Source: Naegleria gruberi (lineage: Eukaryota). Taken from it: a stretch of DNA of 64,000 bases. The notes under the pieces are model-generated. The model saw nothing but the letters and a program-made list of their open reading frames with translations, had not been told where the DNA came from and did not search any database. This document shows positions 1 to 64,000 of the stretch, piece by piece; within the stretch, counting starts at the first letter, position 1, and each line of letters starts with the position of its first letter. The stretch lies in the NCBI GenBank assembly GCA_000004985.1, contig GG738870.1; one strand, written 5' to 3'. The translations under genes were made by a program, and so were the position numbers.

Positions 1-135
1 TTTTTTAACACTTTCTACTTTGGGTTTGACTATTGGTTTATTTTCATATATTAACAAGTTGCAATTCCAACAATTACAACTTCAAACACAAATCCACAAT
101 TTATCAAAAGTTTCAAAAGTTTAAAATACACAAAA

Positions 136-927
136 TTAATTTAATAATTCTCGAATGGAAATGGAAGTTCTTCCTAAAGATTTTCTGCTGGTTGTATTGG
201 AGGATGGTAGCATGTTACTACCTTCCAAAGTTGGAGTTTTGGATGTGGAGATTATTTTGCTTACATTAGTGGTATTGGATGGTGGTGCGATAGTTGCATT
301 GTTAGTAGTGACGAGTGCTACAATGAGATGAGTGTTTTCTGTCAAGTTGATTGAGTTTCCAATAAGGGAAATATGAGGCATGCATGAATGTGGACGCATG
401 TGTTTTGATTCAAGAGTTGTTGGGAAAGAAAGTGAAGGATCAACACACATCTTTTGAATTATATTTGTTTCACTTTCCATGTTAGTAGATGTTGGTGGCA
501 TGTTAGATGTTGAGCATGGTGTTGGGAAATTGGATGACAAGTTAGTTTGCTTGAGTTTTTTCTTTGGAAGGAGACTTGTTGTATTGTCACATGTGTTTGG
601 AGTTGTTGGAAGGAGACTTGTACATGCATTCACATTTGATGTATTGTTATTCGAAACTACCTTTGGTTTCTCATTATTAGAACCATTAGCTTCATAACTA
701 AACCATTCATGATTACCCATGAAAATTTCAGTCGATTTAATGGTCATCTTTACTTGACTTTCATCAATTGGATGCTTTCTCTTTCTTCCTCTTTTAGAAA
801 CTTGAATAAAGTGTGGCATCTTCATCATGCTTGTGAATTGAAACATGTTTTGTTGTTGTGGTTTCGAATTCTTTTGAGAAACCTTTGTAGCAGATTGAAA
901 CTCAACGATACTGAACTTATTGTACAT
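136..927 (-). CDS. Hypothetical N/S/T-rich protein with a basic KRGRKRKH cluster (nuclear-like). Single ORF; ATG confirmed at 925-927 on the minus strand.
   Basis: 263-aa ORF in the track; low-complexity Asn/Ser/Thr-rich composition; NLS-like basic patch; no recognisable catalytic domain. Confidence 0.4.
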   Translation of the reverse strand: MYNKFSIVEFQSATKVSQKNSKPQQQNMFQFTSMMKMPHFIQVSKRGRKRKHPIDESQVKMTIKSTEIFMGNHEWFSYEANGSNNEKPKVVSNNNTSNVNACTSLLPTTPNTCDNTTSLLPKKKLKQTNLSSNFPTPCSTSNMPPTSTNMESETNIIQKMCVDPSLSFPTTLESKHMRPHSCMPHISLIGNSINLTENTHLIVALVTTNNATIAPPSNTTNVSKIISTSKTPTLEGSNMLPSSNTTSRKSLGRTSISIRELLN

Positions 928-2395
928 TGTGTGAGAATGTCAATTTTGTTTGATTTGGATTGTTGAAGGCTTTTTTTTGTGTTTGTTTATCAGCCTCAAT
1001 ACTACAGCTCTATTTTTCCAACAAGCCTTCCTGGTGATTTAAATCGACCAATTCCAAAGGCTTGTTTCGTCATGTTTCGAAATGAAACGCTATTGCAACA
1101 ACATCTTCACATAAACTGATGGTTGTTGATAGTCGAGATTAACACTAGCAATATGCAATCTCGCATCTCTGTAGCATTTCAATTTTTCTTTCAGGTATCT
1201 TTGGATATAAAAGGAGAAGGTAAGTGCCCAATACAATGATTGGATGCAACTACAGAACGTTCATCGTTTTATAATTACCAATCGGAGATGTTGACAATGA
1301 CACGAATTTTATTGGGAATATTTCAGAATTGGAAGCTGAAATTAAAATTATAAGGTATGGAGAATAAGTGAGCAGACAATTAGAGAAATTAGCCGAAATG
1401 TGATATGAACTGGAGATACATTAAGACATCACATCATCTCAACACTGAGATTTTTCAATAACGTGAACATTTTCGTTAATTAGTTCAGATTCGAATACTG
1501 AATTGTGAAATAATCCATTTGGATTTCATTGCCCAATTGTTATTTGTACACATTTTACCTCAATATATTTAGGCAAGAATATCACCATTTTAAAATATAC
1601 TATCATGAGTGCTTGATCAAATGAAATTGAACTTGTCACTTTATTCTCAACAAGTAAAATTTTCAATTTGTGGGCATAACATCGTCCAGTAACGTAGATG
1701 CACATGAACCTATCATTATATTGAAGTATATGCTTCAAAAATTGAATTCGCCATTGGCTTATCAAATATCAGAACTTGTACAAACTCCCTCTTCTTTCCG
1801 TGCCTCAACCTTAATTCATGATTAGAAAAGCCAACATCAACGATGAGTGTCGCCCTTAACAGTAAAACCTTCAAGCGCCTATGATAAACACATTTGAGTA
1901 GCATATTCAATCATTTATCTTCAAAACGCAAGTCCATTGGCCCATTAGCCATTCAAATATTTAGTTAACGATTCATCAATAAGGACCATACGCTCAATTA
2001 CTGTAAATACCGTATTATCCTGTATTCACGCATATCTCTAGAACTAGTCATCAACACAAAGGCGGGAAGCCAGGATGTCTCCCCGAACAATCTCAAGAGC
2101 AAACAAGATGCTACCGATTGGGATGAAATGTGTTGAAAAGATGCACCTCTTGCACTACAAAGACAAAAAGTTAGAAAATGCGCGTTCATCCAACAAGCAA
2201 TCATGTAAGTGGTGTTTTCTTATTTATTTTTATTTAATATGTTGATGATAACTGTAGTATAAGGTAAAGACTCAATCGATTGATCAAGAAGCAAATAAAG
2301 CAAATCAAGAAGCGGAAGAAGATGAAGGTCAATTGCTATTTGAGAGAAAAACAAGAAAATATGATGGTTGTTGTTCCTTTAGAGGATTTACAATC

Positions 2396-4631
2396 ATGCT
2401 AATTGTCTTGTTGTTGTTGGTATGCTCGATATCTATTTGGCTAGCTTCATATATTGGCTCTGCAAATGCTCTCAATGAATTGTCCAGTACCATTGTGGAT
2501 AAGGTTGCTGAGAGAGTTTTGGCATTCTTGACAAGTAGTATTCATCCATTTTCAGGATTATCCAGAACTATTGCTTTTGATTTTAATAGTGGTTATGTTA
2601 TGAGAGATCCCAATTCTATATTGCCTTACTTTTTCAAGAGAAGTTTAGTTTATTCACCTTCTTCCATTGGATTCCACTTTTACAATGAGGCTTATAGTTA
2701 TTTCAATATTACTTACTTTTATAGTGGTGTTCCAGTTCAATCTTTTACAACTTATCATCAACCATTCAATTATCCAGGTTTGGTTCACTATTTGGCTAGT
2801 CCAATTAATGGAAGTATTATTGGATTGATTGCTAATCAGACAACTCCTTTCAAACAATATACTCAGAGTTATTGGATTAGTAGTGAGAAATATTTTGCCA
2901 AGTTTAATACTGATAGTATATATGGAGATCCTTATACTGTGGTCAATTCGAGTACTTGCATTTTTTATGCAAGTAAGCTGTATAATCCAGTTGAGTTTGC
3001 AGTGAATGGAACCAAATCTGCACTTATTGGATTGGCAAAAATTAACATTTCCTTATTAAGTATTCAAAACTTTTTGAAAACAATTACCATGATTGGAGAT
3101 GGCTATGTATTGGTTTCAGAACTGAATGATTTGGTGATTGGCGGAAGTATCAATACGACTGCTTTGAATTTCTACTCAAGGGTGTCAATGTTCCAGCTCA
3201 TAGATAGAGATTCAGGAACTTTAATGTCAGAGCTGGCTCAGAAATATGGAAATTTATCAAGCGTTCCAAATACTGGAGCCATTCATTTTGCAAGCAAAGG
3301 AGTTGACTACTTTATTTCAAGAAGATCATTCTATTTGGAGAATATTTCATGGAATGTCTTTTTGATTGTATACAAGTCAGATGTAGAAAAGGTCAGTAAC
3401 ATAAATACTGCCATATCAGTTGGTGTTTGTGTTGGGGTGATTTTACTTGGTCTGGTCATGAGTGCTCTGTTAGGTCACTGGATTACAAAACCACTCAGAT
3501 ATTTAGAGAGACAATTCAATCAGATCAAGACATTTAGTTTGGAGAATGTTGAATTCAGATCGAGTTCTTTCGGTGAAATGAATAGAATTTACAAGCACTT
3601 ATACGAAATGGTGTTATTCTTAAATGAATTCAAACCCTACCTTCCAGCCAGTTTGTTCAATCAAATCAGAGAGAAAACTCAAGAAACTCCAAAAGAAGTT
3701 GAACAGTCAAATAGTAATATGGCTCAATCCATGGCAATGACTGAGAAAAGTTCAGCTTTGAGAAGTTCAATTTCAAACGATTCTTCCAAGCATGAACGAA
3801 AGGGTACTATTAATGAGCTCTTCAGAAAGGGACTATTCAAAAAGAAGGTGAGTGTAATCATGATTGAGATTTGTAAAGATTCCAATCATGATTATTCAGA
3901 TATTGAAAATCAATTCTCCAAAGTCATCACATTGATTAGTTCCATCACCAAGAAGGTTCATGCTGATTTGCAAGTATTGAGTGTGCACACCTTCCAATTG
4001 TCATTCTCTGATAACAACTCATCCAATAACAGACGCCACAATCTATTGGCCATTGAGTGTGGTCTCAAAATTGGTCGACTCTTGACCAGTATCAATGTGC
4101 AGTATTATATGGCATTATCTGGAGGTGAAGTCTTGGCTGGAAACTTGGGAACTAAAGCTCTGAGATATTATGGTATTGTTGGACCAGTAATGGCCAATGT
4201 TCAGCATGTTTTGCAGGTAGCCAAATCGTTGAAGTGTGAAATTCTCTCAGATGCATTCTCTCTTCATGAACATAGTGCCAAGACAAGGATTGTTGCTAGA
4301 CCAGTTTCGAAAGAAGAACTTTCTCATGGTGTTGAGACTATTTATCAAGTCCTTAAAGAGAATATTGTGGAACAAGATGGTAAGTATTATTTTTCAAAAT
4401 ATTATAGTTTAAATGTGAAAAATAGAATGGCTCTATGAATTGGAACAAGAAAAAGTCAATGCCAAATATAAAAAGTTTGAGCATGCATTCTCGATATTTG
4501 ACATGACTCCAAATACTGACGATTATTTCAAACAGTTAGAAGAATCGAGGGAAATATTCAATGAGTATAAGGAAAGTGATCCATCAGATTTGGTAACAAT
4601 TAGATTGCTTTCCTTATTGGAAAATATGTAA
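2396..4631 (+). CDS. Receptor-type class III nucleotidyl cyclase-like protein. It has a signal/TM segment, an N-glycosylation-rich ectodomain of about 350 aa, one TM helix, and a cyclase homology domain with substituted metal-binding residues. Exon 1 is 2396..4379, the intron is about 4380..4425 (alternative acceptor at 4407 gives immediate stop), and exon 2 is 4426..4631.
   Basis: First in-frame ATG is at residue 22 of the ORF starting at 2333 (MLIVLLLLVCSISIW). The TM helix VGVCVGVILLGLVMSALLGHWI follows the ectodomain. The cyclase-like motifs are KIGRLLTS...LSGGEVLAGNLGTKALRYYGIVGPVMANV, and VSVIMIEICKDS aligns to the F-D-I-x-G-F-T position with D->E. GTAAGT lies at 4380 and an ...AATAG acceptor at 4425 is in frame with ORF 4440..4631. 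Confidence 0.5.
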
Positions 4632-4659
4632 ACTGATTTTACACAAAAATGTTAGGAAT

Positions 4660-6147
4660 TTACTGTTGGTCATAGTCAGTAAATTTGTTAAATGGAAGCA
4701 TGATTTGTTGATAGAATAGCATCCAATTCTTTCTCCAATTACGTTGTATTTTTGGTTGGTAGGTATACTTTTCTGGATTGAAATGCTCAACTGAGGCCAT
4801 GTTAAAAGTAATCATGTAGAGTTGAACGCCACTCATGAAACCAACAAAGGCTAAAACCAATCCAGCAATTCCCAAATTGATGACATTCAACACAATAAAT
4901 AAAAATGTGTGGAATTGCATGATTGGATTATTGCTGTGCACGAATTGAAGCATTTGTTGAGTTTTTCCATCAGTGTACAATTCTTCAATTCTCTTTCCGT
5001 GGAGGGATGATATTCTCTTCATGGATTCATACTGAAATGCATAATCAAAGAGTTGATTCACCTCACAATAAGTCAAGTAGAACAAGCAAATTACCATAAT
5101 AAAGCATAAAGACATTTGAACTACCATACTCAAAAGGAATGCCAAAAATGTCAATTGATTCTTTTCTCCAACACAATTAGAAATCCACAGACAGTGATGG
5201 TCATACTTTGCAGCTCTATGTCCACATCTGGTACAAAATTTGGATCTTGTTGGAAATTCCACAACTTTGGTTTCTTCCTTCTTGGTAGCATTTGCTGTGA
5301 TAGCAGTGGCCGAGTCACTTGATTCATTCTCTTGCTTTTCATTTTCCAAATTCTTTTCACCACTCTTTCTATTTCTCAAAGTGGTTGTTGATGTCTGTTG
5401 TTCCTGTACCTTTTCACTATTGATTGCTTTTTGTTCTTCCTTTCTCTCAAATGTAATACTATCCTTATGTGAAATGTAACCCAAATGTTTTTCATCACCT
5501 TCCACAAAAATTCTTCCAGGATTTGACCTCTTACTCATCTCATAGGTAATATAACTCAAAATCCAACCAATATAATACAAGTAAAAACTCCAGTGAGCTC
5601 CCAATAAATTAAGTTTATCCCAATCCTGTGTGGAATAAGTAGTTTGCAACTCTAACAAGGGATATTTCATATTGGGAGCCTTTTCAGAATCGACAAATAA
5701 ACCAAAAATGTCAATCCAATAATAAGAAACAATGAAAGGAATAACTCCCATATACAAAAATCCAAACAAAATTAAATAATAAACACCAGCCTCCAATTTT
5801 CTATTATAGTGCATATTCTTTTCCTTTCTCTTTAATTTCTTCAATGCCAATTCTTCTTCCGAAAGTGTTGGTGGTGATGTTGCTACAATAGTCTTCTTTG
5901 TATTATTACAATTACACTTGTCATCATGTTGATGATGATGATCATGTAATTTACCACCACTTGATGTTCCTTCCGAGGAAGATGACGATGCTGATGATTT
6001 TGTATTCTCCTCTTCTTCTTCATCTTCATTACAACATTCATAACAAGGACACCATCTATACCGACACAGACACAAATTACATCCCAAACTACACGCCACA
6101 TCACAGGATTTATCCCACACCAATAGACACAAATCTTCGGAACACAT
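4660..6147 (-). CDS. zDHHC-type protein S-acyltransferase (palmitoyltransferase). Single exon.
   Basis: Contains CTRCGHRAAKYDHHCLWISNCVGEKN, a canonical Cys-rich DHHC zinc-finger with the DHHC tetrad. Multiple predicted TM helices flank it. ATG is at 6145-6147 on the minus strand. Confidence 0.8.
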   Translation of the reverse strand: MCSEDLCLLVWDKSCDVACSLGCNLCLCRYRWCPCYECCNEDEEEEENTKSSASSSSSEGTSSGGKLHDHHHQHDDKCNCNNTKKTIVATSPPTLSEEELALKKLKRKEKNMHYNRKLEAGVYYLILFGFLYMGVIPFIVSYYWIDIFGLFVDSEKAPNMKYPLLELQTTYSTQDWDKLNLLGAHWSFYLYYIGWILSYITYEMSKRSNPGRIFVEGDEKHLGYISHKDSITFERKEEQKAINSEKVQEQQTSTTTLRNRKSGEKNLENEKQENESSDSATAITANATKKEETKVVEFPTRSKFCTRCGHRAAKYDHHCLWISNCVGEKNQLTFLAFLLSMVVQMSLCFIMVICLFYLTYCEVNQLFDYAFQYESMKRISSLHGKRIEELYTDGKTQQMLQFVHSNNPIMQFHTFLFIVLNVINLGIAGLVLAFVGFMSGVQLYMITFNMASVEHFNPEKYTYQPKIQRNWRKNWMLFYQQIMLPFNKFTDYDQQ

Positions 6148-6651
6148 TTTTTTCTTTTAGATATTGAAAAGATGACGAGTTGGAAGATGATGAGGGAACT
6201 TGATGATTTGGAAAGATTATTGTTCATGAAATGTTTTAGTCTTTCTCATTTAATAAGAATATTTAAAATGTTATATTGTAAAGTATTTAATCTTAAGATA
6301 CACGAAAAAAGAATAAATAAGGGCCTATCGTTTTGAATATTCAATCCTTCCTCACACCCCAGGCAATTCGCTCTTAAAAACGCCGATTGAAATAATTGCG
6401 GAGTTGATTCAACCTTAAATAATACTAATAACCACTTAATAATATTGATTGGTTTTCTTGCATTATAATTGGTCCCAACCCAACCACGCAAAATACTCTC
6501 CTATATTGATGATATTGAATGCTCATCATTCATGCATTAGGCAATGCTCAAGTTCAAATGTGGGACATCAACTATATTATTGGTCCTTAACCGGTTACCA
6601 CCGCGTAAATTAACAAATTTTTTGTTGAAAAAAATTGCGTTATTAAGGAGG

Positions 6652-7873
6652 ATGAAGATTTGTACTGTTGCCTTGATCGCAACCTTGATGGTTGTTTTTG
6701 CTGTTGCTGCTAATGCTCAACAAAATTTTAATAGATTGCCAAGACTTAATGTTAGAAAGCAAAGCTTTACTGTGTCTGGTATTTCTTCTGGAGCTTTCAT
6801 GGCCCAACAATTTGCTGTTGCTTTCTCAAAGACTGTTACCGGAACTGGTGTTGTTGCTGGTGGTCCATATTATGTAAGTTTTTAAATGAATGGATTCGGA
6901 ATATTAATAATAATTGATATAAAGTGTTCTCTTGGTAACGAATTCGTTGCTCTCGACAGCTGTATGAAGATTCCACAAATGATTGATTTGGTAGGTTTAA
7001 AGATTTTAAAAAACTAATATGAACATTATAATGATACTAAATTGATATTATTCCACCAAAATTAACACATGAAATATTTCCACATATATCATTAATAGTC
7101 AATCATTCAAGACATGATTAAGGAAATGGAATCAACTGGTGCTATCGATCATTCAAGCAATGTTAAGAACCACAAGTTCTACCTCTTCTCTGGTACTGAT
7201 GATTTCATTGTTTTCCAAGGTGTTATGAGAAAGCTCCAACAACAATTGTACACCACTTTCCAAGTCCCAATTTCTAACATTGTTACTGACTTTAAGACTC
7301 CTGCTGTTCACGGTTTCATCACCAATGATTATGGTAATGCTTGTGCTATGTTTGGTAGTCCATTCATTAACAATTGTGGTTTGGATCAAGCTAAGATTAT
7401 CCTTGAAACTGTCCTTTCTACCAAGTTGAATGCTTCTCAACCTATTGATAGAAACCTTTTCACTTTCTCTCAATCTGGTAACTACACTGCTACCAGCTTT
7501 GATGAAAAGGGTTACATTTACATTCCAACTTCTTGTCAAGCTAATCGTGCTCCATGTGTTGTTCACTTGGCTTTCCACGGTTGCAACCAAGGTGTTCAAA
7601 GCGTTGGTGATGTTTTCGTCAAGCATTCTGGTTACCTCAAGTATGCTGAAAGCAATAATATTGTTGTTGTTTTCCCTCAAGTCAGAAAGACTGAATCATT
7701 CTTGGTCAACCCAGAAGGTTAGTAATTATTTAACTTTTCAATTATTTAATTTCAATAATATAGGTTGTTTCGATTGGTGGGGATTCAGTGGTCAAAACTT
7801 TGCCACTAAACAAGGTCCACAAATGAAGGCTATTGCTAACATGCTTCTCGATCTCGGTGTTGATGTTCAATAA
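6652..7873 (+). CDS. Secreted esterase of the PHB-depolymerase/feruloyl-esterase (Esterase_PHB) family. Four exons: 6652..6873, 6925..6990, 7099..7717 and 7764..7873.
   Basis: Signal peptide MKICTVALIATLMVVFAVAANA. The GxSxG nucleophile elbow is VSGISSGAF. Family motifs VVHLAFHGCNQG and NPEG-GCFDWWGF are only reconstituted after splicing the 46-nt intron 7718..7763. The 66-nt middle exon is CSLGNEFVALDSCMKIPQMIDL. Donor sites are GTAAGT, GTAGGT and GTTAGT. Confidence 0.75.
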
Positions 7874-7901
7874 ACTCAACAATTATTTTAAATGTGGAAT
7901 A

Positions 7902-10900
7902 TTATTGTTGTGTTGTTTGATTATTTGGTTCAAATGACATTGAAAGTTCAATAAGCTTGTCCTCATTAAAGTGAACCATATTAATTAGTTTTGATTTGAG
8001 TTCTGTCACATTCTTCAAGTCATATTCTTTTTGATATCTCTTGATACCACCTTGAATGACAAAGGCAAGTTTTTGTCTCTTGAAAAAGTTGATAATTCCC
8101 TTCTCCTCATTAATATAGTCCTTGTTACCGTCTTCAATGAATGTCAAATCAGTGAGGTAGAGTCCAATGAATGGAATGAGTGGAGGTGTACATTCCTTCA
8201 TGATGGTTCTCATCTCTTTGTAATTCTTGAGTGTGGAAACTACCTTTTCCAATTCCTTATATTCTTCCATGTGTTTCTTTGGAACTTGAGACCACGCTTT
8301 TTTGAGTCTTGCGATAGGAGCACTTCTCAAGCCACCAACAATTTCTTTCAGTCCATTGAAATTGTTGAGCCTTCTCAATTCTCGTGCAATCTTGATGAAT
8401 TTACGAATGGCCTTCACTCTCTTTTCTTCCTTCTTATTGTCGAGAATGGTGTGAGCGACCCACAAGACAACTGTATTGGTTCTTTGAATCATTTCACATA
8501 TATTTGGTGCACCAATCTTGTTCTTGTTCCATGCTTGTCCTAGACATTCTTTAGGTTGAATTTTTTGGAAACTGTTAAATGTTAAATAACTATTAGATGT
8601 GAAAAAATTGAAAACTTACATTGCACTTTCTAGCAGAGTTATTTGACGAGCAATTTCAATACTGCTCCAATCTAGAACCTTAACTTCTACCAAATTTCTG
8701 AAGGATTTCCTAAAAGAGGATGGATAGACTGGTTTTGGAGCATTCGCCTTTTCTTCATCTTCATTTTCATACTCTTTGATTTGTTTTTCTAGGTATTGTT
8801 TTTGGACACTTGCCAAAGTATCTCTCTTAGTTTTAATTCTCTTGAGTTCAGTTCTCAAATTGTCTGCCAATTTTTCAAAAGTCTTGGCCATGTGATTTTC
8901 AATAAAGTTCGACAATAATCTTGTTAATCCTGGATTACTCTTAAAGTCATAGCTATGATCTGAAATCCATCTCTTCAAAATACCATAAATATTAATTCTA
9001 ATTGGTGCCAAGACTGACATTTCAAATTGGGCAAAGAGAGCAGAATTGGATCTTACTTCATTATTAGGTGGAGGCAAGTTCCACTTTAAACTCAACAATT
9101 CTAGGAACTTCTCGGCGCTTGTGAATGAATGATAGGTCAAGAGGAAGGCATCCTTGATGGCCATATCTTGAACACTATTGGAAACTGTCATTCTTTCAAC
9201 AAGCTTTTCAATAGTTGCTCCAATTAGTGATCCATCCTCACCAAAGGCAACATTCACACCAGCAACCTCAACTTCATCGAATTTTGCATGGTCAATAGAT
9301 CTTCTAGCCATAAGAGCATCTAAATCTTCGGCATACCTAGCTTCAGGTCTCTCCAAACTCGAGACTGATCTCAAGTGCTTTACAATTTGTTTGGTTTCTT
9401 GAGCTGAGAGGAGAGAACCAGAGAGAATGGAGCGAATATAGTGAATCCAACGTCTTCTTTCCTCTGGAGTTTCACACTCAAAGCATTTTTGTTTCTCTGG
9501 AGCATAGACCAATTTAAATCCCTTCTCTCCATACTTTTCCACAATGCATGTTGTGTCAATATAGTACAATTTCTTCTCCCTCTTGAAATTATTGTCCTTG
9601 TTGAGCCAACTGATGATTAGAACATTCTCAAAGAGGTATGCTTCACATGGTGGACTCCTTCCATTCTTTTTAACCTTATAAATGAGCTTATCATTGGTAT
9701 CGTAATAGTTTGCCAATGGGGAGGATTCACCTGCTTGAACAGAGTAGACGAATTTAGGCATTCGGGGAACTGCCTCCTCGAGAATTGATTTTCTACGTGG
9801 TCTCTCGATTTTATAGACTGTAGATTCTCTCTCACTAATGGAAACTCTCATTGAAGAACCCAAATTATATTCCAAATCAAAAGCTGTATACCTTTCCAGG
9901 TTTTCAATGTTCAATCTGTTTTGAATTTCCAAAGTCTTATTGAGCTGATAAGCCATTTCTAATATATCACTATTGGTTATCATTTTCTTTTCCAATTTAT
10001 AGATTGCTGTTTCCAATTTGAGACATGGATGATCTTCTGGAATGAGAGGATGGAAAACATCACGGAATTGAACTAAATAGTATGTCAAACGTATAGTTGG
10101 TTGTTGAATAATTTGTTCAAAGGTTAAAATATCAGTAATGAGCTTGTCTTTCTTTTGAGATTCCCTTGAAGCAACATCCAACTTGTCCTCAATCAGTGTC
10201 TTTAATTGCTTATCAGAATCTAACAGAATTTTTTGAATTCTATAACGAAGACCTTTCTTTGTATATTCAACCAAATACTGATCGATATATTTGGTGATCA
10301 ATGTGTCTTGAACAAACTCCAAAATGATATCACCAAAATCATCTAACCACTGATCATTGGCCTCAGAGACAGTTTGTTCAGCCAAGTGTCTCTTCAATTG
10401 CATCAATCTCAAATGCTTCCTATCAGCACTAAATGAATTAATCAACATGTTAAATAACTTTTCTATAATTTGAACCTCTCCATCATCGTTATTTCTCTTA
10501 CTAATCACTTCCATAATTTGATTCTTATAAAAACTTGGTAAAATATATCCCAAATGACTCAAATATTCCTCCTCTCTCTGAATAAATCTCTTCAGACACA
10601 AACTTAATTGTTTCTTTGGAATTTGAGGTTTTGGTTTGTTAGGTTTTGATGGAGAATCAAAAACCAACTCCTCCACTGGTGATGCTTCTCTATATTTAAC
10701 CATAATTCTTTGTTGAGCCTTACTTTTCACATTTTTCAATGATGAAATTCTTGGTAATTGTTGAGCTGATGCATTTTCGAATTGTTTAATTCTTTCATTG
10801 ACACTGACTAGATCAAAAGCTCCCAAAATTCTTCTTGCAAAACTCAAATCTTGTTCTTGTTCCTCTCTTTCACTAATGTCTTGTTCTTGATTGGTTTCGT

Positions 10901-11246
10901 TTTCTTGTTGAAGAGTTTCATTCTTTAAATCTTGAAGGGATTGTTGTTGCTTGTTGTTTGGAGGTTTTAATTGATTGGCAGTGATTTGCTTTGAAGCAGT
11001 TGATGTTGATTGTTGTTGATTATTAGAAACTTGAGAATTATCCGAAACATCCTTGATAGAAGAATTTAAACTTGTTGAAGTTTCTTTTTGTTGTTCTTGA
11101 TATAAATCATGAGAAACTACAATTCCTAAAGCAATTTGCAAATGTTCGGGAAGAGTATCGAATTCTTCATTCTTTACAATTTCAAAGGATGAAAGTGGTC
11201 CTGTTGTTACATTTTGAATAGCACTTGTGGACTCTAATAGTCTCAT
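7902..11246 (-). CDS. Ras guanine-nucleotide exchange factor with a RasGEF N-terminal domain and CDC25-type catalytic domain. Two exons, 8620..11246 and 7902..8571, separated by a 48-nt intron at 8572..8619.
   Basis: Catalytic-domain motifs IARQITLLESA | IFQKIQPKECLGQAWNKNK become contiguous only after removing the intron (GTAAGTTTTC...TTTAACAG). The domain continues with VLWVAHTIL...LNNFNGLKEIVGGL...IPFIGLYLTDLTFIEDGN. The N-terminus is Q/N/S-rich. Confidence 0.8.
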
Positions 11247-11710
11247 TGATGTTTCTTCTTTAGTTTCCTTTCTTTTGGAGGCTTGGTATAATATAAATCT
11301 ATCAAAAAATTATTCGAAAGTAGCAGAAACAAGACGAAATTAAGTGACCGATCACAACAAATTAACAAGAATTAAAAAATTAACAATTAATACTAAATAC
11401 TATTACAATACTCACTCTACAAATGATTGTACCTTCTCGGGATAGTAATAACCCACAACTGATAATCCTAAAACGAAAATTGCTGCAAACTTGTCGAAAC
11501 TTGTTAGAAATAATACAGAGATTATATTTCCCATGATGTGAATAACAAGATTAACTTGTTTGTTTCGAATACTAGTTTCGGATAGTCAAGATAACGAATT
11601 GATGTCCGTGACAAGTGGCCACTCTTTTTTTTTAAATTGTTTTTCAACGTGTTAGATGGATGACAATATTTATCCGATATTGGACTTGAGTTTCCAATAA
11701 AAGTCTTACT

Positions 11711-11825
11711 GGCTTACACGAAGAGATTAAAATTACAAAATGATAATTTATTCGAAACTTTACAACCTTACAAAACACATTAAATTGATATTCACTACTT
11801 TAGTTCCCAATGTTGGGAAGATTGT
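11711..11825. repeat. Dispersed repeat copy R1. It has the blocks TTACACGAAGAGA..GAAACTTTACAA..CAAAACACATTAAATT plus a GTTCCCAATGTT block.
   Basis: Shares collinear blocks with 15957..16165 (R2). Both lie in intergenic DNA. Confidence 0.4.
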
Positions 11826-12505
11826 CATAACAATGTTTGGGTGTAGTCAGTGGTACAGAGTGGGTCATCGATAACAGTGCAAACTGAATTATCATCAGAA
11901 CAACAGGAGTAAAATCTTGAATAAATAACATTATTGAATAAAGATAAAAAACATGATTTATTCCTTTTTATTTATACTATTGGTTATTGGAAATATTCAT
12001 TGAAATCGACATATGATTAGCAACAACAACAACAAGAATTGGAAATAGTACCACTACTGCTCAACAAGTGGTAATTGATACTTTGAACATTGAATGGAGA
12101 CTAAAAATCTATCTAGCAAGATTAATGATCCAAGCAAGGAGAGGATTGATACTCTTATTTGTTGATTTTGTACCACAGACACCATCAGTACCAGCACTCA
12201 GTATGAGGCAAAGGTGGGATGATAACCATTACCTGTACATAGCAACAAGTACTTCTTGGACATGACCTTTCACTTTAATGTGCCAATCATAAAGGCTGAA
12301 TGGTTGTTGTGGAAGGAAGCAAATGGAGAACTTTTTCTCCTGGTATCAAGGATGATGTAATAATACTACCGTTGGTATTTAGCAGGATTTGTTGGGACGA
12401 TCTTACGGTTAGGTTGGGTGTTTCAAAAAGTGAGGGTTATGATAATCTTCTTGTTTTCCTTTTCACATGTACATTAACCACAAACATCAATAGTTTTATT
12501 ATTGA

Positions 12506-22284: not shown

Positions 22285-24014
22285 TGGAAATTAAAAAGGA
22301 AAAATGGATGTTTTTAGAAAGTGATAATAGATCAGCGTTGTTTTCAGAGGGTAGTGGTGTGCATGGAGCAGAGTTATTCTCTGATTCACATTCCATGTTT
22401 AGTGGGGAATTTAATAGTAGACAGAGTGGGATTATGGTTTCTTGGGAAAATTCTAGTATTGTAACTGTTTCGAATATTTACTCATCAAATGAAGAGACTG
22501 TAGGTGAGGAGCAACAGCATGAGGAAGGGACAAGAATAAGTGAAAAGAATTACAAACTTGTGAACTGGAACAAATTGACGAGTCAGCAGTTGGTTCACAT
22601 ATTCTCCTTCCTCGTTGGTCGTGTGGAATTGTGTAAGGAAGACGAATTTTATTGGAATATTGTGAAACATCATTTACATGTGGAATCTGAACATGATGCT
22701 CTTCTTGCCCTCTTTAAATTAATTCCACCAAAGGAAAGTGTATTTCCACTCCATCATCTCATTAGTGAAATGAATAAGAGAGGAAAGTTCCAGGATTCTA
22801 AGTTTGAGGAATTTTACAAGATGGCCTACACCCATTTTGAAAAGATATTACTCCTTCTAAGATGTACAAACTTTACCAATCTAGTTCTAGCCCAGGGCAG
22901 AATTTCTTGGTTTGAAAGAGAGCAATTGGCCAATATGCAACGATTGATTATTTCGAGAGAATTGGGTTATTTACAACCTCTGAAAGTGGGAGAGACAGTC
23001 GAACAATTCGATGATGAAGTTGAATTGATTGATTCAGACAATGATCCTGCCCAATCTAATGACTACCTGGCAGAATTGTTCAGAAGGCGATTGTGCAGAC
23101 TCAACTTGACAAAATCAGATGAGGAATTTATTTCTCATCAAGAAAATGGATTCATGGATCTTGCATTCCACAAAATGATGCAACTCAGTGAGAAAATGTT
23201 CAGAGATTTTGACATGGACTGTAAAGATTTGGCACTCCCTTATAATTTCAGAAACTCTCATGTAAAATTTGAAATGGATATTTTCAATACCAATTCGAAA
23301 AAGTTAGGATTTTGTATGGATTATAATAGCTCGTATCAATTTGAAGTAGAAGATGAGGAAGAAGTTGAAGAATTGGTCAGTAACCTATCTCACTATCAAG
23401 TATTAGACATTAGAGATGTGACCCACTTTTCTACGTTTATGAACTTTGAAATCCCTAAAGAAATTGAGTTTGTTAATTTTTCAGGATCCATCCCTTATAA
23501 TTATGATCTAGGACAGGTCTACTTCCCAAATGTTAAATTTTTGAGGATAAATATTGAGAGCAATCAATCACATACCAATGATCTTGGAGATGAATACTTT
23601 TTAGATTTCGAAGATAGTACCAGCATGTTCTTGAATGAGTTTTTGAAAAGATTTCCAAACTTGATCCATCTCGTTATTAGGGGAATTGAGAATATATCAT
23701 TTTTTGAAAAATTGGATGAACTATTGAGTCATCTCTGGGTTTTAGAATTAATGATAGATGATGAGGACAGTTTTTGGGGAAAACCAGATTCTATTGAATG
23801 TTTGGAGAGAATTACTGACAAGGCCAAGAATCTCAAACAGCTCTTTTTGAATGTCAATTTGGATGTTAGAAGACCTCTAGCTGTTGACTATGAAAAGCTT
23901 AAATTATACTATAGTTTGGGCAATAACAGATTTTCAACTAGCATTGGTAGAGCAAGTATTGCAAGATTTTGTAAATCAGCCTTTGCCAATGTTTATCAAA
24001 CAACCAGAAATTAA
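22285..24014 (+). CDS. F-box-like / leucine-rich-repeat-like protein. Its 5' end is uncertain: either ATG at about 22309 or an upstream His-rich exon at 22138..22262 joined by a 22-nt GT-AG intron.
   Basis: F-box-like LTSQQLVHIFSFLVGRVELCK. Downstream there are periodic L-rich repeats. The long ORF in the track starts at a GTG, not an ATG. Confidence 0.45.
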
Positions 24015-24084
24015 TTTCCAATTTCGATTTCAATTTGACAAAAATAGCTACCACTCCTTATTTGAAAAATAAATACTTTACAAT

Positions 24085-25214
24085 ATGACAGGTTTAGTTG
24101 TCAAAAAAATGTTTACATTTATTGAGCCCTTGAAAAAGATATTGTCTGTAGTAATTCGCACCGTCGATAATTTGCGAGAAGAAAACAGAATCAATGATGA
24201 AAGGGAAGGAAGAAATCAACCATCCGAAACTAGTAGCAAAATATCAAACTATTCAAAAAGTGAAATAGAAGAAACCTACAAGGTAAAAATTTGCGAAAAA
24301 TTGGGACCAGTTGTTGACATTTCAAAACTAGGACAAGGCTCAAGTGGTGAGGTATTCAAGGTTTGTTTCATTGACCATTAATTATTAGAAATCACATTTA
24401 GGTTCACACTAAAAGTGAAATTCTTGTTGTGAAAATAGTCAACTCTAGTGAAAGAGCAAAAAAAGAAGCTAAAAGACACTTCTCACATCCTCATCTGCTT
24501 GCAATATATCCAGAGAAAACCTTTATAGATGGTGAATACCACTATATTGTGAGCGAATATGTTGGAGAAACTAATCTGTGTGATTATAGACGAAACTTGG
24601 AAAATATAGAAGAGGAATTAGTATGGAAAATGATCAAGCAGATGTACAAGGCACTAACCCATATGCATTCAAAATATATCTGTCATGGAGATTTCAAACT
24701 TGCAAACATTTTTGTAAAAAGTCATCATGATTTTCGTTTAGTGTTGGGAGATTTTGGACTTTCGAATAATGAAGAATCTGTAAACCTCAACATACTTGGA
24801 GGAACTCTTGGATTCCAAGCACCTGAACTTTTCAATGGTTTGACTGAAAAGTGTGATGTGTATTCTTTCGGAAAATCAATAATTCAACTAATTATTGGAA
24901 CAAAATTTAAACATAATATTTCAAATGAACAACTGATGGAAATGGTTGCAACAAGTCAACCAAAAATATCCTCATCACTCATAGATTTAATCAAGAAAAT
25001 GATTAAAGAAAATCCTGAAGAAAGACTATCACTAGATCAAGTTGGAGTACTTATCAGAAACAAGAATAAACCAAAGCAAAAGCAAACCAAACGAGATTCT
25101 AGTACTGAATCTGAAGAAGAATTAAAATCCTTACAAAGAACCTCCACAGGTGTCCAGAAACAAAAATCTAAACCTCAGACTGGCTTTTTTAGATATTGGG
25201 GTTTTAACAAATAA
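24085..25214 (+). CDS. Small Ser/Thr protein kinase, paralog 1. Two exons, 24085..24360 and 24402..25214, with a 41-nt intron.
   Basis: Glycine loop LGQGSSGEVFKV. HGDFKLANIFV (HRD-like), GDFGLS (DFG) and QAPELF (APE). The intron GTTTGTTTC...ACATTTAG restores the frame between the two ORFs in the track. Confidence 0.7.
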
Positions 25215-25220
25215 AAAAAA

Positions 25221-26664
25221 TGACAAGTAATCAGCACATTTACACGATTGCCAAAAACTTGAATATTGAACAAGACAAAATTGAAGAAATTGTTGACTGT
25301 GTCTTCAAGGTTGGTTTCGGATTTTGGTTTCTAATATGTTTTTGCAAAGGTAACAATTCATAATTCTTCAGCAACACGGAAAGTTGAACTGTTCGTAGTT
25401 AAAGCTGTACTAAAGTCAAACCATGCTGAAGCAGAAAGTAGAAGAAACTTTAATCATAAGCACTTGATGAAAACCTTTCTAATAAGAAATTTCACTTCTG
25501 CTACACATTATTATTTATTCAGTGAATATGTTGGCGAGCAAAACTTGGTACAATACCGAAAAAATGTTAAAGAATTGCATGAGGAAAGAGTTTGGGATTT
25601 TATTAATCAAATGTCAAAAGCTCTCAATTACATGAATTCATATCCACATTTTACCATTCATAGAGATTTTTAGACAGTTGTAGGTAGATAAAATTTTGTC
25701 CCCAAATTTTTTTTGGCCAAGTCGAAACTCCAGCCATTTTTAGCTTGCGATTTTAAAAAATGTTACAAGTCGAGAATAAACCGTTACATTAGTTGGCGCC
25801 ACGAAAGAAGACGTTACACTTTCATCAAATAAACTTTAATTTCATCAAACAAAAAAAACCAAACCTCTCTTCACTTTTTGGTTGTTTTCCAACACAGGAT
25901 TTCACTATTGGTGCAACAACAACAACATCTTGAGAAATAACATTGTCCTCCAACACTTTCTTCATGTCCCGTTTTTGTTGTCCCCAAGCCAAGCCTTTTA
26001 GACTTGTAAAAAAATATTGGTCAGAGCAACAAATGTCCATTACCTACAACTGTCTAGAGATTTTAAATTGGAAAACATTATTCTAAAGAGTGGACATGAT
26101 TTTCATCTTGTTTTGGCTGATTATGGATTATGTAAGAGTGAGCTCACTAATTATGTGATCAGTGACAGGGGAACATTTGAATTTAAAGCACCAGAATTGA
26201 AAAATCAAAAAGATGAACAAGATGTAGAATTCCCTTTCAAATGTGATGTTTATTCATTTGGGAGATCAATCATTCATTTCATTTTGGGAAGTCAATTTTT
26301 AACTCTCGCTCAAAATGAAATCATCCTTAAAAACGATCCAAATAAGAAAACAGTGATGGATCACCTTATGGATCATAAACCATCTGAGGCCCTTTTCGAA
26401 TTGATTGAGAATATGATTGAGGAAGATCCAAAGTTTAGATTTGATATTAAGGAAGTAATTGCCTTTTATGAAAACAACAGACCAAGCAAATCAAAGACAT
26501 CCTTAGTCTTTCCAAAACCTGGGGAAATGAAACAGAAGATATCTAACAAAACCCCAAATCAAAGAACATCTAATTCCACTTCCTCCTCCAACACTATTTC
26601 ACGCTCTAGTCAAGGAATATCCAAACAACATAAAACCAAAGATAGGAGAGGTACAAAAAGATAA
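25221..26664 (+). pseudogene. Tandem paralog of the 24085 kinase. It is N-terminally truncated with no glycine loop, and its catalytic-loop codons are interrupted by a 386-bp transposon, so it is a probable pseudogene.
   Basis: Exon 1 is MTSNQHIYTIAKNLNIEQDKIEEIVDCVFK, which ends at the same VFK|GTTTG junction as paralog 1 but lacks GxGxxG. Exon 2 is ...YLFSEYVGEQNL...HRDF. It is followed by the MITE at 25671..26056 and then resumes in the same frame with KLENIILKSGHDFHLVLADYGL...APELKN. An in-frame TAG is created by the first 3 nt of the insert. Confidence 0.55.
25671..26056. mobile_element. hAT-like non-autonomous DNA transposon (MITE) of 386 bp. It has perfect 16-bp TIRs and a perfect 8-bp target-site duplication, and is inserted in the kinase coding sequence.
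   Basis: TIRs TAGACAGTTGTAGGTA ... TACCTACAACTGTCTA. Direct repeat GAGATTTT at 25663..25670 and 26057..26064. Host codons on both sides are in the same phase (aga gat ttt), so precise excision restores HRDFKLENIIL. Confidence 0.65.
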
Positions 26665-27277
26665 TTCTAATTCCTTATAATCATTGATGGTTGTTCAAAC
26701 TCTTGATTGTAATGGACCTGTCATATTAAATTAAGAGTAATAGAATTTTTCGTGTCTCTAATCAAGCGATCACTCAATGTTGTGCACTTTCACTCTGGTT
26801 TGAAGTTTATTTCGATTGTTCTCATAGCTGGATGAGAATGAACGAATCAAATGATTGAAAAATCAAGATTGCTTCCATTACAAAAAGTGTAATATGAAAG
26901 GTTATCAATGAAATGCTCAATTTTACAGAAGCTCAATTGGTGATTCTTTGGAAATCCCATCAAATTTTCATAGTTAGGATAAGCCGTCCGAACAACTGAT
27001 AATAATTGAATATTGCAACTTATCGTACTTTCAATATTGGATTTTTTTTCATTCCAAGATATTCCACACATACTATTGAACATGTGCACAATCCAACCAT
27101 TGAAGTTCTTTCATTCTGTTCTTGTTTAATTCCCCGCACTGATTAACAAAGACCAAATGAACAATGTCCAAAATCTGTGGCTACTCTCTTTTTGGAACAT
27201 TATTCATCTTCTTTCATACCAAAAAAATCAATATATACTAATCAAACGAAACCTTTCAAATCTTTAAAAACTGGAAC

Positions 27278-27699
27278 ATGTTTCACTTCTTGAAAACAAT
27301 CAACAAACAAAAAATGAAAAGATTCGTTTCAATCTTATTGATTGCATTGACTTTGGCAATTCTTGCACTTTCCTTCACTTCTGGAGTTTCTGCTGAAGAA
27401 TCAACAACTGCTGCCTCAACTCTTTCCTTGTACATTAAAAAGAATAAAACAAGAAGAGAAATCTTAAGAGATTCAAACTCAACAAGAAGCTCAACAAGTA
27501 CATTGACACCTATGGAAGAAAGAGAAGAGGATTGAAGAAATTTGGAAAGAAGAGAATTATTAGAAAGAAGATTGATGTTTACGGAAAGAAGAGAAGATTG
27601 AATAAGAAGAGAAGAATTGACACTTATAGAAAGAAGAACAGAAAGAATAGAAGAGGTGGAAAGAAGTATAAGAAAGTTGACCTCTACAAGCGTAAATAA
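27278..27699 (+). CDS. Putative secreted polybasic tandem-repeat peptide. A signal-peptide exon (27278..27429) is probably joined by a 29-nt GT-AG intron (27430..27458) to a K/R-rich repeat exon ending at the TAA at 27697..27699.
   Basis: Signal peptide MKRFVSILLIALTLAILALSFTSGVSA. The downstream frame encodes NLKRFKLNKKLNKYIDTYGRKRRGLKKFGKKRIIRKKIDVYGKKRRLNKKRRIDTYRKKNRKNRRGGKKYKKVDLYKRK*. It has a periodic [KR]n-[IV]-D-x-Y unit repeated 4 times, and that frame has no ATG. The minus-strand S/L-rich ORF 27283..27729 is its mirror image. Confidence 0.45.
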
Positions 27700-27967
27700 T
27701 TGAAACAAATCTGCAAATTTTTGAATCAATTTTGCTAATAGTAAAGCACAGATGTGAGTCCATTAGAATCTGTTTTCTTAATGAAATTACAACCTAGACT
27801 TGTGCAAGTGGTCATGAATATTTAGTCGTTTAATCATATCAATTTGTGCAATTAGATTAAATGGACAGGAATGGTGACAATCCCACTACAGTCTTTGAGT
27901 GATTGAATAGTGAAGGCAACAAGGACAGTTTTGCTGTCTTTGTTGAATCATTTTTCTTTATTGAAAA

Positions 27968-29239
27968 TTATCTATCATTAATTCTGTACAATGCTTCATC
28001 CAGCAAATTAATGCCCAATGTTGAAATAAATTTGAACAACCAACATTGACCATCATCATCAATCTTTACAAAATCTTGTCCAATCCATTCTTTCTTAAAT
28101 GTTGAAATAGCTTGTTCTCTATTTGATAAACCTCTTTGTTCATCCCCATCAGTTTCGTCTTGTTCAGATTCTTCATCCTCATCATTCTCCTCTTCCTCGT
28201 CAGCTCCATTCCCCTCACTTTGTTTCAAGATGAGTTTAGTTTGGTTTTTTGGTTTTTTCAAGTCACTAGCTTGATCACTGTGTAATCTAGATACAGAAAT
28301 AGAAATACCTTTTTCATGAGCTTCACCACCATAGGAAACACTATAGTCAACATCAATCCTCATAGAAAAAGGAATGAGTGCAGTGTAATAATCCAATGTA
28401 AAGTGAATAGTTGATATTGTATTGTTAGTATCTCCATCATCAGTTACACTAATATAGGTCAACTTGTGATCTACAGATGTAATGTGAAATCTTGAATAAA
28501 GGGATGGTGCAATAAGAGTAGTATCAGCATAACTACTATCCTGATGGGTAGTTAAAAAGAAAGCTCTCACAGGTCCAATTCTTGAATGTTTGTTAAAACT
28601 TGCGTGTTTTAACAAACAAAATTCCTTCATAAATTGATATGAGTGCTTTTTAATCATCTCCTTGCCACTCTTTTTAAATATAGTTGGTTTTGTTGTAAAA
28701 CGAGTAGTTCTGTTAATTTCTACATATGTATCATTGCTATCGTATTGTGTTGGCCATTTAGTCCAATTTTTCAAACTTTCCAATGTCATATCCCACAATC
28801 TACAAAACAATTCTTGCCACATTCTTTCCTCATCAATCATACCTTCATACCAAGAACGACAAACCAAAAACACTGATCCATTCAATACACTTTCCAAATC
28901 CATAAATGGAACAATCGAATAGGCAACAACTTCTGGTGGTAATGATTTGATTAAAGAAGGTACACGTTCCATTTCATATTTTCTCTTCTTTCTTACCAAT
29001 ACATCCATCATCAAATCACAAAATTCATCATAATTTCGTACTTTCTTATCATCATTCTTTTGATAATTTTCATAACAAGTTGATTCAACAAACTTGAGCA
29101 TGTGTTCATCTACTTGTTCAATTCTTTTCTTTTCCTCCTGTAAGAATTTTTCATAGAGTCTTGATGATGATTTATTGGATGCTGATTTTTGGTTCTTCTT
29201 TGGTGCTTTTTTTGTGGTGGCTTTTCTCTTTGGTGGCAT
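27968..29239 (-). CDS. F-box protein with a basic N-terminus (MPPKRKATTKKAPKK...).
   Basis: F-box motif LPPEVVAYSIVPFMDLESVLNGSVFLVCRSWYEGM. The likely start is the ATG at residue 107 of the ORF (plus 29237-29239 is CAT). The part of the ORF upstream of that is a nucleotide tandem repeat, not plausible protein. Confidence 0.55.
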   Translation of the reverse strand: MPPKRKATTKKAPKKNQKSASNKSSSRLYEKFLQEEKKRIEQVDEHMLKFVESTCYENYQKNDDKKVRNYDEFCDLMMDVLVRKKRKYEMERVPSLIKSLPPEVVAYSIVPFMDLESVLNGSVFLVCRSWYEGMIDEERMWQELFCRLWDMTLESLKNWTKWPTQYDSNDTYVEINRTTRFTTKPTIFKKSGKEMIKKHSYQFMKEFCLLKHASFNKHSRIGPVRAFFLTTHQDSSYADTTLIAPSLYSRFHITSVDHKLTYISVTDDGDTNNTISTIHFTLDYYTALIPFSMRIDVDYSVSYGGEAHEKGISISVSRLHSDQASDLKKPKNQTKLILKQSEGNGADEEEENDEDEESEQDETDGDEQRGLSNREQAISTFKKEWIGQDFVKIDDDGQCWLFKFISTLGINLLDEALYRINDR

Positions 29240-29336
29240 TTTTTTTTGGTGAGGTTTACTAATCGCGAGTTGCACTTTTATTGTAACGAAGATGGAGTTT
29301 GAAGTTTTTTTCGACTGTTTTTTGGAATAATTTATG

Positions 29337-29410
29337 ATAATGTTCATGATTACAACAAGAATGTTCATGGTCATGTTTACAATCAGAATGTTCATCACAG
29401 CTCTCCCAAC
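29337..29410. repeat. Imperfect tandem repeat of 21-27 bp with core AATGTTCATG, 3-4 copies, in the 5' flank of the F-box gene.
   Basis: ataATGTTCATGattacaacaag / AATGTTCATGgtcatgtttacaatcag / AATGTTCATCacag. Confidence 0.35.
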
Positions 29411-29588
29411 ATGTTGATATTCAAAGTATTGATTATATTGGCTAGATTCTGAATCATTTGCAGACAAAAATTCTGAAGTGAAAATTTCCAAGCTATTAAC
29501 GTGATCTTTTTCCCAGAAATTAGTTTTCCATTTAAAGAAGTCTTGGACAATATTCAATCTGGTGCATTATATATAATGAAAGCAAAAA

Positions 29589-29706
29589 GACTACAGCACC
29601 ACAGGTTCCCAAGTTGTCTCCAACCTCAGTACTGATGTGGCTCGACGATGCTTAACTTCTCAAATCGGACGGGATGAGGTGCATTCATCGTGATATGGCC
29701 GTAGCC
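29589..29706 (-). rRNA. 5S ribosomal RNA gene, a single dispersed copy, followed by an oligo-T terminator (plus-strand A5 at 29584..29588).
   Basis: Minus-strand sequence GGCTACGGCCATATCACGATGAATGCACCTCATCCCGTCCGATTTGAGAAGTTAAGCATCGTCGAGCCACATCAGTACTGAGGTTGGAGACAACTTGGGAACCTGTGGTGCTGTAGTC. It matches the eukaryotic 5S consensus (CTACGGCCATA, CCCGTCCGAT, AAGTTAAGC, AGTACT, GGGAA, GGTGCTGTAG). The 5' and 3' ends pair to form helix I. Confidence 0.85.
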
Positions 29707-30208
29707 ATTAACTCTCACCAAATGTGAAATTTCTTTCAATTCCCTTAAAGCATCTGTTTGCAACAATATTTCTCATCCAATATAATACAGTTTCTGATGT
29801 AACATAATTGTAAATGTTTGGTTATAGATGGAGTTTGTTGTAAGAAATCATCACCACTAGCCAACCATCCAGGTGATGAAGAAAAGCTGACCAACTTGAC
29901 AGGTGCATCCTTAAAATTAATTCTGTAATGTTTGTAAATTCTCAACATGTATTGATAAGGAGCCCAGGTGGCATGAGTAAGGAAAAGATTCTTCTTGTCT
30001 TCACTATACTTGATGAATGCAGTGCATCTTGTGTGAAGGAGTGTATATTTTTCAATAGGTTTCCATTAAATTGGCAGTTGTAAGACTCAACAAGGAGCTT
30101 CTCTTCATTGGGGAGGATGACGAACATGTTGCCAAAGGCTAAAATCGTGCGATTGTTACAATTTGGAGACTCTAGTTTACAATATCTTGTGGTTTGTCCA
30201 CAAAGTAT

Positions 30209-31231
30209 TTACTGATACACTCGAATGATACAAGCTTGTTGATCGACAACATAGAGTAGTCCAGATTGATCGTCATAGAAAATTCCAAATGGATGGAGAT
30301 GTTCCTCGTGGTGAATTTTAATTTCACACTCCTGCAACAAGTCCCAAACAACAATCCTCTTATTTCCATAATCTGAGATGTAAATTCTATGTTGACTCAA
30401 TTCTTTTGCAACCGAAAGTGGATGTTTCCAAGGATTTTGTACTTGAAACATGTCTGAGTTTTCACATTTGCCATCGGTTAATGTAATTTTAAAGACCATA
30501 TTAGATTCGTGATTGAGAGCAATGAATTCTGAATTTGAAATGGCAAACAGTCCAGGAGAATCACATAATGACAGGACTGGATATTTGGCCAATAGAGAAC
30601 CATCACAATCTCTATGAGCATTTAATCCTTGTGCATCATTGTTCCATCTCAATACTACCTTTTCCTTTCTACTTGCATCATGTATTACCATTATAGATCC
30701 AGACAGTTTTTCAGAAATCTTCCACATGGGCTCTATATCTTTCAACTTTACTTGTGCATGTTCAACCAATTTGGCAATATTAAATTTAAAAGTAATTCCA
30801 TTATCTCCAAAATAAATATATTCATTTCCAGCACTATCAGACTCAATCCAAAAATCAGTGACACTCTCTTCCAAAGTAAATTCAGTCCTCAATTGATAAT
30901 TATCCAAATTGAGAAATACTATTCTATCATTATGATCATCAGCAATTACAAGACAACCATGATGGCGAGCAATTTTAATATCGGAAGGATAATGAAGTTT
31001 CAACTTTTTGTCTTGATCAGAAACTTCTTCCACATCTCCATCCTCGGTAATAACAGGCCTTTGATAGCCAATCGTTTTGTGGGGAGTAAATTGCATGGAG
31101 AAGGTTTTGCTCTTTTTGTTGGACGAAAGTTTTTCACGAAGTTTAGCATAGAGAGGATTGCAGACTTCGGATTGATTGAAATCAAAGAAGGTGAAAGAAA
31201 CTTTATCTTCATCATTATCGTGATTGATCAT
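30209..31231 (-). CDS. NHL-repeat beta-propeller protein.
   Basis: NHL-like repeats HPSDIKIARHHGCLVIADDHNDRIVFL, HRIYISDYGNKRIVVWDL and LLYVVDQQACIIRVYQ. ATG at plus 31229-31231 (CAT). Confidence 0.55.
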   Translation of the reverse strand: MINHDNDEDKVSFTFFDFNQSEVCNPLYAKLREKLSSNKKSKTFSMQFTPHKTIGYQRPVITEDGDVEEVSDQDKKLKLHYPSDIKIARHHGCLVIADDHNDRIVFLNLDNYQLRTEFTLEESVTDFWIESDSAGNEYIYFGDNGITFKFNIAKLVEHAQVKLKDIEPMWKISEKLSGSIMVIHDASRKEKVVLRWNNDAQGLNAHRDCDGSLLAKYPVLSLCDSPGLFAISNSEFIALNHESNMVFKITLTDGKCENSDMFQVQNPWKHPLSVAKELSQHRIYISDYGNKRIVVWDLLQECEIKIHHEEHLHPFGIFYDDQSGLLYVVDQQACIIRVYQ

Positions 31232-31489
31232 TTTTTTTGTTTTAAAACGTTGATGATTACATTAATTTTGTAAATAATTTCATCAAATAATCTTTCTAAT
31301 TTTATTCAATATATTGTTTTAATGTTCTTTCTTGACAATTTCCATTTTACATTTTGTAATAGTAATATATTATTGTAATATTCATTATAGTTAAAGGTTA
31401 ACCAGCAAAGATGCTATTACTTCCAAATTGGTGCTCGAAAACGTAGAGTACCTGTGAATGTTGAATTCATGAACCATTTTCTTTCAGCT

Positions 31490-33138
31490 TCATACAATCA
31501 TGCAATTATTTGTTGAGTCCATCAAATGGCTTTGACTTGCAGATTTAACTCTATTGTTAATGGCCATCCTTTCAAAGTACTGTAATCTTTGGACACTCAA
31601 AGGTTTAAAATTGACTTTGAGATTTGGGAATAGATGGAAAAGGTTTGGATTAACTGAGAGAACATTTTCTAATATTTTCTCATCAAGATACACATCTTTC
31701 AATAATGCACATTCTACCAGATTTGGATCAACCTTGAAAATTGATTGAAGATGTTCACGAGAGGATAGCAGATTAGTTAATTGGCCAATATTAAATTCAC
31801 TAAATATATTTGGATTCGCTTTAAAACATTTGACAAGCAAGTCATTGGATAATCCATGTAAAAAAATAAGAATTTTAGGATTTTTCAATATAAGTTCAAA
31901 TATTAATTCCTCATCCAGAACTACTTCCTCAAGAAATTGTCTACTAAATGAAAATAACAAAATTGAATCTTAATTGCCTTACGAAACAGATTCTTATGAT
32001 TATGCAAGTAATGCGGAATGTCAAAAGGTCTTTTTTTCTCCAAAACATCACTTACATATTTTTTCAATAAATGATTGGTCAATTCATCATCATTAGGACG
32101 ATTACTAATAATATGGTCAATAATCCTATTAGAACAGTCATTTTCGTATAGCCAATTAATTAATTCTTTGTTCTGTCCAATAGTTTCTGGAATATTCACA
32201 ACATTTTGGCAATCAGTAGACATTGCTAATTTGAATGTTTCAACGTCCTCTCTTACAATCTCATTAAAGTAATCATAATTTTTACCTGAAAATCTTATGA
32301 ATTTTCTTGCCATTTGAACATCTTCGACATATCTCAGCATTTCAATACGATACTTATACAATTTTCCATTAATCATTATTGTATCATATTCCTTTATCTC
32401 AAATTCAATTTCGTCTTTCAGCCATTTGTAAAACCTCAACATAGATAGTGGGTATCTCTTCACAATTTCTTTCATCATTTCTATAACACTCAGGGTATTT
32501 TTCAAACTTTTGAAAGTGTTACTTTTTGAAAGACATTTCCTCAATATATCAACATCATCTAATAGAGTTTCTCCAATGAATATAATGTTTCCATAAGTTT
32601 TACCCAAAGATTTCAGTACCATCCCCTTATCATTTCGAATATCTGTCTTACAAAACTGAAGAGATTTGGGTTTTGATTCAAGAGCTGATGAAATTATATC
32701 TAAATCAATACATTCCACTTTCTTTAAAGCATCTTTTGAATATTTCACAACATTTAAGGCAAAACTCTTCTTTTTCCACAAGCCACAATGGAAGAGGAGC
32801 ATCTCTTTCTTTTTCCTAATGGCCTGAAGCATAAAATCTTCATCTTCCATGAAAGAGTGTATAAATGGAAAATGGTAATCTTTTACCAGATATTCTAATA
32901 AAAATTGTTTTTTAATTTCTTTTGTCGGGATGGAATTGTATAATTCAAAAACAAATTTTCTTTTCATCATCTTTGGTCCATGAATGGCCACTAAATATTT
33001 CCAATATTCATTCAATTTTTGTAAACATTCTTCTCTTGTCTTGTTCATGGTATGATTTAAATTGATAAAGTTGGTTGACAACTTGTTGATCGGTGTGGAA
33101 TCTAAAACAATAACCACTTGTCCATAGTGTGGTGACAT
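31490..33138 (-). CDS. Hypothetical alpha-helical protein. Two overlapping ORFs, 31921..33138 and 31490..31960, are probably joined by a short intron or frameshift.
   Basis: Long ORFs with coding-like composition and K/E/L-rich repeats. No catalytic motif recognised. Confidence 0.35.
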
Positions 33139-33290
33139 TTTTTAATGGTTGGAAATGATTTTTTTGTATTTGGTCAACTGGATTGGTTGAACTTTTTTCA
33201 TTAATCAGTTTGCATTTTGCAGTTGTAAAATTATTCAATCCTGAAAGTCAATATTTCATATTTCTCTCAATTTCATAACACAGTGAACAT

Positions 33291-35745
33291 TTATTGACAC
33301 ATATTTTCTGCTCTCCATGTAAATGCTTTAGTAACAGGTGGATAAAGAGCTGCCAAAAGAGCCAAAGTAAGATAAATCAAATAAAGTCCGATCAAATAAA
33401 CACCATACAGTTTTGGAGCTCTGAATTTGAAAGCAGGAACAACAATCACGGATGAAATTAGTGATATCAGCAAGAAAATGAATGAAACATTAACTGTTGG
33501 ATCTTCAGTGAGAGGGAAGCAGAACTTTGTCAACTGTATAGGATTAAATGTTAAGGCAACAAATAAACCGATCAATAAATTAAGCATAGGTCCAGCAAAT
33601 ACAGCACCCAGAGCCATACTAGGATATCCTTGCTTTGAAATCACAATATCTTCAAGTCCAAATATTAAAAACACATCTAAATTAATAATTACTTACCAGC
33701 AATCATATCTGAGATTGAATTTCCCCAAGACAAAACTGTAATAGCCAATACTGAGGTTGGAATGCCAACACTCAAACCTACTGCATCCAAAACATCCAAT
33801 AATTCATTTGCAACAATAAATATCCAAAAGATACACATTGGGAATGCAAACACAACAAATATTGGATGATATCTTGGAGGCTTATTTCTTCTTGTGGTAA
33901 AGAAAATAATAACAGAGAAGAAACTACCCACAATAATCAATATCACAGCAACTGGGAAAACTCCTCCAATCAAAAATATAAACTTATCATAACCAGGTAA
34001 TATCAAGATAAATAGTGGTGAAAATACTGGAATACACATAGCAAACCACTTGTTCCATTCTTCATCTTCACTCTTTGGAATAGTCAAATTTCTCAACAAA
34101 ATCCAAACCCATTCAAATAAGATGAAAGTAATCTTTTGGTACCAAGCCATGTCTGACCATCCAATAGAATCCAAAAACATTAAAACGTATTTCTTTGAGC
34201 CCTTTACCTCTTTCTCTTCTCCTTCCTTATCAGTAGGTTCTTGAACCTTTCTATCACTATTTTCATTTTGGAAATAATCAGTGATAATATATTTGTGTTC
34301 CTTTTCTTCGCCTTCAACATGTTCAGTTTTCTTTGATTCAATGATACCAACTTTAGGAATGTAATATCTTGAAGTAGCAACACGATCCAATGATTTGCTA
34401 TCCTTTACAGAAACTTCCTTGAATATGTCATTTCTAATAAATGTATGTCTCCATCCAGCCCATTGCTCTTCTTCTTCAGATTCACTTCCAGTATCTTCCT
34501 CAACTACTGCCTTGGCATCTGTGTCGATAAGTTCCACTTCTTGGTGTGTATTTTCTGGATTTTGAGAGGTTTGATCATTTTCAGTTTCAGATGGTGTTTG
34601 CTCTTGTGGGATTGAAATGTTGGAAGCCTCCCCTTCACCACTTCCTTCAATCAATCTTTGGCCAAGAGCAGTTTTTTGAAGCTTTGAGGCCTTTTGAGGG
34701 AGCCCCTTAAGTCTTTCTCTTCTTGCTTTGATTCTCTTGTAAACAATTCTTCCAATAATTACTGTTGATACATATACTACATAGATCAATACACAAATGA
34801 TTGATTCCCAAATGAATACTCTTCCGTCAATGTATAAATAAAAAGTGTATGCAACACTAACAATATAAAAGATAACATCTCTAATGAATGGTCTTCTTGC
34901 CAATCCTTTCACATCTGATAAAAGAACAATACCAGCCATAACACAAGATGTCACAAATGTACCACTACCAACTGGTTCACCAACACCAAATTCTGTGTTA
35001 CCATTTGCTACAATACCTACAATCTAATCGAATAATTTTAATTCATTAATATTTCAAGAGATTTTAGAGAACTTACAATAGATGAAAGATCTGTAATTTG
35101 TGTTAAAAAAACTCTATAAAATTCAAGAAACAACTTACCAGGAGCACCATTACCCAAAGCTAAAAGTGTAATACCAGCAAGGTTTGGAGAGAGGTTCAAA
35201 TAATTTGAAATTTTGATAAGGGAAGGTGAAAAGTATGCTTCTGCAGTATCACCCAACAAGTAGAAACATATCAGGACCACAAGAACAGCCAAAATATAAA
35301 AGACTGCTGGAGCCTCATGCAAATCTGTGCAATGAAGCAATTGGAGATACTTGTTGTCTGTGGCACATCCCGATTGATTCCAACTCAGATAACTACATGT
35401 CATATTATAAGGAACCGAGTCAAAATCACAACTTGTGGAAGCATTAATAGATATAAAGTATTGAATCAACACATCCTCATCATCATTTGTATTATTCTTA
35501 GCATCCATAACACTTTCAATCGAATAGTAGTTATTTAATGAATAGTAATCCCTTTGAAAGGATGGAAAATCTGGAATATATTCCCTAGAACTGGCATCCC
35601 TTAATATTGGTGCGTTGGTATGGGAAAAGATCAAGCTTATTCCCAGTGCAAGAGCAGAAACAACGCAGAGAAATAACAATTTGTACATCCACCATCTGTG
35701 TTTTTGCTCCTTTCTAATGCTCGTTCCGTGCAATACACTAACCAT
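33291..35745 (-). CDS. Sodium/calcium exchanger of the NCKX/CCX family (Na_Ca_ex, two alpha repeats). Three exons: 35139..35745, 33697..35016 and 33291..33649.
   Basis: Alpha-1 repeat GDTAEAYFSPSLIKISNYLNLSPNLAGITLLALGNGAPG | IVANGNTEFGVGEPVGSGTF. Alpha-2 repeat AVGLSVGIPTSVLAITVLSWGNSISDMIAG | DIVISKQGYPSMALGAVFAGPMLNLLIGL. Two GTAAGT donors (plus-strand ACTTAC) at the exon ends. A large acidic cytoplasmic loop lies between the TM bundles. Confidence 0.7.
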
Positions 35746-36316
35746 TGTGTTAAGATAATAATCAAGCTATTCAATCCTCAGCAAAAAAACCCTTGATGAC
35801 TCGGTGATGGGATTGAGGCCTTTTTTGTTTTGCTTGCGGATCTGTGTGCGCGCACGATTTTTGCCTTATTACTTGAAGGGGTGTAGAAACAGTAAAAATT
35901 AAAGAGTCGAGTGGCTGTTTTCATGTCAAGTGAAAAATTTGTTTTCTTTAATTGATCAAGAAACTAGGCCTATGCAAAGTAATATTAGTGTGGATCCTCT
36001 TAAATTGATCATCAATGCATCCTGTTATTCACTCCAACAGTCCTCCGATCACTCAGAAAATCATCACACAATTAAACCTCCAATATCAAAATAATACATC
36101 ACTCAAAAACTGGTCCATGTTCTTTTTAAGTTATTTCACCATAGTGTGTTCTTCTTGAACTCGAGTTTTGATTTTTGTTTTTAAAATAAAATTGAAAAAA
36201 ATAGCCAACTCTAACGTTTTTGGATCCTTCATTGAAACCATATATTAAATTATTATTATAATTATCGGTTCCGATTGGTTGGCATAATTCAATATTTAAA
36301 ACGTTAATGATCAATA

Positions 36317-37934
36317 ATGGGAAGCTCCGACTATAAAACAAAATTTTCCATCAAGACTGTAGATTCTAACAATCAAACAGTAATTAAATCATTGGAAATA
36401 ACAATAACAAAGGACGATGAAGGACATTACATTCCACAACCAAACTTTTTTACGTGTTGTAGAAAAGGAGATCATGAAACTTTAAAATTATTAATTGAAG
36501 GATTTAAACACGGTTCGCTGACAATGGAAAATATATTGGCAAATAATAAGGATGAAGATAGTACTCATTCGTTTAGTATTTCGGGATTACATATTTTAAC
36601 AAAAATAGCTTCCTTCTTTTATGGAGGAAAATCAGATTCTTCAAGCTCGAGTGTTACCAACTTTCTATCACCCCATGGAAAGAATAGAAGTTTTCAAAGA
36701 TCTCCGCTGCATTATGCCTGTAGATTTGGTCACTTGGAATGTGTAAAATTACTGATCAATGAAGTATCACAACTTCAATTATTAGGTAAGTAGCAAATCA
36801 AATAGCTCATAAATTGACTTATTCATTTCTCCAGGAGAAACTTGTAACAAGTGGACAATTATACACGAATGTGCGAGATTTGGCCGAGTAGATGTATTAG
36901 CATTCCTCTTCTCACATCCTAGGACCATGGAATTTTGTAAAGCAATGTGCTCTAAAGCAACCAAGTTTGGAAGCACACCTCTTCATCTATCGTGCAAGTA
37001 TCGTTACTCTGATACTGCACAATTCCTCTCATCACAATTTATACCCTTCGATAAGATTAGTGTTTCAAGACAACAAAGCTTTCTTCATGTTGCTATTGAA
37101 GAAAAATTGAAACCTTTTGCTGTGGATTTTTTATCTCAATTTATGGCCAACTCTCCAATCACTCATATGAATAGAAAAACTATAATTAATATTGTGGAAT
37201 TGATATGCTCGAAAGATCAATTCAAAACTAATACATTACAATATGCAGCAGCAAAGCCATCAGATCAAATGTATGAAACATTGCTGAGTGCATTAACAAT
37301 TTTACATGAATATATGGAAAATGCTGGAATTGTAAGAAACTTGGTCGGATTGGATTTGGCTGGAAACAGTGTATTGCACTATGCTATGGGAGGAAATAGC
37401 ATGAAATGTGCTTCACTAATCTATCACTATTATTTATTGAGTATTTACCGTAGTAATCCCAACAGTATTGTGATAACTAATCGTAACATTAATGTAAACC
37501 ATGAACTTTTACATTCAAATAATAATCCAATGAATACTCAATCTGGTGTCATGAGACACTCACCACTTTTCCTTGCCTGTAAATATAACCACTCGAAACT
37601 CTTACAAAAATTCCTTCTATTTTACAAAGATGAAATTTATCAAATAGATTCTCAGAAACATTTACAACTGCTATACGAGGGAAACGAATCAAAATATGTA
37701 AAGACTGCACTGTATGACTTTTTAAAAATCAAATCTCAGGAAGAATTTGATTTTATTCTCCAATCATGGAAACAAATTAAGGTAACAGGAGTTGTTGATA
37801 GAATGGGTCATTCACCCTCCAGAGTTAACAAAATCGATGAAAGTGATGAGGAATTACATGAGTTATTTGAGAACTTTAACAAGTGGAAAATTGACTCATC
37901 AATGGCTCCATCAGCATCACTTGCTTTGGAATAA
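36317..37934 (+). CDS. Ankyrin-repeat protein. Two exons, 36317..36785 and 36835..37934.
   Basis: ANK motifs SPLHYACRFGHLECVKLLINE, GETCNKWTIIHECARFGRVDVLAFLF and TPLHLSCKYRYSDTAQFL. A 49-nt intron GTAAGTAGC...TTCTCCAG keeps the frame. Confidence 0.65.
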
Positions 37935-38164
37935 AATTTGGTTGTTGTGTGTTAAAAATATTTCCCTTCCCGCTCTAGGTGCTGATTGTTTGCAGTGATG
38001 AGGATCATACTTCACTTGGTGTGTAATAATTACACCATTAAATTCAAAATAAATACTAGGTGTAATACTAGTCTTTTAATTTTACATCCTATATTGTGTT
38101 TTTAGGCTTGTTGGAGGGAGTCTCTATTGTAAACCTCAAAAAATATTTTTGCAAGTAATAAAAA

Positions 38165-38521
38165 ATGTCCAGAGAGATTCGCCCTACCGACTTTGACAAC
38201 AAGTTTTTGCATCAAATCAAGTTGAAGGAATTGCCAAAATTCCTCGTTCAACATGCTAACTTGAACGGTGTCTTCAGATTCAACGCTTTCGTCACTAGAA
38301 ACCTTCCTCATCTTTCCTTCAAGCCAACCAGATGGCGTTTCCCTCTTCTTTTTGTTGCTGTTCTCGGTTATCCAGGTTATATTAGAGCTTTCGTTTCTAA
38401 CGATAGAACAAGTGATGCTCTCATCAACGCTAGATTTGGAGATGAAATTAACAATATGACTGAATATCAAAAGAACTACATCAAGACTCGTGTTTTGAAG
38501 ATTATGGCTGAAAACAGATAA
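38165..38521 (+). CDS. Small hypothetical protein of 118 aa with one hydrophobic segment.
   Basis: Complete ATG-initiated ORF. PLLFVAVLGYPGYIRAF is a hydrophobic segment. Function not assignable. Confidence 0.4.
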   Translation: MSREIRPTDFDNKFLHQIKLKELPKFLVQHANLNGVFRFNAFVTRNLPHLSFKPTRWRFPLLFVAVLGYPGYIRAFVSNDRTSDALINARFGDEINNMTEYQKNYIKTRVLKIMAENR

Positions 38522-39346
38522 ATTAGTTTTGTATTATTCAGAAGAATTTAAATTTTCTCTTCACCGAGAATAATAATCGGTGATTTTAGATTATTCCGTG
38601 TCCTTTTATCAATAAACAAGGGTTTGTTTTATTTAAAAACCTGATGTGATGATATTAATTGAAGAGAATAATGAAGCAAAATTGAAAATATTAACAAAAG
38701 GAGAGAATCATCACAGTGATGATGATGACAATCTAAATATACAATCAATGGAAAACAAGACTGCCACTCCTCAACAACATAAGATAACACACCCCATCGG
38801 CTTCAACCACACAAAAACATCAAGTCTATCAAAATAGGGTGCTAAAAAACAAAAAAAATGATTGGCAGAAACAAGTAAGTAACTGATGCAAGTTACAGAT
38901 TTGGCCGACTCACACTCAAATAACATCATTATCTAACCGGTTGTCTATTTGCATATCCATTCATTACTCAATGTTTTAAATGTTCTCTCATCATTTGATG
39001 AAGACACCTCATCACTTCTCTCGGAAAGCATAATCTAAAAAAAAATCAGTCAATCCTCTCTTCTGTAAGCCACCGTTCACAACCAGCTTTATCGGCAGCA
39101 ACACATTTGATTGATCAACAACAATTGGAAAGAAAAACCTCTACAACAACATCACTCTCTTGTAAAAATTATCACACCAATATTAGTGGTTCAATTCCTT
39201 CTAATTGTAATTTACCAAGCCAACCTCGTAGTAGAAATACAAACAAAACACTAAAAGTAAGAGGAGATTCATCACTCATCACAACTAGTACTAAACAACA
39301 AAGAAATATATCAACATTTGTTTTTGACGAAGACGACGACGAAGAA

Positions 39347-41329
39347 ATGATTCAAAATAATTTGGTTTTTGATTTAACTCCTGAACAAATTGAAAAGGAA
39401 ACTGCTGCCTTAATTGAAAAATCAAGAGCTGTTCATGATTCTGTTGCAAAGCTTGCAGAATCTGAAAGAACTTTCCAATCAGTCGTTTTACCAATTGCTC
39501 AAGATGAAGCCTACTTCTCTGTACATGAAAATAATGTCACATTCCCTTCATATGTTAGTCCAGATAAAGCAGTCAGAGATGCTGCTTCTGCTGCTGAAGA
39601 AAAAATTTCAGAATTCACCATTGATATTTTGATGCGTGAGGATGTGTATAGAGCTGTTAAATATGTTTCTGATAAGATGCAATCTGAATTGGAAAAGTAT
39701 GACGAAGAAGATAAGAGACTTGTGAAGAGAATTCTCAGGGATTACGAAAGAAATGGATTGGGATTACCAGAAGATAAGAGAGCAGTTGTAAAGGATTTGA
39801 AGAATCAACTTTCCAAGTTGTGCATTCAATTCACCAAGAATGTTTCTGAAGATAAGACTGTCCTCCATTTCACAAAGGAAGAATTGGATGGAGTTCCAGA
39901 AGATGTCATTAATGACTTTAAGGTCTCTGAAGAAGATCCAAATAAGAGGGTTGTCTCAATGAAATATCCAGAAGTAATGCCAGTCATGAAATACTGTAAA
40001 GTTGAAGAAACAAGACGTAGATTGGATGTTGCTCGTTCTTCACAATGCCAAGAAGCTAACGTTCCATTGTTCGAACAAGCTGTCAAGATTAGACAAAAGA
40101 TTGCAGAAATTATGGGTTTCAAGACTCACTCTCACTATGTTTTGGATGTCAACATGGCTACTCCAGATGAAGTTTTAACCTTCTTGTACAATCTCAGAGA
40201 TAGACTTTTGGATGGTGGTAAACAAGAACTTGAAGTACTCAAACAATTGAAAGGATCTGAAGTTTTCTCATGGGATTACCTCTACTTGTTGACCAAGCTC
40301 AAGGAAGAACAATACAGTGTCGATGATAACTTGATTAAGGAATATTTCCCATTGGATTATACTCTTGATGGTTTACTGAGTATTGCTCAAGAAACTTTCT
40401 CTCTCAAGTTTGAAGAAGTTAAGGATGCTAAGGTCTGGTTTGAAGGTGTTAAATTATACAATGTTTTTGACAAGGAAACTGATGATCATTTGGGTCAATT
40501 CTATTTGGACTTTTTCGCTAGAGATGGCAAGTATAGCCACTTTGCTGCCTTCCCACTTTCTCCTCACTACTTTGATGCTGAAGGAAAGGAACAATTCCCA
40601 GTCACTGCCATGGTTTGTAACTTTACCAAACCATCAGCTGAAACTGGTGTCTCCCTCTTGAAGCATGATGAAGTCATCACATTACTCCATGAATTCGGTC
40701 ACTTGACTCACGGATTCTTGTCTAAGACTAAGTATGCTAGATTCAGTGGTACTCGTGTAGAAAGAGACTTTGTTGAAATGCCTTCTCAATTCATGGAAGG
40801 TTATGGATGGGAGACTCAAGGTTTGAAGAGATTGTCATCTCACTATAAGACTGGAGAAAAACTTCCAGATGATCTCATCAAGAAGATGATTGATGCCAAG
40901 AATGTTGGTGTTTCACTTTTCAACTTGCGTCAATTGTTCTTTGGTATCTTTGATATGACTTGCCATACTTTTACTTCTGCTGAAGAAGCTGAAAAGCTTG
41001 ACAGTGGTGCTTTGTGGAGAAAGCTTAGAAGAGAGGTTACCTTATTGGAAAATCCAGAAGGTACTAACGGAGTTGCTTCATTTGGGCATCTCATGGGTGG
41101 CTACGATTCTGGATATTATGGATATTTGTACTCTGAAGTTTTCTCTACTGACATGTTTGGAGAATTCAAGAAGCAAGGTATCTTCAATCCAGAAATTGGT
41201 AAGAAGTACAGAAAGCTCATTTTACAAAGAGGAGGATCTAAGGATGGTGGTGTCATGTTGAGAGAATTTTTGGGTAGAGAACCATCTCAAGATGCCTTCT
41301 TGGAAGATATTGGTTTGCTTAAGAAATAA
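39347..41329 (+). CDS. Thimet oligopeptidase / neurolysin / saccharolysin family metallopeptidase (M3A). Single exon.
   Basis: HEXXH zinc site LLHEFGHLTHGF. Conserved M3 C-terminal region GHLMGGYDSGYYGYLYSEVFSTDMF...GGSKDGGVMLREFLGREPSQDAFL. The first in-frame ATG at 39347 gives MIQNNLVFDLTPEQIEKETAALIEK, matching THOP1 N-termini. The ORF track starts further upstream at a TTG. Confidence 0.85.
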   Translation: MIQNNLVFDLTPEQIEKETAALIEKSRAVHDSVAKLAESERTFQSVVLPIAQDEAYFSVHENNVTFPSYVSPDKAVRDAASAAEEKISEFTIDILMREDVYRAVKYVSDKMQSELEKYDEEDKRLVKRILRDYERNGLGLPEDKRAVVKDLKNQLSKLCIQFTKNVSEDKTVLHFTKEELDGVPEDVINDFKVSEEDPNKRVVSMKYPEVMPVMKYCKVEETRRRLDVARSSQCQEANVPLFEQAVKIRQKIAEIMGFKTHSHYVLDVNMATPDEVLTFLYNLRDRLLDGGKQELEVLKQLKGSEVFSWDYLYLLTKLKEEQYSVDDNLIKEYFPLDYTLDGLLSIAQETFSLKFEEVKDAKVWFEGVKLYNVFDKETDDHLGQFYLDFFARDGKYSHFAAFPLSPHYFDAEGKEQFPVTAMVCNFTKPSAETGVSLLKHDEVITLLHEFGHLTHGFLSKTKYARFSGTRVERDFVEMPSQFMEGYGWETQGLKRLSSHYKTGEKLPDDLIKKMIDAKNVGVSLFNLRQLFFGIFDMTCHTFTSAEEAEKLDSGALWRKLRREVTLLENPEGTNGVASFGHLMGGYDSGYYGYLYSEVFSTDMFGEFKKQGIFNPEIGKKYRKLILQRGGSKDGGVMLREFLGREPSQDAFLEDIGLLKK

Positions 41330-41350
41330 ATCATGCTTGTATTGATGTTC

Positions 41351-41425
41351 TATTGTAAGTTTCCAGAAAGCGTTTACGTGAAAAGTTTGATGCGAACTTT
41401 TGGCGCTTTCTGGAAACTTACAATA
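41351..41425. repeat. Near-perfect palindrome of 75 nt (22-bp arms plus a 7-bp inner stem) immediately 3' of the oligopeptidase stop codon. Either a hairpin/terminator-like element or a transposon remnant.
   Basis: Left arm TATTGTAAGTTTCCAGAAAGCG (41351..41372) is an exact reverse complement of right arm CGCTTTCTGGAAACTTACAATA (41404..41425). Inner pair AAAAGTT/AACTTTT. Confidence 0.5.
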
Positions 41426-41536
41426 ACATTGTATTTCCAGTAGTAACTCGAAAAAAATGTCAAAACCCACAGCGACAATGCTAAAAAGATAAAGGTAGCA
41501 TCATCTATTCTCGATTTACTAGACGAATTTTCGCAC

Positions 41537-43362
41537 ATGACCACTTTTTTAAATATCGGAGAGGTGATCATGTTGAGTTTGTCATGTAAATTAATCAACA
41601 AATTATTGAATGAACATATTCAAGCAATTCATCCCTATGTTAACACTCCATTTGGATGGTCAATTGGTCGCGCTTTACAGACACATCGAAAATTAGTGGT
41701 TAACACAAAGTCAATTGGACGAGTTAACAGAATATTTGATGAAGTGATTGAAAAGAATGAACCATTTTCTAAATTAGCTAGCCTAGTTGAGGTGAATGGA
41801 ATTGATGACAACATTTTCAAATTATTTTCCAAACCAACTAATCAACCAAAGGAAAATGTGAAATTTGTTCAACTTTCATGTGAAATAGATGAATCATCAT
41901 CCAGTTATTAAAACCCATTAAAATGTAAGAAATTTAGAGAGGAATCAATAATAGAAAGAAGTTTGACATCAACACCAATTGGTTTCGATGTGAAGAAGTT
42001 AGTACTAAATGAAGTGGAATTTCACAGGCCAGAGATTTACAAAATCCTGTCTCAATTTCTTTCTTTAGAAAGATTGAGTATCTCAATAATGCCAAGTCCA
42101 AATATTGTTGACGAGAGTTTCTCAATTGAAGTACCAGTACTGCAATCTTTAAAGTATCTCCATTTCGAGAAGAATTCGTTCAACTATGATGAAGATTTGG
42201 AGCTCAAGACTGCTTATGATTTGATCAAGCTTGCTCCCAATCTGGAGTATTTGGAGATTTTTTATATATAGTGACGATACAACTGTAAAGGTGTGGGATA
42301 CTTGGACTGGAAAGTGTTTGAAAACATTTGGTGGACATGTTTCGAATGTTTTTGCAGTTTCATTCCTTAATGGAAATGATAATATGGTGATTAGTGGAGG
42401 AAATGATTCAGATATTCTAACCTTTTGGTAATGACTTTCTTTCATTTCTCTCTGAAAAATGTCCTAATTTGAAAGGAATTTATATTGAAGTGAGTGGAGA
42501 TGCTGAAGATTTGAATTTCACTCATGAAGGAATTCTTCAATTCTTGAAGAAGGTACGAAAAATTTGAATATTTGAAATTTTCAAACTGTCAACAAGTTAG
42601 TGCAGAATTATTTTCTGAAATTGGACAATTTAATAACTTGAGATTTTTCTGAAGCACTTTCAACTGATAACAAATCTCAAGTTAAATTTGGTGGAGGAAC
42701 TCTTCACAAGTTGGAGCATTTCAATTGTGGTGGCATAATTCTATGCATTGATGAGGACGAGAATTTCATCAAATCATTCTTAAAGATGGCACCAAACATT
42801 AAGGATATTGGATCTCTTGGTATTATGCTTGGAAAGGAATGTTTGGATTTTTTTTTCCACTTTTAACTGTATTCCCCTTAATTGAAGGTGATACTTTCAT
42901 TTGTGTAAAAGAATGGTTAAAGAAATCTACAATTTTAGAGGAATTGGAGCTTAACACAAATTTGTTTGATTCACACCAATTAAATCCAATCCCATCTGTT
43001 AAGAAGCTCTCTACCAAATGTAGACAAGCATTCGAGATTTGGCTCGATTATTTCCTTCACTTACAGAACTTGACTTTATTCCTACCACTAGTGAAGAAAC
43101 GGAATTAATGGATATTTTAGAGAAGGGGCAATGGCCTAATCTGAAACAATTAAAATGTTTACAACAGTTGTCTAATAGGAAGAAACTGTTGACCATTAGG
43201 CCAAATCTGTATGGAGATAGAGTTAATGAATGTTTCGAGGATTTCAGAAAATATTGCAAGATTAAGGATGAAACTCTTCAATTTGAAAAGGAATGGCTGA
43301 TATTGGATGAATTTGAACAGGACTTTAATAAGACGGCAATGATTAAATTTATGAAAATATAA
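41537..43362 (+). CDS. Complex multi-exon F-box/LRR-like locus with an unresolved exon structure and a possible pseudogene. The 41537..41911 and 41963..42271 ORFs are in the same frame and can be joined by a 36-nt intron. Further LRR-like exons extend to about 43362.
   Basis: LRR-like stretches: LSLERLSISIMPSPNIVDESFSIEVPVLQSLKYLHFEKN..., FLSEKCPNLKGIYIEVSGDAEDLNFTHEGILQFLKK and MARLFPSLTELDFIPTTSEE.... Several candidate GT..AG junctions. Frames change between segments. Confidence 0.3.
42231..42431 (+). pseudogene. Isolated WD40-repeat fragment (about 1.3 repeats) embedded in the LRR locus. Either a frame-shifted exon or a gene fragment.
   Basis: YSDDTTVKVWDTWTGKCLKTFGGHVSNVFAVSFLNGNDNMVISGGNDSDILTFW is a textbook WD40 unit (GH...V.S..F.....ISG..D..I..W). 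It lacks upstream and downstream repeats and is followed by a stop. Confidence 0.35.
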
Positions 43363-43459
43363 TAAAATTGGTTTATTTATTAAAATATCACTTGCTAAAA
43401 AAGGTATTTTCCAATTTTGTGTAAAATTTTGAAATTTCAAAATTTAAATAATATCCAGC

Positions 43460-44620
43460 TTATTTCAAAATGTAAACAGCAGAATTTTCCTTACTAGCAA
43501 CAACCAATTCACCATTTTGTCCATTGTAAGCAATTGCCAAATCACATCCATTGAAATTCTTTCCATCGACCTTTTCACAAATCTTGACACCAGATTCCTT
43601 TGTGATTAATTCAATTCTGCATTGTCCACTTGTCTTTTCAATACAGAAAATATCACCATTATCCAAGTGAATAATATCTCCAAGTCTTCCATAATTGTGA
43701 TTTCTATCGAGCTTGTTCAAGACTTTGCCCTTCTTTGACATGGAAACCAATTGATACTTGTTAGTTCCATCTCCAATACACAAATTTCCTTCCAAATCAA
43801 TTGAAACCATAGTTGCATTACTCAATAAACAATTACCATTTGAATCAGAACCCAAAGTATTAGTTACAGAACCATCCTTTCCATTCAAAACTCTAATATT
43901 TGCACTTCTATATTCACTAACAAGTAAATAAACAGTTGAATCACTATCAACACACAAATACAAGTCACCAGTTTCATTGTCAAATGACTTATTCCAGAAA
44001 ACAACCTTTCCATCAAGTGACATTTTAGTGACCCACTTTCTAGAATTACAAAAAACAATTGCATTATCATTGTAATCAATTCTCAAACAAGTAATGGTTT
44101 CTTCCTTAGGTGCCTTAAATTGATATTTGAACAAATGAGTTTTGGCATCGAATACATTAATAGTATAATGACATGCAACAAAAATCAATTGATTTTTAAC
44201 ATCAACTGCACATGTCATTGGATAATCCAAATTAATGTTAGTTTCGTCCTTATCGCCCAACTTGCAAACCTTTTTAAATTCACCACTGAATGGAACTGAT
44301 TTACAACCAACCATGGAAACTTTGTGTTGTGAAAGTTTTGGTGAACGATCGTGAATTTTCTTGTGTAAATCACACAATTTCACACCACCACATTCGGCAC
44401 ATTCGTATTGAGCTGGCCAAGTTTCTCCATGAAACTTTTCACAATGAGAACAGTTATTAGAATTCAAACTCTTCACTTGGGATGCATGATCCTTTGTTTT
44501 GGCAGATGAATTATGGAATGACAAGTGTCCTTCACAGAAATTTAATTTACATGTTGGACATGCATGAGTTGCTTCGGTTTTTTCATCATCTTGAGAACAT
44601 TTATCACAAAAGACAGTCAT
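43460..44620 (-). CDS. B-box zinc-finger plus NHL-repeat protein (TRIM-NHL-like without a RING). Single exon.
   Basis: Two Cys/His B-box-like clusters, CDKCSQDDEKTEATHACPTCKLNFCEGHLSFH and CSHCEKFHGETWPAQYECAECGGVKLCDLHKKIH. The C-terminal beta-propeller repeats are DLYLCVDSDSTVYLLVSE and GELVVASKENSAVYILK. ATG at plus 44618..44620. Confidence 0.65.
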   Translation of the reverse strand: MTVFCDKCSQDDEKTEATHACPTCKLNFCEGHLSFHNSSAKTKDHASQVKSLNSNNCSHCEKFHGETWPAQYECAECGGVKLCDLHKKIHDRSPKLSQHKVSMVGCKSVPFSGEFKKVCKLGDKDETNINLDYPMTCAVDVKNQLIFVACHYTINVFDAKTHLFKYQFKAPKEETITCLRIDYNDNAIVFCNSRKWVTKMSLDGKVVFWNKSFDNETGDLYLCVDSDSTVYLLVSEYRSANIRVLNGKDGSVTNTLGSDSNGNCLLSNATMVSIDLEGNLCIGDGTNKYQLVSMSKKGKVLNKLDRNHNYGRLGDIIHLDNGDIFCIEKTSGQCRIELITKESGVKICEKVDGKNFNGCDLAIAYNGQNGELVVASKENSAVYILK

Positions 44621-45243
44621 TTTGAGTTATTTTTTTTAAAATTTGTTGATTAGTAGTGAGCAGTGAATGATCCATGTTGGTTTAAATATGTCATGCAAAG
44701 GATTGTTTAGCTGTCAAAAGTCAGTGGTGAAAAATTGGTTAATAATTGAACTGATTGGAAGTCCTTTTTACTTAACTCCATATTTGGTTGGGGCAGTGAT
44801 AATCAACAAACTTCATAATGTAGTCATAGTACATGGGAATGCAAACAAGTTTTTTGAGATCTATTAAGTTTTCACATAGCACAGTTGACTGACTCAATTT
44901 TCCTAGGAGATCTGCAATGCAATCATATTCATTAGATTGTAATATTGATTTGTCCACAGATCTGATTACAAAGAATATGATCTACTATTTTAATGTTATT
45001 GTTAGAAAATTAAAAATTTTGCCAATTAAGGGTTTAGTTTTAATATTTCGAATAAAAACCTTAAACTATTTTCGAATATTTTAGAAATAATTATTATAAA
45101 GCATCAGAAAGAAAAAACCTCACATTTTTTTTGAATCAGTGAAGACAGAAATATCTCTCAATAGCCTCATTCCAACACCCATAAGAAAATGTTCTGACAT
45201 GTGAAATAACAAGTCAGCACTCAAAAAACAACTTTAAAAAAAA

Positions 45244-45754
45244 ATGGCAACTTGGTCATCAGGTTTATTTGACTGTGTTGATGATACAAACTCGTGCATG
45301 TATTCATTTGTTTGTACTCCTTGTGCAATGGCAAATGCTAAATCACATGTTGATGGATCTTTTTGGATTTTCAATTGTTTGATATCAACTTTCATTCCAT
45401 GTATTGCTTCACCTGCTTATAGACATACAATTAGAAGTAGTTACGGAATCAAGGTTTGTGTTATTCTTCTTGTTACATTCCGATAGAAATTTTAATTTTT
45501 ATTCGAATGTTGTTTTTTATTCGAAATTTGTGTGATGGAAATTTGTATTTAAATATATTATAGGGAAATATTACTAATGATTGTGCTACTGGAGTGATTT
45601 GTTCGTGTTGTTCAACAGCTCAACTTTTGAGAGAAGCTCAAGGTTAGTAGTTTGATGAAATATTTATTTATTCGAAAATTTGGATAAACTAATGTAATGC
45701 GATGTTGTTTTTTTGGATATAGCAAGAGGACCAAGTACATATTCCATGTTCTAA
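45244..45754 (+). CDS. PLAC8 (FW2.2/cornifelin-like) cysteine-rich domain protein. Three exons: 45244..45453, 45564..45642 and 45723..45754.
   Basis: WSSGLFDCVDDTNSCMYSFVCTPCAMA ... NDCATGVICSCCSTAQLLREAQ. Introns start with GTTTGT and GTTAGT, end with TATAG, and keep the frame. Confidence 0.7.
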
Positions 45755-45940
45755 TTTGATGATGTTTTGAATATTATAATAAATTTATTTTATTAAAGTT
45801 TAGTTTTCACCATTTTGGAAATAATTAGAACGATATTTAGGTTTTGAAAAGGAAATATAAATTGGCAGAGGTATTTGATTTAGAAAACTCTTTATTTCAA
45901 AATTGTTGTTTCTTCAAAAAGGTTTACAAAACATGTGATA

Positions 45941-48730
45941 TTACATTCCATTACTACTTATTGAACTTGCAGTGTTTCCACTACTTGCACTACTACTTGC
46001 ACCATCTGATTGATTCTTCAATGCAACTCTATAGGCCAAGTGTAACCAAGGAGTGTAGAGATTCTCACCACTCATTGAGCTCAATTCAAAGTAGAGCATA
46101 TTGTTGGTGAAGAGTTTGATTCTGGAACCACCATAGGAATGAAGGAATTGAGTGATTCTTTCGTTGGATATTTTAGGTTCCAGATCAGATTTCAATCCAC
46201 AAACGAACACGTAAATATCCTCATTTTGTAAGCACTTTTCAAATAGATTTCTATTTTCTAACAAGTTAAGCTCTGGTGATTTGGTTGCTTGTTGTTTGAA
46301 AATGTACTTGTCGAATAGCTGTAACATATCATCGAATGATTCTGGTCTACTCAAATCAAAACAGAGCATGATTGCTTTGCAAACTTTCAAATAGAGTGGA
46401 ATTAAATTAAGGAATCTTTTCATACCAGAAGTGTCCCATACACTCAGAGAAATGATTGGATTGTACCTTGTCATGATATAGCTGTCAGCCTCTGATGAAA
46501 TTGAATCATCATCTTCCTGAATTTCTGCTGTACCCGTTGGTGTTGGCAAATTAACTTTCACATGTTTCATCAAGTAGGTAGCGCCAATAGTTGATTCAAT
46601 ATATTCAATCTTTTTCACTCGACTTCTATGTTCTACTGTATCTAAATGATTTGAGATGGCCTCCTTCAACATGTAGACCCAAGAGGATTTTCCAGAGGTA
46701 GAATCACCAATGAGACAGACCTTAATTTCGATCATACTCAATCGATATTCTAAACTTTGTGTATTTACATTGTTATGGAATGCACAATAGTTCATCCATG
46801 GTCCATTTCTATAACCCTTATAGATGGATTTATAGATATTCTTCCAACTACTTAGAACCATGGTTGTTTTTTCCTGTGAGAATGGTGAACTCTCTATCAA
46901 CTCTCTGAGGGTAATGTGATCGATGAAGGATGATCCTTGTTTCTTCTCTCTGTCATCAAAGGTTTCAGCAAATTCTGAACTGCTACTCAAATCTGACATA
47001 CTCAAGTTATTGAGATTGTATGGATAGCTAATCCACAACAATGGATGTTCTGTCCAAATGTAGTGGAAAGATCTGCTGACACGACTCAGGTCAATCAAAT
47101 CTGGAGCTGATAGATAGGATAATATGTGGAACATGATTTCATATGGTACGCTCTCTTCGAGTTGACTCAATGAAATCGATCTTTTACCAAAATCACAATT
47201 ATCCTTCCATCCACCATATTCAAAACGAGCATTTAACACTTTTGAATAGCATTCTCTTCTACATTCTCGAGGGGATTTTGGGATCTTCTTTTCTGATGAT
47301 TTCAAATCGTGTGGGCTGGTCTTCTTTTCTGATGAGGGTGTTGGAGTTTTTGGAGTGGTAGTAGAGGGGTTAAGAGTTGTGGAGATTGCAGAATCAGATC
47401 GAAGGGGAGTAATTGGAGTGGGATTATAATTTGAATTCATGGAAGGAGAAAGAAGGTATGAATTCTGTTGAGTGGAAGAAGAAGGAGATTGAGAGGAACC
47501 AAACATGAGGAATGCTCTTCCTCTTGGTCTTTGAAAAGAATTTGGGGAGGACAGGTAATTGGAAGAGGCGATTGAAGTGGAAGGAGAGCCGAGTGTGGTA
47601 TTGGCCAAAGACGACATGATCATTGTTTCATTTGAGATTACAGTGGAGGAGGTTGTCAAGGTGGTACTCACAAGAGAGGGCATTGTAGTGGCTGAGGCAC
47701 CTGTTGTTTCTACAGTGGAAGTGCTACAGCTTGGTGATATTCCTTTTTTACCCATGATCTCTCGTTTCTCATCAGAATTGGATTGAATTTGTCGGGGTGA
47801 TGATTTGGTTGGTTGCTCGCAATGTATAAAATAATCGTCGTCTATTATTTGTGGATCTGATTCCTCTTCATACTCATCATCATTATATTGAGCTATGAAG
47901 GGAATTACTGTTTTTGGAGGAGAGAGTCTCTTATTCACAACAACTGATTCAAACATTGAGAAGGCAATTTCATAAAATTGTGGATCATTTTCTGGATCCA
48001 AATGTATGGTCCAATCAAAGTTTTCCTTTTCAAAATATGAATCAATCAATTGATGCATTCTTCTATTATAATAGTCGTAGTGAGATTTTGGATACAGGCT
48101 CAAACATTGGTGATCAGCGTGATGATGCACAATTTCACCAATATCATTTTTAGAAATTATAGCACTATCATCCATGTGGCTTCTCAAATAATTCCTCGAA
48201 GTTCTGAATGATGTAAAAACCCCAGCACTTGAATCAACTCCTGTTCTACTTGTTGTTACATCTGTATCTTCTTCTCCAATCAGATCTTGTCCAAAGTCCC
48301 TTCTTGAAAAAGAAGTGGCCAGCAAAGTCAACCCAGGACCTCCTTTCTTTTTAATTTCTCTTCTCTTTGATTGGATATCCATTCCACTACTCGTTGTTGG
48401 TGTAGATTGTTGTTCATTCACTAGTCCTCTATTTTCATTATTCGTTGATGATAACATGTTGATTCCTTGAGGAGTTGAAGGTTGTTGTTGTGGTGAATTA
48501 TTCATCCCTGTTGCTTGATTTTTTCTGTACATTTGATTAACTCGTAAGCTTCCATAATATGATCCTTTAGAAGGACTATTGGCTGATGAATTTAACTGAT
48601 CATTGTTCATAATGATCGGTGATGAAGATGGATTATTGGAAGGATGGGGTGTTGGTATCGATGAAACTTCTTTACTTTCATCATCCTGGGAATTTGAACC
48701 AGAAAGTGCTGATGATCCGTGTTGTCCCAT
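45941..48730 (-). CDS. Large protein combining an S/T/N-rich N-terminus, an F-box and a divergent Ras/Rab-like GTPase domain.
   Basis: F-box IMFHILSYLSAPDLIDLSRVSRSFHYIW. G-domain motifs are G1 KVCLIGDSTSGKS, G3 WDTSGMKRF, a G4-like VCGLKSDL and a G5-like SSMSG. 929-aa uninterrupted ORF. Confidence 0.6.
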   Translation of the reverse strand: MGQHGSSALSGSNSQDDESKEVSSIPTPHPSNNPSSSPIIMNNDQLNSSANSPSKGSYYGSLRVNQMYRKNQATGMNNSPQQQPSTPQGINMLSSTNNENRGLVNEQQSTPTTSSGMDIQSKRREIKKKGGPGLTLLATSFSRRDFGQDLIGEEDTDVTTSRTGVDSSAGVFTSFRTSRNYLRSHMDDSAIISKNDIGEIVHHHADHQCLSLYPKSHYDYYNRRMHQLIDSYFEKENFDWTIHLDPENDPQFYEIAFSMFESVVVNKRLSPPKTVIPFIAQYNDDEYEEESDPQIIDDDYFIHCEQPTKSSPRQIQSNSDEKREIMGKKGISPSCSTSTVETTGASATTMPSLVSTTLTTSSTVISNETMIMSSLANTTLGSPSTSIASSNYLSSPNSFQRPRGRAFLMFGSSQSPSSSTQQNSYLLSPSMNSNYNPTPITPLRSDSAISTTLNPSTTTPKTPTPSSEKKTSPHDLKSSEKKIPKSPRECRRECYSKVLNARFEYGGWKDNCDFGKRSISLSQLEESVPYEIMFHILSYLSAPDLIDLSRVSRSFHYIWTEHPLLWISYPYNLNNLSMSDLSSSSEFAETFDDREKKQGSSFIDHITLRELIESSPFSQEKTTMVLSSWKNIYKSIYKGYRNGPWMNYCAFHNNVNTQSLEYRLSMIEIKVCLIGDSTSGKSSWVYMLKEAISNHLDTVEHRSRVKKIEYIESTIGATYLMKHVKVNLPTPTGTAEIQEDDDSISSEADSYIMTRYNPIISLSVWDTSGMKRFLNLIPLYLKVCKAIMLCFDLSRPESFDDMLQLFDKYIFKQQATKSPELNLLENRNLFEKCLQNEDIYVFVCGLKSDLEPKISNERITQFLHSYGGSRIKLFTNNMLYFELSSMSGENLYTPWLHLAYRVALKNQSDGASSSASSGNTASSISSNGM

Positions 48731-49016
48731 TTCTAATAATTTCGAATAAACTTTCCAATACTCTGAATTTCAATGAAAAATCTAACTAATAATACACAAT
48801 ACAATATTATTGCAAATATAAAACACTCGTGTCACTATTAAACAATATATTGTAATCCCTTGTTCCGTCTTGTTCTTTAGCTTTCCAAACAAGAACAAAT
48901 ATTCAAACTCTATCTTAACCAACAACAATATCTCAAAAGTGTTGAATATTATTATTGCTTAACTAAATATTAATGTTAATATTAATAATATTTAATGATG
49001 ATGATGGTGATCGGGG

Positions 49017-49146
49017 CAGCAAATAAACGCAGAAGAAGAAAAACCAAACGCGCGCTGCTGTGGCGGTAAAAGAAAATTCTGTGTTTTCTTTCGAGTCGCT
49101 TTGCGTTCGTGCACAGAGTTCGAAGGTGAGCGCTTTTTTTTTTTTC
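49017..49146 (+). promoter_or_regulatory. Conserved upstream module A: CAGCAAATAAACG, then ...CGCGCGCT, then an A-rich TATA-like box, then TGTTTTCTTTC, ending in an oligo-T run. A homologous module B lies at 58303..58430.
   Basis: A and B share CAGCAAATAA[AG]CG, CG[CT]GCGCT, TAAAAG/TAAAAAAAG and TGTTTT[CG]CTTTC in the same order. Both end at CGC-T5+. Confidence 0.3.
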
Positions 49147-50032
49147 AGTTTCGTTATGGACAAGACATTTGATGCTGGCTGGTGAAATAATTGATCAAAT
49201 GTTTCTTGGTTTGCCTTAGTGTTGACAAATTTGATTAATCTGACTGTGTGAGGCTTGGAGGAAAAAGAAAGATATTGGTGCACTTGGCAGAAGGGTTTGA
49301 TTCGATTGTTGAGGTTATTGGTGAAATGTGGCATTATGAATGGGAGCAAGATGATGTGATTTAATTGATAGAATTAAACATGCCAATAGTTGCTGGAGTA
49401 TACATATGTTGTTCAGTCTCTATTGCTAGTTTGTATTGTTTTGAACATGATGTAATGGCAAATAAGCAATGATGGGCACCAGTACTGGTGCTTTACCATC
49501 TACATTAGTAATCACATGTGCTGTTGCTTACTCATGTAATTTCATCAATCGTTGGGTGTATAATACATGTTACATGTAAATGAATTAATTATGGCTTAAT
49601 ACTATGTTATTGGTTGTTTATTGATTTTTTTGTTGAATGTGGGCATCTATGCCATGTGCATGTTTGAGTAATGTTGTGTGGAGAGTATACACTCTTGCAA
49701 ATTGATGCGTTTCATTGAACTGGAGTTTTTTCAAAAATGTTCAAAATAGGATGACTCAAATATCAAAGTTTGCTCAATTGTAAATCATTGAGAGCATTGG
49801 GATTCTAAATCAACTGATTATTAAGGGTCAAAATTGTACAAATAAGAACAATAATGGAATTTTTGAAAATGCAACGAATTTAACAACGTTTCAAAACGCA
49901 TGTAATGATTCAAGTGCTTGACCATGCTCACCAAATTTTCAAAGCCCATAATAAAAGAATTAAGCCTTTGTTGAAACGCTCTTTCCATGTGTTTCTGTCT
50001 CATTTACAACCCATTTTTAATTTGAATGTGAA

Positions 50033-50113
50033 GCAGGGGTTCCCGAGTGGTCAAAGGGGGTAGACTCAAGTTCTACTGCGCAAGCTTCGTGGGTTCAAAT
50101 CCCACCTTCTGCA
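50033..50113 (+). tRNA. tRNA-Leu (anticodon CAA), a class II tRNA with a long variable arm.
   Basis: GCAGGGG acceptor stem pairs with CTTCTGC. D-arm TTCCCGAGTGGTCAAAGGG. Anticodon stem GTAGA/TCTAC with loop CTCAAGT. T-arm GTGGGTTCAAATCCCAC. T-rich tract downstream. Confidence 0.85.
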
Positions 50114-50564
50114 ATTTTGTTTTTGATTTTTCTGCTTGTCCTTTTTTTAATATTTAAATATTATCCGATAGTATTTGTTGTAGCCTATATATCATGTTTG
50201 AATGAAACCATGAAGATATATGTTCATCGAGAAAATAGCCTCAGATTGAATACCTTCAGATTTGCCCTATTTTTTCAGCAAAAACAAAATCATCCCTTTA
50301 ATACCAAACTCTTCAGAATTTCAAAACATGTGTTTTTATCGATCAACCTTCATGCACAACATGAACAATTCTATGAGTGTAACATTCAACAAAAAAATAC
50401 AGAGATATTAATGTAACAAGGAACCATTCGATGATCTTGTAAAAACCACGAATTTCCTTTCCATATTTATACCTGTGAAAAAACAAAAGTGGAATGAATT
50501 GATCAAAAGAGAAAATTAGAAGCCTAAATGATAAATCTCACACAATAACCACAACAACAAAAAA

Positions 50565-52916
50565 ATGAATTCATACGAAAGTTTAAAAACTATTCGAATC
50601 CCTGTGGAGGTGAAGAAGCACGTTTCTCATGGATCAACAGCTTCTACCAACACATCACTAGAAGATCAAATAGTTCACCAACTAATGAATTACAGTGAAG
50701 ATGCCGTTGTAAAGGGCTACCTTTCCCTCCACGTGCCACTTCCACCTAATCTTGTAAATTATTCGAAAGATTTCTCAACCGATCCACAAACTTTAGAACA
50801 ATTCATGAGTGATTCCAATCCAAGAATTGAAACTTGTAAGCCACGCCATCAAGATAGACAACACCAACATGAAATTAAGAGAGTTTCTGCATCGATCAAG
50901 AGCCAAGTTGAAAAACAAAGTCAACCAGAAAACAAGGTTGACAAAAGTCAATGGATTGCCAGGGCAATGAAGAGAAATCCACATATATTGGCTTTATTGG
51001 AAAGGTCTCGTCCACTGAATAATCAACCATCCCTATCAATGATCAAACCAAGACAATCATCAACAAATTCTAGTCAACCGACAAGTGAAACTAATTCTCC
51101 AAGAAGTACTGCCTCTCCAACAGTTGCCACTGATCACAATCCAGGAGGAACTGTTAATATGGATCTACTCTCTTCAAAGGGAAGAGATTCAATGAAGTCA
51201 TCACTCACAGAATCACCAAACTCTAGCTCTCATAATTTGCTCAAGTACATGTCAGCTGTTCAAGTTGACCAACAGATTGTGACCAATATTGAAGAAAAGA
51301 AGAGCATTTTAGACTATTCCACCTTCTTGGGAACTGTTGAAAATAAGGAAGTTCTCCCTCGTGAAGGATTACTTCAAATCATTTATCAATTCATGGCTCA
51401 GAAAGGTTATTACAATACCATTAAGGAAATGGAAAAGGAAACTGGTATAAAATATAATGGTTTCAGATCTGAGAAGGCTTCTAATAGGGATACTCTGATG
51501 GAAACTCTACTAAGTCTCGGAATTCAAGATGCTGAAAATCCATATCAATTACCACCTTCAGATTTTGTGAATGTTAACAAAGATAGTGAGATTCCAACGG
51601 CAAGCATTCATCATCATTACGATCCAAAGTTCGTCAAGGAAATGCAAATACCATTGTGGGAAGAGTTAGCTCAATCTGATGAAGATTCAATTGTAATGGA
51701 GGGAAAGGAAGTCAAAGCAGCAACCCTTAATAGACTGATTGAAATGGTGACAAGCACTGAAGCAGATACCAAGATTGGAATTCAAAGTTTCTTGGTGACT
51801 TATCGTTCTTTCACTGATCCTGGAATTCTTTTGAAGAAATTATGTGAAAGATATCAAGTTCCAAATCGTATTCCATCCAGTGAGAGAATTCAGATCCAAT
51901 TGAGAACTAGTGCTGTTTTCATCAAATGGATTGAAGATTACTTCTCATGGGATTGGAATGATAACATGATTTATGAATTCTTGCTATTCATTGACAAGTA
52001 TATTATGAAAGATAAGAAAATTGTGGGAGACAAACTCAAACAGAAATTAGCTCAAAAATTAGTTTTCAAGAGTAAGGACAATACTCTGGTATTTAGTGAA
52101 CAGTTTATTTATCCAGAGGTTCCAAAAAATGTATTCTCTTCCAAGTTATCTATTTGGGATATTAAGGATGAAGAGTTGGCAAAGCAATTGACATTTATGG
52201 ATCATAACATTTATAGAAATATTGAACCACATGAATTGTTGGATTGTGCTTGGTCAAAGGCAAATCTTAGACATAGAGCAAAGAATATTCTTCAATCCAT
52301 TTCGTATGTAGAAACCCTATCAAATTGGTTAGAATGTCAAATTGTAAGAGAAGAATCTTTGAGAGAAAGAAAGATGAAACTTTCCAGATTGATGAAACTT
52401 GCCATTCTCATGAACAAGCTCAACAATTTCAATTCTCTAATGGCACTGTCTTCCACCTTCAACAAATCCTCAGTACATCGTCTCAAATTTACAATTGCAG
52501 AAATAGACGAAACTCTAAAAAAGGAATTTGATGAAGCCATTGCCATTGTCGATCCAAAGAAACAGAAAAACTATTCCACTCTTCGTAATCACATCAAGAA
52601 AGTTGCCAAACCTCCACTAAATGTCTTCCTAGGAGTTTATCAAACCGATCTCATCATGATTGAGGAAGGAAATCCTGATTTCACATCCAATTCCAATGAA
52701 AGAACATTAATTAATTGGAAGAAGAGAAGATTAGTAGCAACTACCATATCAGAAGTGATGGATTTCAAGAATCCACCGTATAACATTAGACCAGTTCAAC
52801 AAATTCAAGAATTATTGAGGACAACTTTTGAAAATCATGACATTACTGATGTGTATGATATTTCAATGCAAGTTGAGCCTAGAAATACTGTTAGAAAAGA
52901 AGATTTAGTTCCATAA
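50565..52916 (+). CDS. Ras guanine-nucleotide exchange factor with a LisH motif, a RasGEF N-terminal domain and a CDC25-type catalytic domain. Single exon.
   Basis: LisH-like LLQIIYQFMAQKGYYNTIKEMEKETG. RasGEF-N LNRLIEMVTSTEADTKIGIQSFLVTYRSF. Catalytic motifs LTFMDHNIYRNIEPHELL...NNFNSLMALSSTFNKSSVHRL...PLNVFLGVYQTDLIMIEEGNPD. Confidence 0.8.
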   Translation: MNSYESLKTIRIPVEVKKHVSHGSTASTNTSLEDQIVHQLMNYSEDAVVKGYLSLHVPLPPNLVNYSKDFSTDPQTLEQFMSDSNPRIETCKPRHQDRQHQHEIKRVSASIKSQVEKQSQPENKVDKSQWIARAMKRNPHILALLERSRPLNNQPSLSMIKPRQSSTNSSQPTSETNSPRSTASPTVATDHNPGGTVNMDLLSSKGRDSMKSSLTESPNSSSHNLLKYMSAVQVDQQIVTNIEEKKSILDYSTFLGTVENKEVLPREGLLQIIYQFMAQKGYYNTIKEMEKETGIKYNGFRSEKASNRDTLMETLLSLGIQDAENPYQLPPSDFVNVNKDSEIPTASIHHHYDPKFVKEMQIPLWEELAQSDEDSIVMEGKEVKAATLNRLIEMVTSTEADTKIGIQSFLVTYRSFTDPGILLKKLCERYQVPNRIPSSERIQIQLRTSAVFIKWIEDYFSWDWNDNMIYEFLLFIDKYIMKDKKIVGDKLKQKLAQKLVFKSKDNTLVFSEQFIYPEVPKNVFSSKLSIWDIKDEELAKQLTFMDHNIYRNIEPHELLDCAWSKANLRHRAKNILQSISYVETLSNWLECQIVREESLRERKMKLSRLMKLAILMNKLNNFNSLMALSSTFNKSSVHRLKFTIAEIDETLKKEFDEAIAIVDPKKQKNYSTLRNHIKKVAKPPLNVFLGVYQTDLIMIEEGNPDFTSNSNERTLINWKKRRLVATTISEVMDFKNPPYNIRPVQQIQELLRTTFENHDITDVYDISMQVEPRNTVRKEDLVP

Positions 52917-53268
52917 ATGTTTCAAAATAAACATGCTTTACAATTTATTGGAAAGAGTTTCATTTTGTAAAGAATTTCAAAAATAACTGTAGAAGAAAGA
53001 GAACTTGTTGTAAACATGCATAAATAGAGTGATCAAAGAGGTGCATACCAAGTTATTATAATGTCCCTTCACCTCATAGAGATTTCCAATTTAGTAATGA
53101 TTACAATTTTCAAAGAAAATCATTTCCCAAAAATAATAGAAACGAATGTGCCATTCTTTTTTTGCGATTCTATCAATGTTCTATTTCTTTGCATTGTTCC
53201 TAATTGTTCTCTTCACAAAAACATTCTTAAAGATTAGTTTGGCTATTCGAAATTAATCAATCAAAAAA

Positions 53269-54396
53269 TTGTTCACAACCAAGATGCAACCATTCGGTGT
53301 GGACAGAACAAACGTCAAGAAAATTGCATATCTGATTGGCTGTTTGTTTCTTCTACTTTCTTTCATTGTAGAATCATCACATGCAAAATCCTATTCAATT
53401 AAATCACTTTCGTCCGAAGTTTACATTCGTGGTGGAGGTGACTGTGCTTTGGATATTGTAGAATATTTCGATTATGAATTCGTTGGATCTTATTCAAGGA
53501 TTGGAAGAGTTCTTTGGTCCAGAATTCAATATGCATATGATGTTTCTGTAACTTTACTTTCGAATAATGCAACGTATAGTATGAGGACATCTATTGAAAC
53601 AATTAATTACTATGATTATATTGTCATGTATTTGAGTCCTTCAACTCCACCAACTGAAACTACAAGAATTTCATTCAAACTTTCGTATACAATTGTACCA
53701 AACACGTATTCTTCAAAATTTATCACCAAATTCATTAATATTGGTGGATTTAATGAAACAAGATATGATATTGATTATTATTATAACAATGCAGAATCAC
53801 CTATTGAAACACTCATTTCCACTTTCATCTTTAGTCCAACAATTTCCTTCAGAAAATATCCTCAACCTGATTCTTTCGAATATGGAATGGCGGTCGATAA
53901 TAGAACTGTTCGAAACCTCAACAAGAATGTTTCAATCCTCTATTCAACAGTCAACTTTCTTCCATCCACTTTACAATTCGATAATTGCTCCACAATAGTT
54001 GACATGAAATATCCAACTCCCGCCAAATCTTCCCGCCAATCAGGAACTACCTTAATACCATTCGAAATATTTGCAATTGTTGCAGGATCATTGGCAGGTT
54101 TTATTTGTATCGTTCTTGCAATTGGTTGTGGAATTGCTTCAAAATATAAGAATCAAGAGACGAAACATCTCAGTTGGTTTGAGTATCTAAAGAAAGGTGC
54201 ATGTTGTACATTATTTGGTGGTGGTGGTGGAGGTGGAAATAATGGTGGAGGAGATGATAGAGGATCAACTGGATATACTTCATTTAATGATAATGATTGT
54301 TCGAATTCTAATTCGAATAATTGGGATTCTGGTGGTGGTGGAGGAGGCGGTAATGATTCGGGAAATAATTGGGGAGGATCTGGATTTGCTGATTAG
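53269..54396 (+). CDS. Type I membrane glycoprotein with a signal peptide, one TM helix and a Gly/Asn-rich cytoplasmic tail.
   Basis: Signal-like N-terminus. TM helix IPFEIFAIVAGSLAGFICIVLAIGCGIA. Tail GGGGGGNNGGGDD...GGGGGGGNDSGNNWGGSG. Many NxS/T sites in the ectodomain. Confidence 0.5.
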   Translation: MFTTKMQPFGVDRTNVKKIAYLIGCLFLLLSFIVESSHAKSYSIKSLSSEVYIRGGGDCALDIVEYFDYEFVGSYSRIGRVLWSRIQYAYDVSVTLLSNNATYSMRTSIETINYYDYIVMYLSPSTPPTETTRISFKLSYTIVPNTYSSKFITKFINIGGFNETRYDIDYYYNNAESPIETLISTFIFSPTISFRKYPQPDSFEYGMAVDNRTVRNLNKNVSILYSTVNFLPSTLQFDNCSTIVDMKYPTPAKSSRQSGTTLIPFEIFAIVAGSLAGFICIVLAIGCGIASKYKNQETKHLSWFEYLKKGACCTLFGGGGGGGNNGGGDDRGSTGYTSFNDNDCSNSNSNNWDSGGGGGGGNDSGNNWGGSGFAD

Positions 54397-54490
54397 AAAA
54401 TTCAATAAATATCTCAATTAAATTGTAATGATTTTTCCTTGTGTTTCTTATTCTTCTTTGAAAGATGACATGTGACTTTAGTCAAAAAAA

Positions 54491-55933
54491 ATGCATCTAG
54501 ACCAAGACATGGACATTCCCTCTATCTCTTCTCCTTCTTCAACTCAAGCAGCCTCCACATTCCTAGGATCTCTTCCCGATCCTAATGCAATGACCAGAAA
54601 ATCAGTGCTGGCCATTGTGAAAGGAAAATTCACATCTTGCACAAAACATCTTCAGAGAACAATAATACAAAACGAAAGGACGAGGAAATTTATTCGAAAA
54701 TCGAAAGAATTTATTGAATTTGCTGGCGAATTTTCAAGAAAGGACTTGTTGGAGATTGTGTGGAAAAAGTGGAAATTGGCAGTTTTGTGTTTTTTATTTG
54801 GAATATTAATTGGATTCTTCTTTTTGAGTCATGACACAAGAGTTGAGGAGGATTTGACAGATGCCAGAATGAAAAATACTCTTTCATTTCCTTTACCTGA
54901 TGGATTTGATGAAAAGAAAACGACACAGGATAATTTTGACCTGTTGAGACATTTTTACTTGTCCTATTCGAGACATTTGTTGAATTATGAAGGCGGACAT
55001 TTGGATGTTTTTGATACATCTGTGAAATCAATTAAGGATATTGAACCATCACTATTATTTAAGAATTTTACATTGAAAAGTAAGCCAGTTGTTTTGAAAG
55101 AGTTTGGAATTGGTTGGAGAGCTAAAAGAGAATGGTACAAGGTTGACTATTTGAAGAGTTACAAACAGGAGGAAATGTACAGTGTAGAAAAGAACAAGAA
55201 TGGAATTTTCCATGAATTGAATATTGAGAATGCTAAATTTGAAATGATGGTAAGTTGGAAATCACAAGATTGAATTTACTGAAACGATGAAAGAATTTCA
55301 AAAAATTTGTGGAACAATCAGTCAAATACAAGTTGCTTCTCTCGGTTGACCTTTCAAAGTTACCACATTTACAGCATGACATTCCAAAATGGCCAACTGT
55401 TGTTTCAAATGGTTTCTACACTCACATCTCCACTCATTCTCTCATTACCACTGGAAAAACAACTAGATTGTTAAAATCGAGTAAGTAATCTTTCTACTCC
55501 AAATTATTGAATCAATTTTAATAGATAATTACGAAACTATTCAATGCCAAATCGTTGGAAAGTCTGAACTACTTTTATTCGATCCATTCCAAGTTGATTT
55601 GTAAGTAGAATTTCAACTAGAATTTCACACAACAAATTATTAACAAGACTTTATCCACATGAAAGTTATCCTAATCATGTCCGATTCAATCCATACAGTC
55701 CAGATGAGAAGAAGTACCCTCTCTCTCGATTTGCACGACCTCTCAAAACCCAATTGAGTGAAGGTGATTGTCTCTTTATTCCATCCTATTGGTTCTATTC
55801 AGTTCAATCAAATTCTGATTTGGGATCCAATCATCTCAATCCATCTGATTTTAATATTGTTGTTGAATATTACTATTCGACCATTAGCAATGCTCACAAA
55901 GTCTCATATGAATCAATTCTCAGAGGCCAATAA
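54491..55933 (+). CDS. JmjC (cupin-like) domain protein. Multi-exon, with exons around 54491..55273, about 55376..55480, about 55563..55600 and about 55650..55933.
   Basis: PVVLKEFGIGWRAKREW in exon 1. The C-terminal JmjC strand is GDCLFIPSYWFYSVQ. GTAAGT donors at about 55484 and about 55601. A TM-like segment follows the N-terminus. Confidence 0.5.
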
Positions 55934-56084
55934 TCATTCTTGTAATATACTCTATATTTGGAAATTTACCAAACCATCCAAATTTCCAAAATAGACAATT
56001 TCCATTCCACCCCTATAAATTTCCATTCAAATTTCCAATACACTGCCACTTTACTTTATAAAAAACTCCAAAAATCAAATTAAA

Positions 56085-56408
56085 ATGGTCAAGACAGATC
56101 ACATTAAATACATTGATGACTACGATAAGAAACATGCACCAACAGATCATGTTTTCCACCCCACCACAAAGAGAGAACTTCGTCGAATGAAACAATCTCA
56201 AAGTTTGTGGGGAAATATTGGGGAAACACTCACAAGCACATTGAAGAATGTTCCACTTGTGGGAGAACAAGTGGAATCTCAACAGAAAATGTGGGAAGAA
56301 TCCAACTTGAAACAGGAAAGATTGAAAGGTGATAATAATATTGGATGGGGTGGCATTACACTTGAAGATACAGTGTTTAATAAGTTGTTTAATGAGACTG
56401 AATATTAG
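56085..56408 (+). CDS. Small hypothetical protein of 107 aa.
   Basis: ATG-initiated ORF with coding-like composition. No domain recognised. Confidence 0.4.
   Translation: MVKTDHIKYIDDYDKKHAPTDHVFHPTTKRELRRMKQSQSLWGNIGETLTSTLKNVPLVGEQVESQQKMWEESNLKQERLKGDNNIGWGGITLEDTVFNKLFNETEY

Positions 56409-64000: not shown

What the first reader, a model, noticed from the sequence alone, without database searches (positions are those of the whole stretch)
2396..4631. Receptor-like cyclase-homology protein with both metal-binding aspartates substituted
The architecture of ectodomain, single TM and class III cyclase homology domain resembles receptor adenylyl/guanylyl cyclases of protists. The first metal-binding Asp position reads E (VSVIMIEICKDS), and the GD[TA]VN motif reads GPVMANV. 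Either a pseudo-cyclase acting as a sensor or dimerisation partner, or a divergent enzyme. The ectodomain is heavily N-glycosylation-motif rich.
Basis: partly seen in the sequence, partly recalled or inferred. Interest (0 to 1): 0.5.

Follow-up and report, generated by a model that had tools for sequence, protein, structure and literature searches.

The report
Naegleria sensor with dead cyclase domain
This Naegleria gruberi gene encodes a bacterial-type membrane sensor whose adenylyl/guanylyl cyclase-like domain has lost all six catalytic residues, and it belongs to a large, conserved and apparently undescribed family of such non-enzymatic receptors in Naegleria, euglenids, diplonemids and a kinetoplastid.

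Summary
The gene is real. The window is Naegleria gruberi.

Architecture: TM1, double-Cache (dCache_1) ectodomain, TM2, HAMP, cyclase-transducer-like helix, Ser-rich disordered linker, class III cyclase-homology domain (CHD), invariant EW.YE motif, short helical tail. It has two TMs, not one.

In a profile alignment, 31 of 36 bacterial cyclases read D-K-D-T-N-R. In the same six columns the query reads E491-V527-H531-G593-A600-H604. It misplaced the second metal Asp, which is the IGD Asp (here H531), not the D of GDxVN.

None of 154 family representatives (50%-identity clusters) keeps the full catalytic set. The domain is nevertheless under purifying selection in a Naegleria orthologue pair (dN/dS 0.12). 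Every taxon-named member is from Discoba.

Most likely it is a ligand-sensing pseudo-cyclase receptor. Its output is inferred, not shown. Trypanosoma RDK1 is the nearest characterised analogue.

The parts
2178..2204 (+). Inferred exon 1 (MRVHPTSNH), the likely true start codon
   Evidence: Only this ATG, with donor GTAAGT at 2205 and acceptor TAG at 2255-2257, joins in frame to the conserved upstream ORF. 'MRVHPTS' resembles paralog N-termini 'M..KVVPTS'. Inferred; no transcript data.
2205..2257 (+). Intron 1 (53 nt, GTAAGT...CTGTAG)
   Evidence: Splice signals read directly from the sequence. The public model P0001 uses the same donor but a downstream acceptor that deletes TM1.
2258..4379 (+). 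Exon 2: cytoplasmic N-tail, TM1, dCache, TM2, HAMP, transducer helix, linker, CHD-like domain
   Evidence: The ORF is open from 2258. It aligns end to end with Naegleria paralogs.
2396..2461 (+). TM1 (residues 1-22 of the 729-aa numbering). It is preceded by basic residues and a conserved CCSFR motif.
   Evidence: The hydrophobic stretch MLIVLLLLVCSISIWLASYIGS is conserved in paralogs and is helical in both models.
2468..3400 (+). Extracellular double-Cache (dCache_1) ligand-binding domain with 9 N-glycosylation sequons
3410..3481 (+). TM2 (residues 339-362)
   Evidence: The hydrophobic stretch AISVGVCVGVILLGLVMSALLGHW lies within the continuous helix 327-378 of the model.
3482..3631 (+). HAMP domain (family-conserved P366 and E394)
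   Evidence: The family profile aligns collinearly with bacterial P0165 residues 6-405 and Bacillus MCP P0195 residues 2-356. Pfam places their HAMP domains at 354-404 and 305-355, which falls in this segment. An Acrasis member is named 'HAMP domain-containing' by UniProt.
3632..3679 (+). Cyclase-transducer-element-like helix 'KPYLPASLFNQIREKT' with family-invariant P417 (nt 3644-3646)
   Evidence: P417 is invariant in 80 aligned members and present in 92% of 155. The resemblance to the canonical transducer element 'LLxxxLPxxVAxxL' is from my own knowledge and was not tested against a model.
3680..3811 (+). Ser-rich disordered linker inserted between the transducer helix and CHD strand beta1
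   Evidence: pLDDT is below 50 for residues 430-470 in both models. Length and sequence vary among paralogs. dN/dS is 0.56 in the N. fowleri / N. lovaniensis pair.
3812..4375 (+). Degenerate class III cyclase homology domain. Catalytic columns: E491 (3866-3868), V527 (3974-3976), H531 (3986-3988), G593 (4172-4174), A600 (4193-4195), H604 (4205-4207). Retained: G582-N583-x-G585, R590 (4163-4165), G596, R635-P636.
4380..4425 (+). Intron 2 (46 nt, GTAAGT...AATAG, phase 1)
   Evidence: Splicing restores the invariant D-E-W-x-Y-E motif. Public models of this gene and of P0006, P0010 and P0012 read into or stop in an intron at the same spot.
4426..4631 (+). Exon 3: EW.YE motif (W663 invariant) plus a helical tail and the TAA stop. 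The tail is about 50-110 aa shorter than in most paralogs.
   Evidence: W663 is invariant and E662 and Y665 are at least 88% conserved. Helices 663-687, 694-712 and 717-728 have pLDDT above 90. The tail weakly resembles the post-CHD tail of bacterial GAF-cyclases: 12-18 bits at the right place in 19 proteins, with no reversed control scoring.

Best explanation
The gene encodes a non-catalytic ('pseudo-cyclase') transmembrane receptor of bacterial design. An extracellular, N-glycosylated dCache_1 domain binds an unidentified small ligand. The signal passes through TM2 and a HAMP domain to a cyclase-transducer-like helix. The cytoplasmic end is a class III (IIIb-like) cyclase homology domain that keeps the fold and the beta4-beta5 region, including the GNxG motif and a basic residue at the column of the phosphate-contacting Arg of active cyclases.

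It has lost both metal-binding Asp, the purine-specifying Lys and Asp/Thr, and the transition-state Asn and Arg. As a homodimer it therefore cannot make cAMP or cGMP.

Shown: the architecture, the homology, loss of all six residues, family-wide loss, and purifying selection on the domain in an orthologue pair.

Inferred: the dead CHD, together with the invariant EW.YE motif and the helical tail, acts as a ligand-controlled dimeric conformational or scaffold module. Its output would be protein-protein interaction. It might also retain binding of a nucleotide or other phosphate-bearing ligand, or be modulated by phosphorylation of the Ser-rich linker.

The family most likely descends from a bacterial dCache-HAMP-class IIIb cyclase. 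It would have been acquired early in Discoba, lost catalysis and then expanded.
For: Organism and gene: 98% identity to an N. gruberi predicted protein; spliced ORF.

CHD homology:
- Profile A2 against the PDB: CyaB E=1.4e-6.
- Profile A4 against the PDB: CyaB 7e-21, Cya2/CyaC, OaPAC, sAC, RhGC, Rv1625c.
- Profile A4 against 5.8e9 proteins: bacterial PF00211 cyclases down to E=2e-22.

Register: 31 of 36 bacterial cyclases read DKDTNR in the columns where the query reads EVHGAH.

Family: 0 of 154 representatives keep D..D plus N..R. Position 590 is R or K in 146 of 151, and the GNxG Asn is kept in 133 of 150. The query keeps all 11 positions conserved at 80% or more.

Selection: dN/dS for the CHD-like domain is 0.12, compared with 0.56 for the linker, in N. 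fowleri against N. lovaniensis orthologues of a paralog.

Sensor module: dCache fold and collinear alignment to bacterial dCache-HAMP proteins.

No other output domain was found in the members scanned, and no kinase motif in the top 150.

Precedent: T. brucei RDK1 (bacterial-sensor-like domain, TM, cyclase-like domain, kinase) shows no adenylyl cyclase activity (PMC8519429; bioRxiv 10.64898/2026.05.05.722970).
Against: No biochemical data exist for this protein or any family member examined here. E491 and H531 could in principle ligate a metal.

The output mechanism is wholly inferred, and no partner is known. The ligand is unknown. The Arg of the R-x-W-Y Cache motif is Q in the query, so the amino-acid-sensor motif does not appear to be kept; this was judged by eye only.

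The purifying-selection test used a paralogous orthologue pair with dS near 1, not the query gene itself, which has no close orthologue in my set.

The disordered 45-residue insert between the transducer helix and beta1 argues against the canonical rigid coupling from HAMP to CHD. How, or whether, the ectodomain controls the CHD is therefore unclear.

The query's C-terminal tail is shorter than in paralogs.
Confidence: 0.72

Rival explanations
1. Dominant-negative or regulatory heterodimer partner. The dead CHD pairs with the CHD of one of Naegleria's many catalytically competent cyclases. A class III active site needs D,D from one subunit and K, D/T, N, R from the other. A partner that supplies neither would silence both sites, so ligand binding to the dCache domain would tune cAMP/cGMP output indirectly.
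For: The CHD fold and the beta4-beta5 region are conserved (GNxG, R/K590, G596). Naegleria species are reported to encode at least 81 cyclases (PMC9928731). A few family members outside the query's subfamily keep one half-site: 5 keep both Asp and 1 keeps Asn+Arg. That pattern is what heterodimeric cyclases show.
Against: There is no evidence of any specific partner. None of the 154 representatives carries a full catalytic set. The family-specific invariant EW.YE motif and tail suggest an output of its own. The query itself carries neither half-site. No co-located cyclase gene exists in the 64-kb window.
Confidence: 0.15
2. Divergent but active nucleotidyl cyclase (or other nucleotidyl transferase) that uses unconventional residues, for example E491 and H531 as metal ligands.
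Against: The six catalytic columns are hypervariable in the family. Metal site 1 is K, R, N, T, H or Q in most members, and the Asn and Arg columns are scattered, so no alternative catalytic constellation is conserved. Conserved positions lie elsewhere. The transition-state Asn and Arg and both base-recognition residues are all missing in the query. The related-architecture protein RDK1 lacks AC activity (bioRxiv 10.64898/2026.05.05.722970).
Confidence: 0.06
3. Decaying paralog: a recently inactivated copy of a cyclase gene on its way to becoming a pseudogene.
For: The query departs from the family consensus at several moderately conserved positions (W408F, G573A, S593G, D/E531H). It lacks the last 50-110 residues present in paralogs. 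Its nearest relative is only 46% identical.
Against: The coding sequence is 784 codons long and intact, with two canonical introns. All 11 positions conserved at 80% or more, and 29 of 35 conserved at 60% or more, are kept. Loss of catalysis is ancestral to the whole family, not recent. Paralog orthologues show dN/dS of about 0.1.
Confidence: 0.05

Closest known systems
Bacterial class IIIb adenylyl cyclases with sensor modules (P. aeruginosa CyaB, PDB 3r5g; Spirulina CyaC 1wc1; Synechocystis Cya2 2w01; GAF-PAS-cyclases such as P0167; dCache-bearing M. tuberculosis Rv2435c, cited in PMC4822843)
   Different: All six catalytic residues are replaced. A disordered insert of 45-100 residues sits before beta1. 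An inserted, invariant D-E-W-x-Y-E motif is absent from the bacterial proteins. The host is eukaryotic, the gene has introns and the ectodomain carries glycosylation sequons.
Trypanosoma brucei RDK1 (repressor of differentiation kinase 1)
   Same: It is also from Discoba. It has an N-terminal bacterial-sensor-like (TlpQ/dCache-like) domain, a TM segment and a cytoplasmic adenylyl/guanylyl-cyclase-like fold (PMC8519429). No adenylyl cyclase activity was detected and cAMP did not change on knock-down (bioRxiv 10.64898/2026.05.05.722970).
   Different: RDK1 carries a C-terminal STE-like protein kinase as its active output. The Naegleria protein and all 150 top family representatives have no kinase motif.
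Half-degenerate CHDs of heterodimeric cyclases (mammalian tmAC C1/C2, soluble guanylyl cyclase alpha/beta)
   Different: There each subunit keeps a complementary half-site, so one active site forms. Here neither half is present.
Non-catalytic CHD-like proteins in bacteria (PDB 6yii 'Class III adenylyl cyclase-like ATP-binding protein' of P. aeruginosa; A. baumannii 7sua)
   Different: They are soluble regulators unrelated in architecture and much more distant in structure than true cyclases. Nothing beyond the PDB titles was examined here.
Protist receptor-type adenylyl cyclases (T. brucei GRESAG4/ESAG4, PDB 1fx4; Dictyostelium ACG)
   Different: From my own knowledge, those are active enzymes with a different ectodomain type, and GRESAG4 has a single TM. 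The present protein has dCache, 2 TMs, a HAMP domain and a dead CHD.

Membership tests
Class III nucleotidyl cyclase homology domain (Pfam PF00211 superfamily), as a fold or homology family | Significant sequence-profile similarity to bona fide CHDs | tested here: met
   The query alone gives no PF00211 hit at E<=10. Family profiles hit CyaB at 1.4e-6 (A2) and 7e-21 (A4), and PF00211 bacterial cyclases at 2e-22 in a 5.8e9-protein database. Six of 11 close paralogs hit PF00211 weakly, best 4.5e-4.
Class III nucleotidyl cyclase homology domain (Pfam PF00211 superfamily), as a fold or homology family | beta-alpha-beta-beta-alpha-beta CHD fold | tested here: met
Catalytically competent class III adenylyl/guanylyl cyclase (enzyme) | Two metal-binding Asp (beta1 'FxDIxGFT' and beta2-3 'IGD') | tested here: not met
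   E491 and H531 sit in columns where 35 of 36 bacterial controls have D.
Catalytically competent class III adenylyl/guanylyl cyclase (enzyme) | Substrate-specifying pair (Lys + Asp/Thr for ATP; Glu + Cys for GTP) | tested here: not met
   V527 and G593; the controls have K (or Q) and T/S/A.
Catalytically competent class III adenylyl/guanylyl cyclase (enzyme) | Transition-state Asn and Arg (GDxVNxAxR) | tested here: not met
   A600 and H604 in 'GPVMANVQH'; the controls have N (or H) and R.
Catalytically competent class III adenylyl/guanylyl cyclase (enzyme) | cNMP synthesis in vitro | not testable with these tools
   Needs expression and an enzyme assay.
dCache_1 (PF02743) extracellular sensor domain | Double PAS-like/Cache fold with a long N-terminal helix, flanked by two TM segments | tested here: met
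dCache_1 amino-acid-sensor subclass | Conserved carboxylate-binding Arg in the R-x-W-Y motif and an Asp for the amino group | tested here: inconclusive
   The family profile shows 'krdWy' aligned to bacterial 'RaWY'. The query reads 'TQSYW' (Arg replaced by Gln) and most Naegleria paralogs lack the Arg. No residue-level structural alignment to a liganded dCache was made.
HAMP domain (PF00672) | About 50-residue two-helix module after TM2, with a conserved Pro in AS1 and Glu in AS2 | tested here: met
   Pfam does not call it directly in the query or its paralogs. The family profile aligns this segment onto the Pfam-verified HAMP of P0165 (354-404) and P0195 (305-355). P366 and E394 are conserved in 80-85% of members.
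Discoba degenerate-CHD receptor family (defined here) | FLP (P417) transducer helix; GNxG...[RK]...G; R-P; D-E-W-x-Y-E after the CHD; no complete catalytic set | tested here: met
   The query has P417, G582-N583-L-G585, R590, G596, R635-P636 and D661-E662-W663-L-Y665-E666. The family was recovered by exhaustive profile search (69 clusters at E<=1e-30; top 150 all degenerate). All taxon-named members are Discoba.
RDK1-type receptor (sensor, TM, cyclase-like domain, kinase) | C-terminal active protein kinase domain | tested here: not met
   There is no sequence after the helical tail, since the stop is at 4629-4631. No HRDxKxxN motif occurs in any family sequence retrieved.

The most novel reading that the evidence does not exclude
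The protein represents an ancient, Discoba-wide class of ligand-gated receptors in which a bacterial dCache-HAMP-cyclase was converted, before the split of Heterolobosea and Euglenozoa, into a non-enzymatic signalling module. That module (dead CHD dimer, invariant EW.YE motif, helical tail) would have its own, still unknown, output. The trypanosome differentiation regulator RDK1 would be a kinase-bearing offshoot of the same family. If so, a sizeable share of the 'cyclases' counted in Naegleria genomes would not be cyclases, and this would be an uncharacterised eukaryotic receptor type.
Probability: 0.35. Interest if true: 0.72.

Novelty: new variant of a known kind. Interest (0 to 1): 0.55.

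Why it matters
Naegleria genomes are repeatedly described as encoding about 80-100 or more adenylyl/guanylyl cyclases, and this is read as heavy cAMP/cGMP-based environmental sensing (PMC9928731). UniProt labels these proteins 'guanylate cyclase domain-containing'.

This work shows that one whole subfamily lacks every catalytic residue. It spans at least about 150 clusters at 50% identity across Heterolobosea, euglenids, diplonemids and a prokinetoplastid. The domain is still under purifying selection in the pair tested.

Three consequences follow.
1. Cyclase counts, and inferences about cyclic-nucleotide signalling in these protists, need correcting.
2. It defines a family signature (FLP, GNxG-[RK], RP, DEWxYE) for a non-enzymatic receptor output that can now be tested experimentally.
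3. It offers an evolutionary context for the puzzling inactive cyclase-like domain of the trypanosome differentiation regulator RDK1.

For the pathogen N. fowleri, members of this family are surface-exposed sensors with bacterial-type ligand-binding domains that, as far as I know, have no human counterpart beyond the calcium-channel alpha2-delta subunits.

Tried and rejected
- Pfam hmmscan of the query alone, unspliced and spliced, found no cyclase, Cache or HAMP hit even at E<=10.
- phmmer of the query against PDB sequences gave only noise (tektin, E about 0.1).
- A word-indexed search with the CHD-only profile A2 returned just 2 new proteins. That index misses most of this divergent family. 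The exhaustive search and a broader profile (A4) were needed.
- The first AF2 model, built on an 11-sequence MSA, had a poorly predicted CHD (pLDDT below 50 for residues 579-668). Its fold search found only dCache matches. It was replaced by the 80-sequence model.
- I looked for paralogs or another CHD in the 64-kb window and found none.
- I looked for kinase or other output domains in long family members. Only ankyrin, PA, LamG-like and dCache domains turned up, and no kinase motif.
- Literature searches for 'pseudo-cyclase' and similar terms found no description of this family. A search for a paper on PDB 6yii found nothing in the library.
- The C-terminal tail profile alone gives only 12-18 bits on bacterial cyclase tails. 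This is suggestive, not proof of homology.
- Rejected ideas: a single-TM receptor (TM1 is preceded by about 55 cytoplasmic residues, and paralogs have 40-130), the GDxVN Asp as a metal ligand, and a pseudogene.
Full report
**1. What is at the locus**

The window is AT-rich eukaryotic DNA (GC about 0.34). The finding's ORF is 98% identical to an N. gruberi 'predicted protein' (P0001). The long ORF at 2333-4438 continues after a 46-nt intron (4380-4425, GTAAGT...AATAG) into 4426-4631. The spliced product reads ...EQD|EWLYELEQ..., restoring a motif that is invariant in relatives.

It encodes a segment conserved in paralogs (basic residues, then 'GCCSFR', then TM1). The only start with canonical signals that joins in frame is ATG 2178, with a 53-nt intron at 2205-2257 (GTAAGT...CTGTAG). 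It gives MRVHPTSNH..., which resembles paralog N-termini M..KVVPTS.

The best model is therefore 2178-2204 + 2258-4379 + 4426-4631, 784 aa. This model is inferred, with no transcript data. The public model (707 aa) deletes TM1 and reads through intron 2. Residue numbers below use the 729-aa numbering that starts at M2396.

**2. Architecture**

- TM1 is residues 1-22.
- This ectodomain has 9 N-x-S/T sequons against 4.1 +/- 1.8 in shuffles (p about 0.01). The cytoplasmic part has 3 against 3.5 expected. Several sequons are conserved, with N253 present in 11 of 11. This fits an extracellular or lumenal location.
- TM2 is residues 339-362.
- Residues 363-412 align, through the family profile, onto Pfam-verified HAMP domains of bacterial dCache-HAMP proteins. 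The alignment is collinear from TM1 to the end of HAMP (P0165 residues 6-405; Bacillus MCP P0195 residues 2-356).
- 'KPYLPASLFNQI' follows. Its Pro (P417) is invariant in 80 aligned members. From my own knowledge of cyclase-transducer elements (LLxxxLPxxVAxxL), I read this as the transducer helix. That identification was not tested against a model.
- A Ser-rich segment (429-472) is disordered in both models (pLDDT below 50).
- The CHD-like domain is residues 473-660.
- The EW.YE motif and three helices make up residues 661-729.

**3. Is it really a cyclase homology domain?**

Pfam does not see it in the query alone, and phmmer against the PDB finds nothing. Three lines of evidence establish homology.

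- A profile of 11 close relatives hits solved class III cyclases: CyaB E=1.4e-6 and sAC 2.6e-6.
- A profile of 80 family members hits CyaB at 7e-21 over the entire domain. It also hits Cya2/CyaC, OaPAC, sAC, bPAC, RhGC and Rv1625c, and bacterial PF00211 cyclases at E down to 2e-22 against 5.8 billion sequences.

**4.

I aligned 36 bona fide bacterial cyclases to the family profile. In the six columns in question, 31 read D-K-D-T-N-R and the rest differ at one or two positions. The query reads E491-V527-H531-G593-A600-H604 (codons verified). The register is therefore correct, and no alignment places canonical residues in register.

Its second is mis-assigned. The D of GDxVN is not a metal ligand. 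The second metal Asp is the IGD Asp, here H531 in LSVHTF. GPVMANVQH instead documents loss of the transition-state Asn and Arg. Both purine-recognition residues are lost too.

**5. The family**

An exhaustive profile search of 1.84 billion representatives gave 3957 hits at E<=1e-3, 646 at E<=1e-10 and 69 at E<=1e-30. The weaker hits probably include true bacterial cyclases, so I limit claims to the top 150.

- Among 154 family sequences, none has D..D plus N..R. Five keep both Asp and one keeps Asn+Arg.
- The catalytic columns are hypervariable. Metal site 1 is K/R/N/T/H/Q in most members.
- Other positions are strongly conserved: P366 and E394 (HAMP), P417, 'LFKLGL' before beta1, G582-N583-x-G585, R/K590 (146 of 151), G596, R635-P636 and D661-E662-W663-x-Y665-E666.
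- Position 590 aligns with the conserved Arg of bacterial 'GS..R..YT..GD'. From my knowledge of tmAC C1 R484, that Arg contacts the triphosphate.
- Every member whose source record names a taxon is from Discoba: Naegleria gruberi, N. fowleri and N. lovaniensis, Willaertia magna, Acrasis kona, the euglenids Entosiphon and Chasmostoma, the diplonemids Namystynia and Lacrimia, and the prokinetoplastid Papus. Several others are unnamed metagenome or transcriptome entries.
- Long members add ankyrin repeats or PA/LamG-like ectodomains, but no enzymatic output domain. No kinase motif occurs in the set.

**6. Is the dead domain functional?**

For the N. fowleri / N. lovaniensis orthologue pair P0005/P0007, a paralog of the query, I took the CDS from loci L001 and L002 and computed Nei-Gojobori dN/dS.

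| Region | dN/dS |
|---|---|
| CHD-like domain | 0.12 |
| dCache | 0.075 |
| HAMP + transducer helix | 0.13 |
| C-terminal tail | 0.10 |
| Linker | 0.56 |

dS is about 0.6-1.5, near saturation, so the ratios are rough. The contrast with the linker is clear nonetheless.

The query keeps all 11 positions conserved at 80% or more, and 29 of 35 conserved at 60% or more. It is an intact member, although its tail is shorter than in paralogs.

**7. Origin**

The Thr/Ser at the base column, GN[ILF]G, and the best structural and sequence matches (CyaB, Cya2/CyaC, GAF-cyclases) point to bacterial class IIIb cyclases. The profile match to a Magnetococcales GAF-cyclase runs past its Pfam CHD (507-681) into its C-terminal helical tail (to residue 749). 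The DEWxYE motif is an insertion relative to that protein.

A tail-only profile scores 12-18 bits at the right place in 19 bacterial cyclases and in no reversed control, which is suggestive only. Upadhyay et al. noted a Cache-containing 'bacterial-type adenylate cyclase' in Naegleria and attributed eukaryotic Cache domains to horizontal transfer (PMC4822843).

**8. Mechanism**

Class III active sites lie at the dimer interface. One subunit gives the two Asp and the phosphate Arg. The other gives Lys, Asp/Thr, Asn and Arg. This is established knowledge of the family.

A subunit with neither set cannot form a site as a homodimer, and would kill both sites in a heterodimer. The best-supported reading is therefore a ligand-sensing pseudo-enzyme receptor (confidence 0.72). 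The dominant-negative partner model is the main rival (0.15). An unconventional enzyme (0.06) and a decaying copy (0.05) are unlikely.

The output step is inferred: a conformational or scaffold role for the CHD dimer with EW.YE and the tail, possibly with retained phosphate-ligand binding or linker phosphorylation. The disordered insert between the transducer helix and beta1 is unexplained. It argues against canonical rigid coupling.

**9. Comparison with known systems**

The nearest characterised analogue is T. brucei RDK1: a bacterial-sensor-like domain, a TM segment, a cyclase-like fold and a kinase (PMC8519429). A 2026 preprint found kinase activity but no adenylyl cyclase activity, and no cAMP change on knock-down (10.64898/2026.05.05.722970). 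The Naegleria protein lacks a kinase. Whether RDK1 shares the family signature could not be tested.

Other precedents for non-catalytic CHDs are the complementary half-sites of tmAC and sGC, and the 'AC-like ATP-binding protein' 6yii. I found no paper describing this family or its degeneracy.

**10. Verdict**

It is a pseudo-cyclase sensor, not a divergent enzyme, and not a complementing partner.

Novelty is 'new variant of a known kind'. Pseudo-cyclase domains are known, but a large, conserved, Discoba-wide receptor family that lacks all catalytic residues and has its own signature appears undescribed. Interest is 0.55.

Noticed in passing
window 2075-2461 and 4376-4438; proteins P0001, P0006, P0010, P0012: The public gene model of this locus (707 aa) splices 2204 to about 2446, deleting TM1, and reads through intron 2 to a false stop. 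Models of several paralogs retain or stop in an intron at the same position, just before the invariant EW.YE motif. This intron position appears conserved and systematically mis-modelled.
   Followed up: partly
protein P0002 (N. gruberi, 1272 aa): The closest paralog is annotated as a fucosyltransferase (PF00852). It looks like two merged genes: a GT10 fucosyltransferase joined to a family member whose TM1 is missing.
   Followed up: no
window 2366-2380 (GCCSFR) and 4660-6147 (-): A conserved C(C/F)S(M/I/F)R motif sits on the cytoplasmic side of TM1 and is a candidate palmitoylation site. The convergent neighbour, whose stop lies 29 nt from this gene's stop, is a DHHC palmitoyltransferase (PF01529, E=1e-17). 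The adjacency is probably coincidence.
   Followed up: no
family proteins P0087, P0109, P0147, P0155, P0157, P0006: A few family members outside the query's subfamily keep one catalytic half-site. Five keep both metal Asp and one keeps Asn+Arg. These could be heterodimer-type subunits or relics of the active ancestor.
   Followed up: partly
window 3680-3811 (residues 429-472): A Ser-rich disordered insert of variable length (about 45-100 aa in paralogs) lies between the conserved transducer-like helix and CHD strand beta1, where active cyclases have only a short link. It evolves fast (dN/dS 0.56). Its role (phospho-regulation, or uncoupling) is unexplained.
   Followed up: partly
window 7902-11246 (-): A RasGEF gene lies in two ORF pieces: RasGEF_N in 8616-11246 and the RasGEF catalytic domain in 7902-8492. 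The pieces are presumably separated by an intron.
   Followed up: no
window 50033-50113 (+): This is the single tRNA gene found in the window, tRNA-Leu (CAA).
   Followed up: no
window 6544-7873 (+): Several overlapping ORF pieces on the + strand (e.g. 6544-6885 and 7114-7722) have a secreted-esterase-like look. Pfam gave no hit for the 7114-7722 piece. The gene structure was not resolved.
   Followed up: no

What the first reader, a model, noticed from the sequence alone, without database searches (positions are those of the whole stretch)
25221..26664. Recent hAT-like MITE insertion in the catalytic-loop codons of a tandemly duplicated kinase gene
A 386-bp element (25671..26056) with perfect 16-bp TIRs (TAGACAGTTGTAGGTA) and a perfect 8-bp TSD (GAGATTTT) sits exactly between HRDF and KLENIIL of kinase paralog 2. 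The host codons on both sides are in the same phase, so the insertion is clean and young. The first 3 nt of the element form an in-frame TAG. There is no GT donor upstream of that TAG that would let the element be spliced out as an intron. This paralog also lacks the glycine loop that its neighbour (24085..25214) retains. Together this looks like a duplicate gene caught in the act of pseudogenisation by a transposon.
Basis: seen in the sequence. Interest (0 to 1): 0.65.

Follow-up and report, generated by a model that had tools for sequence, protein, structure and literature searches.

The report
Young transposon insertion disrupting Naegleria kinase
A 386-bp non-coding cut-and-paste transposon has recently landed inside a protein-kinase gene of the amoeba Naegleria gruberi and broken it, and a near-identical wild strain still carries the intact, unoccupied site; this is an ordinary kind of event, though a rare sign of recent transposon activity in a transposon-poor genome.

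Summary
At 25671..26056 lies a 386-bp element with perfect 16-bp terminal inverted repeats, flanked by a perfect 8-bp duplication (GAGATTTT). It splits the HRDF|KLENIIL catalytic-loop codons of a kinase gene and puts a TAG in frame.

The window is Naegleria gruberi reference DNA: one ORF is 100% identical to XP_002676727.1.

The decisive new evidence is a 1226-bp genomic contig from an ENA metagenome. It is about 99.6% identical to window 25082..26700. It keeps the gene's 40-nt intron and the upstream gene's 3' end, but lacks the element and has a single GAGATTTT. That is an exact empty site, so the insertion is real, derived and recent. It is not an intron, since no splice-site pair can remove it.

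What I could not establish:
- **Copy number and autonomous partner:** no second copy or transposase was found in the data I could search, and the rest of the N. gruberi genome was not searchable here.
- **Superfamily:** hAT is plausible from the 8-bp duplication, the 16-bp repeats and the TAG terminus. It is unproven, because the fifth terminal base and the target site do not fit hAT consensus.
- **"MITE":** this label is untested.

The two kinase paralogs are only 40% identical, so the duplication is old. This is an ordinary finding and a new member of a known kind.

The parts
25671..26056 (.). 386-bp non-autonomous TIR element (35.5% GC, no convincing coding capacity)
   Evidence: It is absent from the orthologous contig L001.
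25671..25686 (+). left terminal inverted repeat TAGACAGTTGTAGGTA; its first three bases form the in-frame TAG stop
   Evidence: exact match; frame
26041..26056 (-). right terminal inverted repeat (perfect reverse complement of the left one)
25663..25670 (.). left copy of the 8-bp target-site duplication GAGATTTT
   Evidence: (D12)
26057..26064 (.). right copy of the 8-bp target-site duplication GAGATTTT; the empty-site contig has only one copy
25220..26664 (+). kinase paralog 2 (336 aa once the element is removed), interrupted between Phe of HRDF and Lys of KLEN. It has a degenerate Gly loop, HRD, DYG and APE present.
   Evidence: P0001 is 100% identical across the junction.
25310..25349 (+). 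40-nt phase-0 GT-AG intron of kinase 2, retained in L001, which shows that L001 is genomic DNA
24085..25214 (+). kinase paralog 1 (362 aa; 41-nt intron 24361-24401 at the homologous position; GQGSSG, HGD, DFG, APE). It is 40% identical to paralog 2. Its stop lies 5 nt before the kinase-2 ATG.
25825..26040 (-). 71-aa ORF starting directly after the right TIR; probably fortuitous
   Evidence: no homologue; no Pfam family

Best explanation
The 386-bp sequence is an internally non-coding, non-autonomous class II (cut-and-paste, TIR) DNA transposon of Naegleria gruberi.

Inferred mechanism: a transposase encoded elsewhere in the genome bound its 16-bp terminal inverted repeats and integrated it at a staggered 8-bp cut at GAGATTTT inside the catalytic-loop codons (HRDF|KLEN) of a protein-kinase gene. 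Gap repair then produced the 8-bp duplication.

Shown: the insertion places a TAG in frame immediately after Phe of HRDF and shifts the downstream frame by +1. This allele can therefore only encode a product truncated before the catalytic Lys/Asn, the DYG (DFG-equivalent) motif and APE, so it is a null allele. The insertion happened after the reference lineage split from a ~99.6%-identical wild lineage that still has the unoccupied site, so it is evolutionarily recent.

Superfamily: hAT is the most likely (about 0.55) on TSD length, TIR length and the TAG terminus, but it is unproven.
For: **Structure (shown).** Perfect 16-bp TIRs and a perfect 8-bp TSD. Structures of this kind are expected 0.03 times per random window even with only 10-bp TIRs.

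**Empty site (shown).** Searching with the kinase after removing the element found P0001. It is 100% identical across HRDFKLENIIL and sits on ENA contig L001.
- L001 retains the 40-nt intron, the intergenic A-run and the last 131 nt of kinase 1, so it is genomic DNA.
- The window minus the element and one TSD copy equals L001, apart from 4 SNPs and one A-run indel.
- A second contig of the same sample is 98.95% identical to window 38595-41352, so the sample contains a close N. gruberi relative.

**Organism (shown).** Window ORF 39107-41329 is 100% identical to N. gruberi XP_002676727.1 / NAEGRDRAFT_36811.

**Consequence (shown).** The TAG is in frame, the downstream frame shifts by +1, and no GT/GC-AG pair preserves the catalytic loop.

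**Non-autonomy (shown as far as tested).** The longest ORF is 71 aa with no homologue in 5.8 billion or 1.84 billion proteins and no Pfam family.

**hAT features.** TIRs of 10-25 bp and an 8-bp TSD define hAT elements (PMC3942097).
Against: - No second copy and no transposase partner was found. There was none in the 64-kb window and none among its long ORFs. The JGI metagenome scan gave six single-TIR hits with no extended similarity, and IMG/VR gave nine single hits, judged chance from the lone TIR match, not checked further. The N. gruberi genome outside the window could not be searched, so multi-copy mobility is inferred, not shown.
- For hAT specifically, the terminus is TAGAC rather than YARNG (fifth base C, not G). 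The target GAGATTTT fits neither nTnnnnAn (Ac group) nor nnnTAnnn (Buster group); these consensus forms are from my knowledge of Arensburger et al. 2011.
- A RepeatModeler survey of N. lovaniensis names only EnSpm and piggyBac among DNA elements (PMC6125883).
- The nature of the ENA sample (PRJEB11402) could not be traced.
Confidence: 0.92

Rival explanations
1. The event is the same (a recent non-autonomous TIR transposon insertion), but the element belongs to another superfamily that can make 8-bp duplications, such as Mutator-like, P, Merlin, Zisupton/KDZ or Novosib, or to an undescribed one. It is not hAT.
For: The fifth terminal base and the target sequence do not fit hAT consensus (consensus from established knowledge). 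No hAT partner or hAT domain was seen in the window. hAT is not among the named DNA families in the N. lovaniensis repeat survey.
Against: hAT is by far the most widespread superfamily with a strict 8-bp TSD and short TIRs of 10-25 bp. The TAG start is typical of hAT. Mutator usually gives 9-10 bp, Merlin termini start with GG, and P termini start with CATG (my knowledge, not tested here).
Confidence: 0.35
2. The ancestral state was occupied, and the metagenome strain lost the element by precise excision. On this reading the reference allele is old rather than newly hit.
For: Only two alleles were compared, so polarity rests on mechanism rather than on an outgroup.
Against: Cut-and-paste excision normally leaves both TSD copies or a footprint, whereas L001 has exactly one GAGATTTT and a perfect open frame. 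TIRs and TSD carry no mutation at all (16/16 and 8/8), while the flanks differ by about 0.4% between the strains. An old null allele would be expected to have accumulated further damage, yet both halves of the ORF are intact.
Confidence: 0.05
3. The element behaves as an intron (an introner-like transposon) and is removed from the mRNA, so the gene is still functional.
For: The element ends in ...CTAG, so an AG acceptor lies at its 3' edge. A GT at 25684 paired with that AG would keep the reading frame (read from the sequence).
Against: That splice would leave the in-frame TAG in the message. None of the 11 possible registers of the 394-nt deletion has GT-AG, GC-AG or AT-AC ends (read from the sequence). 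All 82 frame-preserving GT/GC-AG pairs delete the HRD catalytic loop or more, and use exon-internal cryptic donors. The known introns here are 40-41 nt. No literature links Naegleria to introners in a relevant way.
Confidence: 0.02
4. It is an assembly or cloning artefact in the reference sequence.
For: None specific. Only one assembly was seen.
Against: An artefact would not create a perfect 8-bp target duplication bounded by perfect 16-bp inverted repeats. The composition matches the host (35.5% against about 34% GC).
Confidence: 0.01

Closest known systems
Non-autonomous hAT elements (Ds-like deletion derivatives; hAT MITEs such as Drosophila Mar and BuT2-derived MITEs)
   Same: 8-bp target-site duplication. 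Short TIRs (16 bp, within the 10-25 bp range). Terminus begins with TAG. A few hundred bp long with no transposase. Insertion into an exon gives a null allele. Short repeated subterminal motifs are present (TTGTCCCCAA x2, CAAGTC x3, GTTACA x3).
   Different: The fifth terminal base is C rather than the conserved G of YARNG. The target GAGATTTT fits neither the Ac-type nor the Buster-type target consensus. No hAT transposase partner was identified, and the copy number is unknown.
Classical MITEs (Tourist/Stowaway type)
   Same: Small, non-coding, with TIRs and a TSD, and inserted in or near a gene.
   Different: Those make 2-3-bp TA/TAA duplications, are usually highly repeated and often fold into long hairpins. 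This element makes an 8-bp duplication. Only the 16-bp ends pair (fold z-score -1.6), and only one copy was seen.
Introner elements (Micromonas, Aureococcus and other protists)
   Same: A short DNA transposon with TIRs and a TSD sitting inside coding sequence of a protist gene.
   Different: Introners supply or co-opt GT...AG so that they are spliced out. This element has no usable splice-site pair and leaves an in-frame stop.

Membership tests
Class II TIR (cut-and-paste) DNA transposon | Terminal inverted repeats at both ends | tested here: met
   Perfect 16-bp TIRs at 25671-25686 and 26041-26056
Class II TIR (cut-and-paste) DNA transposon | Target-site duplication of fixed length directly flanking the TIRs | tested here: met
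   Perfect 8-bp GAGATTTT on both sides. 0.03 such structures are expected per random window.
Class II TIR (cut-and-paste) DNA transposon | Presence/absence polymorphism with an empty site holding one copy of the target | tested here: met
   Genomic contig L001 is about 99.6% identical, lacks the element and has a single GAGATTTT
Class II TIR (cut-and-paste) DNA transposon | Other copies at other loci with different TSDs, and an autonomous copy encoding a transposase | not testable with these tools
   No copy in the window, in JGI metagenomes or in IMG/VR. No collection holding the N. gruberi genome could be searched at DNA level.
hAT superfamily | 8-bp target-site duplication | tested here: met
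   definition in PMC3942097
hAT superfamily | Short TIRs of 10-25 bp | tested here: met
   16 bp; definition in PMC3942097
hAT superfamily | Terminal motif 5'-YARNG | tested here: inconclusive
   The terminus is TAGAC, so 4 of 5 positions fit and the fifth is C rather than G. The motif is from my knowledge of the family.
hAT superfamily | Target preference nTnnnnAn (Ac group) or nnnTAnnn (Buster group) | tested here: not met
   GAGATTTT / AAAATCTC fits neither. This is a statistical preference, and one site cannot exclude membership.
hAT superfamily | Mobilised by a hAT transposase (RNase-H-like DDE core with insertion domain, C-terminal hAT dimerisation domain) | not testable with these tools
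   No transposase-like ORF in the window (Pfam scans). The element's 71-aa ORF has no homologue.
MITE | Short (less than about 800 bp) with no coding capacity | tested here: met
   386 bp; the longest ORF is 71 aa without homologues or Pfam family
MITE | Member of a homogeneous multi-copy family | not testable with these tools
Spliceosomal intron / introner | GT-AG (or GC-AG, AT-AC) boundaries whose removal restores the ORF | tested here: not met
   No register of the 394-nt deletion has canonical ends (read from the sequence). No frame-preserving pair keeps the catalytic loop.

The most novel reading that the evidence does not exclude
The element belongs to a DNA-transposon family that is active now, or was very recently, in the laboratory reference strain of N. 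gruberi, a genome reported to be only about 0.3% transposable elements. It would be mobilised by a still-functional transposase that may not be a canonical hAT. Such a system would be an endogenous insertional mutagen and a possible gene-delivery vehicle for an organism that lacks genetic tools.
Probability: 0.15. Interest if true: 0.45.

Novelty: new member of a known kind. Interest (0 to 1): 0.25.

Why it matters
On its own this is a routine event: a small DNA transposon knocking out one allele of one member of a large kinase family.

Its modest value is threefold:
1. It gives sequence-level proof (occupied and exact empty site) that cut-and-paste transposition has occurred very recently in the N. 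gruberi lineage. Naegleria genomes are reported as extremely TE-poor (about 0.28% in N. gruberi; DNA elements 0.68% in N. lovaniensis).
2. The perfect ends define the cis-sequences of a probably still-mobilisable element. These could lead to its transposase and perhaps to a genetic tool for Naegleria.
3. It flags a locus where the reference genome carries a null allele that should not be taken as the species' gene content.

Tried and rejected
- **Ciliate-type internal eliminated sequence or alternative genetic code.** I considered this because of the AT-richness and the in-frame TAG. I rejected it because the long exons contain no in-frame TAA/TAG/TGA, both genes end in TAA, and the organism is N. 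gruberi.
- **Splicing.** I enumerated all GT/GC-AG pairs, and none preserves the catalytic loop.
- **Other copies.** The window at up to 3 mismatches and by blastn gave none. A JGI metagenome scan with TIR plus 4 degenerate bases gave 6 loci. All are single chance matches of 17-22 nt in 28-47% GC contigs. The IMG/VR scan gave 9 single hits, judged chance from the lone TIR match, not checked further.
- **The element's 71-aa ORF.** No word-sharing candidate, no HMMER hit among 1.84 billion representatives, no Pfam family.
- **Literature.** There is nothing on PRJEB11402 or ERR1078381, nothing on the TIR sequence, and the N. gruberi genome paper is not held. Searches for Naegleria MITE or hAT papers gave only general TE-content figures.
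- **Hairpin-type MITE.** The fold is no better than shuffles (z = -1.6).

Full report
**Observation.**
- TAGACAGTTGTAGGTA lies at 25671-25686, and its perfect reverse complement lies at 26041-26056. These are the only two occurrences in the window, even allowing three mismatches.
- GAGATTTT directly flanks both ends, at 25663-25670 and 26057-26064.
- The exact direct repeat is 10 bp (TAGAGATTTT), because the element ends in TA. Only the 8-bp parse gives symmetric termini.
- A scan for a perfect inverted repeat of at least 10 bp with a perfect 8-bp flanking duplication, 50-3000 bp apart, finds this one structure in the window. It finds 0.03 per first-order-Markov random window.
- The structure is therefore real and not due to chance.

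**Host gene.** Translation shows two tandem protein-kinase genes on the + strand.
- Kinase 1 runs 24085-25214 and has a 41-nt intron at 24361-24401.
It has a 40-nt intron at 25310-25349 and ends at 26664.
- The upstream frame reads CAT AGA GAT TTT TAG, so the element's first three bases are an in-frame stop.
- The element plus one duplication copy is 394 nt, which shifts the frame by +1. Removing them gives an uninterrupted 336-aa protein reading ...HFTIHRDFKLENIILK....
- The two kinases are only 40% identical, so the tandem duplication is old.
- Both have a phase-0 intron after the homologous ...VFK.
- Kinase 1 matches Pfam Pkinase from profile position 4 and has GQGSSG.
- Kinase 2 matches only from profile position 43 and has IEEIVD where the glycine loop should be. 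It retains the beta-3 Lys, HRD, the catalytic Asn, DYG and APE.

**Organism.**
- The window is 31-38% GC in 2-kb windows and densely packed with long ORFs. These encode RasGEFs, an F-box/Roc protein, DHHC, DUF4116 and an M3 peptidase.
- The M3 peptidase ORF (39107-41329) is 100% identical to Naegleria gruberi XP_002676727.1 / NAEGRDRAFT_36811, which lies on a 418-kb NCBI contig.
- N. fowleri is 80% identical and Willaertia 67%.
- The window is therefore N. gruberi reference nuclear DNA with the standard genetic code.

**The decisive result: an empty site.**
- Searching the protein database with kinase 2 after removing the element returned one protein, P0001. It is 267 aa and 100% identical right across the HRDF/KLENIIL junction.
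- It is encoded on a 1226-bp contig (L001) of an ENA metagenome assembly, ERZ929261 / ERR1078381 / PRJEB11402.
- L001 contains the last 131 nt of kinase 1, the A-run spacer, kinase-2 exon 1 and the unspliced 40-nt intron. It also holds the rest of kinase 2 and 36 nt of 3' flank. It is therefore genomic DNA, not mRNA.
- The window sequence 25082-26700, with 25671-26064 deleted, equals L001 apart from four SNPs and one A-run length difference.
- The SNPs are 25190 T/C, 25437 A/G, 26355 G/A and 26487 C/T.
- L001 has a single GAGATTTT.
- Within kinase 2, one of the three SNPs is non-synonymous (Ser/Gly) and two are synonymous.
- A second contig of the same sample is 98.95% identical to window 38595-41352. 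The sample therefore contains a close wild relative of the reference strain.

An unoccupied target carrying exactly one copy of the duplicated 8-mer is the classical proof of a transposition event. It also sets the polarity. Cut-and-paste excision normally leaves a footprint, so the empty state is ancestral and the reference allele is derived.
- It keeps the bona fide intron.
- None of the eleven possible registers of the 394-nt deletion has GT-AG, GC-AG or AT-AC ends (read from the sequence).

**Not an intron.** I enumerated every GT or GC donor in 25400-25760 paired with every AG in 25950-26200 that leaves an open frame.
- All 82 pairs use exon-internal donors at or upstream of 25620.
- All of them delete the HRD catalytic loop or more.
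- The only element-internal donor that keeps the frame is GT at 25684, paired with the AG at the element's end. It retains the TAG (read from the sequence).
- This allele therefore cannot give a functional kinase.

**What the element is.**
- It is 386 bp and 35.5% GC, which is host-like.
- Beyond the 16-bp ends the two halves are not complementary. The single-strand fold is no better than shuffles (z = -1.6).
- A few short motifs recur near the ends: TTGTCCCCAA twice, CAAGTC three times and GTTACA three times. This is reminiscent of subterminal transposase-binding repeats, though that is only a resemblance.
- The longest ORF is 71 aa on the minus strand and starts right after the right TIR. 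It has no homologue in the 5.8-billion-protein index or in a full HMMER scan of 1.84 billion representatives, and no Pfam family.
- No transposase-like ORF is present anywhere in the window.
- The element is therefore non-autonomous.

**Superfamily.**
- An 8-bp TSD and TIRs of 10-25 bp are the structural definition of hAT elements (PMC3942097).
- The TAG start is typical of hAT.
- Against that, the fifth base (C) departs from YARNG. The target GAGATTTT fits neither the Ac-type (nTnnnnAn) nor the Buster-type (nnnTAnnn) preference. These consensus forms are from my own knowledge of the family.
- Other superfamilies can also give 8-bp duplications, including Mutator-like, P, Merlin, Zisupton and Novosib.
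- I rate hAT at about 0.55.

**Copy number.**
- I found no other copy in the window.
- JGI metagenomes gave six single-TIR hits with no extended similarity.
- IMG/VR gave nine single hits, judged chance from the lone TIR match, not checked further.
- None of the DNA collections available holds the N. gruberi genome.
- Family size and the autonomous partner therefore remain untested. 'MITE', which implies a multi-copy family, is not established.

**Context.**
- Naegleria genomes are reported as very poor in transposable elements. N. gruberi is about 0.28% (bioRxiv 10.64898/2026.06.24.734286).
- In N. lovaniensis, DNA elements make up 0.68%, with only EnSpm and piggyBac named (PMC6125883).
- Neither of those families makes 8-bp duplications, so this element is outside the named ones.
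- The kinase search returned no N. gruberi RefSeq protein, although that proteome is in the database. I infer that the interrupted gene has no model in the reference annotation.

**Verdict.**
- The main interpretation is supported and now rests on an exact empty site. It is that a young transposon insertion truncates a kinase allele and cannot be spliced out.
- The hAT and MITE labels remain plausible but unproven.
- The duplication itself is old.
- The event is of a well-known kind. Its interest lies mainly in documenting recent DNA transposition in a TE-poor protist and in pointing to a possibly active transposase.

Noticed in passing
window 25212-25222: Kinase 1's TAA stop is separated from kinase 2's ATG by only 5 nt (AAAAA). 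The wild-strain contig L001 has one more A, so the two ORFs are not a fixed read-through fusion. Both genes have a phase-0 intron after the homologous ...VFK. Exon 1 of kinase 1, which carries the Gly loop, could therefore in principle be spliced to exon 2 of kinase 2. This is speculative.
   Followed up: partly
window 29588-29706 (-): A complete 5S rRNA gene (Rfam RF00001, 105 bits) lies alone between protein-coding ORFs, about 3 kb downstream of the kinases.
   Followed up: no
window 50033-50113 (+): A tRNA-Leu(CAA) gene was found by both ARAGORN and Rfam. It lies just upstream of a RasGEF ORF.
   Followed up: no
window 19215-19601: A 45-nt imperfect inverted repeat (82% complementary) bounds a stretch of about 387 bp in an intergenic region. 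Its core is TACTGTAAAACCCC.GCCGTAAGACT. This may be an older MITE-like element of a different family. No clear TSD was seen.
   Followed up: partly
window 41351-41425; L017 2757-2798: A perfect 22-nt inverted repeat with a 31-nt spacer lies 22 nt after the M3 peptidase stop. The wild-strain contig L017 has only the second arm and a shorter, different sequence in place of the first. This is a structural polymorphism at a palindrome.
   Followed up: partly
window 24685-24693: Kinase 1 has HGD instead of the canonical HRD in its catalytic loop, while the interrupted kinase 2 has HRD but DYG instead of DFG.
   Followed up: no
window 5623-6109: This is the only other TIR+TSD structure in the window (8-bp TIR, 8-bp TSD). 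It lies inside the DHHC ORF and is at the level expected by chance (0.3 per random window).
   Followed up: no
window 31921-33138 (-): An ORF with a DUF4116 match (Pfam PF13475), which was an early hint of Naegleria origin.
   Followed up: no

What the first reader, a model, noticed from the sequence alone, without database searches (positions are those of the whole stretch)
27278..27699. Putative secreted polycationic tandem-repeat peptide that needs a 29-nt intron
A classic signal peptide is followed by DNA whose +2 frame encodes about 75 residues of almost pure K/R with a periodic [IV]-D-x-Y anchor (YIDTY, IDVY, IDTY, VDLY). That periodicity is visible only at protein level. The frame has no ATG, so it must be reached by a GT(27430)...AG(27458) intron or a ribosomal frameshift. 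Extreme net charge plus a signal peptide suggests an antimicrobial or nucleic-acid/polyanion-binding secreted peptide.
Basis: inference. Interest (0 to 1): 0.55.

Follow-up and report, generated by a model that had tools for sequence, protein, structure and literature searches.

The report
Frameshifted secreted polybasic-repeat gene, no intron
This is one copy of a small, uncharacterised Naegleria gruberi gene family for secreted, very basic repeat proteins, and its apparent need for a tiny intron comes from one missing base in the coding sequence, not from splicing.

Summary
The window is Naegleria gruberi nuclear DNA. The signal peptide, the open K/R-rich frame and the four [IV]-D-x-Y motifs are all present and are not chance. 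GenBank already annotates the locus as hypothetical protein NAEGRDRAFT_68008.

Four N. gruberi paralogs and three metagenome relatives show the same protein. The relatives whose N-terminal half is intact read from signal peptide into the basic repeats in one uninterrupted frame. DNA alignment shows that the window lacks one base (AAGAATAA-AACAAG versus AAGAACAATAACAAG, at 27447/27448). The proposed intron aligns codon for codon with coding sequence of the relatives.

The candidate intron has donor GTACAT, acceptor GAG, 59-62% A and 14-17% T. Local introns picked by their consensus donors have GT[AG]AG[TG], 33-47% T and mostly YAG acceptors. There is no slippery heptamer and no downstream RNA structure.

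This copy carries a one-base frameshift, either a real mutation or an assembly error, and the annotation patches it with a false intron.

The family has no Pfam or PDB relative and is predicted disordered and non-amphipathic. Its function is unknown. My best guess is an electrostatic polyanion binder; a dibasic-processed peptide precursor is the alternative. Interest is modest.

The parts
27278..27313 (+). Upstream in-frame ATG extension (MFHFLKTINKQK). Not conserved and probably 5' leader.
   Evidence: Relatives and the GenBank model start at MKR. The upstream ATG of L002 sits at a different position.
27314..27394 (+). Signal peptide MKRFVSILLIALTLAILALSFTSGVSA, with predicted cleavage after VSA.
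   Evidence: Nearly identical in all members with an intact N-terminus. Hydropathy peak 3.2, small residues at -3 and -1 (by inspection). No dedicated signal-peptide predictor was available.
27395..27447 (+). Start of the mature protein in the ORF1 frame (EESTTAASTLSLYIKKN..), including the conserved ASTLSLYI motif, up to the frameshift point.
   Evidence: Aligns with TNEEQASTLSLYIRKNN of L002/P0126 and with the paralogs.
27447..27448 (+). Site of the one-base deficit: AATAA|AAC here versus AACAATAAC in the intact relative.
   Evidence: Single-column gap in DNA alignment A1. Inserting one base gives a 129-codon reading that aligns end to end with L002. tblastn of P0122 splits into two frames here.
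27448..27699 (+). Polybasic repeat region in the shifted frame (83 codons plus TAA): NKKRNLKRF...KKVDLYKRK*.
   Evidence: synonymous to non-synonymous 10:10, no stops, versus 2:16 in the ORF1 frame.
27502..27513 (+). Motif copy 1, IDTY, followed by GRKRR.
   Evidence: Conserved in five of the seven other family members as Y[IL]D[TS]YG; P0125 and P0127 have KYIGKK instead.
27571..27582 (+). Motif copy 2, IDVY, followed by GKKRR.
27616..27627 (+). Motif copy 3, IDTY, preceded by KKRR.
   Evidence: The D, T and Y of RRIDTY are invariant alignment columns and RR[IF]DTY is conserved in all five sequences.
27676..27687 (+). Motif copy 4, VDLY, followed by the KRK C-terminus.
   Evidence: KK[VF]D.YK[RK]K is the C-terminus of six of the seven other members; the P0128 model continues into a fused downstream gene.
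27430..27470 (+). The 41-nt 'intron' of the GenBank/JGI model XP_002676724. Judged an annotation patch, not an intron.
   Evidence: Removing 27430..27470 from a start at 27314 reproduces P0121 exactly. The segment is homologous to CDS in relatives. Donor GTACAT, acceptor GAG, A 59%, T 17%, versus local introns.
27533..27535 (+). TGA that ends the unspliced, as-assembled ORF1. Its out-of-frame tail ..KTRREILRDSNSTRSSTSTLTPMEEREED has no counterpart in any relative.
27283..27729 (-). 148-codon antisense ORF. A by-product of the polypurine sense strand, not a gene.
   Evidence: TTG start. Synonymous to non-synonymous 2:18 against L002. Long stop-free antisense stretches also occur in L001 and L002 for compositional reasons.

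Best explanation
The locus is NAEGRDRAFT_68008. It is one of at least five Naegleria gruberi paralogs of an orphan family encoding roughly 110-135-residue secretory proteins.

Protein architecture:
- a highly conserved signal peptide;
- a short acidic or neutral ASTLS[LT]YI segment;
- a disordered polybasic tail (about 45-50% K+R) carrying 2-5 [IVF]-D-x-Y motifs, each flanked by KKRR or GKKRR.

In relatives the whole protein is one uninterrupted exon. In this window the coding sequence lacks a single base at 27447/27448. As assembled, translation from the signal peptide therefore runs out of frame and stops at 27533, and the basic repeat is left without a start codon.

Shown: the family membership, the coding frame, the one-base deficit, and the non-intron character of the segment.

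Inferred:
- The deficit is either a genuine recent deletion (a pseudogene or null allele; my estimate is about 0.55) or a consensus error in the draft assembly (about 0.25).
- The intact family protein enters the secretory pathway, loses its signal peptide, and acts as an extracellular or luminal polycation. It would bind polyanionic targets (bacterial envelopes, nucleic acids, polyphosphate, acidic glycans) by charge. The conserved Tyr motifs would serve as specific contact or processing sites.
For: - Organism: the M3 peptidase ORF is 100% identical to an N. gruberi protein on a 418,085-bp contig.
- Family: P0121 (this locus, 97% identity), P0122, P0123, P0124 and P0125; P0126 and P0127; P0128.
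- Family size: an exhaustive HMM search of 1.84 billion representative proteins found only these clusters.
- Continuous ORFs in relatives: the protein sequences and the DNA of L002 (417-nt ORF) and L001.
- One-base gap: alignment A1. The repaired reading aligns end to end with L002, with 87 identical, 21 synonymous and 18 non-synonymous codons.
- Coding frame downstream of 27448: 10:10 synonymous to non-synonymous and no stops in the K/R frame, versus 2:16 with stops in the ORF1 frame.
- GenBank model: it equals removal of 27430..27470.
- Local introns selected by their consensus-type donors: 30-100 nt, T 33-47% and mostly YAG acceptors. The candidate has GTACAT, GAG, A 59-62% and T 14-17%.
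- Nine GT..AG pairs restore the frame by chance.
- No Pfam or PDB relative. AlphaFold2 pLDDT is about 50 over the basic part.
Against: - No transcript or read-level data for this locus could be reached, so splicing of the segment cannot be formally excluded.
- For the same reason, real mutation and assembly error cannot be told apart.
- The downstream frame shows no further decay. All motifs are intact and promoter-like motifs are shared with L002. This fits a very recent lesion, an error, or some rescue.
- The DNA of the N. gruberi paralogs themselves was not retrievable. The nucleotide comparison therefore rests on two metagenome contigs plus the paralog protein sequences.
- The functional part is inference from composition only. 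The sequence is not amphipathic.
Confidence: 0.8

Rival explanations
1. A genuine very short spliceosomal intron is removed from the mRNA (27430..27470 as in GenBank, or 27430..27458). This could be a case of 'intronization', in which former coding sequence is spliced out and thereby rescues a frameshift.
For: GT and AG are present and both versions restore the frame. The public annotation uses the 41-nt version. Introns of 39-53 nt do occur in this window. The downstream frame is undecayed.
Against: The segment aligns codon for codon with CDS of relatives, and one missing base explains everything. The donor GTACAT lacks the +5 G. The local introns were picked by GT[AG]AG[TG] donors, and GTAAGT was the commonest donor hexamer even in the unfiltered scan. 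The acceptor is GAG rather than YAG. Composition is exon-like: 59-62% A and 14-17% T, versus 33-47% T in local introns. Nine alternative GT..AG pairs also restore the frame. The annotation carries no evidence I could see of transcript support.
Confidence: 0.05
2. Programmed -1 ribosomal frameshifting or transcriptional slippage at the A-run (27446-27449) joins the two frames.
For: The shift needed is exactly -1, and it falls next to AAAA.
Against: There is no X XXY YYZ heptamer in the ORF1 frame. Re-pairing tRNA-Lys from AAA to TAA is poor (by inspection). The 121 nt downstream fold no better than shuffles (-7.4 kcal/mol, z = +1.06). Four A's are far too few for polymerase slippage (general knowledge). 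The relatives with an intact N-terminal half are in frame, so the feature is not conserved.
Confidence: 0.02
3. Alternative function for the family. The protein is a multi-copy precursor, not the final product. A kexin/furin-like convertase cuts at the many dibasic sites and carboxypeptidase trims them. This releases [IVF]-D-x-Y tetrapeptides, several of them C-terminally amidated from ..Y-G-K-K-R-R. The architecture resembles fungal KEX2-processed repeat proteins or animal neuropeptide precursors.
For: In-silico cutting at [KR]{2,} leaves recurring IDVYG, IDTY(G), FDTYG and VD[ILF]Y fragments in all six members tested. [YF]G[KR][KR] occurs 3-4 times in most members, and most glycines precede a dibasic pair. 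Conservation is concentrated on the motif, while the basic spacers vary in length. The formal KEP definition is a signal peptide plus three or more similar fragments between KR/KK/RR sites (PMC6339444). A furin-type P domain is reported in some Excavata (PMC2770060).
Against: Precursors need only 2-4 basic residues per site, whereas here spacers of 11-19 mostly basic residues make up about half of the protein. The repeats occupy only about 12-15% of the length, at or below the 15% KEP threshold. Kexin and PAM in Naegleria were not verified. No peptide data exist.
Confidence: 0.15
4. The as-assembled 85-residue (or 73-residue) ORF1 product (signal peptide plus ..KTRREILRDSNSTRSSTSTLTPMEEREED) is the real, selected product of this copy.
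For: It is the only complete ATG-to-stop ORF on the sequence as given.
Against: Its out-of-frame tail has no counterpart in any relative. Downstream of 27448 the ORF1 frame shows 2 synonymous to 16 non-synonymous differences and contains stops in both sequences.
Confidence: 0.03

Closest known systems
N. gruberi paralogs NAEGRDRAFT_71365 (XP_002673524), _71069 (XP_002673814), _68479 (XP_002676161) and _50395 (XP_002675247, N-terminal part), all 'predicted protein'
   Same: Same signal peptide, ASTLSLYI segment, polybasic tail and [IVF]DxY motifs, with the KK[VF]DxYK[RK]K C-terminus in those models that end at the family's stop codon. E-values run from 2e-34 to 7e-24 for the first three and 4.8e-18 for the last.
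   Different: Those with an intact N-terminal half read through as one frame. The window copy lacks one base and also lacks a 15-nt (RKNNR-like) stretch. Two other public models are also flawed: 68479 has no signal peptide, and 50395 is fused to a NOT2-like gene.
Fungal KEX2-processed repeat proteins (KEPs: alpha-factor and ustiloxin-type precursors) and animal multi-copy neuropeptide precursors (PMC6339444, PMC7329392)
   Same: A signal peptide followed by three or more short similar peptides bounded by KR/KK/RR. A Gly precedes the basic pair, as in amidation signals.
   Different: There is no sequence homology. The spacers are long polybasic runs rather than single dibasic sites. Repeat occupancy is about 12-15%. 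The organism is a heterolobosean. Neither processing enzymes nor products have been shown.
Protamines and other K/R-rich polycations (for example Pfam PF00841 Protamine_P2) and cationic host-defence peptides
   Same: Extreme positive charge and predicted disorder. They plausibly bind polyanions by charge.
   Different: The Pfam hit is sub-threshold (15.5 bits against a cut-off of 25) and compositional. The family has a signal peptide and is lysine-rich, and it shows no amphipathic periodicity, unlike helical antimicrobial peptides.
Annotation 'patch' introns placed over frameshifts by ab initio gene finders
   Same: A short GT..AG pair with a length of 2 mod 3 placed exactly over a one-base frame break. 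Splice sites are non-consensus and the content is coding-like.
   Different: Nothing distinguishes this case from such a patch. Only transcript data could show otherwise.

Membership tests
N. gruberi orphan family of secreted polybasic [IVF]DxY-repeat proteins | Significant full-length sequence similarity to other members. | tested here: met
   E = 2e-34 to 7e-24 to paralogs. Profile search returns only family members.
N. gruberi orphan family of secreted polybasic [IVF]DxY-repeat proteins | Conserved N-terminal signal peptide MKR[FI][VI]SILLIALTL... | tested here: met
N. gruberi orphan family of secreted polybasic [IVF]DxY-repeat proteins | Single uninterrupted ORF from signal peptide to the KRK C-terminus. 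| tested here: not met
   One base is missing at 27447/27448. This is a defective or mis-assembled copy of the family gene.
Spliceosomal intron (as seen locally in N. gruberi) | GT..AG boundaries that restore the reading frame. | tested here: met
   However, nine such pairs exist, so this is weak evidence.
Spliceosomal intron (as seen locally in N. gruberi) | Consensus donor GT[AG]AG[TG] and a YAG acceptor. | tested here: not met
   GTACAT and GAG for both versions. The local comparison introns were picked by GT[AG]AG[TG] donors, and GTAAGT was the commonest donor hexamer in the unfiltered scan.
Spliceosomal intron (as seen locally in N. gruberi) | Non-coding character: T-rich, and not homologous to coding sequence of intron-less relatives. 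| tested here: not met
   A 59-62% and T 14-17%, versus T 33-47% in local introns. The segment aligns codon for codon with CDS of L002 and the paralogs.
Spliceosomal intron (as seen locally in N. gruberi) | Absent from mature mRNA. | not testable with these tools
   No transcript data were reachable. The locus was not on record in the assembly collections.
-1 programmed ribosomal frameshift site | Slippery heptamer X XXY YYZ at the shift point. | tested here: not met
   None in the ORF1 frame between 27278 and 27533.
-1 programmed ribosomal frameshift site | Downstream stimulatory RNA structure. | tested here: not met
   MFE -7.4 kcal/mol, z = +1.06, and 174 of 200 shuffles fold at least as well.
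-1 programmed ribosomal frameshift site | Frame break conserved in homologs. | tested here: not met
   Relatives with an intact N-terminal half are in one frame.
KEX2-processed repeat proteins / multi-copy peptide precursors | Signal peptide. | tested here: met
   (by inspection and hydropathy; no SignalP run).
KEX2-processed repeat proteins / multi-copy peptide precursors | Three or more similar fragments bounded by KR/KK/RR. | tested here: met
   IDTYG, IDVYG, IDTY and VDLY after in-silico cutting. Criterion taken from PMC6339444.
KEX2-processed repeat proteins / multi-copy peptide precursors | Repeats occupy at least 15% of the protein. | tested here: inconclusive
   16-18 of about 128 residues, or 12.5-14%, just below the threshold.
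KEX2-processed repeat proteins / multi-copy peptide precursors | A kexin-like convertase (and PAM for amidation) present in the organism, and peptides released. | not tested
   Literature searches were uninformative.
Cationic amphipathic helical antimicrobial peptides | Amphipathic periodicity (a high hydrophobic moment). | tested here: not met
   The maximum and mean hydrophobic moment at 100 and 170 degrees are no better than residue shuffles in three members.
Protamine_P2 (PF00841) | Pfam score at or above the gathering threshold. | tested here: not met
   15.5 bits against a cut-off of 25, for one member only.

The most novel reading that the evidence does not exclude
The family could be a heterolobosean multi-copy precursor. 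Dibasic cleavage and Gly-directed amidation would release [IVF]-D-x-Y(-NH2) tetrapeptides as secreted signals or toxins. That would be peptide-hormone-style processing far outside animals and fungi. A second, less likely, novel reading concerns this copy alone: the frameshift is rescued by a newly 'intronized' 29- or 41-nt piece of coding sequence (probability about 0.05).
Probability: 0.1. Interest if true: 0.75.

Novelty: new variant of a known kind. Interest (0 to 1): 0.27.

Why it matters
For this locus the result is mainly corrective. The tiny intron is not needed. The public gene model XP_002676724 almost certainly contains a false 41-nt intron over a one-base frameshift. Two sister models are also wrong: one lacks its signal peptide and one is fused to a neighbouring gene.

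The wider interest is that N. gruberi carries a lineage-restricted, undescribed family of secreted proteins of unusual design. They have a net charge of about +40 in about 100 residues, with conserved Tyr-containing motifs embedded in KKRR runs. If these are antibacterial polycations of a bacterivorous amoeba, or precursors of small amidated peptides, they would be a new effector or signal class in Heterolobosea. Synthetic peptides and peptidomics would make this cheap to test. As it stands, the function is conjecture.

Tried and rejected
- Exact-protein look-ups of window ORFs and of the N. gruberi paralogs to obtain their DNA and gene context: not on record. Only two ENA metagenome contigs (L001, L002) gave DNA.
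- JGI metagenome scans with family peptide patterns and with a DNA pattern spanning the frameshift (0 or 1 extra base): nothing. No independent copy of this locus was found.
- Literature search for the four locus tags: no paper.
- Searches for N. gruberi expression or secretome data, PAM and kexin in Naegleria: nothing usable. One paper mentions only that a furin P domain exists in some Excavata.
- Pfam and PDB: only sub-threshold compositional hits.
- AlphaFold2 with the 5-sequence alignment: pLDDT 61, one long low-confidence helix, with the basic part at about 50. I judged it uninformative and ran no fold search.
- Amphipathic-helix or strand periodicity: not above shuffles, so I rejected the classical helical antimicrobial-peptide model.
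- Rfam over the whole window: nothing at the locus.
- Antisense 148-codon ORF: rejected as a polypurine artefact.
- Alternative genetic code (TGA as a sense codon, which would extend ORF1): considered early and rejected. The organism is Naegleria (standard code), and the ORF1 frame is not conserved downstream.
- I left the third homolog search unused, because the exhaustive profile search had already bounded the family.

Full report
**Source and context.** The window is nuclear DNA of the amoeboflagellate Naegleria gruberi. A 740-codon M3-peptidase ORF (39107-41329) is 100% identical to an N. gruberi predicted protein on a 418,085-bp contig. The next best hits are N. fowleri (80%) and Willaertia (67%). 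GC is about 33% throughout, matching the published 33% for strain NEG-M (PMC8296547). Neighbouring ORFs are ordinary eukaryotic signalling genes: kinases, RasGEFs and an F-box/Ras-domain protein. The standard genetic code applies.

**Check of the observation.**
- ORF1 (27278-27535) begins with a signal-peptide-like sequence.
- A second frame is stop-free from 27448 to 27696, ends in TAA, and has no ATG.
- That frame encodes 83 residues with 27 K, 16 R, 7 N and only 4 acidic residues. K+R is 52% and net charge is +39.
- It contains four [IVF]D.Y motifs, at 27502, 27571, 27616 and 27676. None of 100,000 shuffles reaches four.

Three points are overstated. K/R is half of the sequence, not 'almost pure'. 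The spacing is irregular (69, 45 and 60 nt). The repeat is also detectable in DNA, as three 33-nt copies at 67-73% identity.

**The protein is real and belongs to a family.** The search returned the GenBank model of this very locus: P0121 = XP_002676724 / NAEGRDRAFT_68008, 114 aa, 97% identity. It also returned three N. gruberi paralogs (P0122, P0123, P0124) and an environmental relative, P0125.

Cluster look-up added P0126 and P0127. An exhaustive profile search of 1.84 billion representative proteins added only one more. This is P0128 = NAEGRDRAFT_50395, whose first 130 or so residues are a family member fused by the gene model to a NOT2-like protein. Nothing was found in annotated N. fowleri, Willaertia or any other proteome, so the family is small and lineage-restricted.

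Members share four features:
- a nearly invariant signal peptide (MKR[FI][VI]SILLIALTL..L..S.T..V.A), except in P0123, whose model lacks it;
- an ASTLS[LT]YI segment;
- a polybasic tail with 2-5 [IVF]DxY motifs, typically KKRR-IDTY-GKK;
- the C-terminus KK[VF]DxYK[RK]K, except in the fused P0128 model.

**How the two frames are joined.** In P0122, P0124, P0126, P0125, P0127 and P0128 the signal peptide and the basic tail lie in one continuous frame. For two of these the DNA is available and shows single uninterrupted ORFs:
- L002, a 2.3-kb ENA contig carrying the ortholog of paralog 71365, has its ORF at 1166-1582.
- L001 has an ORF from the ATG at 110 to a TAG stop.

The nucleotide alignment (A1) is decisive. 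L002 reads TACATTAGAAAGAACAATAACAAGAAGAGAAATCTCAAGAGATTC. There is one gap column, and the other differences are K/R or synonymous changes.

Inserting one base after 27447 gives a 129-codon reading, YIKKN.NKKRNLKRFKL, against YIRKNNNKKRNLKRFRL in L002. It aligns with L002 from start to stop, with 87 identical, 21 synonymous and 18 non-synonymous codons. tblastn of P0122 against the window likewise splits into two frames at this point.

Downstream of 27448 the K/R frame shows 10 synonymous to 10 non-synonymous differences and no stops. The continuing ORF1 frame shows 2:16 with stops. The long antisense ORF shows 2:18. So the 'intron' is former coding sequence, and the frame break is a one-base deficit.

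**Why the GT..AG pair is not an intron.** The GenBank model is reproduced exactly by starting at 27314 and deleting 27430..27470, which is 41 nt. Nine different GT..AG pairs in this purine-rich stretch would restore the frame, so finding one means little.

I located real introns in the same window from ORF breaks. In an unfiltered scan of frame-joining GT..AG pairs, GTAAGT was the commonest donor hexamer. The comparison set was then picked by consensus-type donors (GTAAGT, GTAAGG or GTGAGT). These introns are 30-100 nt long with 33-47% T, and most end in YAG.

The candidate begins GTACAT, with no G at +5. It ends GAG in both versions. It is 59-62% A and 14-17% T, the same as the flanking exon. 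Length alone (29 or 41 nt) would not exclude it. Everything else does.

**Recoding.** The ORF1 frame contains no X XXY YYZ heptamer. The RNA downstream of the shift folds no better than shuffles (-7.4 kcal/mol, z = +1.06). Four A's are too few for polymerase slippage. Relatives with an intact N-terminal half have no frame break. Programmed frameshifting is therefore very unlikely.

**What the lesion is.** I could not reach reads or transcripts. The locus and its paralogs are not in the assembly collections, and two metagenome scans found nothing. Two readings remain.
- A genuine recent one-base deletion, making a pseudogene or a null allele of a heterozygous strain. I favour this at about 0.55. 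A consensus indel in an 8x Sanger assembly is rare per 400 bp. The family also has other irregular copies: P0123 lacks the signal peptide.
- A consensus error, at about 0.25. This copy shows no other decay and keeps upstream motifs shared with L002, which fits an error, though it fits a very recent lesion equally well.

Either way the annotated intron is a patch.

**What the family protein probably does (inference).**
- There is no Pfam family. The best hits are sub-threshold and compositional, for example Protamine_P2 at 15.5 bits against a cut-off of 25.
- There is no PDB relative.
- AlphaFold2 gives pLDDT of about 50 over the basic part, that is, predicted disorder.
- The hydrophobic moment at helical or strand periodicity does not exceed shuffles. 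This is not a classical amphipathic pore-former.

The signal peptide has its positive charge on the N-terminal side and a VSA|E site. This predicts that the polybasic part is luminal or extracellular.

My preferred mechanism is a secreted or phagosomal polycation. It would bind polyanions (bacterial surfaces, nucleic acids, polyphosphate, acidic glycans) by charge, with the conserved Tyr motifs acting as specific 'stickers'.

The main alternative has a probability of about 0.15. It rests on two observations. Conservation is concentrated on the motif, while spacer length varies. Cutting in silico at dibasic runs leaves recurring IDVYG, IDTY(G), FDTYG and VDxY fragments, with [YF]-G-[KR][KR] occurring 3-4 times in most members. 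That is the look of a dibasic-processed, Gly-amidated multi-copy precursor. It is formally close to fungal KEX2-processed repeat proteins, defined by a signal peptide, three or more similar fragments between KR/KK/RR sites, and repeats covering at least 15% of the length (PMC6339444).

Against this alternative, half of the protein is basic spacer, repeat occupancy is only about 12-14%, and the enzymes were not verified in Naegleria.

**Verdict.** The inferred protein is right. The inferred mechanism (a 29-nt intron or ribosomal frameshift) is not supported. The locus is a frameshifted or mis-assembled copy of an already annotated but uncharacterised orphan gene, and the public model hides the frameshift with a false intron. 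The family itself is a mildly interesting, untested candidate for a new class of amoebal secreted polycations or peptide precursors.

Noticed in passing
window 29588-29706 (-): A full-length 5S rRNA gene (Rfam 105 bits). It lies just beyond the upstream (5') end of the 529-codon ORF 27968-29557 (-), about 1.9 kb from the finding.
   Followed up: no
window 50033-50113 (+): An 81-nt tRNA-Leu(CAA), found by both Rfam and ARAGORN, about 450 bp upstream of the RasGEF gene at 50565.
   Followed up: no
window 27227-27236, 27259-27268 and 27717-27735; L002 and L001 in alignment A1: Non-coding motifs are shared between family loci. ATCAATATAT and AATCTTTAAA lie upstream of the ATG in the window and in L002. 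AATTTT(T)G.ATCAATTTTG lies just after the stop codon in the window and L002, and in partial form (AATTTTGTA--AATTTTG) in L001. These are possible shared promoter and 3'-end signals. A 21-nt tandem repeat (27694-27740) overlaps the latter motif.
   Followed up: partly
P0123 (NAEGRDRAFT_68479) and P0128 (NAEGRDRAFT_50395), N. gruberi paralogs outside the window: Two other public models of the family look wrong. P0123 has no signal peptide and instead starts with a TQTQTQ microsatellite-like N-terminus. P0128 joins a complete family member to a NOT2-like protein of about 430 residues.
   Followed up: partly
L001 110-601: The ENA gene call (P0125, 163 aa) reads through a TAG stop as Q. With the standard code the protein ends ..KKVDFYKKK at 139 aa, like the rest of the family. 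The tool itself flags 'translates_to_query: no'.
   Followed up: yes
window 25340-26664 (+): The kinase gene upstream of the finding shows two HRD-type catalytic-loop segments (..FTIHRDF* and ..LSRDFKLENIIL) in different frames about 390 nt apart. This could be an unusually long intron, an internal duplication or a damaged gene.
   Followed up: no
window 8470-8809 (-), 31799-32105 (-), 33618-33834 (-), 34878-35174 (-), 36651-36974 (+), 17357-17625 (+), 43394-43590 (-): Short introns (about 39-100 nt) with GT[AG]AG[TG] donors and mostly T-rich bodies, inferred from ORF breaks. They served as local controls. The published mean for N. gruberi is 203 bp, so this region is at the short end.
   Followed up: partly
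window 45941-48730 (-): A 929-residue ORF combines an F-box (residues 527-566) with a partial Ras/Roc GTPase domain (753-837). This is an uncommon pairing.
   Followed up: no
window 27283-27729 (-): A 148-codon antisense ORF lies opposite the polypurine coding strand. It encodes an L/S-rich product and starts with TTG. Against L002 it shows 2 synonymous to 18 non-synonymous differences, so it is a compositional artefact.
   Followed up: yes

Follow-up and report, generated by a model that had tools for sequence, protein, structure and literature searches.

The frame at 45941..48730 (minus strand) of the 64,000-nucleotide stretch of Naegleria gruberi DNA analysed here (the window) is an intact single-exon gene under purifying selection. 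Its product unites a genuine F-box with a genuine small-GTPase fold, an arrangement kept in orthologues and in about 30 paralogues. The protein, RabX13c, is a member of a family expanded in Naegleria and Willaertia, in which an N-terminal F-box is followed by a divergent Rab-like GTPase domain. By analogy with the Rab40-Cullin5 ligase, we lean towards reading it as a membrane-tethered SCF substrate receptor in which the Rab-like domain would be the binding module.

Gene structure, orthologues and published classification

The gene was defined as follows.

45941..48730, minus strand: complete single-exon gene for XP_002676828.1 (EFC44084.1, D2VGL1), the RabX13c orthologue, 929 aa plus stop codon

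ORF analysis showed that the 2790-nt frame is uninterrupted and begins with ATG; the closest in-frame stop upstream of M1 lies 14 codons away, with no Met in between. The translated ORF matched the NCBI protein XP_002676828.1 with 100% identity and 100% coverage. Because this gene model equals the ORF over all 929 residues, the gene is single-exon. A preliminary description of this DNA had proposed, with the strand left unstated, a single 929-aa ORF carrying an F-box followed by a divergent Rab/Ras-like GTPase domain, and this proposal was borne out by Pfam, by a structure model and by the fused order kept in N. fowleri, in an environmental relative and in about 30 paralogues. The HMM searches that it had suggested both scored above cutoff (F-box PF00646, aa 528-565, 32.2 bits, cutoff 20.5; Ras PF00071, 43.4 bits, cutoff 21.6). 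It had also asked whether an intron or stop separates the two modules; there was no stop or frame change between them in the ORF, and the NCBI gene model was identical.

The N. fowleri orthologue FDP41_012690, which we take to be the catalogued NfowleriV212_g172.t1 (RabX13c), is a protein of 954 aa encoded by a single 2865-nt gene. It has the same module order and aligned end to end with the N. gruberi protein (50% identity by MAFFT, 45% by BLASTP). Identity between the two species was 69% in the F-box, 59% in the linker between the modules, 66% in the GTPase domain and 28-43% in the N-terminal part. The dN was 0.27 in the conserved modules versus 0.80 in the N-terminal part; dS was saturated, so contrasts in dN alone are reported. 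The two loci were partially syntenic, with a Na/Ca-exchanger gene downstream on the same strand in N. gruberi as well as in N. fowleri. An environmental orthologue, P0006 (765 aa), carries the modules in the same order.

An exhaustive HMMER search, combined with a local F-box HMM and the published table, gave a census of 31 F-box Rab-likes, with members in Willaertia too, and 125 F-box-less matches. Word-indexed homologue searches gave 2, 1 and 4 proteins; the full-length search scored the 8000 candidates that shared most words, and low-complexity sequence may have dominated these candidates. No other F-box-Rab paralogue was found by tblastn within the 64-kb window, and the weak matches at 41873-42546 were not significant. 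A RasGEF gene neighbours the locus at 50565-52916. We set aside the idea that it encodes a dedicated partner: in N. fowleri the two genes are not neighbours, and the GTPases on which RasGEF domains act are of the Ras/Rap type rather than Rabs. A scan for bacterial-type promoters and terminators, a type of scan irrelevant to a eukaryote, returned no more matches than expected from shuffled sequence.

RabX13c, its architecture and the functional hypothesis have all been published, so that the finding is correct and not new. Table S8 of Herman et al. (2021, BMC Biol 19:142) enters XP_002676828.1 as "Rab + F-box" and pairs it one-to-one with its N. fowleri orthologue NfowleriV212_g172.t1 (RabX13c), and the novelty implied by the preliminary description was lost with this entry. 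That study classed the protein as a divergent lineage-specific Rab paralogue and described three subgroups of Rab-like proteins, specific to Naegleria, that are extended N-terminally by an F-box (Herman et al. 2021, Additional files 4 and 10). XP_002676828.1 belongs to the same family as the RabX13 subgroup of Naegleria and does not differ from it in kind. The F-box is the commonest extra domain on Naegleria GTPases, and for the F-box GTPases "GTPase-dependent ubiquitination" was proposed and a role at the organism-environment interface was suggested (Herman et al. 2021 supplement), although a specific functional prediction was not possible according to the authors. The fusion, which had been called uncommon, is so in eukaryotes generally, but not in Naegleria, where it forms a large family. 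What is added here to that supplement is that the catalytic Gln is lost, that most members start with Met-Gly, that RabX13c has an extension of about 520 aa and that the family has members in Willaertia.

Pseudogenes occur in the Naegleria F-box Rab-like family (Herman et al. 2021 supplement), and the locus might likewise be a pseudogene, or adjacent F-box and small GTPase genes, read as one ORF. However, the frame is unbroken, the two modules are likewise contiguous in the N. fowleri gene, in about 30 paralogues and on a contig from the environment, their linker is itself conserved (59%), and dN is far below the saturated dS. An annotation artefact is thus extremely improbable.

The F-box, the linker and the two ends of the protein

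The following features lie outside the GTPase domain.

47033..47152, minus strand: F-box, aa 527-566, VPYEIMFHILSYLSAPDLIDLSRVSRSFHYIWTEHPLLW, from Pfam PF12937 and PF00646
46736..47032, minus strand: linker between F-box and GTPase domain, aa 567-665, from the AF2 model and the paralogue alignment
48710..48730, minus strand: N-terminus MGQHGSS, in which we infer a candidate N-myristoylation site (Gly2 and Ser6)
47165..48730, minus strand: N-terminal extension of about 520 aa, Ser/Thr/Asn/Pro-rich and of low complexity, from alignments with orthologues
48299-48325, minus strand: conserved block LLATSFSRR in the N-terminal extension, from orthologue alignments
48068-48097, minus strand: conserved block LYPKSHYDYY in the extension, from the same alignments
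47969-48001, minus strand: conserved block LDPENDPQFYE in the extension, from the same alignments
47507-47530, minus strand: conserved block RPRGRAFL in the extension, from the same alignments
47219-47260, minus strand: conserved block RRECYSKVLNARFE in the extension, from the same alignments
45944..45997, minus strand: C-terminal Ser-rich tail of 18 residues, ending in SSISSNGM, absent from the N. fowleri orthologue

The F-box-like profile PF12937 matched aa 527-566 with 37.4 bits (cutoff 24.3). When a family F-box profile was compared with PDB, it matched FBXW8, KDM2A/B, FBXL5, FBXO4, FBXW7, Cdc4, Skp2, FBXO3, FBXL2 and cyclin F; 23 of the 24 matches with E <= 0.1 are named F-box proteins, and the other is an unnamed mouse sequence. 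The family profile was needed for this comparison, as a PDB search with the single sequence of the F-box and linker returned chance matches only (E > 0.4). In the AF2 model the F-box is a short helical bundle, and the linker comprises a disordered insert (about aa 568-606) followed by conserved helices (about aa 605-648). The linker was modelled with low confidence, and the model says little on how the F-box and the GTPase domain pack. The Rab-like GTPase domain (aa 666-911) lies C-terminal to the F-box after a 100-aa linker, which is the layout of F-box proteins.

The MGQ start is kept in N. fowleri (MGQHQVS) and in P0006 (MGQQGSR); position 6 in N. fowleri is Val, which makes the myristoylation context there imperfect. 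Across the census, an MG start was present in 25 of the 31 F-box Rab-likes versus 4 of the 125 F-box-less matches. At the other end, the last 18 residues of RabX13c contain no Cys and hence no prenylation motif (CC, CxC, CCxx or CaaX). Cys was missing from the last five residues in 28/31 F-box Rab-likes and present there in 88/125 F-box-less matches. The MG starts and the loss of the C-terminal Cys suggest that F-box Rab-likes are N-myristoylated instead of prenylated.

The N-terminal 499 aa gave no Pfam match and no PDB sequence match. The disordered extension is specific to the RabX13c orthogroup, where it probably adds regulatory or docking sites. A small hairpin (47507-47523) coincides with part of the RPRGRAFL codons and does not exceed chance level.

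The Rab-like GTPase domain

The GTPase domain and its motifs were located as follows.

45998..46735, minus strand: divergent Rab-like small-GTPase domain, aa 666-911, from Pfam Ras and Roc, AF2 and Foldseek
46685..46708, minus strand: G1 or P-loop GDSTSGKS, aa 675-682, with the canonical motif GxxxxGK[ST]
46574..46594, minus strand: G2 or switch I STIGATY, aa 713-719, with the conserved Thr714, from alignments
46457..46552, minus strand: b2-b3 hairpin insert of some 32 aa, aa 727-758, DDDSISSEADSYIM, rich in Ser and acidic residues and predicted to be disordered
46418..46435, minus strand: G3 or switch II DTSGMK, aa 766-771, motif with DxxG intact
46184..46198, minus strand: G4-like motif GLKSD, aa 845-849
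46073..46087, minus strand: G5-like ELSSM, aa 882-886, degenerate relative to the E-[TS]-S-A-K of Rabs

Besides Ras, the Roc family PF08477 matched with 36 bits (cutoff 27). An AF2 model built from 5 sequences had a pLDDT of 52 and was unusable; the model from 61 sequences, which was used, had a pLDDT of 77.7, with the GTPase core above 90. Its elements follow the canonical order b1-a1-b2-b3-a2-b4-a3-b5-a4-b6-a5, with extra helices, so that as modelled the domain has the six-stranded sheet and five helices of the G-domain fold. The b2-b3 insert had no secondary structure and low pLDDT in the model. In the family alignment it was found in the RabX13c orthogroup only, and DDDSISSExDSYIM within it is kept in N. 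fowleri.

The best PDB sequence matches were to RhoE/Rnd3 (E 5.5e-9), with Ser at the catalytic-Gln position in the alignment, whereas the best structural matches were to Rabs, not Rho: Foldseek returned Rab7, Rab8a, Rab5 and Rab27a (target TM about 0.8, E about 1e-11). RabX13c and Rnd3/RhoE have in common CFD[IL]SRPE and a WDTSG after which comes a residue other than Gln; Rnd proteins differ in being stand-alone, farnesylated, of the Rho family and without an F-box. Rnd3 is hydrolysis-deficient; Rnd3/RhoE proteins are constitutively GTP-bound and exemplify a GTPase domain to which GTP binds without being hydrolysed. Most HMMER matches outside the F-box family showed the Rab hallmarks WDTAGQER and a C-terminal Cys. 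According to these matches, Foldseek and the class assigned by Herman et al. (2021), the nearest relatives of the domain are Rabs.

This kinship, together with the predicted lipid anchor, which suggests a membrane role, would also suit an unconventional Rab acting in membrane traffic, with an F-box that engages Skp1, or a different partner, independently of Cul1. A model for such a role is the yeast F-box protein Rcy1, which works with Skp1 in endosomal recycling. However, BTB domains, which are also implicated in ubiquitin ligases, are fused to Naegleria Ras and Arf/Arf-like GTPases, which points to ubiquitination as a common theme (Herman et al. 2021 supplement), and we regard a role outside SCF as quite unlikely.

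The motifs GDSTSGKS and DTSGMK, quoted in the preliminary description, were found exactly, as were its degenerate G4 and G5 as GLKSD and ELSSM. The G, G and K of the P-loop were invariant across 20 members in the family alignment; the P-loop reads GGSGTGKS in N. fowleri and GDCSGKS, one residue short, in P0006. The switch I Thr was nearly invariant in the F-box Rab-like family and in canonical Rabs, and so was DxxG. In contrast, the position of the catalytic Gln is occupied by Met770 in N. gruberi and by Val in N. fowleri and P0006. WDxxGQ was present in 1 of the 31 F-box Rab-likes versus 107 of the 125 F-box-less matches, and a recognisable WDxxG was missing in 9/31. At G4 the protein has LKSD (aa 846-849) in place of [NT]KxD, with Lys and Asp kept and Asn changed to Leu; the family consensus is G-[LM]-K-x-D. 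At G5 the first Ser of ELSSM is kept and Ala-Lys is changed; the family consensus is YFELSSK.

Judged from these motifs, nucleotide binding is plausible, and binding of guanine nucleotide is probable because the P-loop, the switch I Thr, DxxG and the G4 Lys and Asp are retained. The change of the G4 Asn to Leu and the degenerate G5 could weaken it, and since the P0006 P-loop is one residue short, nucleotide binding may be non-essential in the RabX13c orthogroup. Intrinsic hydrolysis is doubtful. The lost Gln, the G4 change and the short P-loop of P0006 argue against a classical self-timed GTP/GDP switch. Because the catalytic Gln and the G4 Asn are lost, a Rnd/RhoE-like module that is permanently GTP-loaded or dependent on GAP/GEF would be likelier than such a switch.

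The same losses (catalytic Gln, G4 Asn and the degenerate G5), the shortened P0006 P-loop and the 9/31 members without a recognisable WDxxG would fit a pseudo-GTPase, that is, a rigid scaffold for protein interaction that binds no nucleotide. This is unlikely: GxxxxGKS, the switch I Thr, DxxG and the G4 Lys and Asp are kept in both N. gruberi and N. fowleri, and the invariance of the P-loop G, G and K is hard to explain without nucleotide binding.

Proposed function and comparison with known systems

In the substrate-receptor reading, the F-box is predicted to dock on Skp1-Cul1-Rbx1. SCF is pan-eukaryotic, and Skp1 and Cul1 are for that reason presumably present in N. gruberi. The Rab-like domain would take the place that WD40 or LRR domains hold in other F-box proteins and would capture effector-like partners for ubiquitination. 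Membrane targeting would be achieved through the predicted N-myristoylation of Gly2, not through C-terminal prenylation, and the disordered N-terminal arm of about 520 aa would probably supply the regulatory or docking sites. RabX13c would thus do with SCF what the Rab40-Cullin5 ligase does in animals.

Auto-ubiquitination is common among F-box proteins, and the F-box might mainly couple the GTPase itself to SCF or to auto-ubiquitination, which would make RabX13c a Rab-like regulator with a short life and a controlled dose. Candidate phospho-degron sites for such turnover are numerous in the acidic, Ser-rich insert and in the disordered N-terminal region, and the authors of the TbFRP study suggested a link between the F-box of that protein and its observed rapid proteolysis and density-dependent levels (PMC3593210). 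On the other hand, the F-box is a Skp1-docking element, not a degron, and receptors are typically laid out as here, with the F-box ahead of a folded binding domain. The expansion to dozens of paralogues whose GTPase surfaces have diversified also fits a diversified recognition of targets better, and self-directed turnover appears rather unlikely.

TbFRP of Euglenozoa is a FYVE-F-box-GTPase for which turnover was proposed, with the F-box upstream of a Rab-like GTPase domain (PMC3593210). It resembles RabX13c in having the F-box and then the Rab-like GTPase domain in one polypeptide, and differs in its N-terminal FYVE domain, which binds PI3P (PMC3593210); no Pfam match to a FYVE zinc finger was obtained in RabX13c. 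An N. gruberi orthologue was not found by the TbFRP authors (PMC3593210). The preliminary description had proposed either an SCF adaptor whose recruitment depends on the nucleotide state or a GTPase degraded through its own F-box; this idea is plausible and fits the published speculation on the family and on TbFRP.

Returning to the receptor reading, the closest parallel in function would be Rab40, in which a GTPase with a SOCS box acts with Cul5 as a substrate receptor and ubiquitinates its own effectors, and which arose in bilaterians by duplication of Rab18 (PMC10509765). As in RabX13c, a Rab-type GTPase domain is fused to a docking motif for a cullin-RING ligase. The two differ in that the SOCS box is C-terminal and serves Elongin B/C-Cul5, whereas the F-box of RabX13c is N-terminal and predicted to serve Skp1-Cul1. 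Rab40 is prenylated. No SOCS-box family was among the Pfam matches of RabX13c at E <= 1, and since a SOCS match, the C-terminal Cys and the catalytic Gln are all missing, RabX13c originated independently of Rab40, to which it would be analogous in function only. RhoBTB is a fusion of the same general kind, of a divergent GTPase domain from the Ras superfamily with a domain linked to ubiquitin ligases; it is a Cullin3 adaptor with an atypical GTPase domain and differs from RabX13c in the docking domain (BTB rather than F-box), the cullin and the GTPase subfamily. No Pfam match to a BTB domain was obtained in RabX13c.

A wider reading, which we put forward tentatively, is that the vahlkampfiid F-box Rab-likes form a large, independently evolved set of N-myristoylated, hydrolysis-deficient SCF receptors, a counterpart of Rab40-CRL5 with dozens of paralogues. 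They may share an F-box-GTPase ancestor with the euglenozoan FRP, and RabX13c may be a specialised member among them, with its disordered arm and the short conserved motifs in it as a second docking platform.

If the Naegleria proteins are SCF receptors, evolution has joined a Rab-like domain to a cullin ligase on at least two occasions, and in Naegleria a large family has grown out of this pairing. That would be of moderate interest for how GTPase and ubiquitin signalling evolved, and for the biology of N. fowleri, a lethal pathogen that carries orthologues of the RabX13c gene. Discoba includes both Euglenozoa and Heterolobosea, and if the F-box-GTPase ancestor was common to the Naegleria proteins and the euglenozoan FRP, GTPase-guided ubiquitination would be an old trait of Discoba.

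Gene model and domain architecture

The preliminary description of a single 929-aa ORF joining an F-box to a divergent Ras-like GTPase domain was borne out. The ORF occupies 45941..48730 (-) and starts with ATG; an in-frame stop lies 14 codons 5' of M1 with no intervening Met, so M1 is the earliest possible start. Its product and N. gruberi XP_002676828.1 (EFC44084.1, D2VGL1; annotated as 'rab family small GTPase') showed 100% identity across the full 929 residues, which means that the public gene model consists of this one exon. In a Pfam profile search, F-box-like PF12937 (aa 527-566; 37.4 bits, curated cutoff 24.3), F-box PF00646 (32.2 bits, cutoff 20.5), Ras PF00071 (43.4 bits, cutoff 21.6), and Roc PF08477 (36 bits, cutoff 27) all exceeded their cutoffs. 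The quoted motifs GDSTSGKS (aa 675-682), DTSGMK (aa 766-771), GLKSD (aa 845-849), and ELSSM (aa 882-886) were exact. The description is correct, and its interpretation of the fusion, as an SCF adaptor or a GTPase degraded through its own F-box, is reasonable. The protein is arranged as follows:

aa 1-522, N-terminal extension, Ser/Thr/Asn/Pro-rich and of low complexity
aa 527-566, F-box, detected by Pfam
aa 567-665, linker, with conserved helices after a disordered insert
aa 666-911, G domain

The family F-box profile matched PDB F-boxes including those of FBXW8, KDM2A/B, FBXL5, FBXO4, FBXW7, Cdc4, Skp2, and cyclin F. That the combined F-box and GTPase ORF is an annotation artefact is the least likely of the explanations considered, since the conserved linker and the identical module order in about 30 paralogues argue that a gene-fusion artefact is very unlikely.

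Orthologues and genomic context

The N. fowleri orthologue in the RabX13c orthogroup, FDP41_012690, has 954 aa (50% identity in the MAFFT alignment, 45% by BLASTP), the same Pfam domains, and an uninterrupted gene of 2865 nt. A third orthologue, P0006 (765 aa), was found on a 5.3-kb environmental contig (JGI/ENA). The region of aa 1-522, which had no match in Pfam or PDB, is fast-diverging (28-43% identity to N. fowleri, dN 0.80); synonymous sites were saturated in the compared modules of the gene, so that the ratio was not computable for those modules. Within this region, the short blocks LLATSFSRR, [LK]YPKxHY, LDPENDxQFYE, RPRGRAFL, and RRxxYxK[VI]LxxRFE were kept in all three orthologues. 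Paralogues of 300-440 aa in the family alignment carry no such extension.

The other genes of the window are as follows:

4660-6147 (-), DHHC palmitoyltransferase
8616-11246 (-), RasGEF-type gene, 876-aa ORF with a RasGEF_N motif
24429-25214 and 26017-26664 (+), protein-kinase fragments spread over two ORFs
33689-34954 and 35038-35745 (-), Na/Ca-exchanger gene, two ORFs (N. fowleri counterpart, 13788-16345 of locus L002)
36317-37934 (+), ankyrin-repeat ORFs
39107-41329 (+), M3-family oligopeptidase
43460-44620 (-), 386-aa ORF with two N-terminal Cys/His-rich, B-box-like zinc-finger stretches
45244-45486 (+), 80-aa ORF matching the PLAC8 family domain over its first three quarters
50565-52916 (+), RasGEF gene, 783-aa ORF with RasGEF_N and RasGEF domains

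In N. gruberi the Na/Ca-exchanger gene is presumably split by an intron. Both species have such a gene downstream of the F-box-Rab gene and on its strand; this partial synteny was the only one seen between the two loci. Two RasGEF-type genes are located in the 64-kb window, and the one with the 783-aa ORF is divergently transcribed from the F-box-Rab gene, at a distance of about 1.8 kb on its upstream side; no RasGEF gene was called within the 8-kb flank on each side of the N. fowleri orthologue. The PLAC8 ORF, immediately downstream of the F-box-Rab gene, probably represents exon 1 of a small gene with at least one intron. In the 386-aa ORF, a beta-propeller-like repetitive region follows the zinc-finger stretches, and no Pfam match was obtained at E <= 0.001. 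The kinase, DHHC, M3, and ankyrin genes are ordinary eukaryotic content.

GTPase fold and nucleotide competence

An AlphaFold2 model of aa 520-929 (61 sequences) had a pTM of 0.70 and a mean pLDDT of 77.7, rising above 90 in the core of the G domain. Three elements were added to the canonical order (b1-a1-b2-b3-a2-b4-a3-b5-a4-b6-a5): a further helix in the switch I region, another between a3 and b5, and, in the b2-b3 hairpin, an insert of about 32 aa that is acidic, Ser-rich, and disordered. The top Foldseek matches in PDB were Rab7, Rab8a, Rab5, and Rab27a (E ~1e-11, target-normalised TM ~0.8).

G1 (GxxxxGKS), DxxG, and Thr714 of switch I are preserved, and across the family they vary little or not at all. 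G4 (LKSD) retains Lys and Asp with Leu for Asn, and G5 (ELSSM) departs from the canonical motif. Nucleotide binding is probably retained in the N. gruberi and N. fowleri proteins. In P0006, the P-loop GDCSGKS is one residue short of GxxxxGK[ST] while the remaining G domain is well conserved; the residue may be missing through an error in sequencing or assembly, or else the RabX13c orthogroup may be able to dispense with nucleotide binding. A rival explanation is that the domain is a pseudo-GTPase serving as a nucleotide-free scaffold.

Where Ras and Rab proteins have their catalytic Gln, directly after DxxG, the N. gruberi protein has Met and the two orthologues have Val. In the PDB sequence search RhoE/Rnd3 scored best (E 5.5e-9) and likewise carries WDTSG with a residue other than Gln behind it; Rnd3 is constitutively GTP-bound. 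Intrinsic GTP hydrolysis thus seems unlikely. TBC-domain RabGAPs provide the catalytic Gln in trans and RapGAP provides Asn, and therefore the Rab-like domain may still undergo GAP-driven cycling.

Family signature and proposed function

An exhaustive HMMER search together with cluster members gave 156 proteins, in which the family-type F-box was detected by a local HMM.

Table. Sequence features of the 156 proteins with and without the family-type F-box
Feature; F-box present; F-box absent
Met-Gly start; 25/31; 4/125
Cys within last five residues; 3/31; 88/125
WDxxGQ present; 1/31; 107/125

By these counts, the F-box Rab-likes have, as a class, lost the catalytic Gln, and a probable myristoyl anchor at the N-terminus has taken the place of the C-terminal Rab prenyl anchor. 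The CaaX motif noted in one of three F-box Rab-like subgroups (Herman et al. 2021 supplement, PMC8296547) is compatible with the three C-terminal-Cys exceptions.

Members were also found in N. lovaniensis and Willaertia magna, and the latter extend the range beyond the 2021 statement of 'no close relatives outside Naegleria'. P0052 (W. magna KAL9642240.1, 925 aa) is another long F-box Rab-like; the extra length of RabX13c lies in its N-terminal arm, whereas P0052 owes its own to large Asn-rich inserts within the G domain and to about 330 additional residues at the C-terminus. P0014, from the metamonad Paratrimastix pyriformis (KAJ4456396.1, 732 aa), contains three tandem F-box-like and Rab-like modules, starts with MGQ, and has other residues where the catalytic Gln would be (WDVNGC, WDIGGK, WDISGK). 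F-box-Rab-like fusions are therefore not confined to Heterolobosea, and the resemblance reflects either homology or convergence. P0117, a transcript of the amoebozoan Stenamoeba stenopodia (283 aa), encodes a Rab-like protein without an F-box; its start, MGQHASLS, nearly matches the N. gruberi N-terminus, and WDTAGMKR likewise has Met at the catalytic-Gln position.

The N. gruberi gene has already been catalogued, as one of a published Naegleria family. Herman et al. 2021 (BMC Biol 19:142, PMC8296547) re-annotated the full Ras-superfamily complement of N. gruberi and N. fowleri; in their Table S8, XP_002676828.1 is entered as 'Rab ... F-box', and the term 'F-box' appears 72 times. They put forward 'GTPase-dependent ubiquitination', considered a specific prediction of function impossible, and noted the lack of genetic tools. 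Thus, both the architecture and the hypothesis of the preliminary description are already in print. F-boxes also occur on some Legionella Rab-like effectors. A related architecture, FYVE-F-box-GTPase, was described in 2013 for TbFRP of Euglenozoa; its authors found no Naegleria orthologue and proposed a role for the F-box in rapid turnover (PMC3593210). Similar self-directed turnover is a rival explanation here.

In its module order the protein resembles a standard F-box substrate receptor in which the Rab-like domain takes the place of the usual WD40 or LRR module. The closest functional precedent is Rab40, whose SOCS box recruits Elongin B/C-Cullin5; Rab40 ubiquitinates its own effectors, and according to a 2023 review no other small monomeric GTPase has a direct part in mediating ubiquitylation on present evidence (PMC10509765). 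Based on this layout and precedent, we favour a membrane-tethered SCF receptor, in which a mostly GTP-locked Rab-like domain would present effector-like partners to Skp1-Cul1-Rbx1. Alternatively, a Skp1 complex independent of Cul1 might act in membrane traffic. The class-level pattern is an addition of the present analysis. What remains of value in the locus beyond the published record is the signature shared across the family (an initial Met-Gly, with neither a prenyl Cys nor the catalytic Gln), together with the disordered arm particular to RabX13c and a possible connection with the FRP proteins of Euglenozoa.
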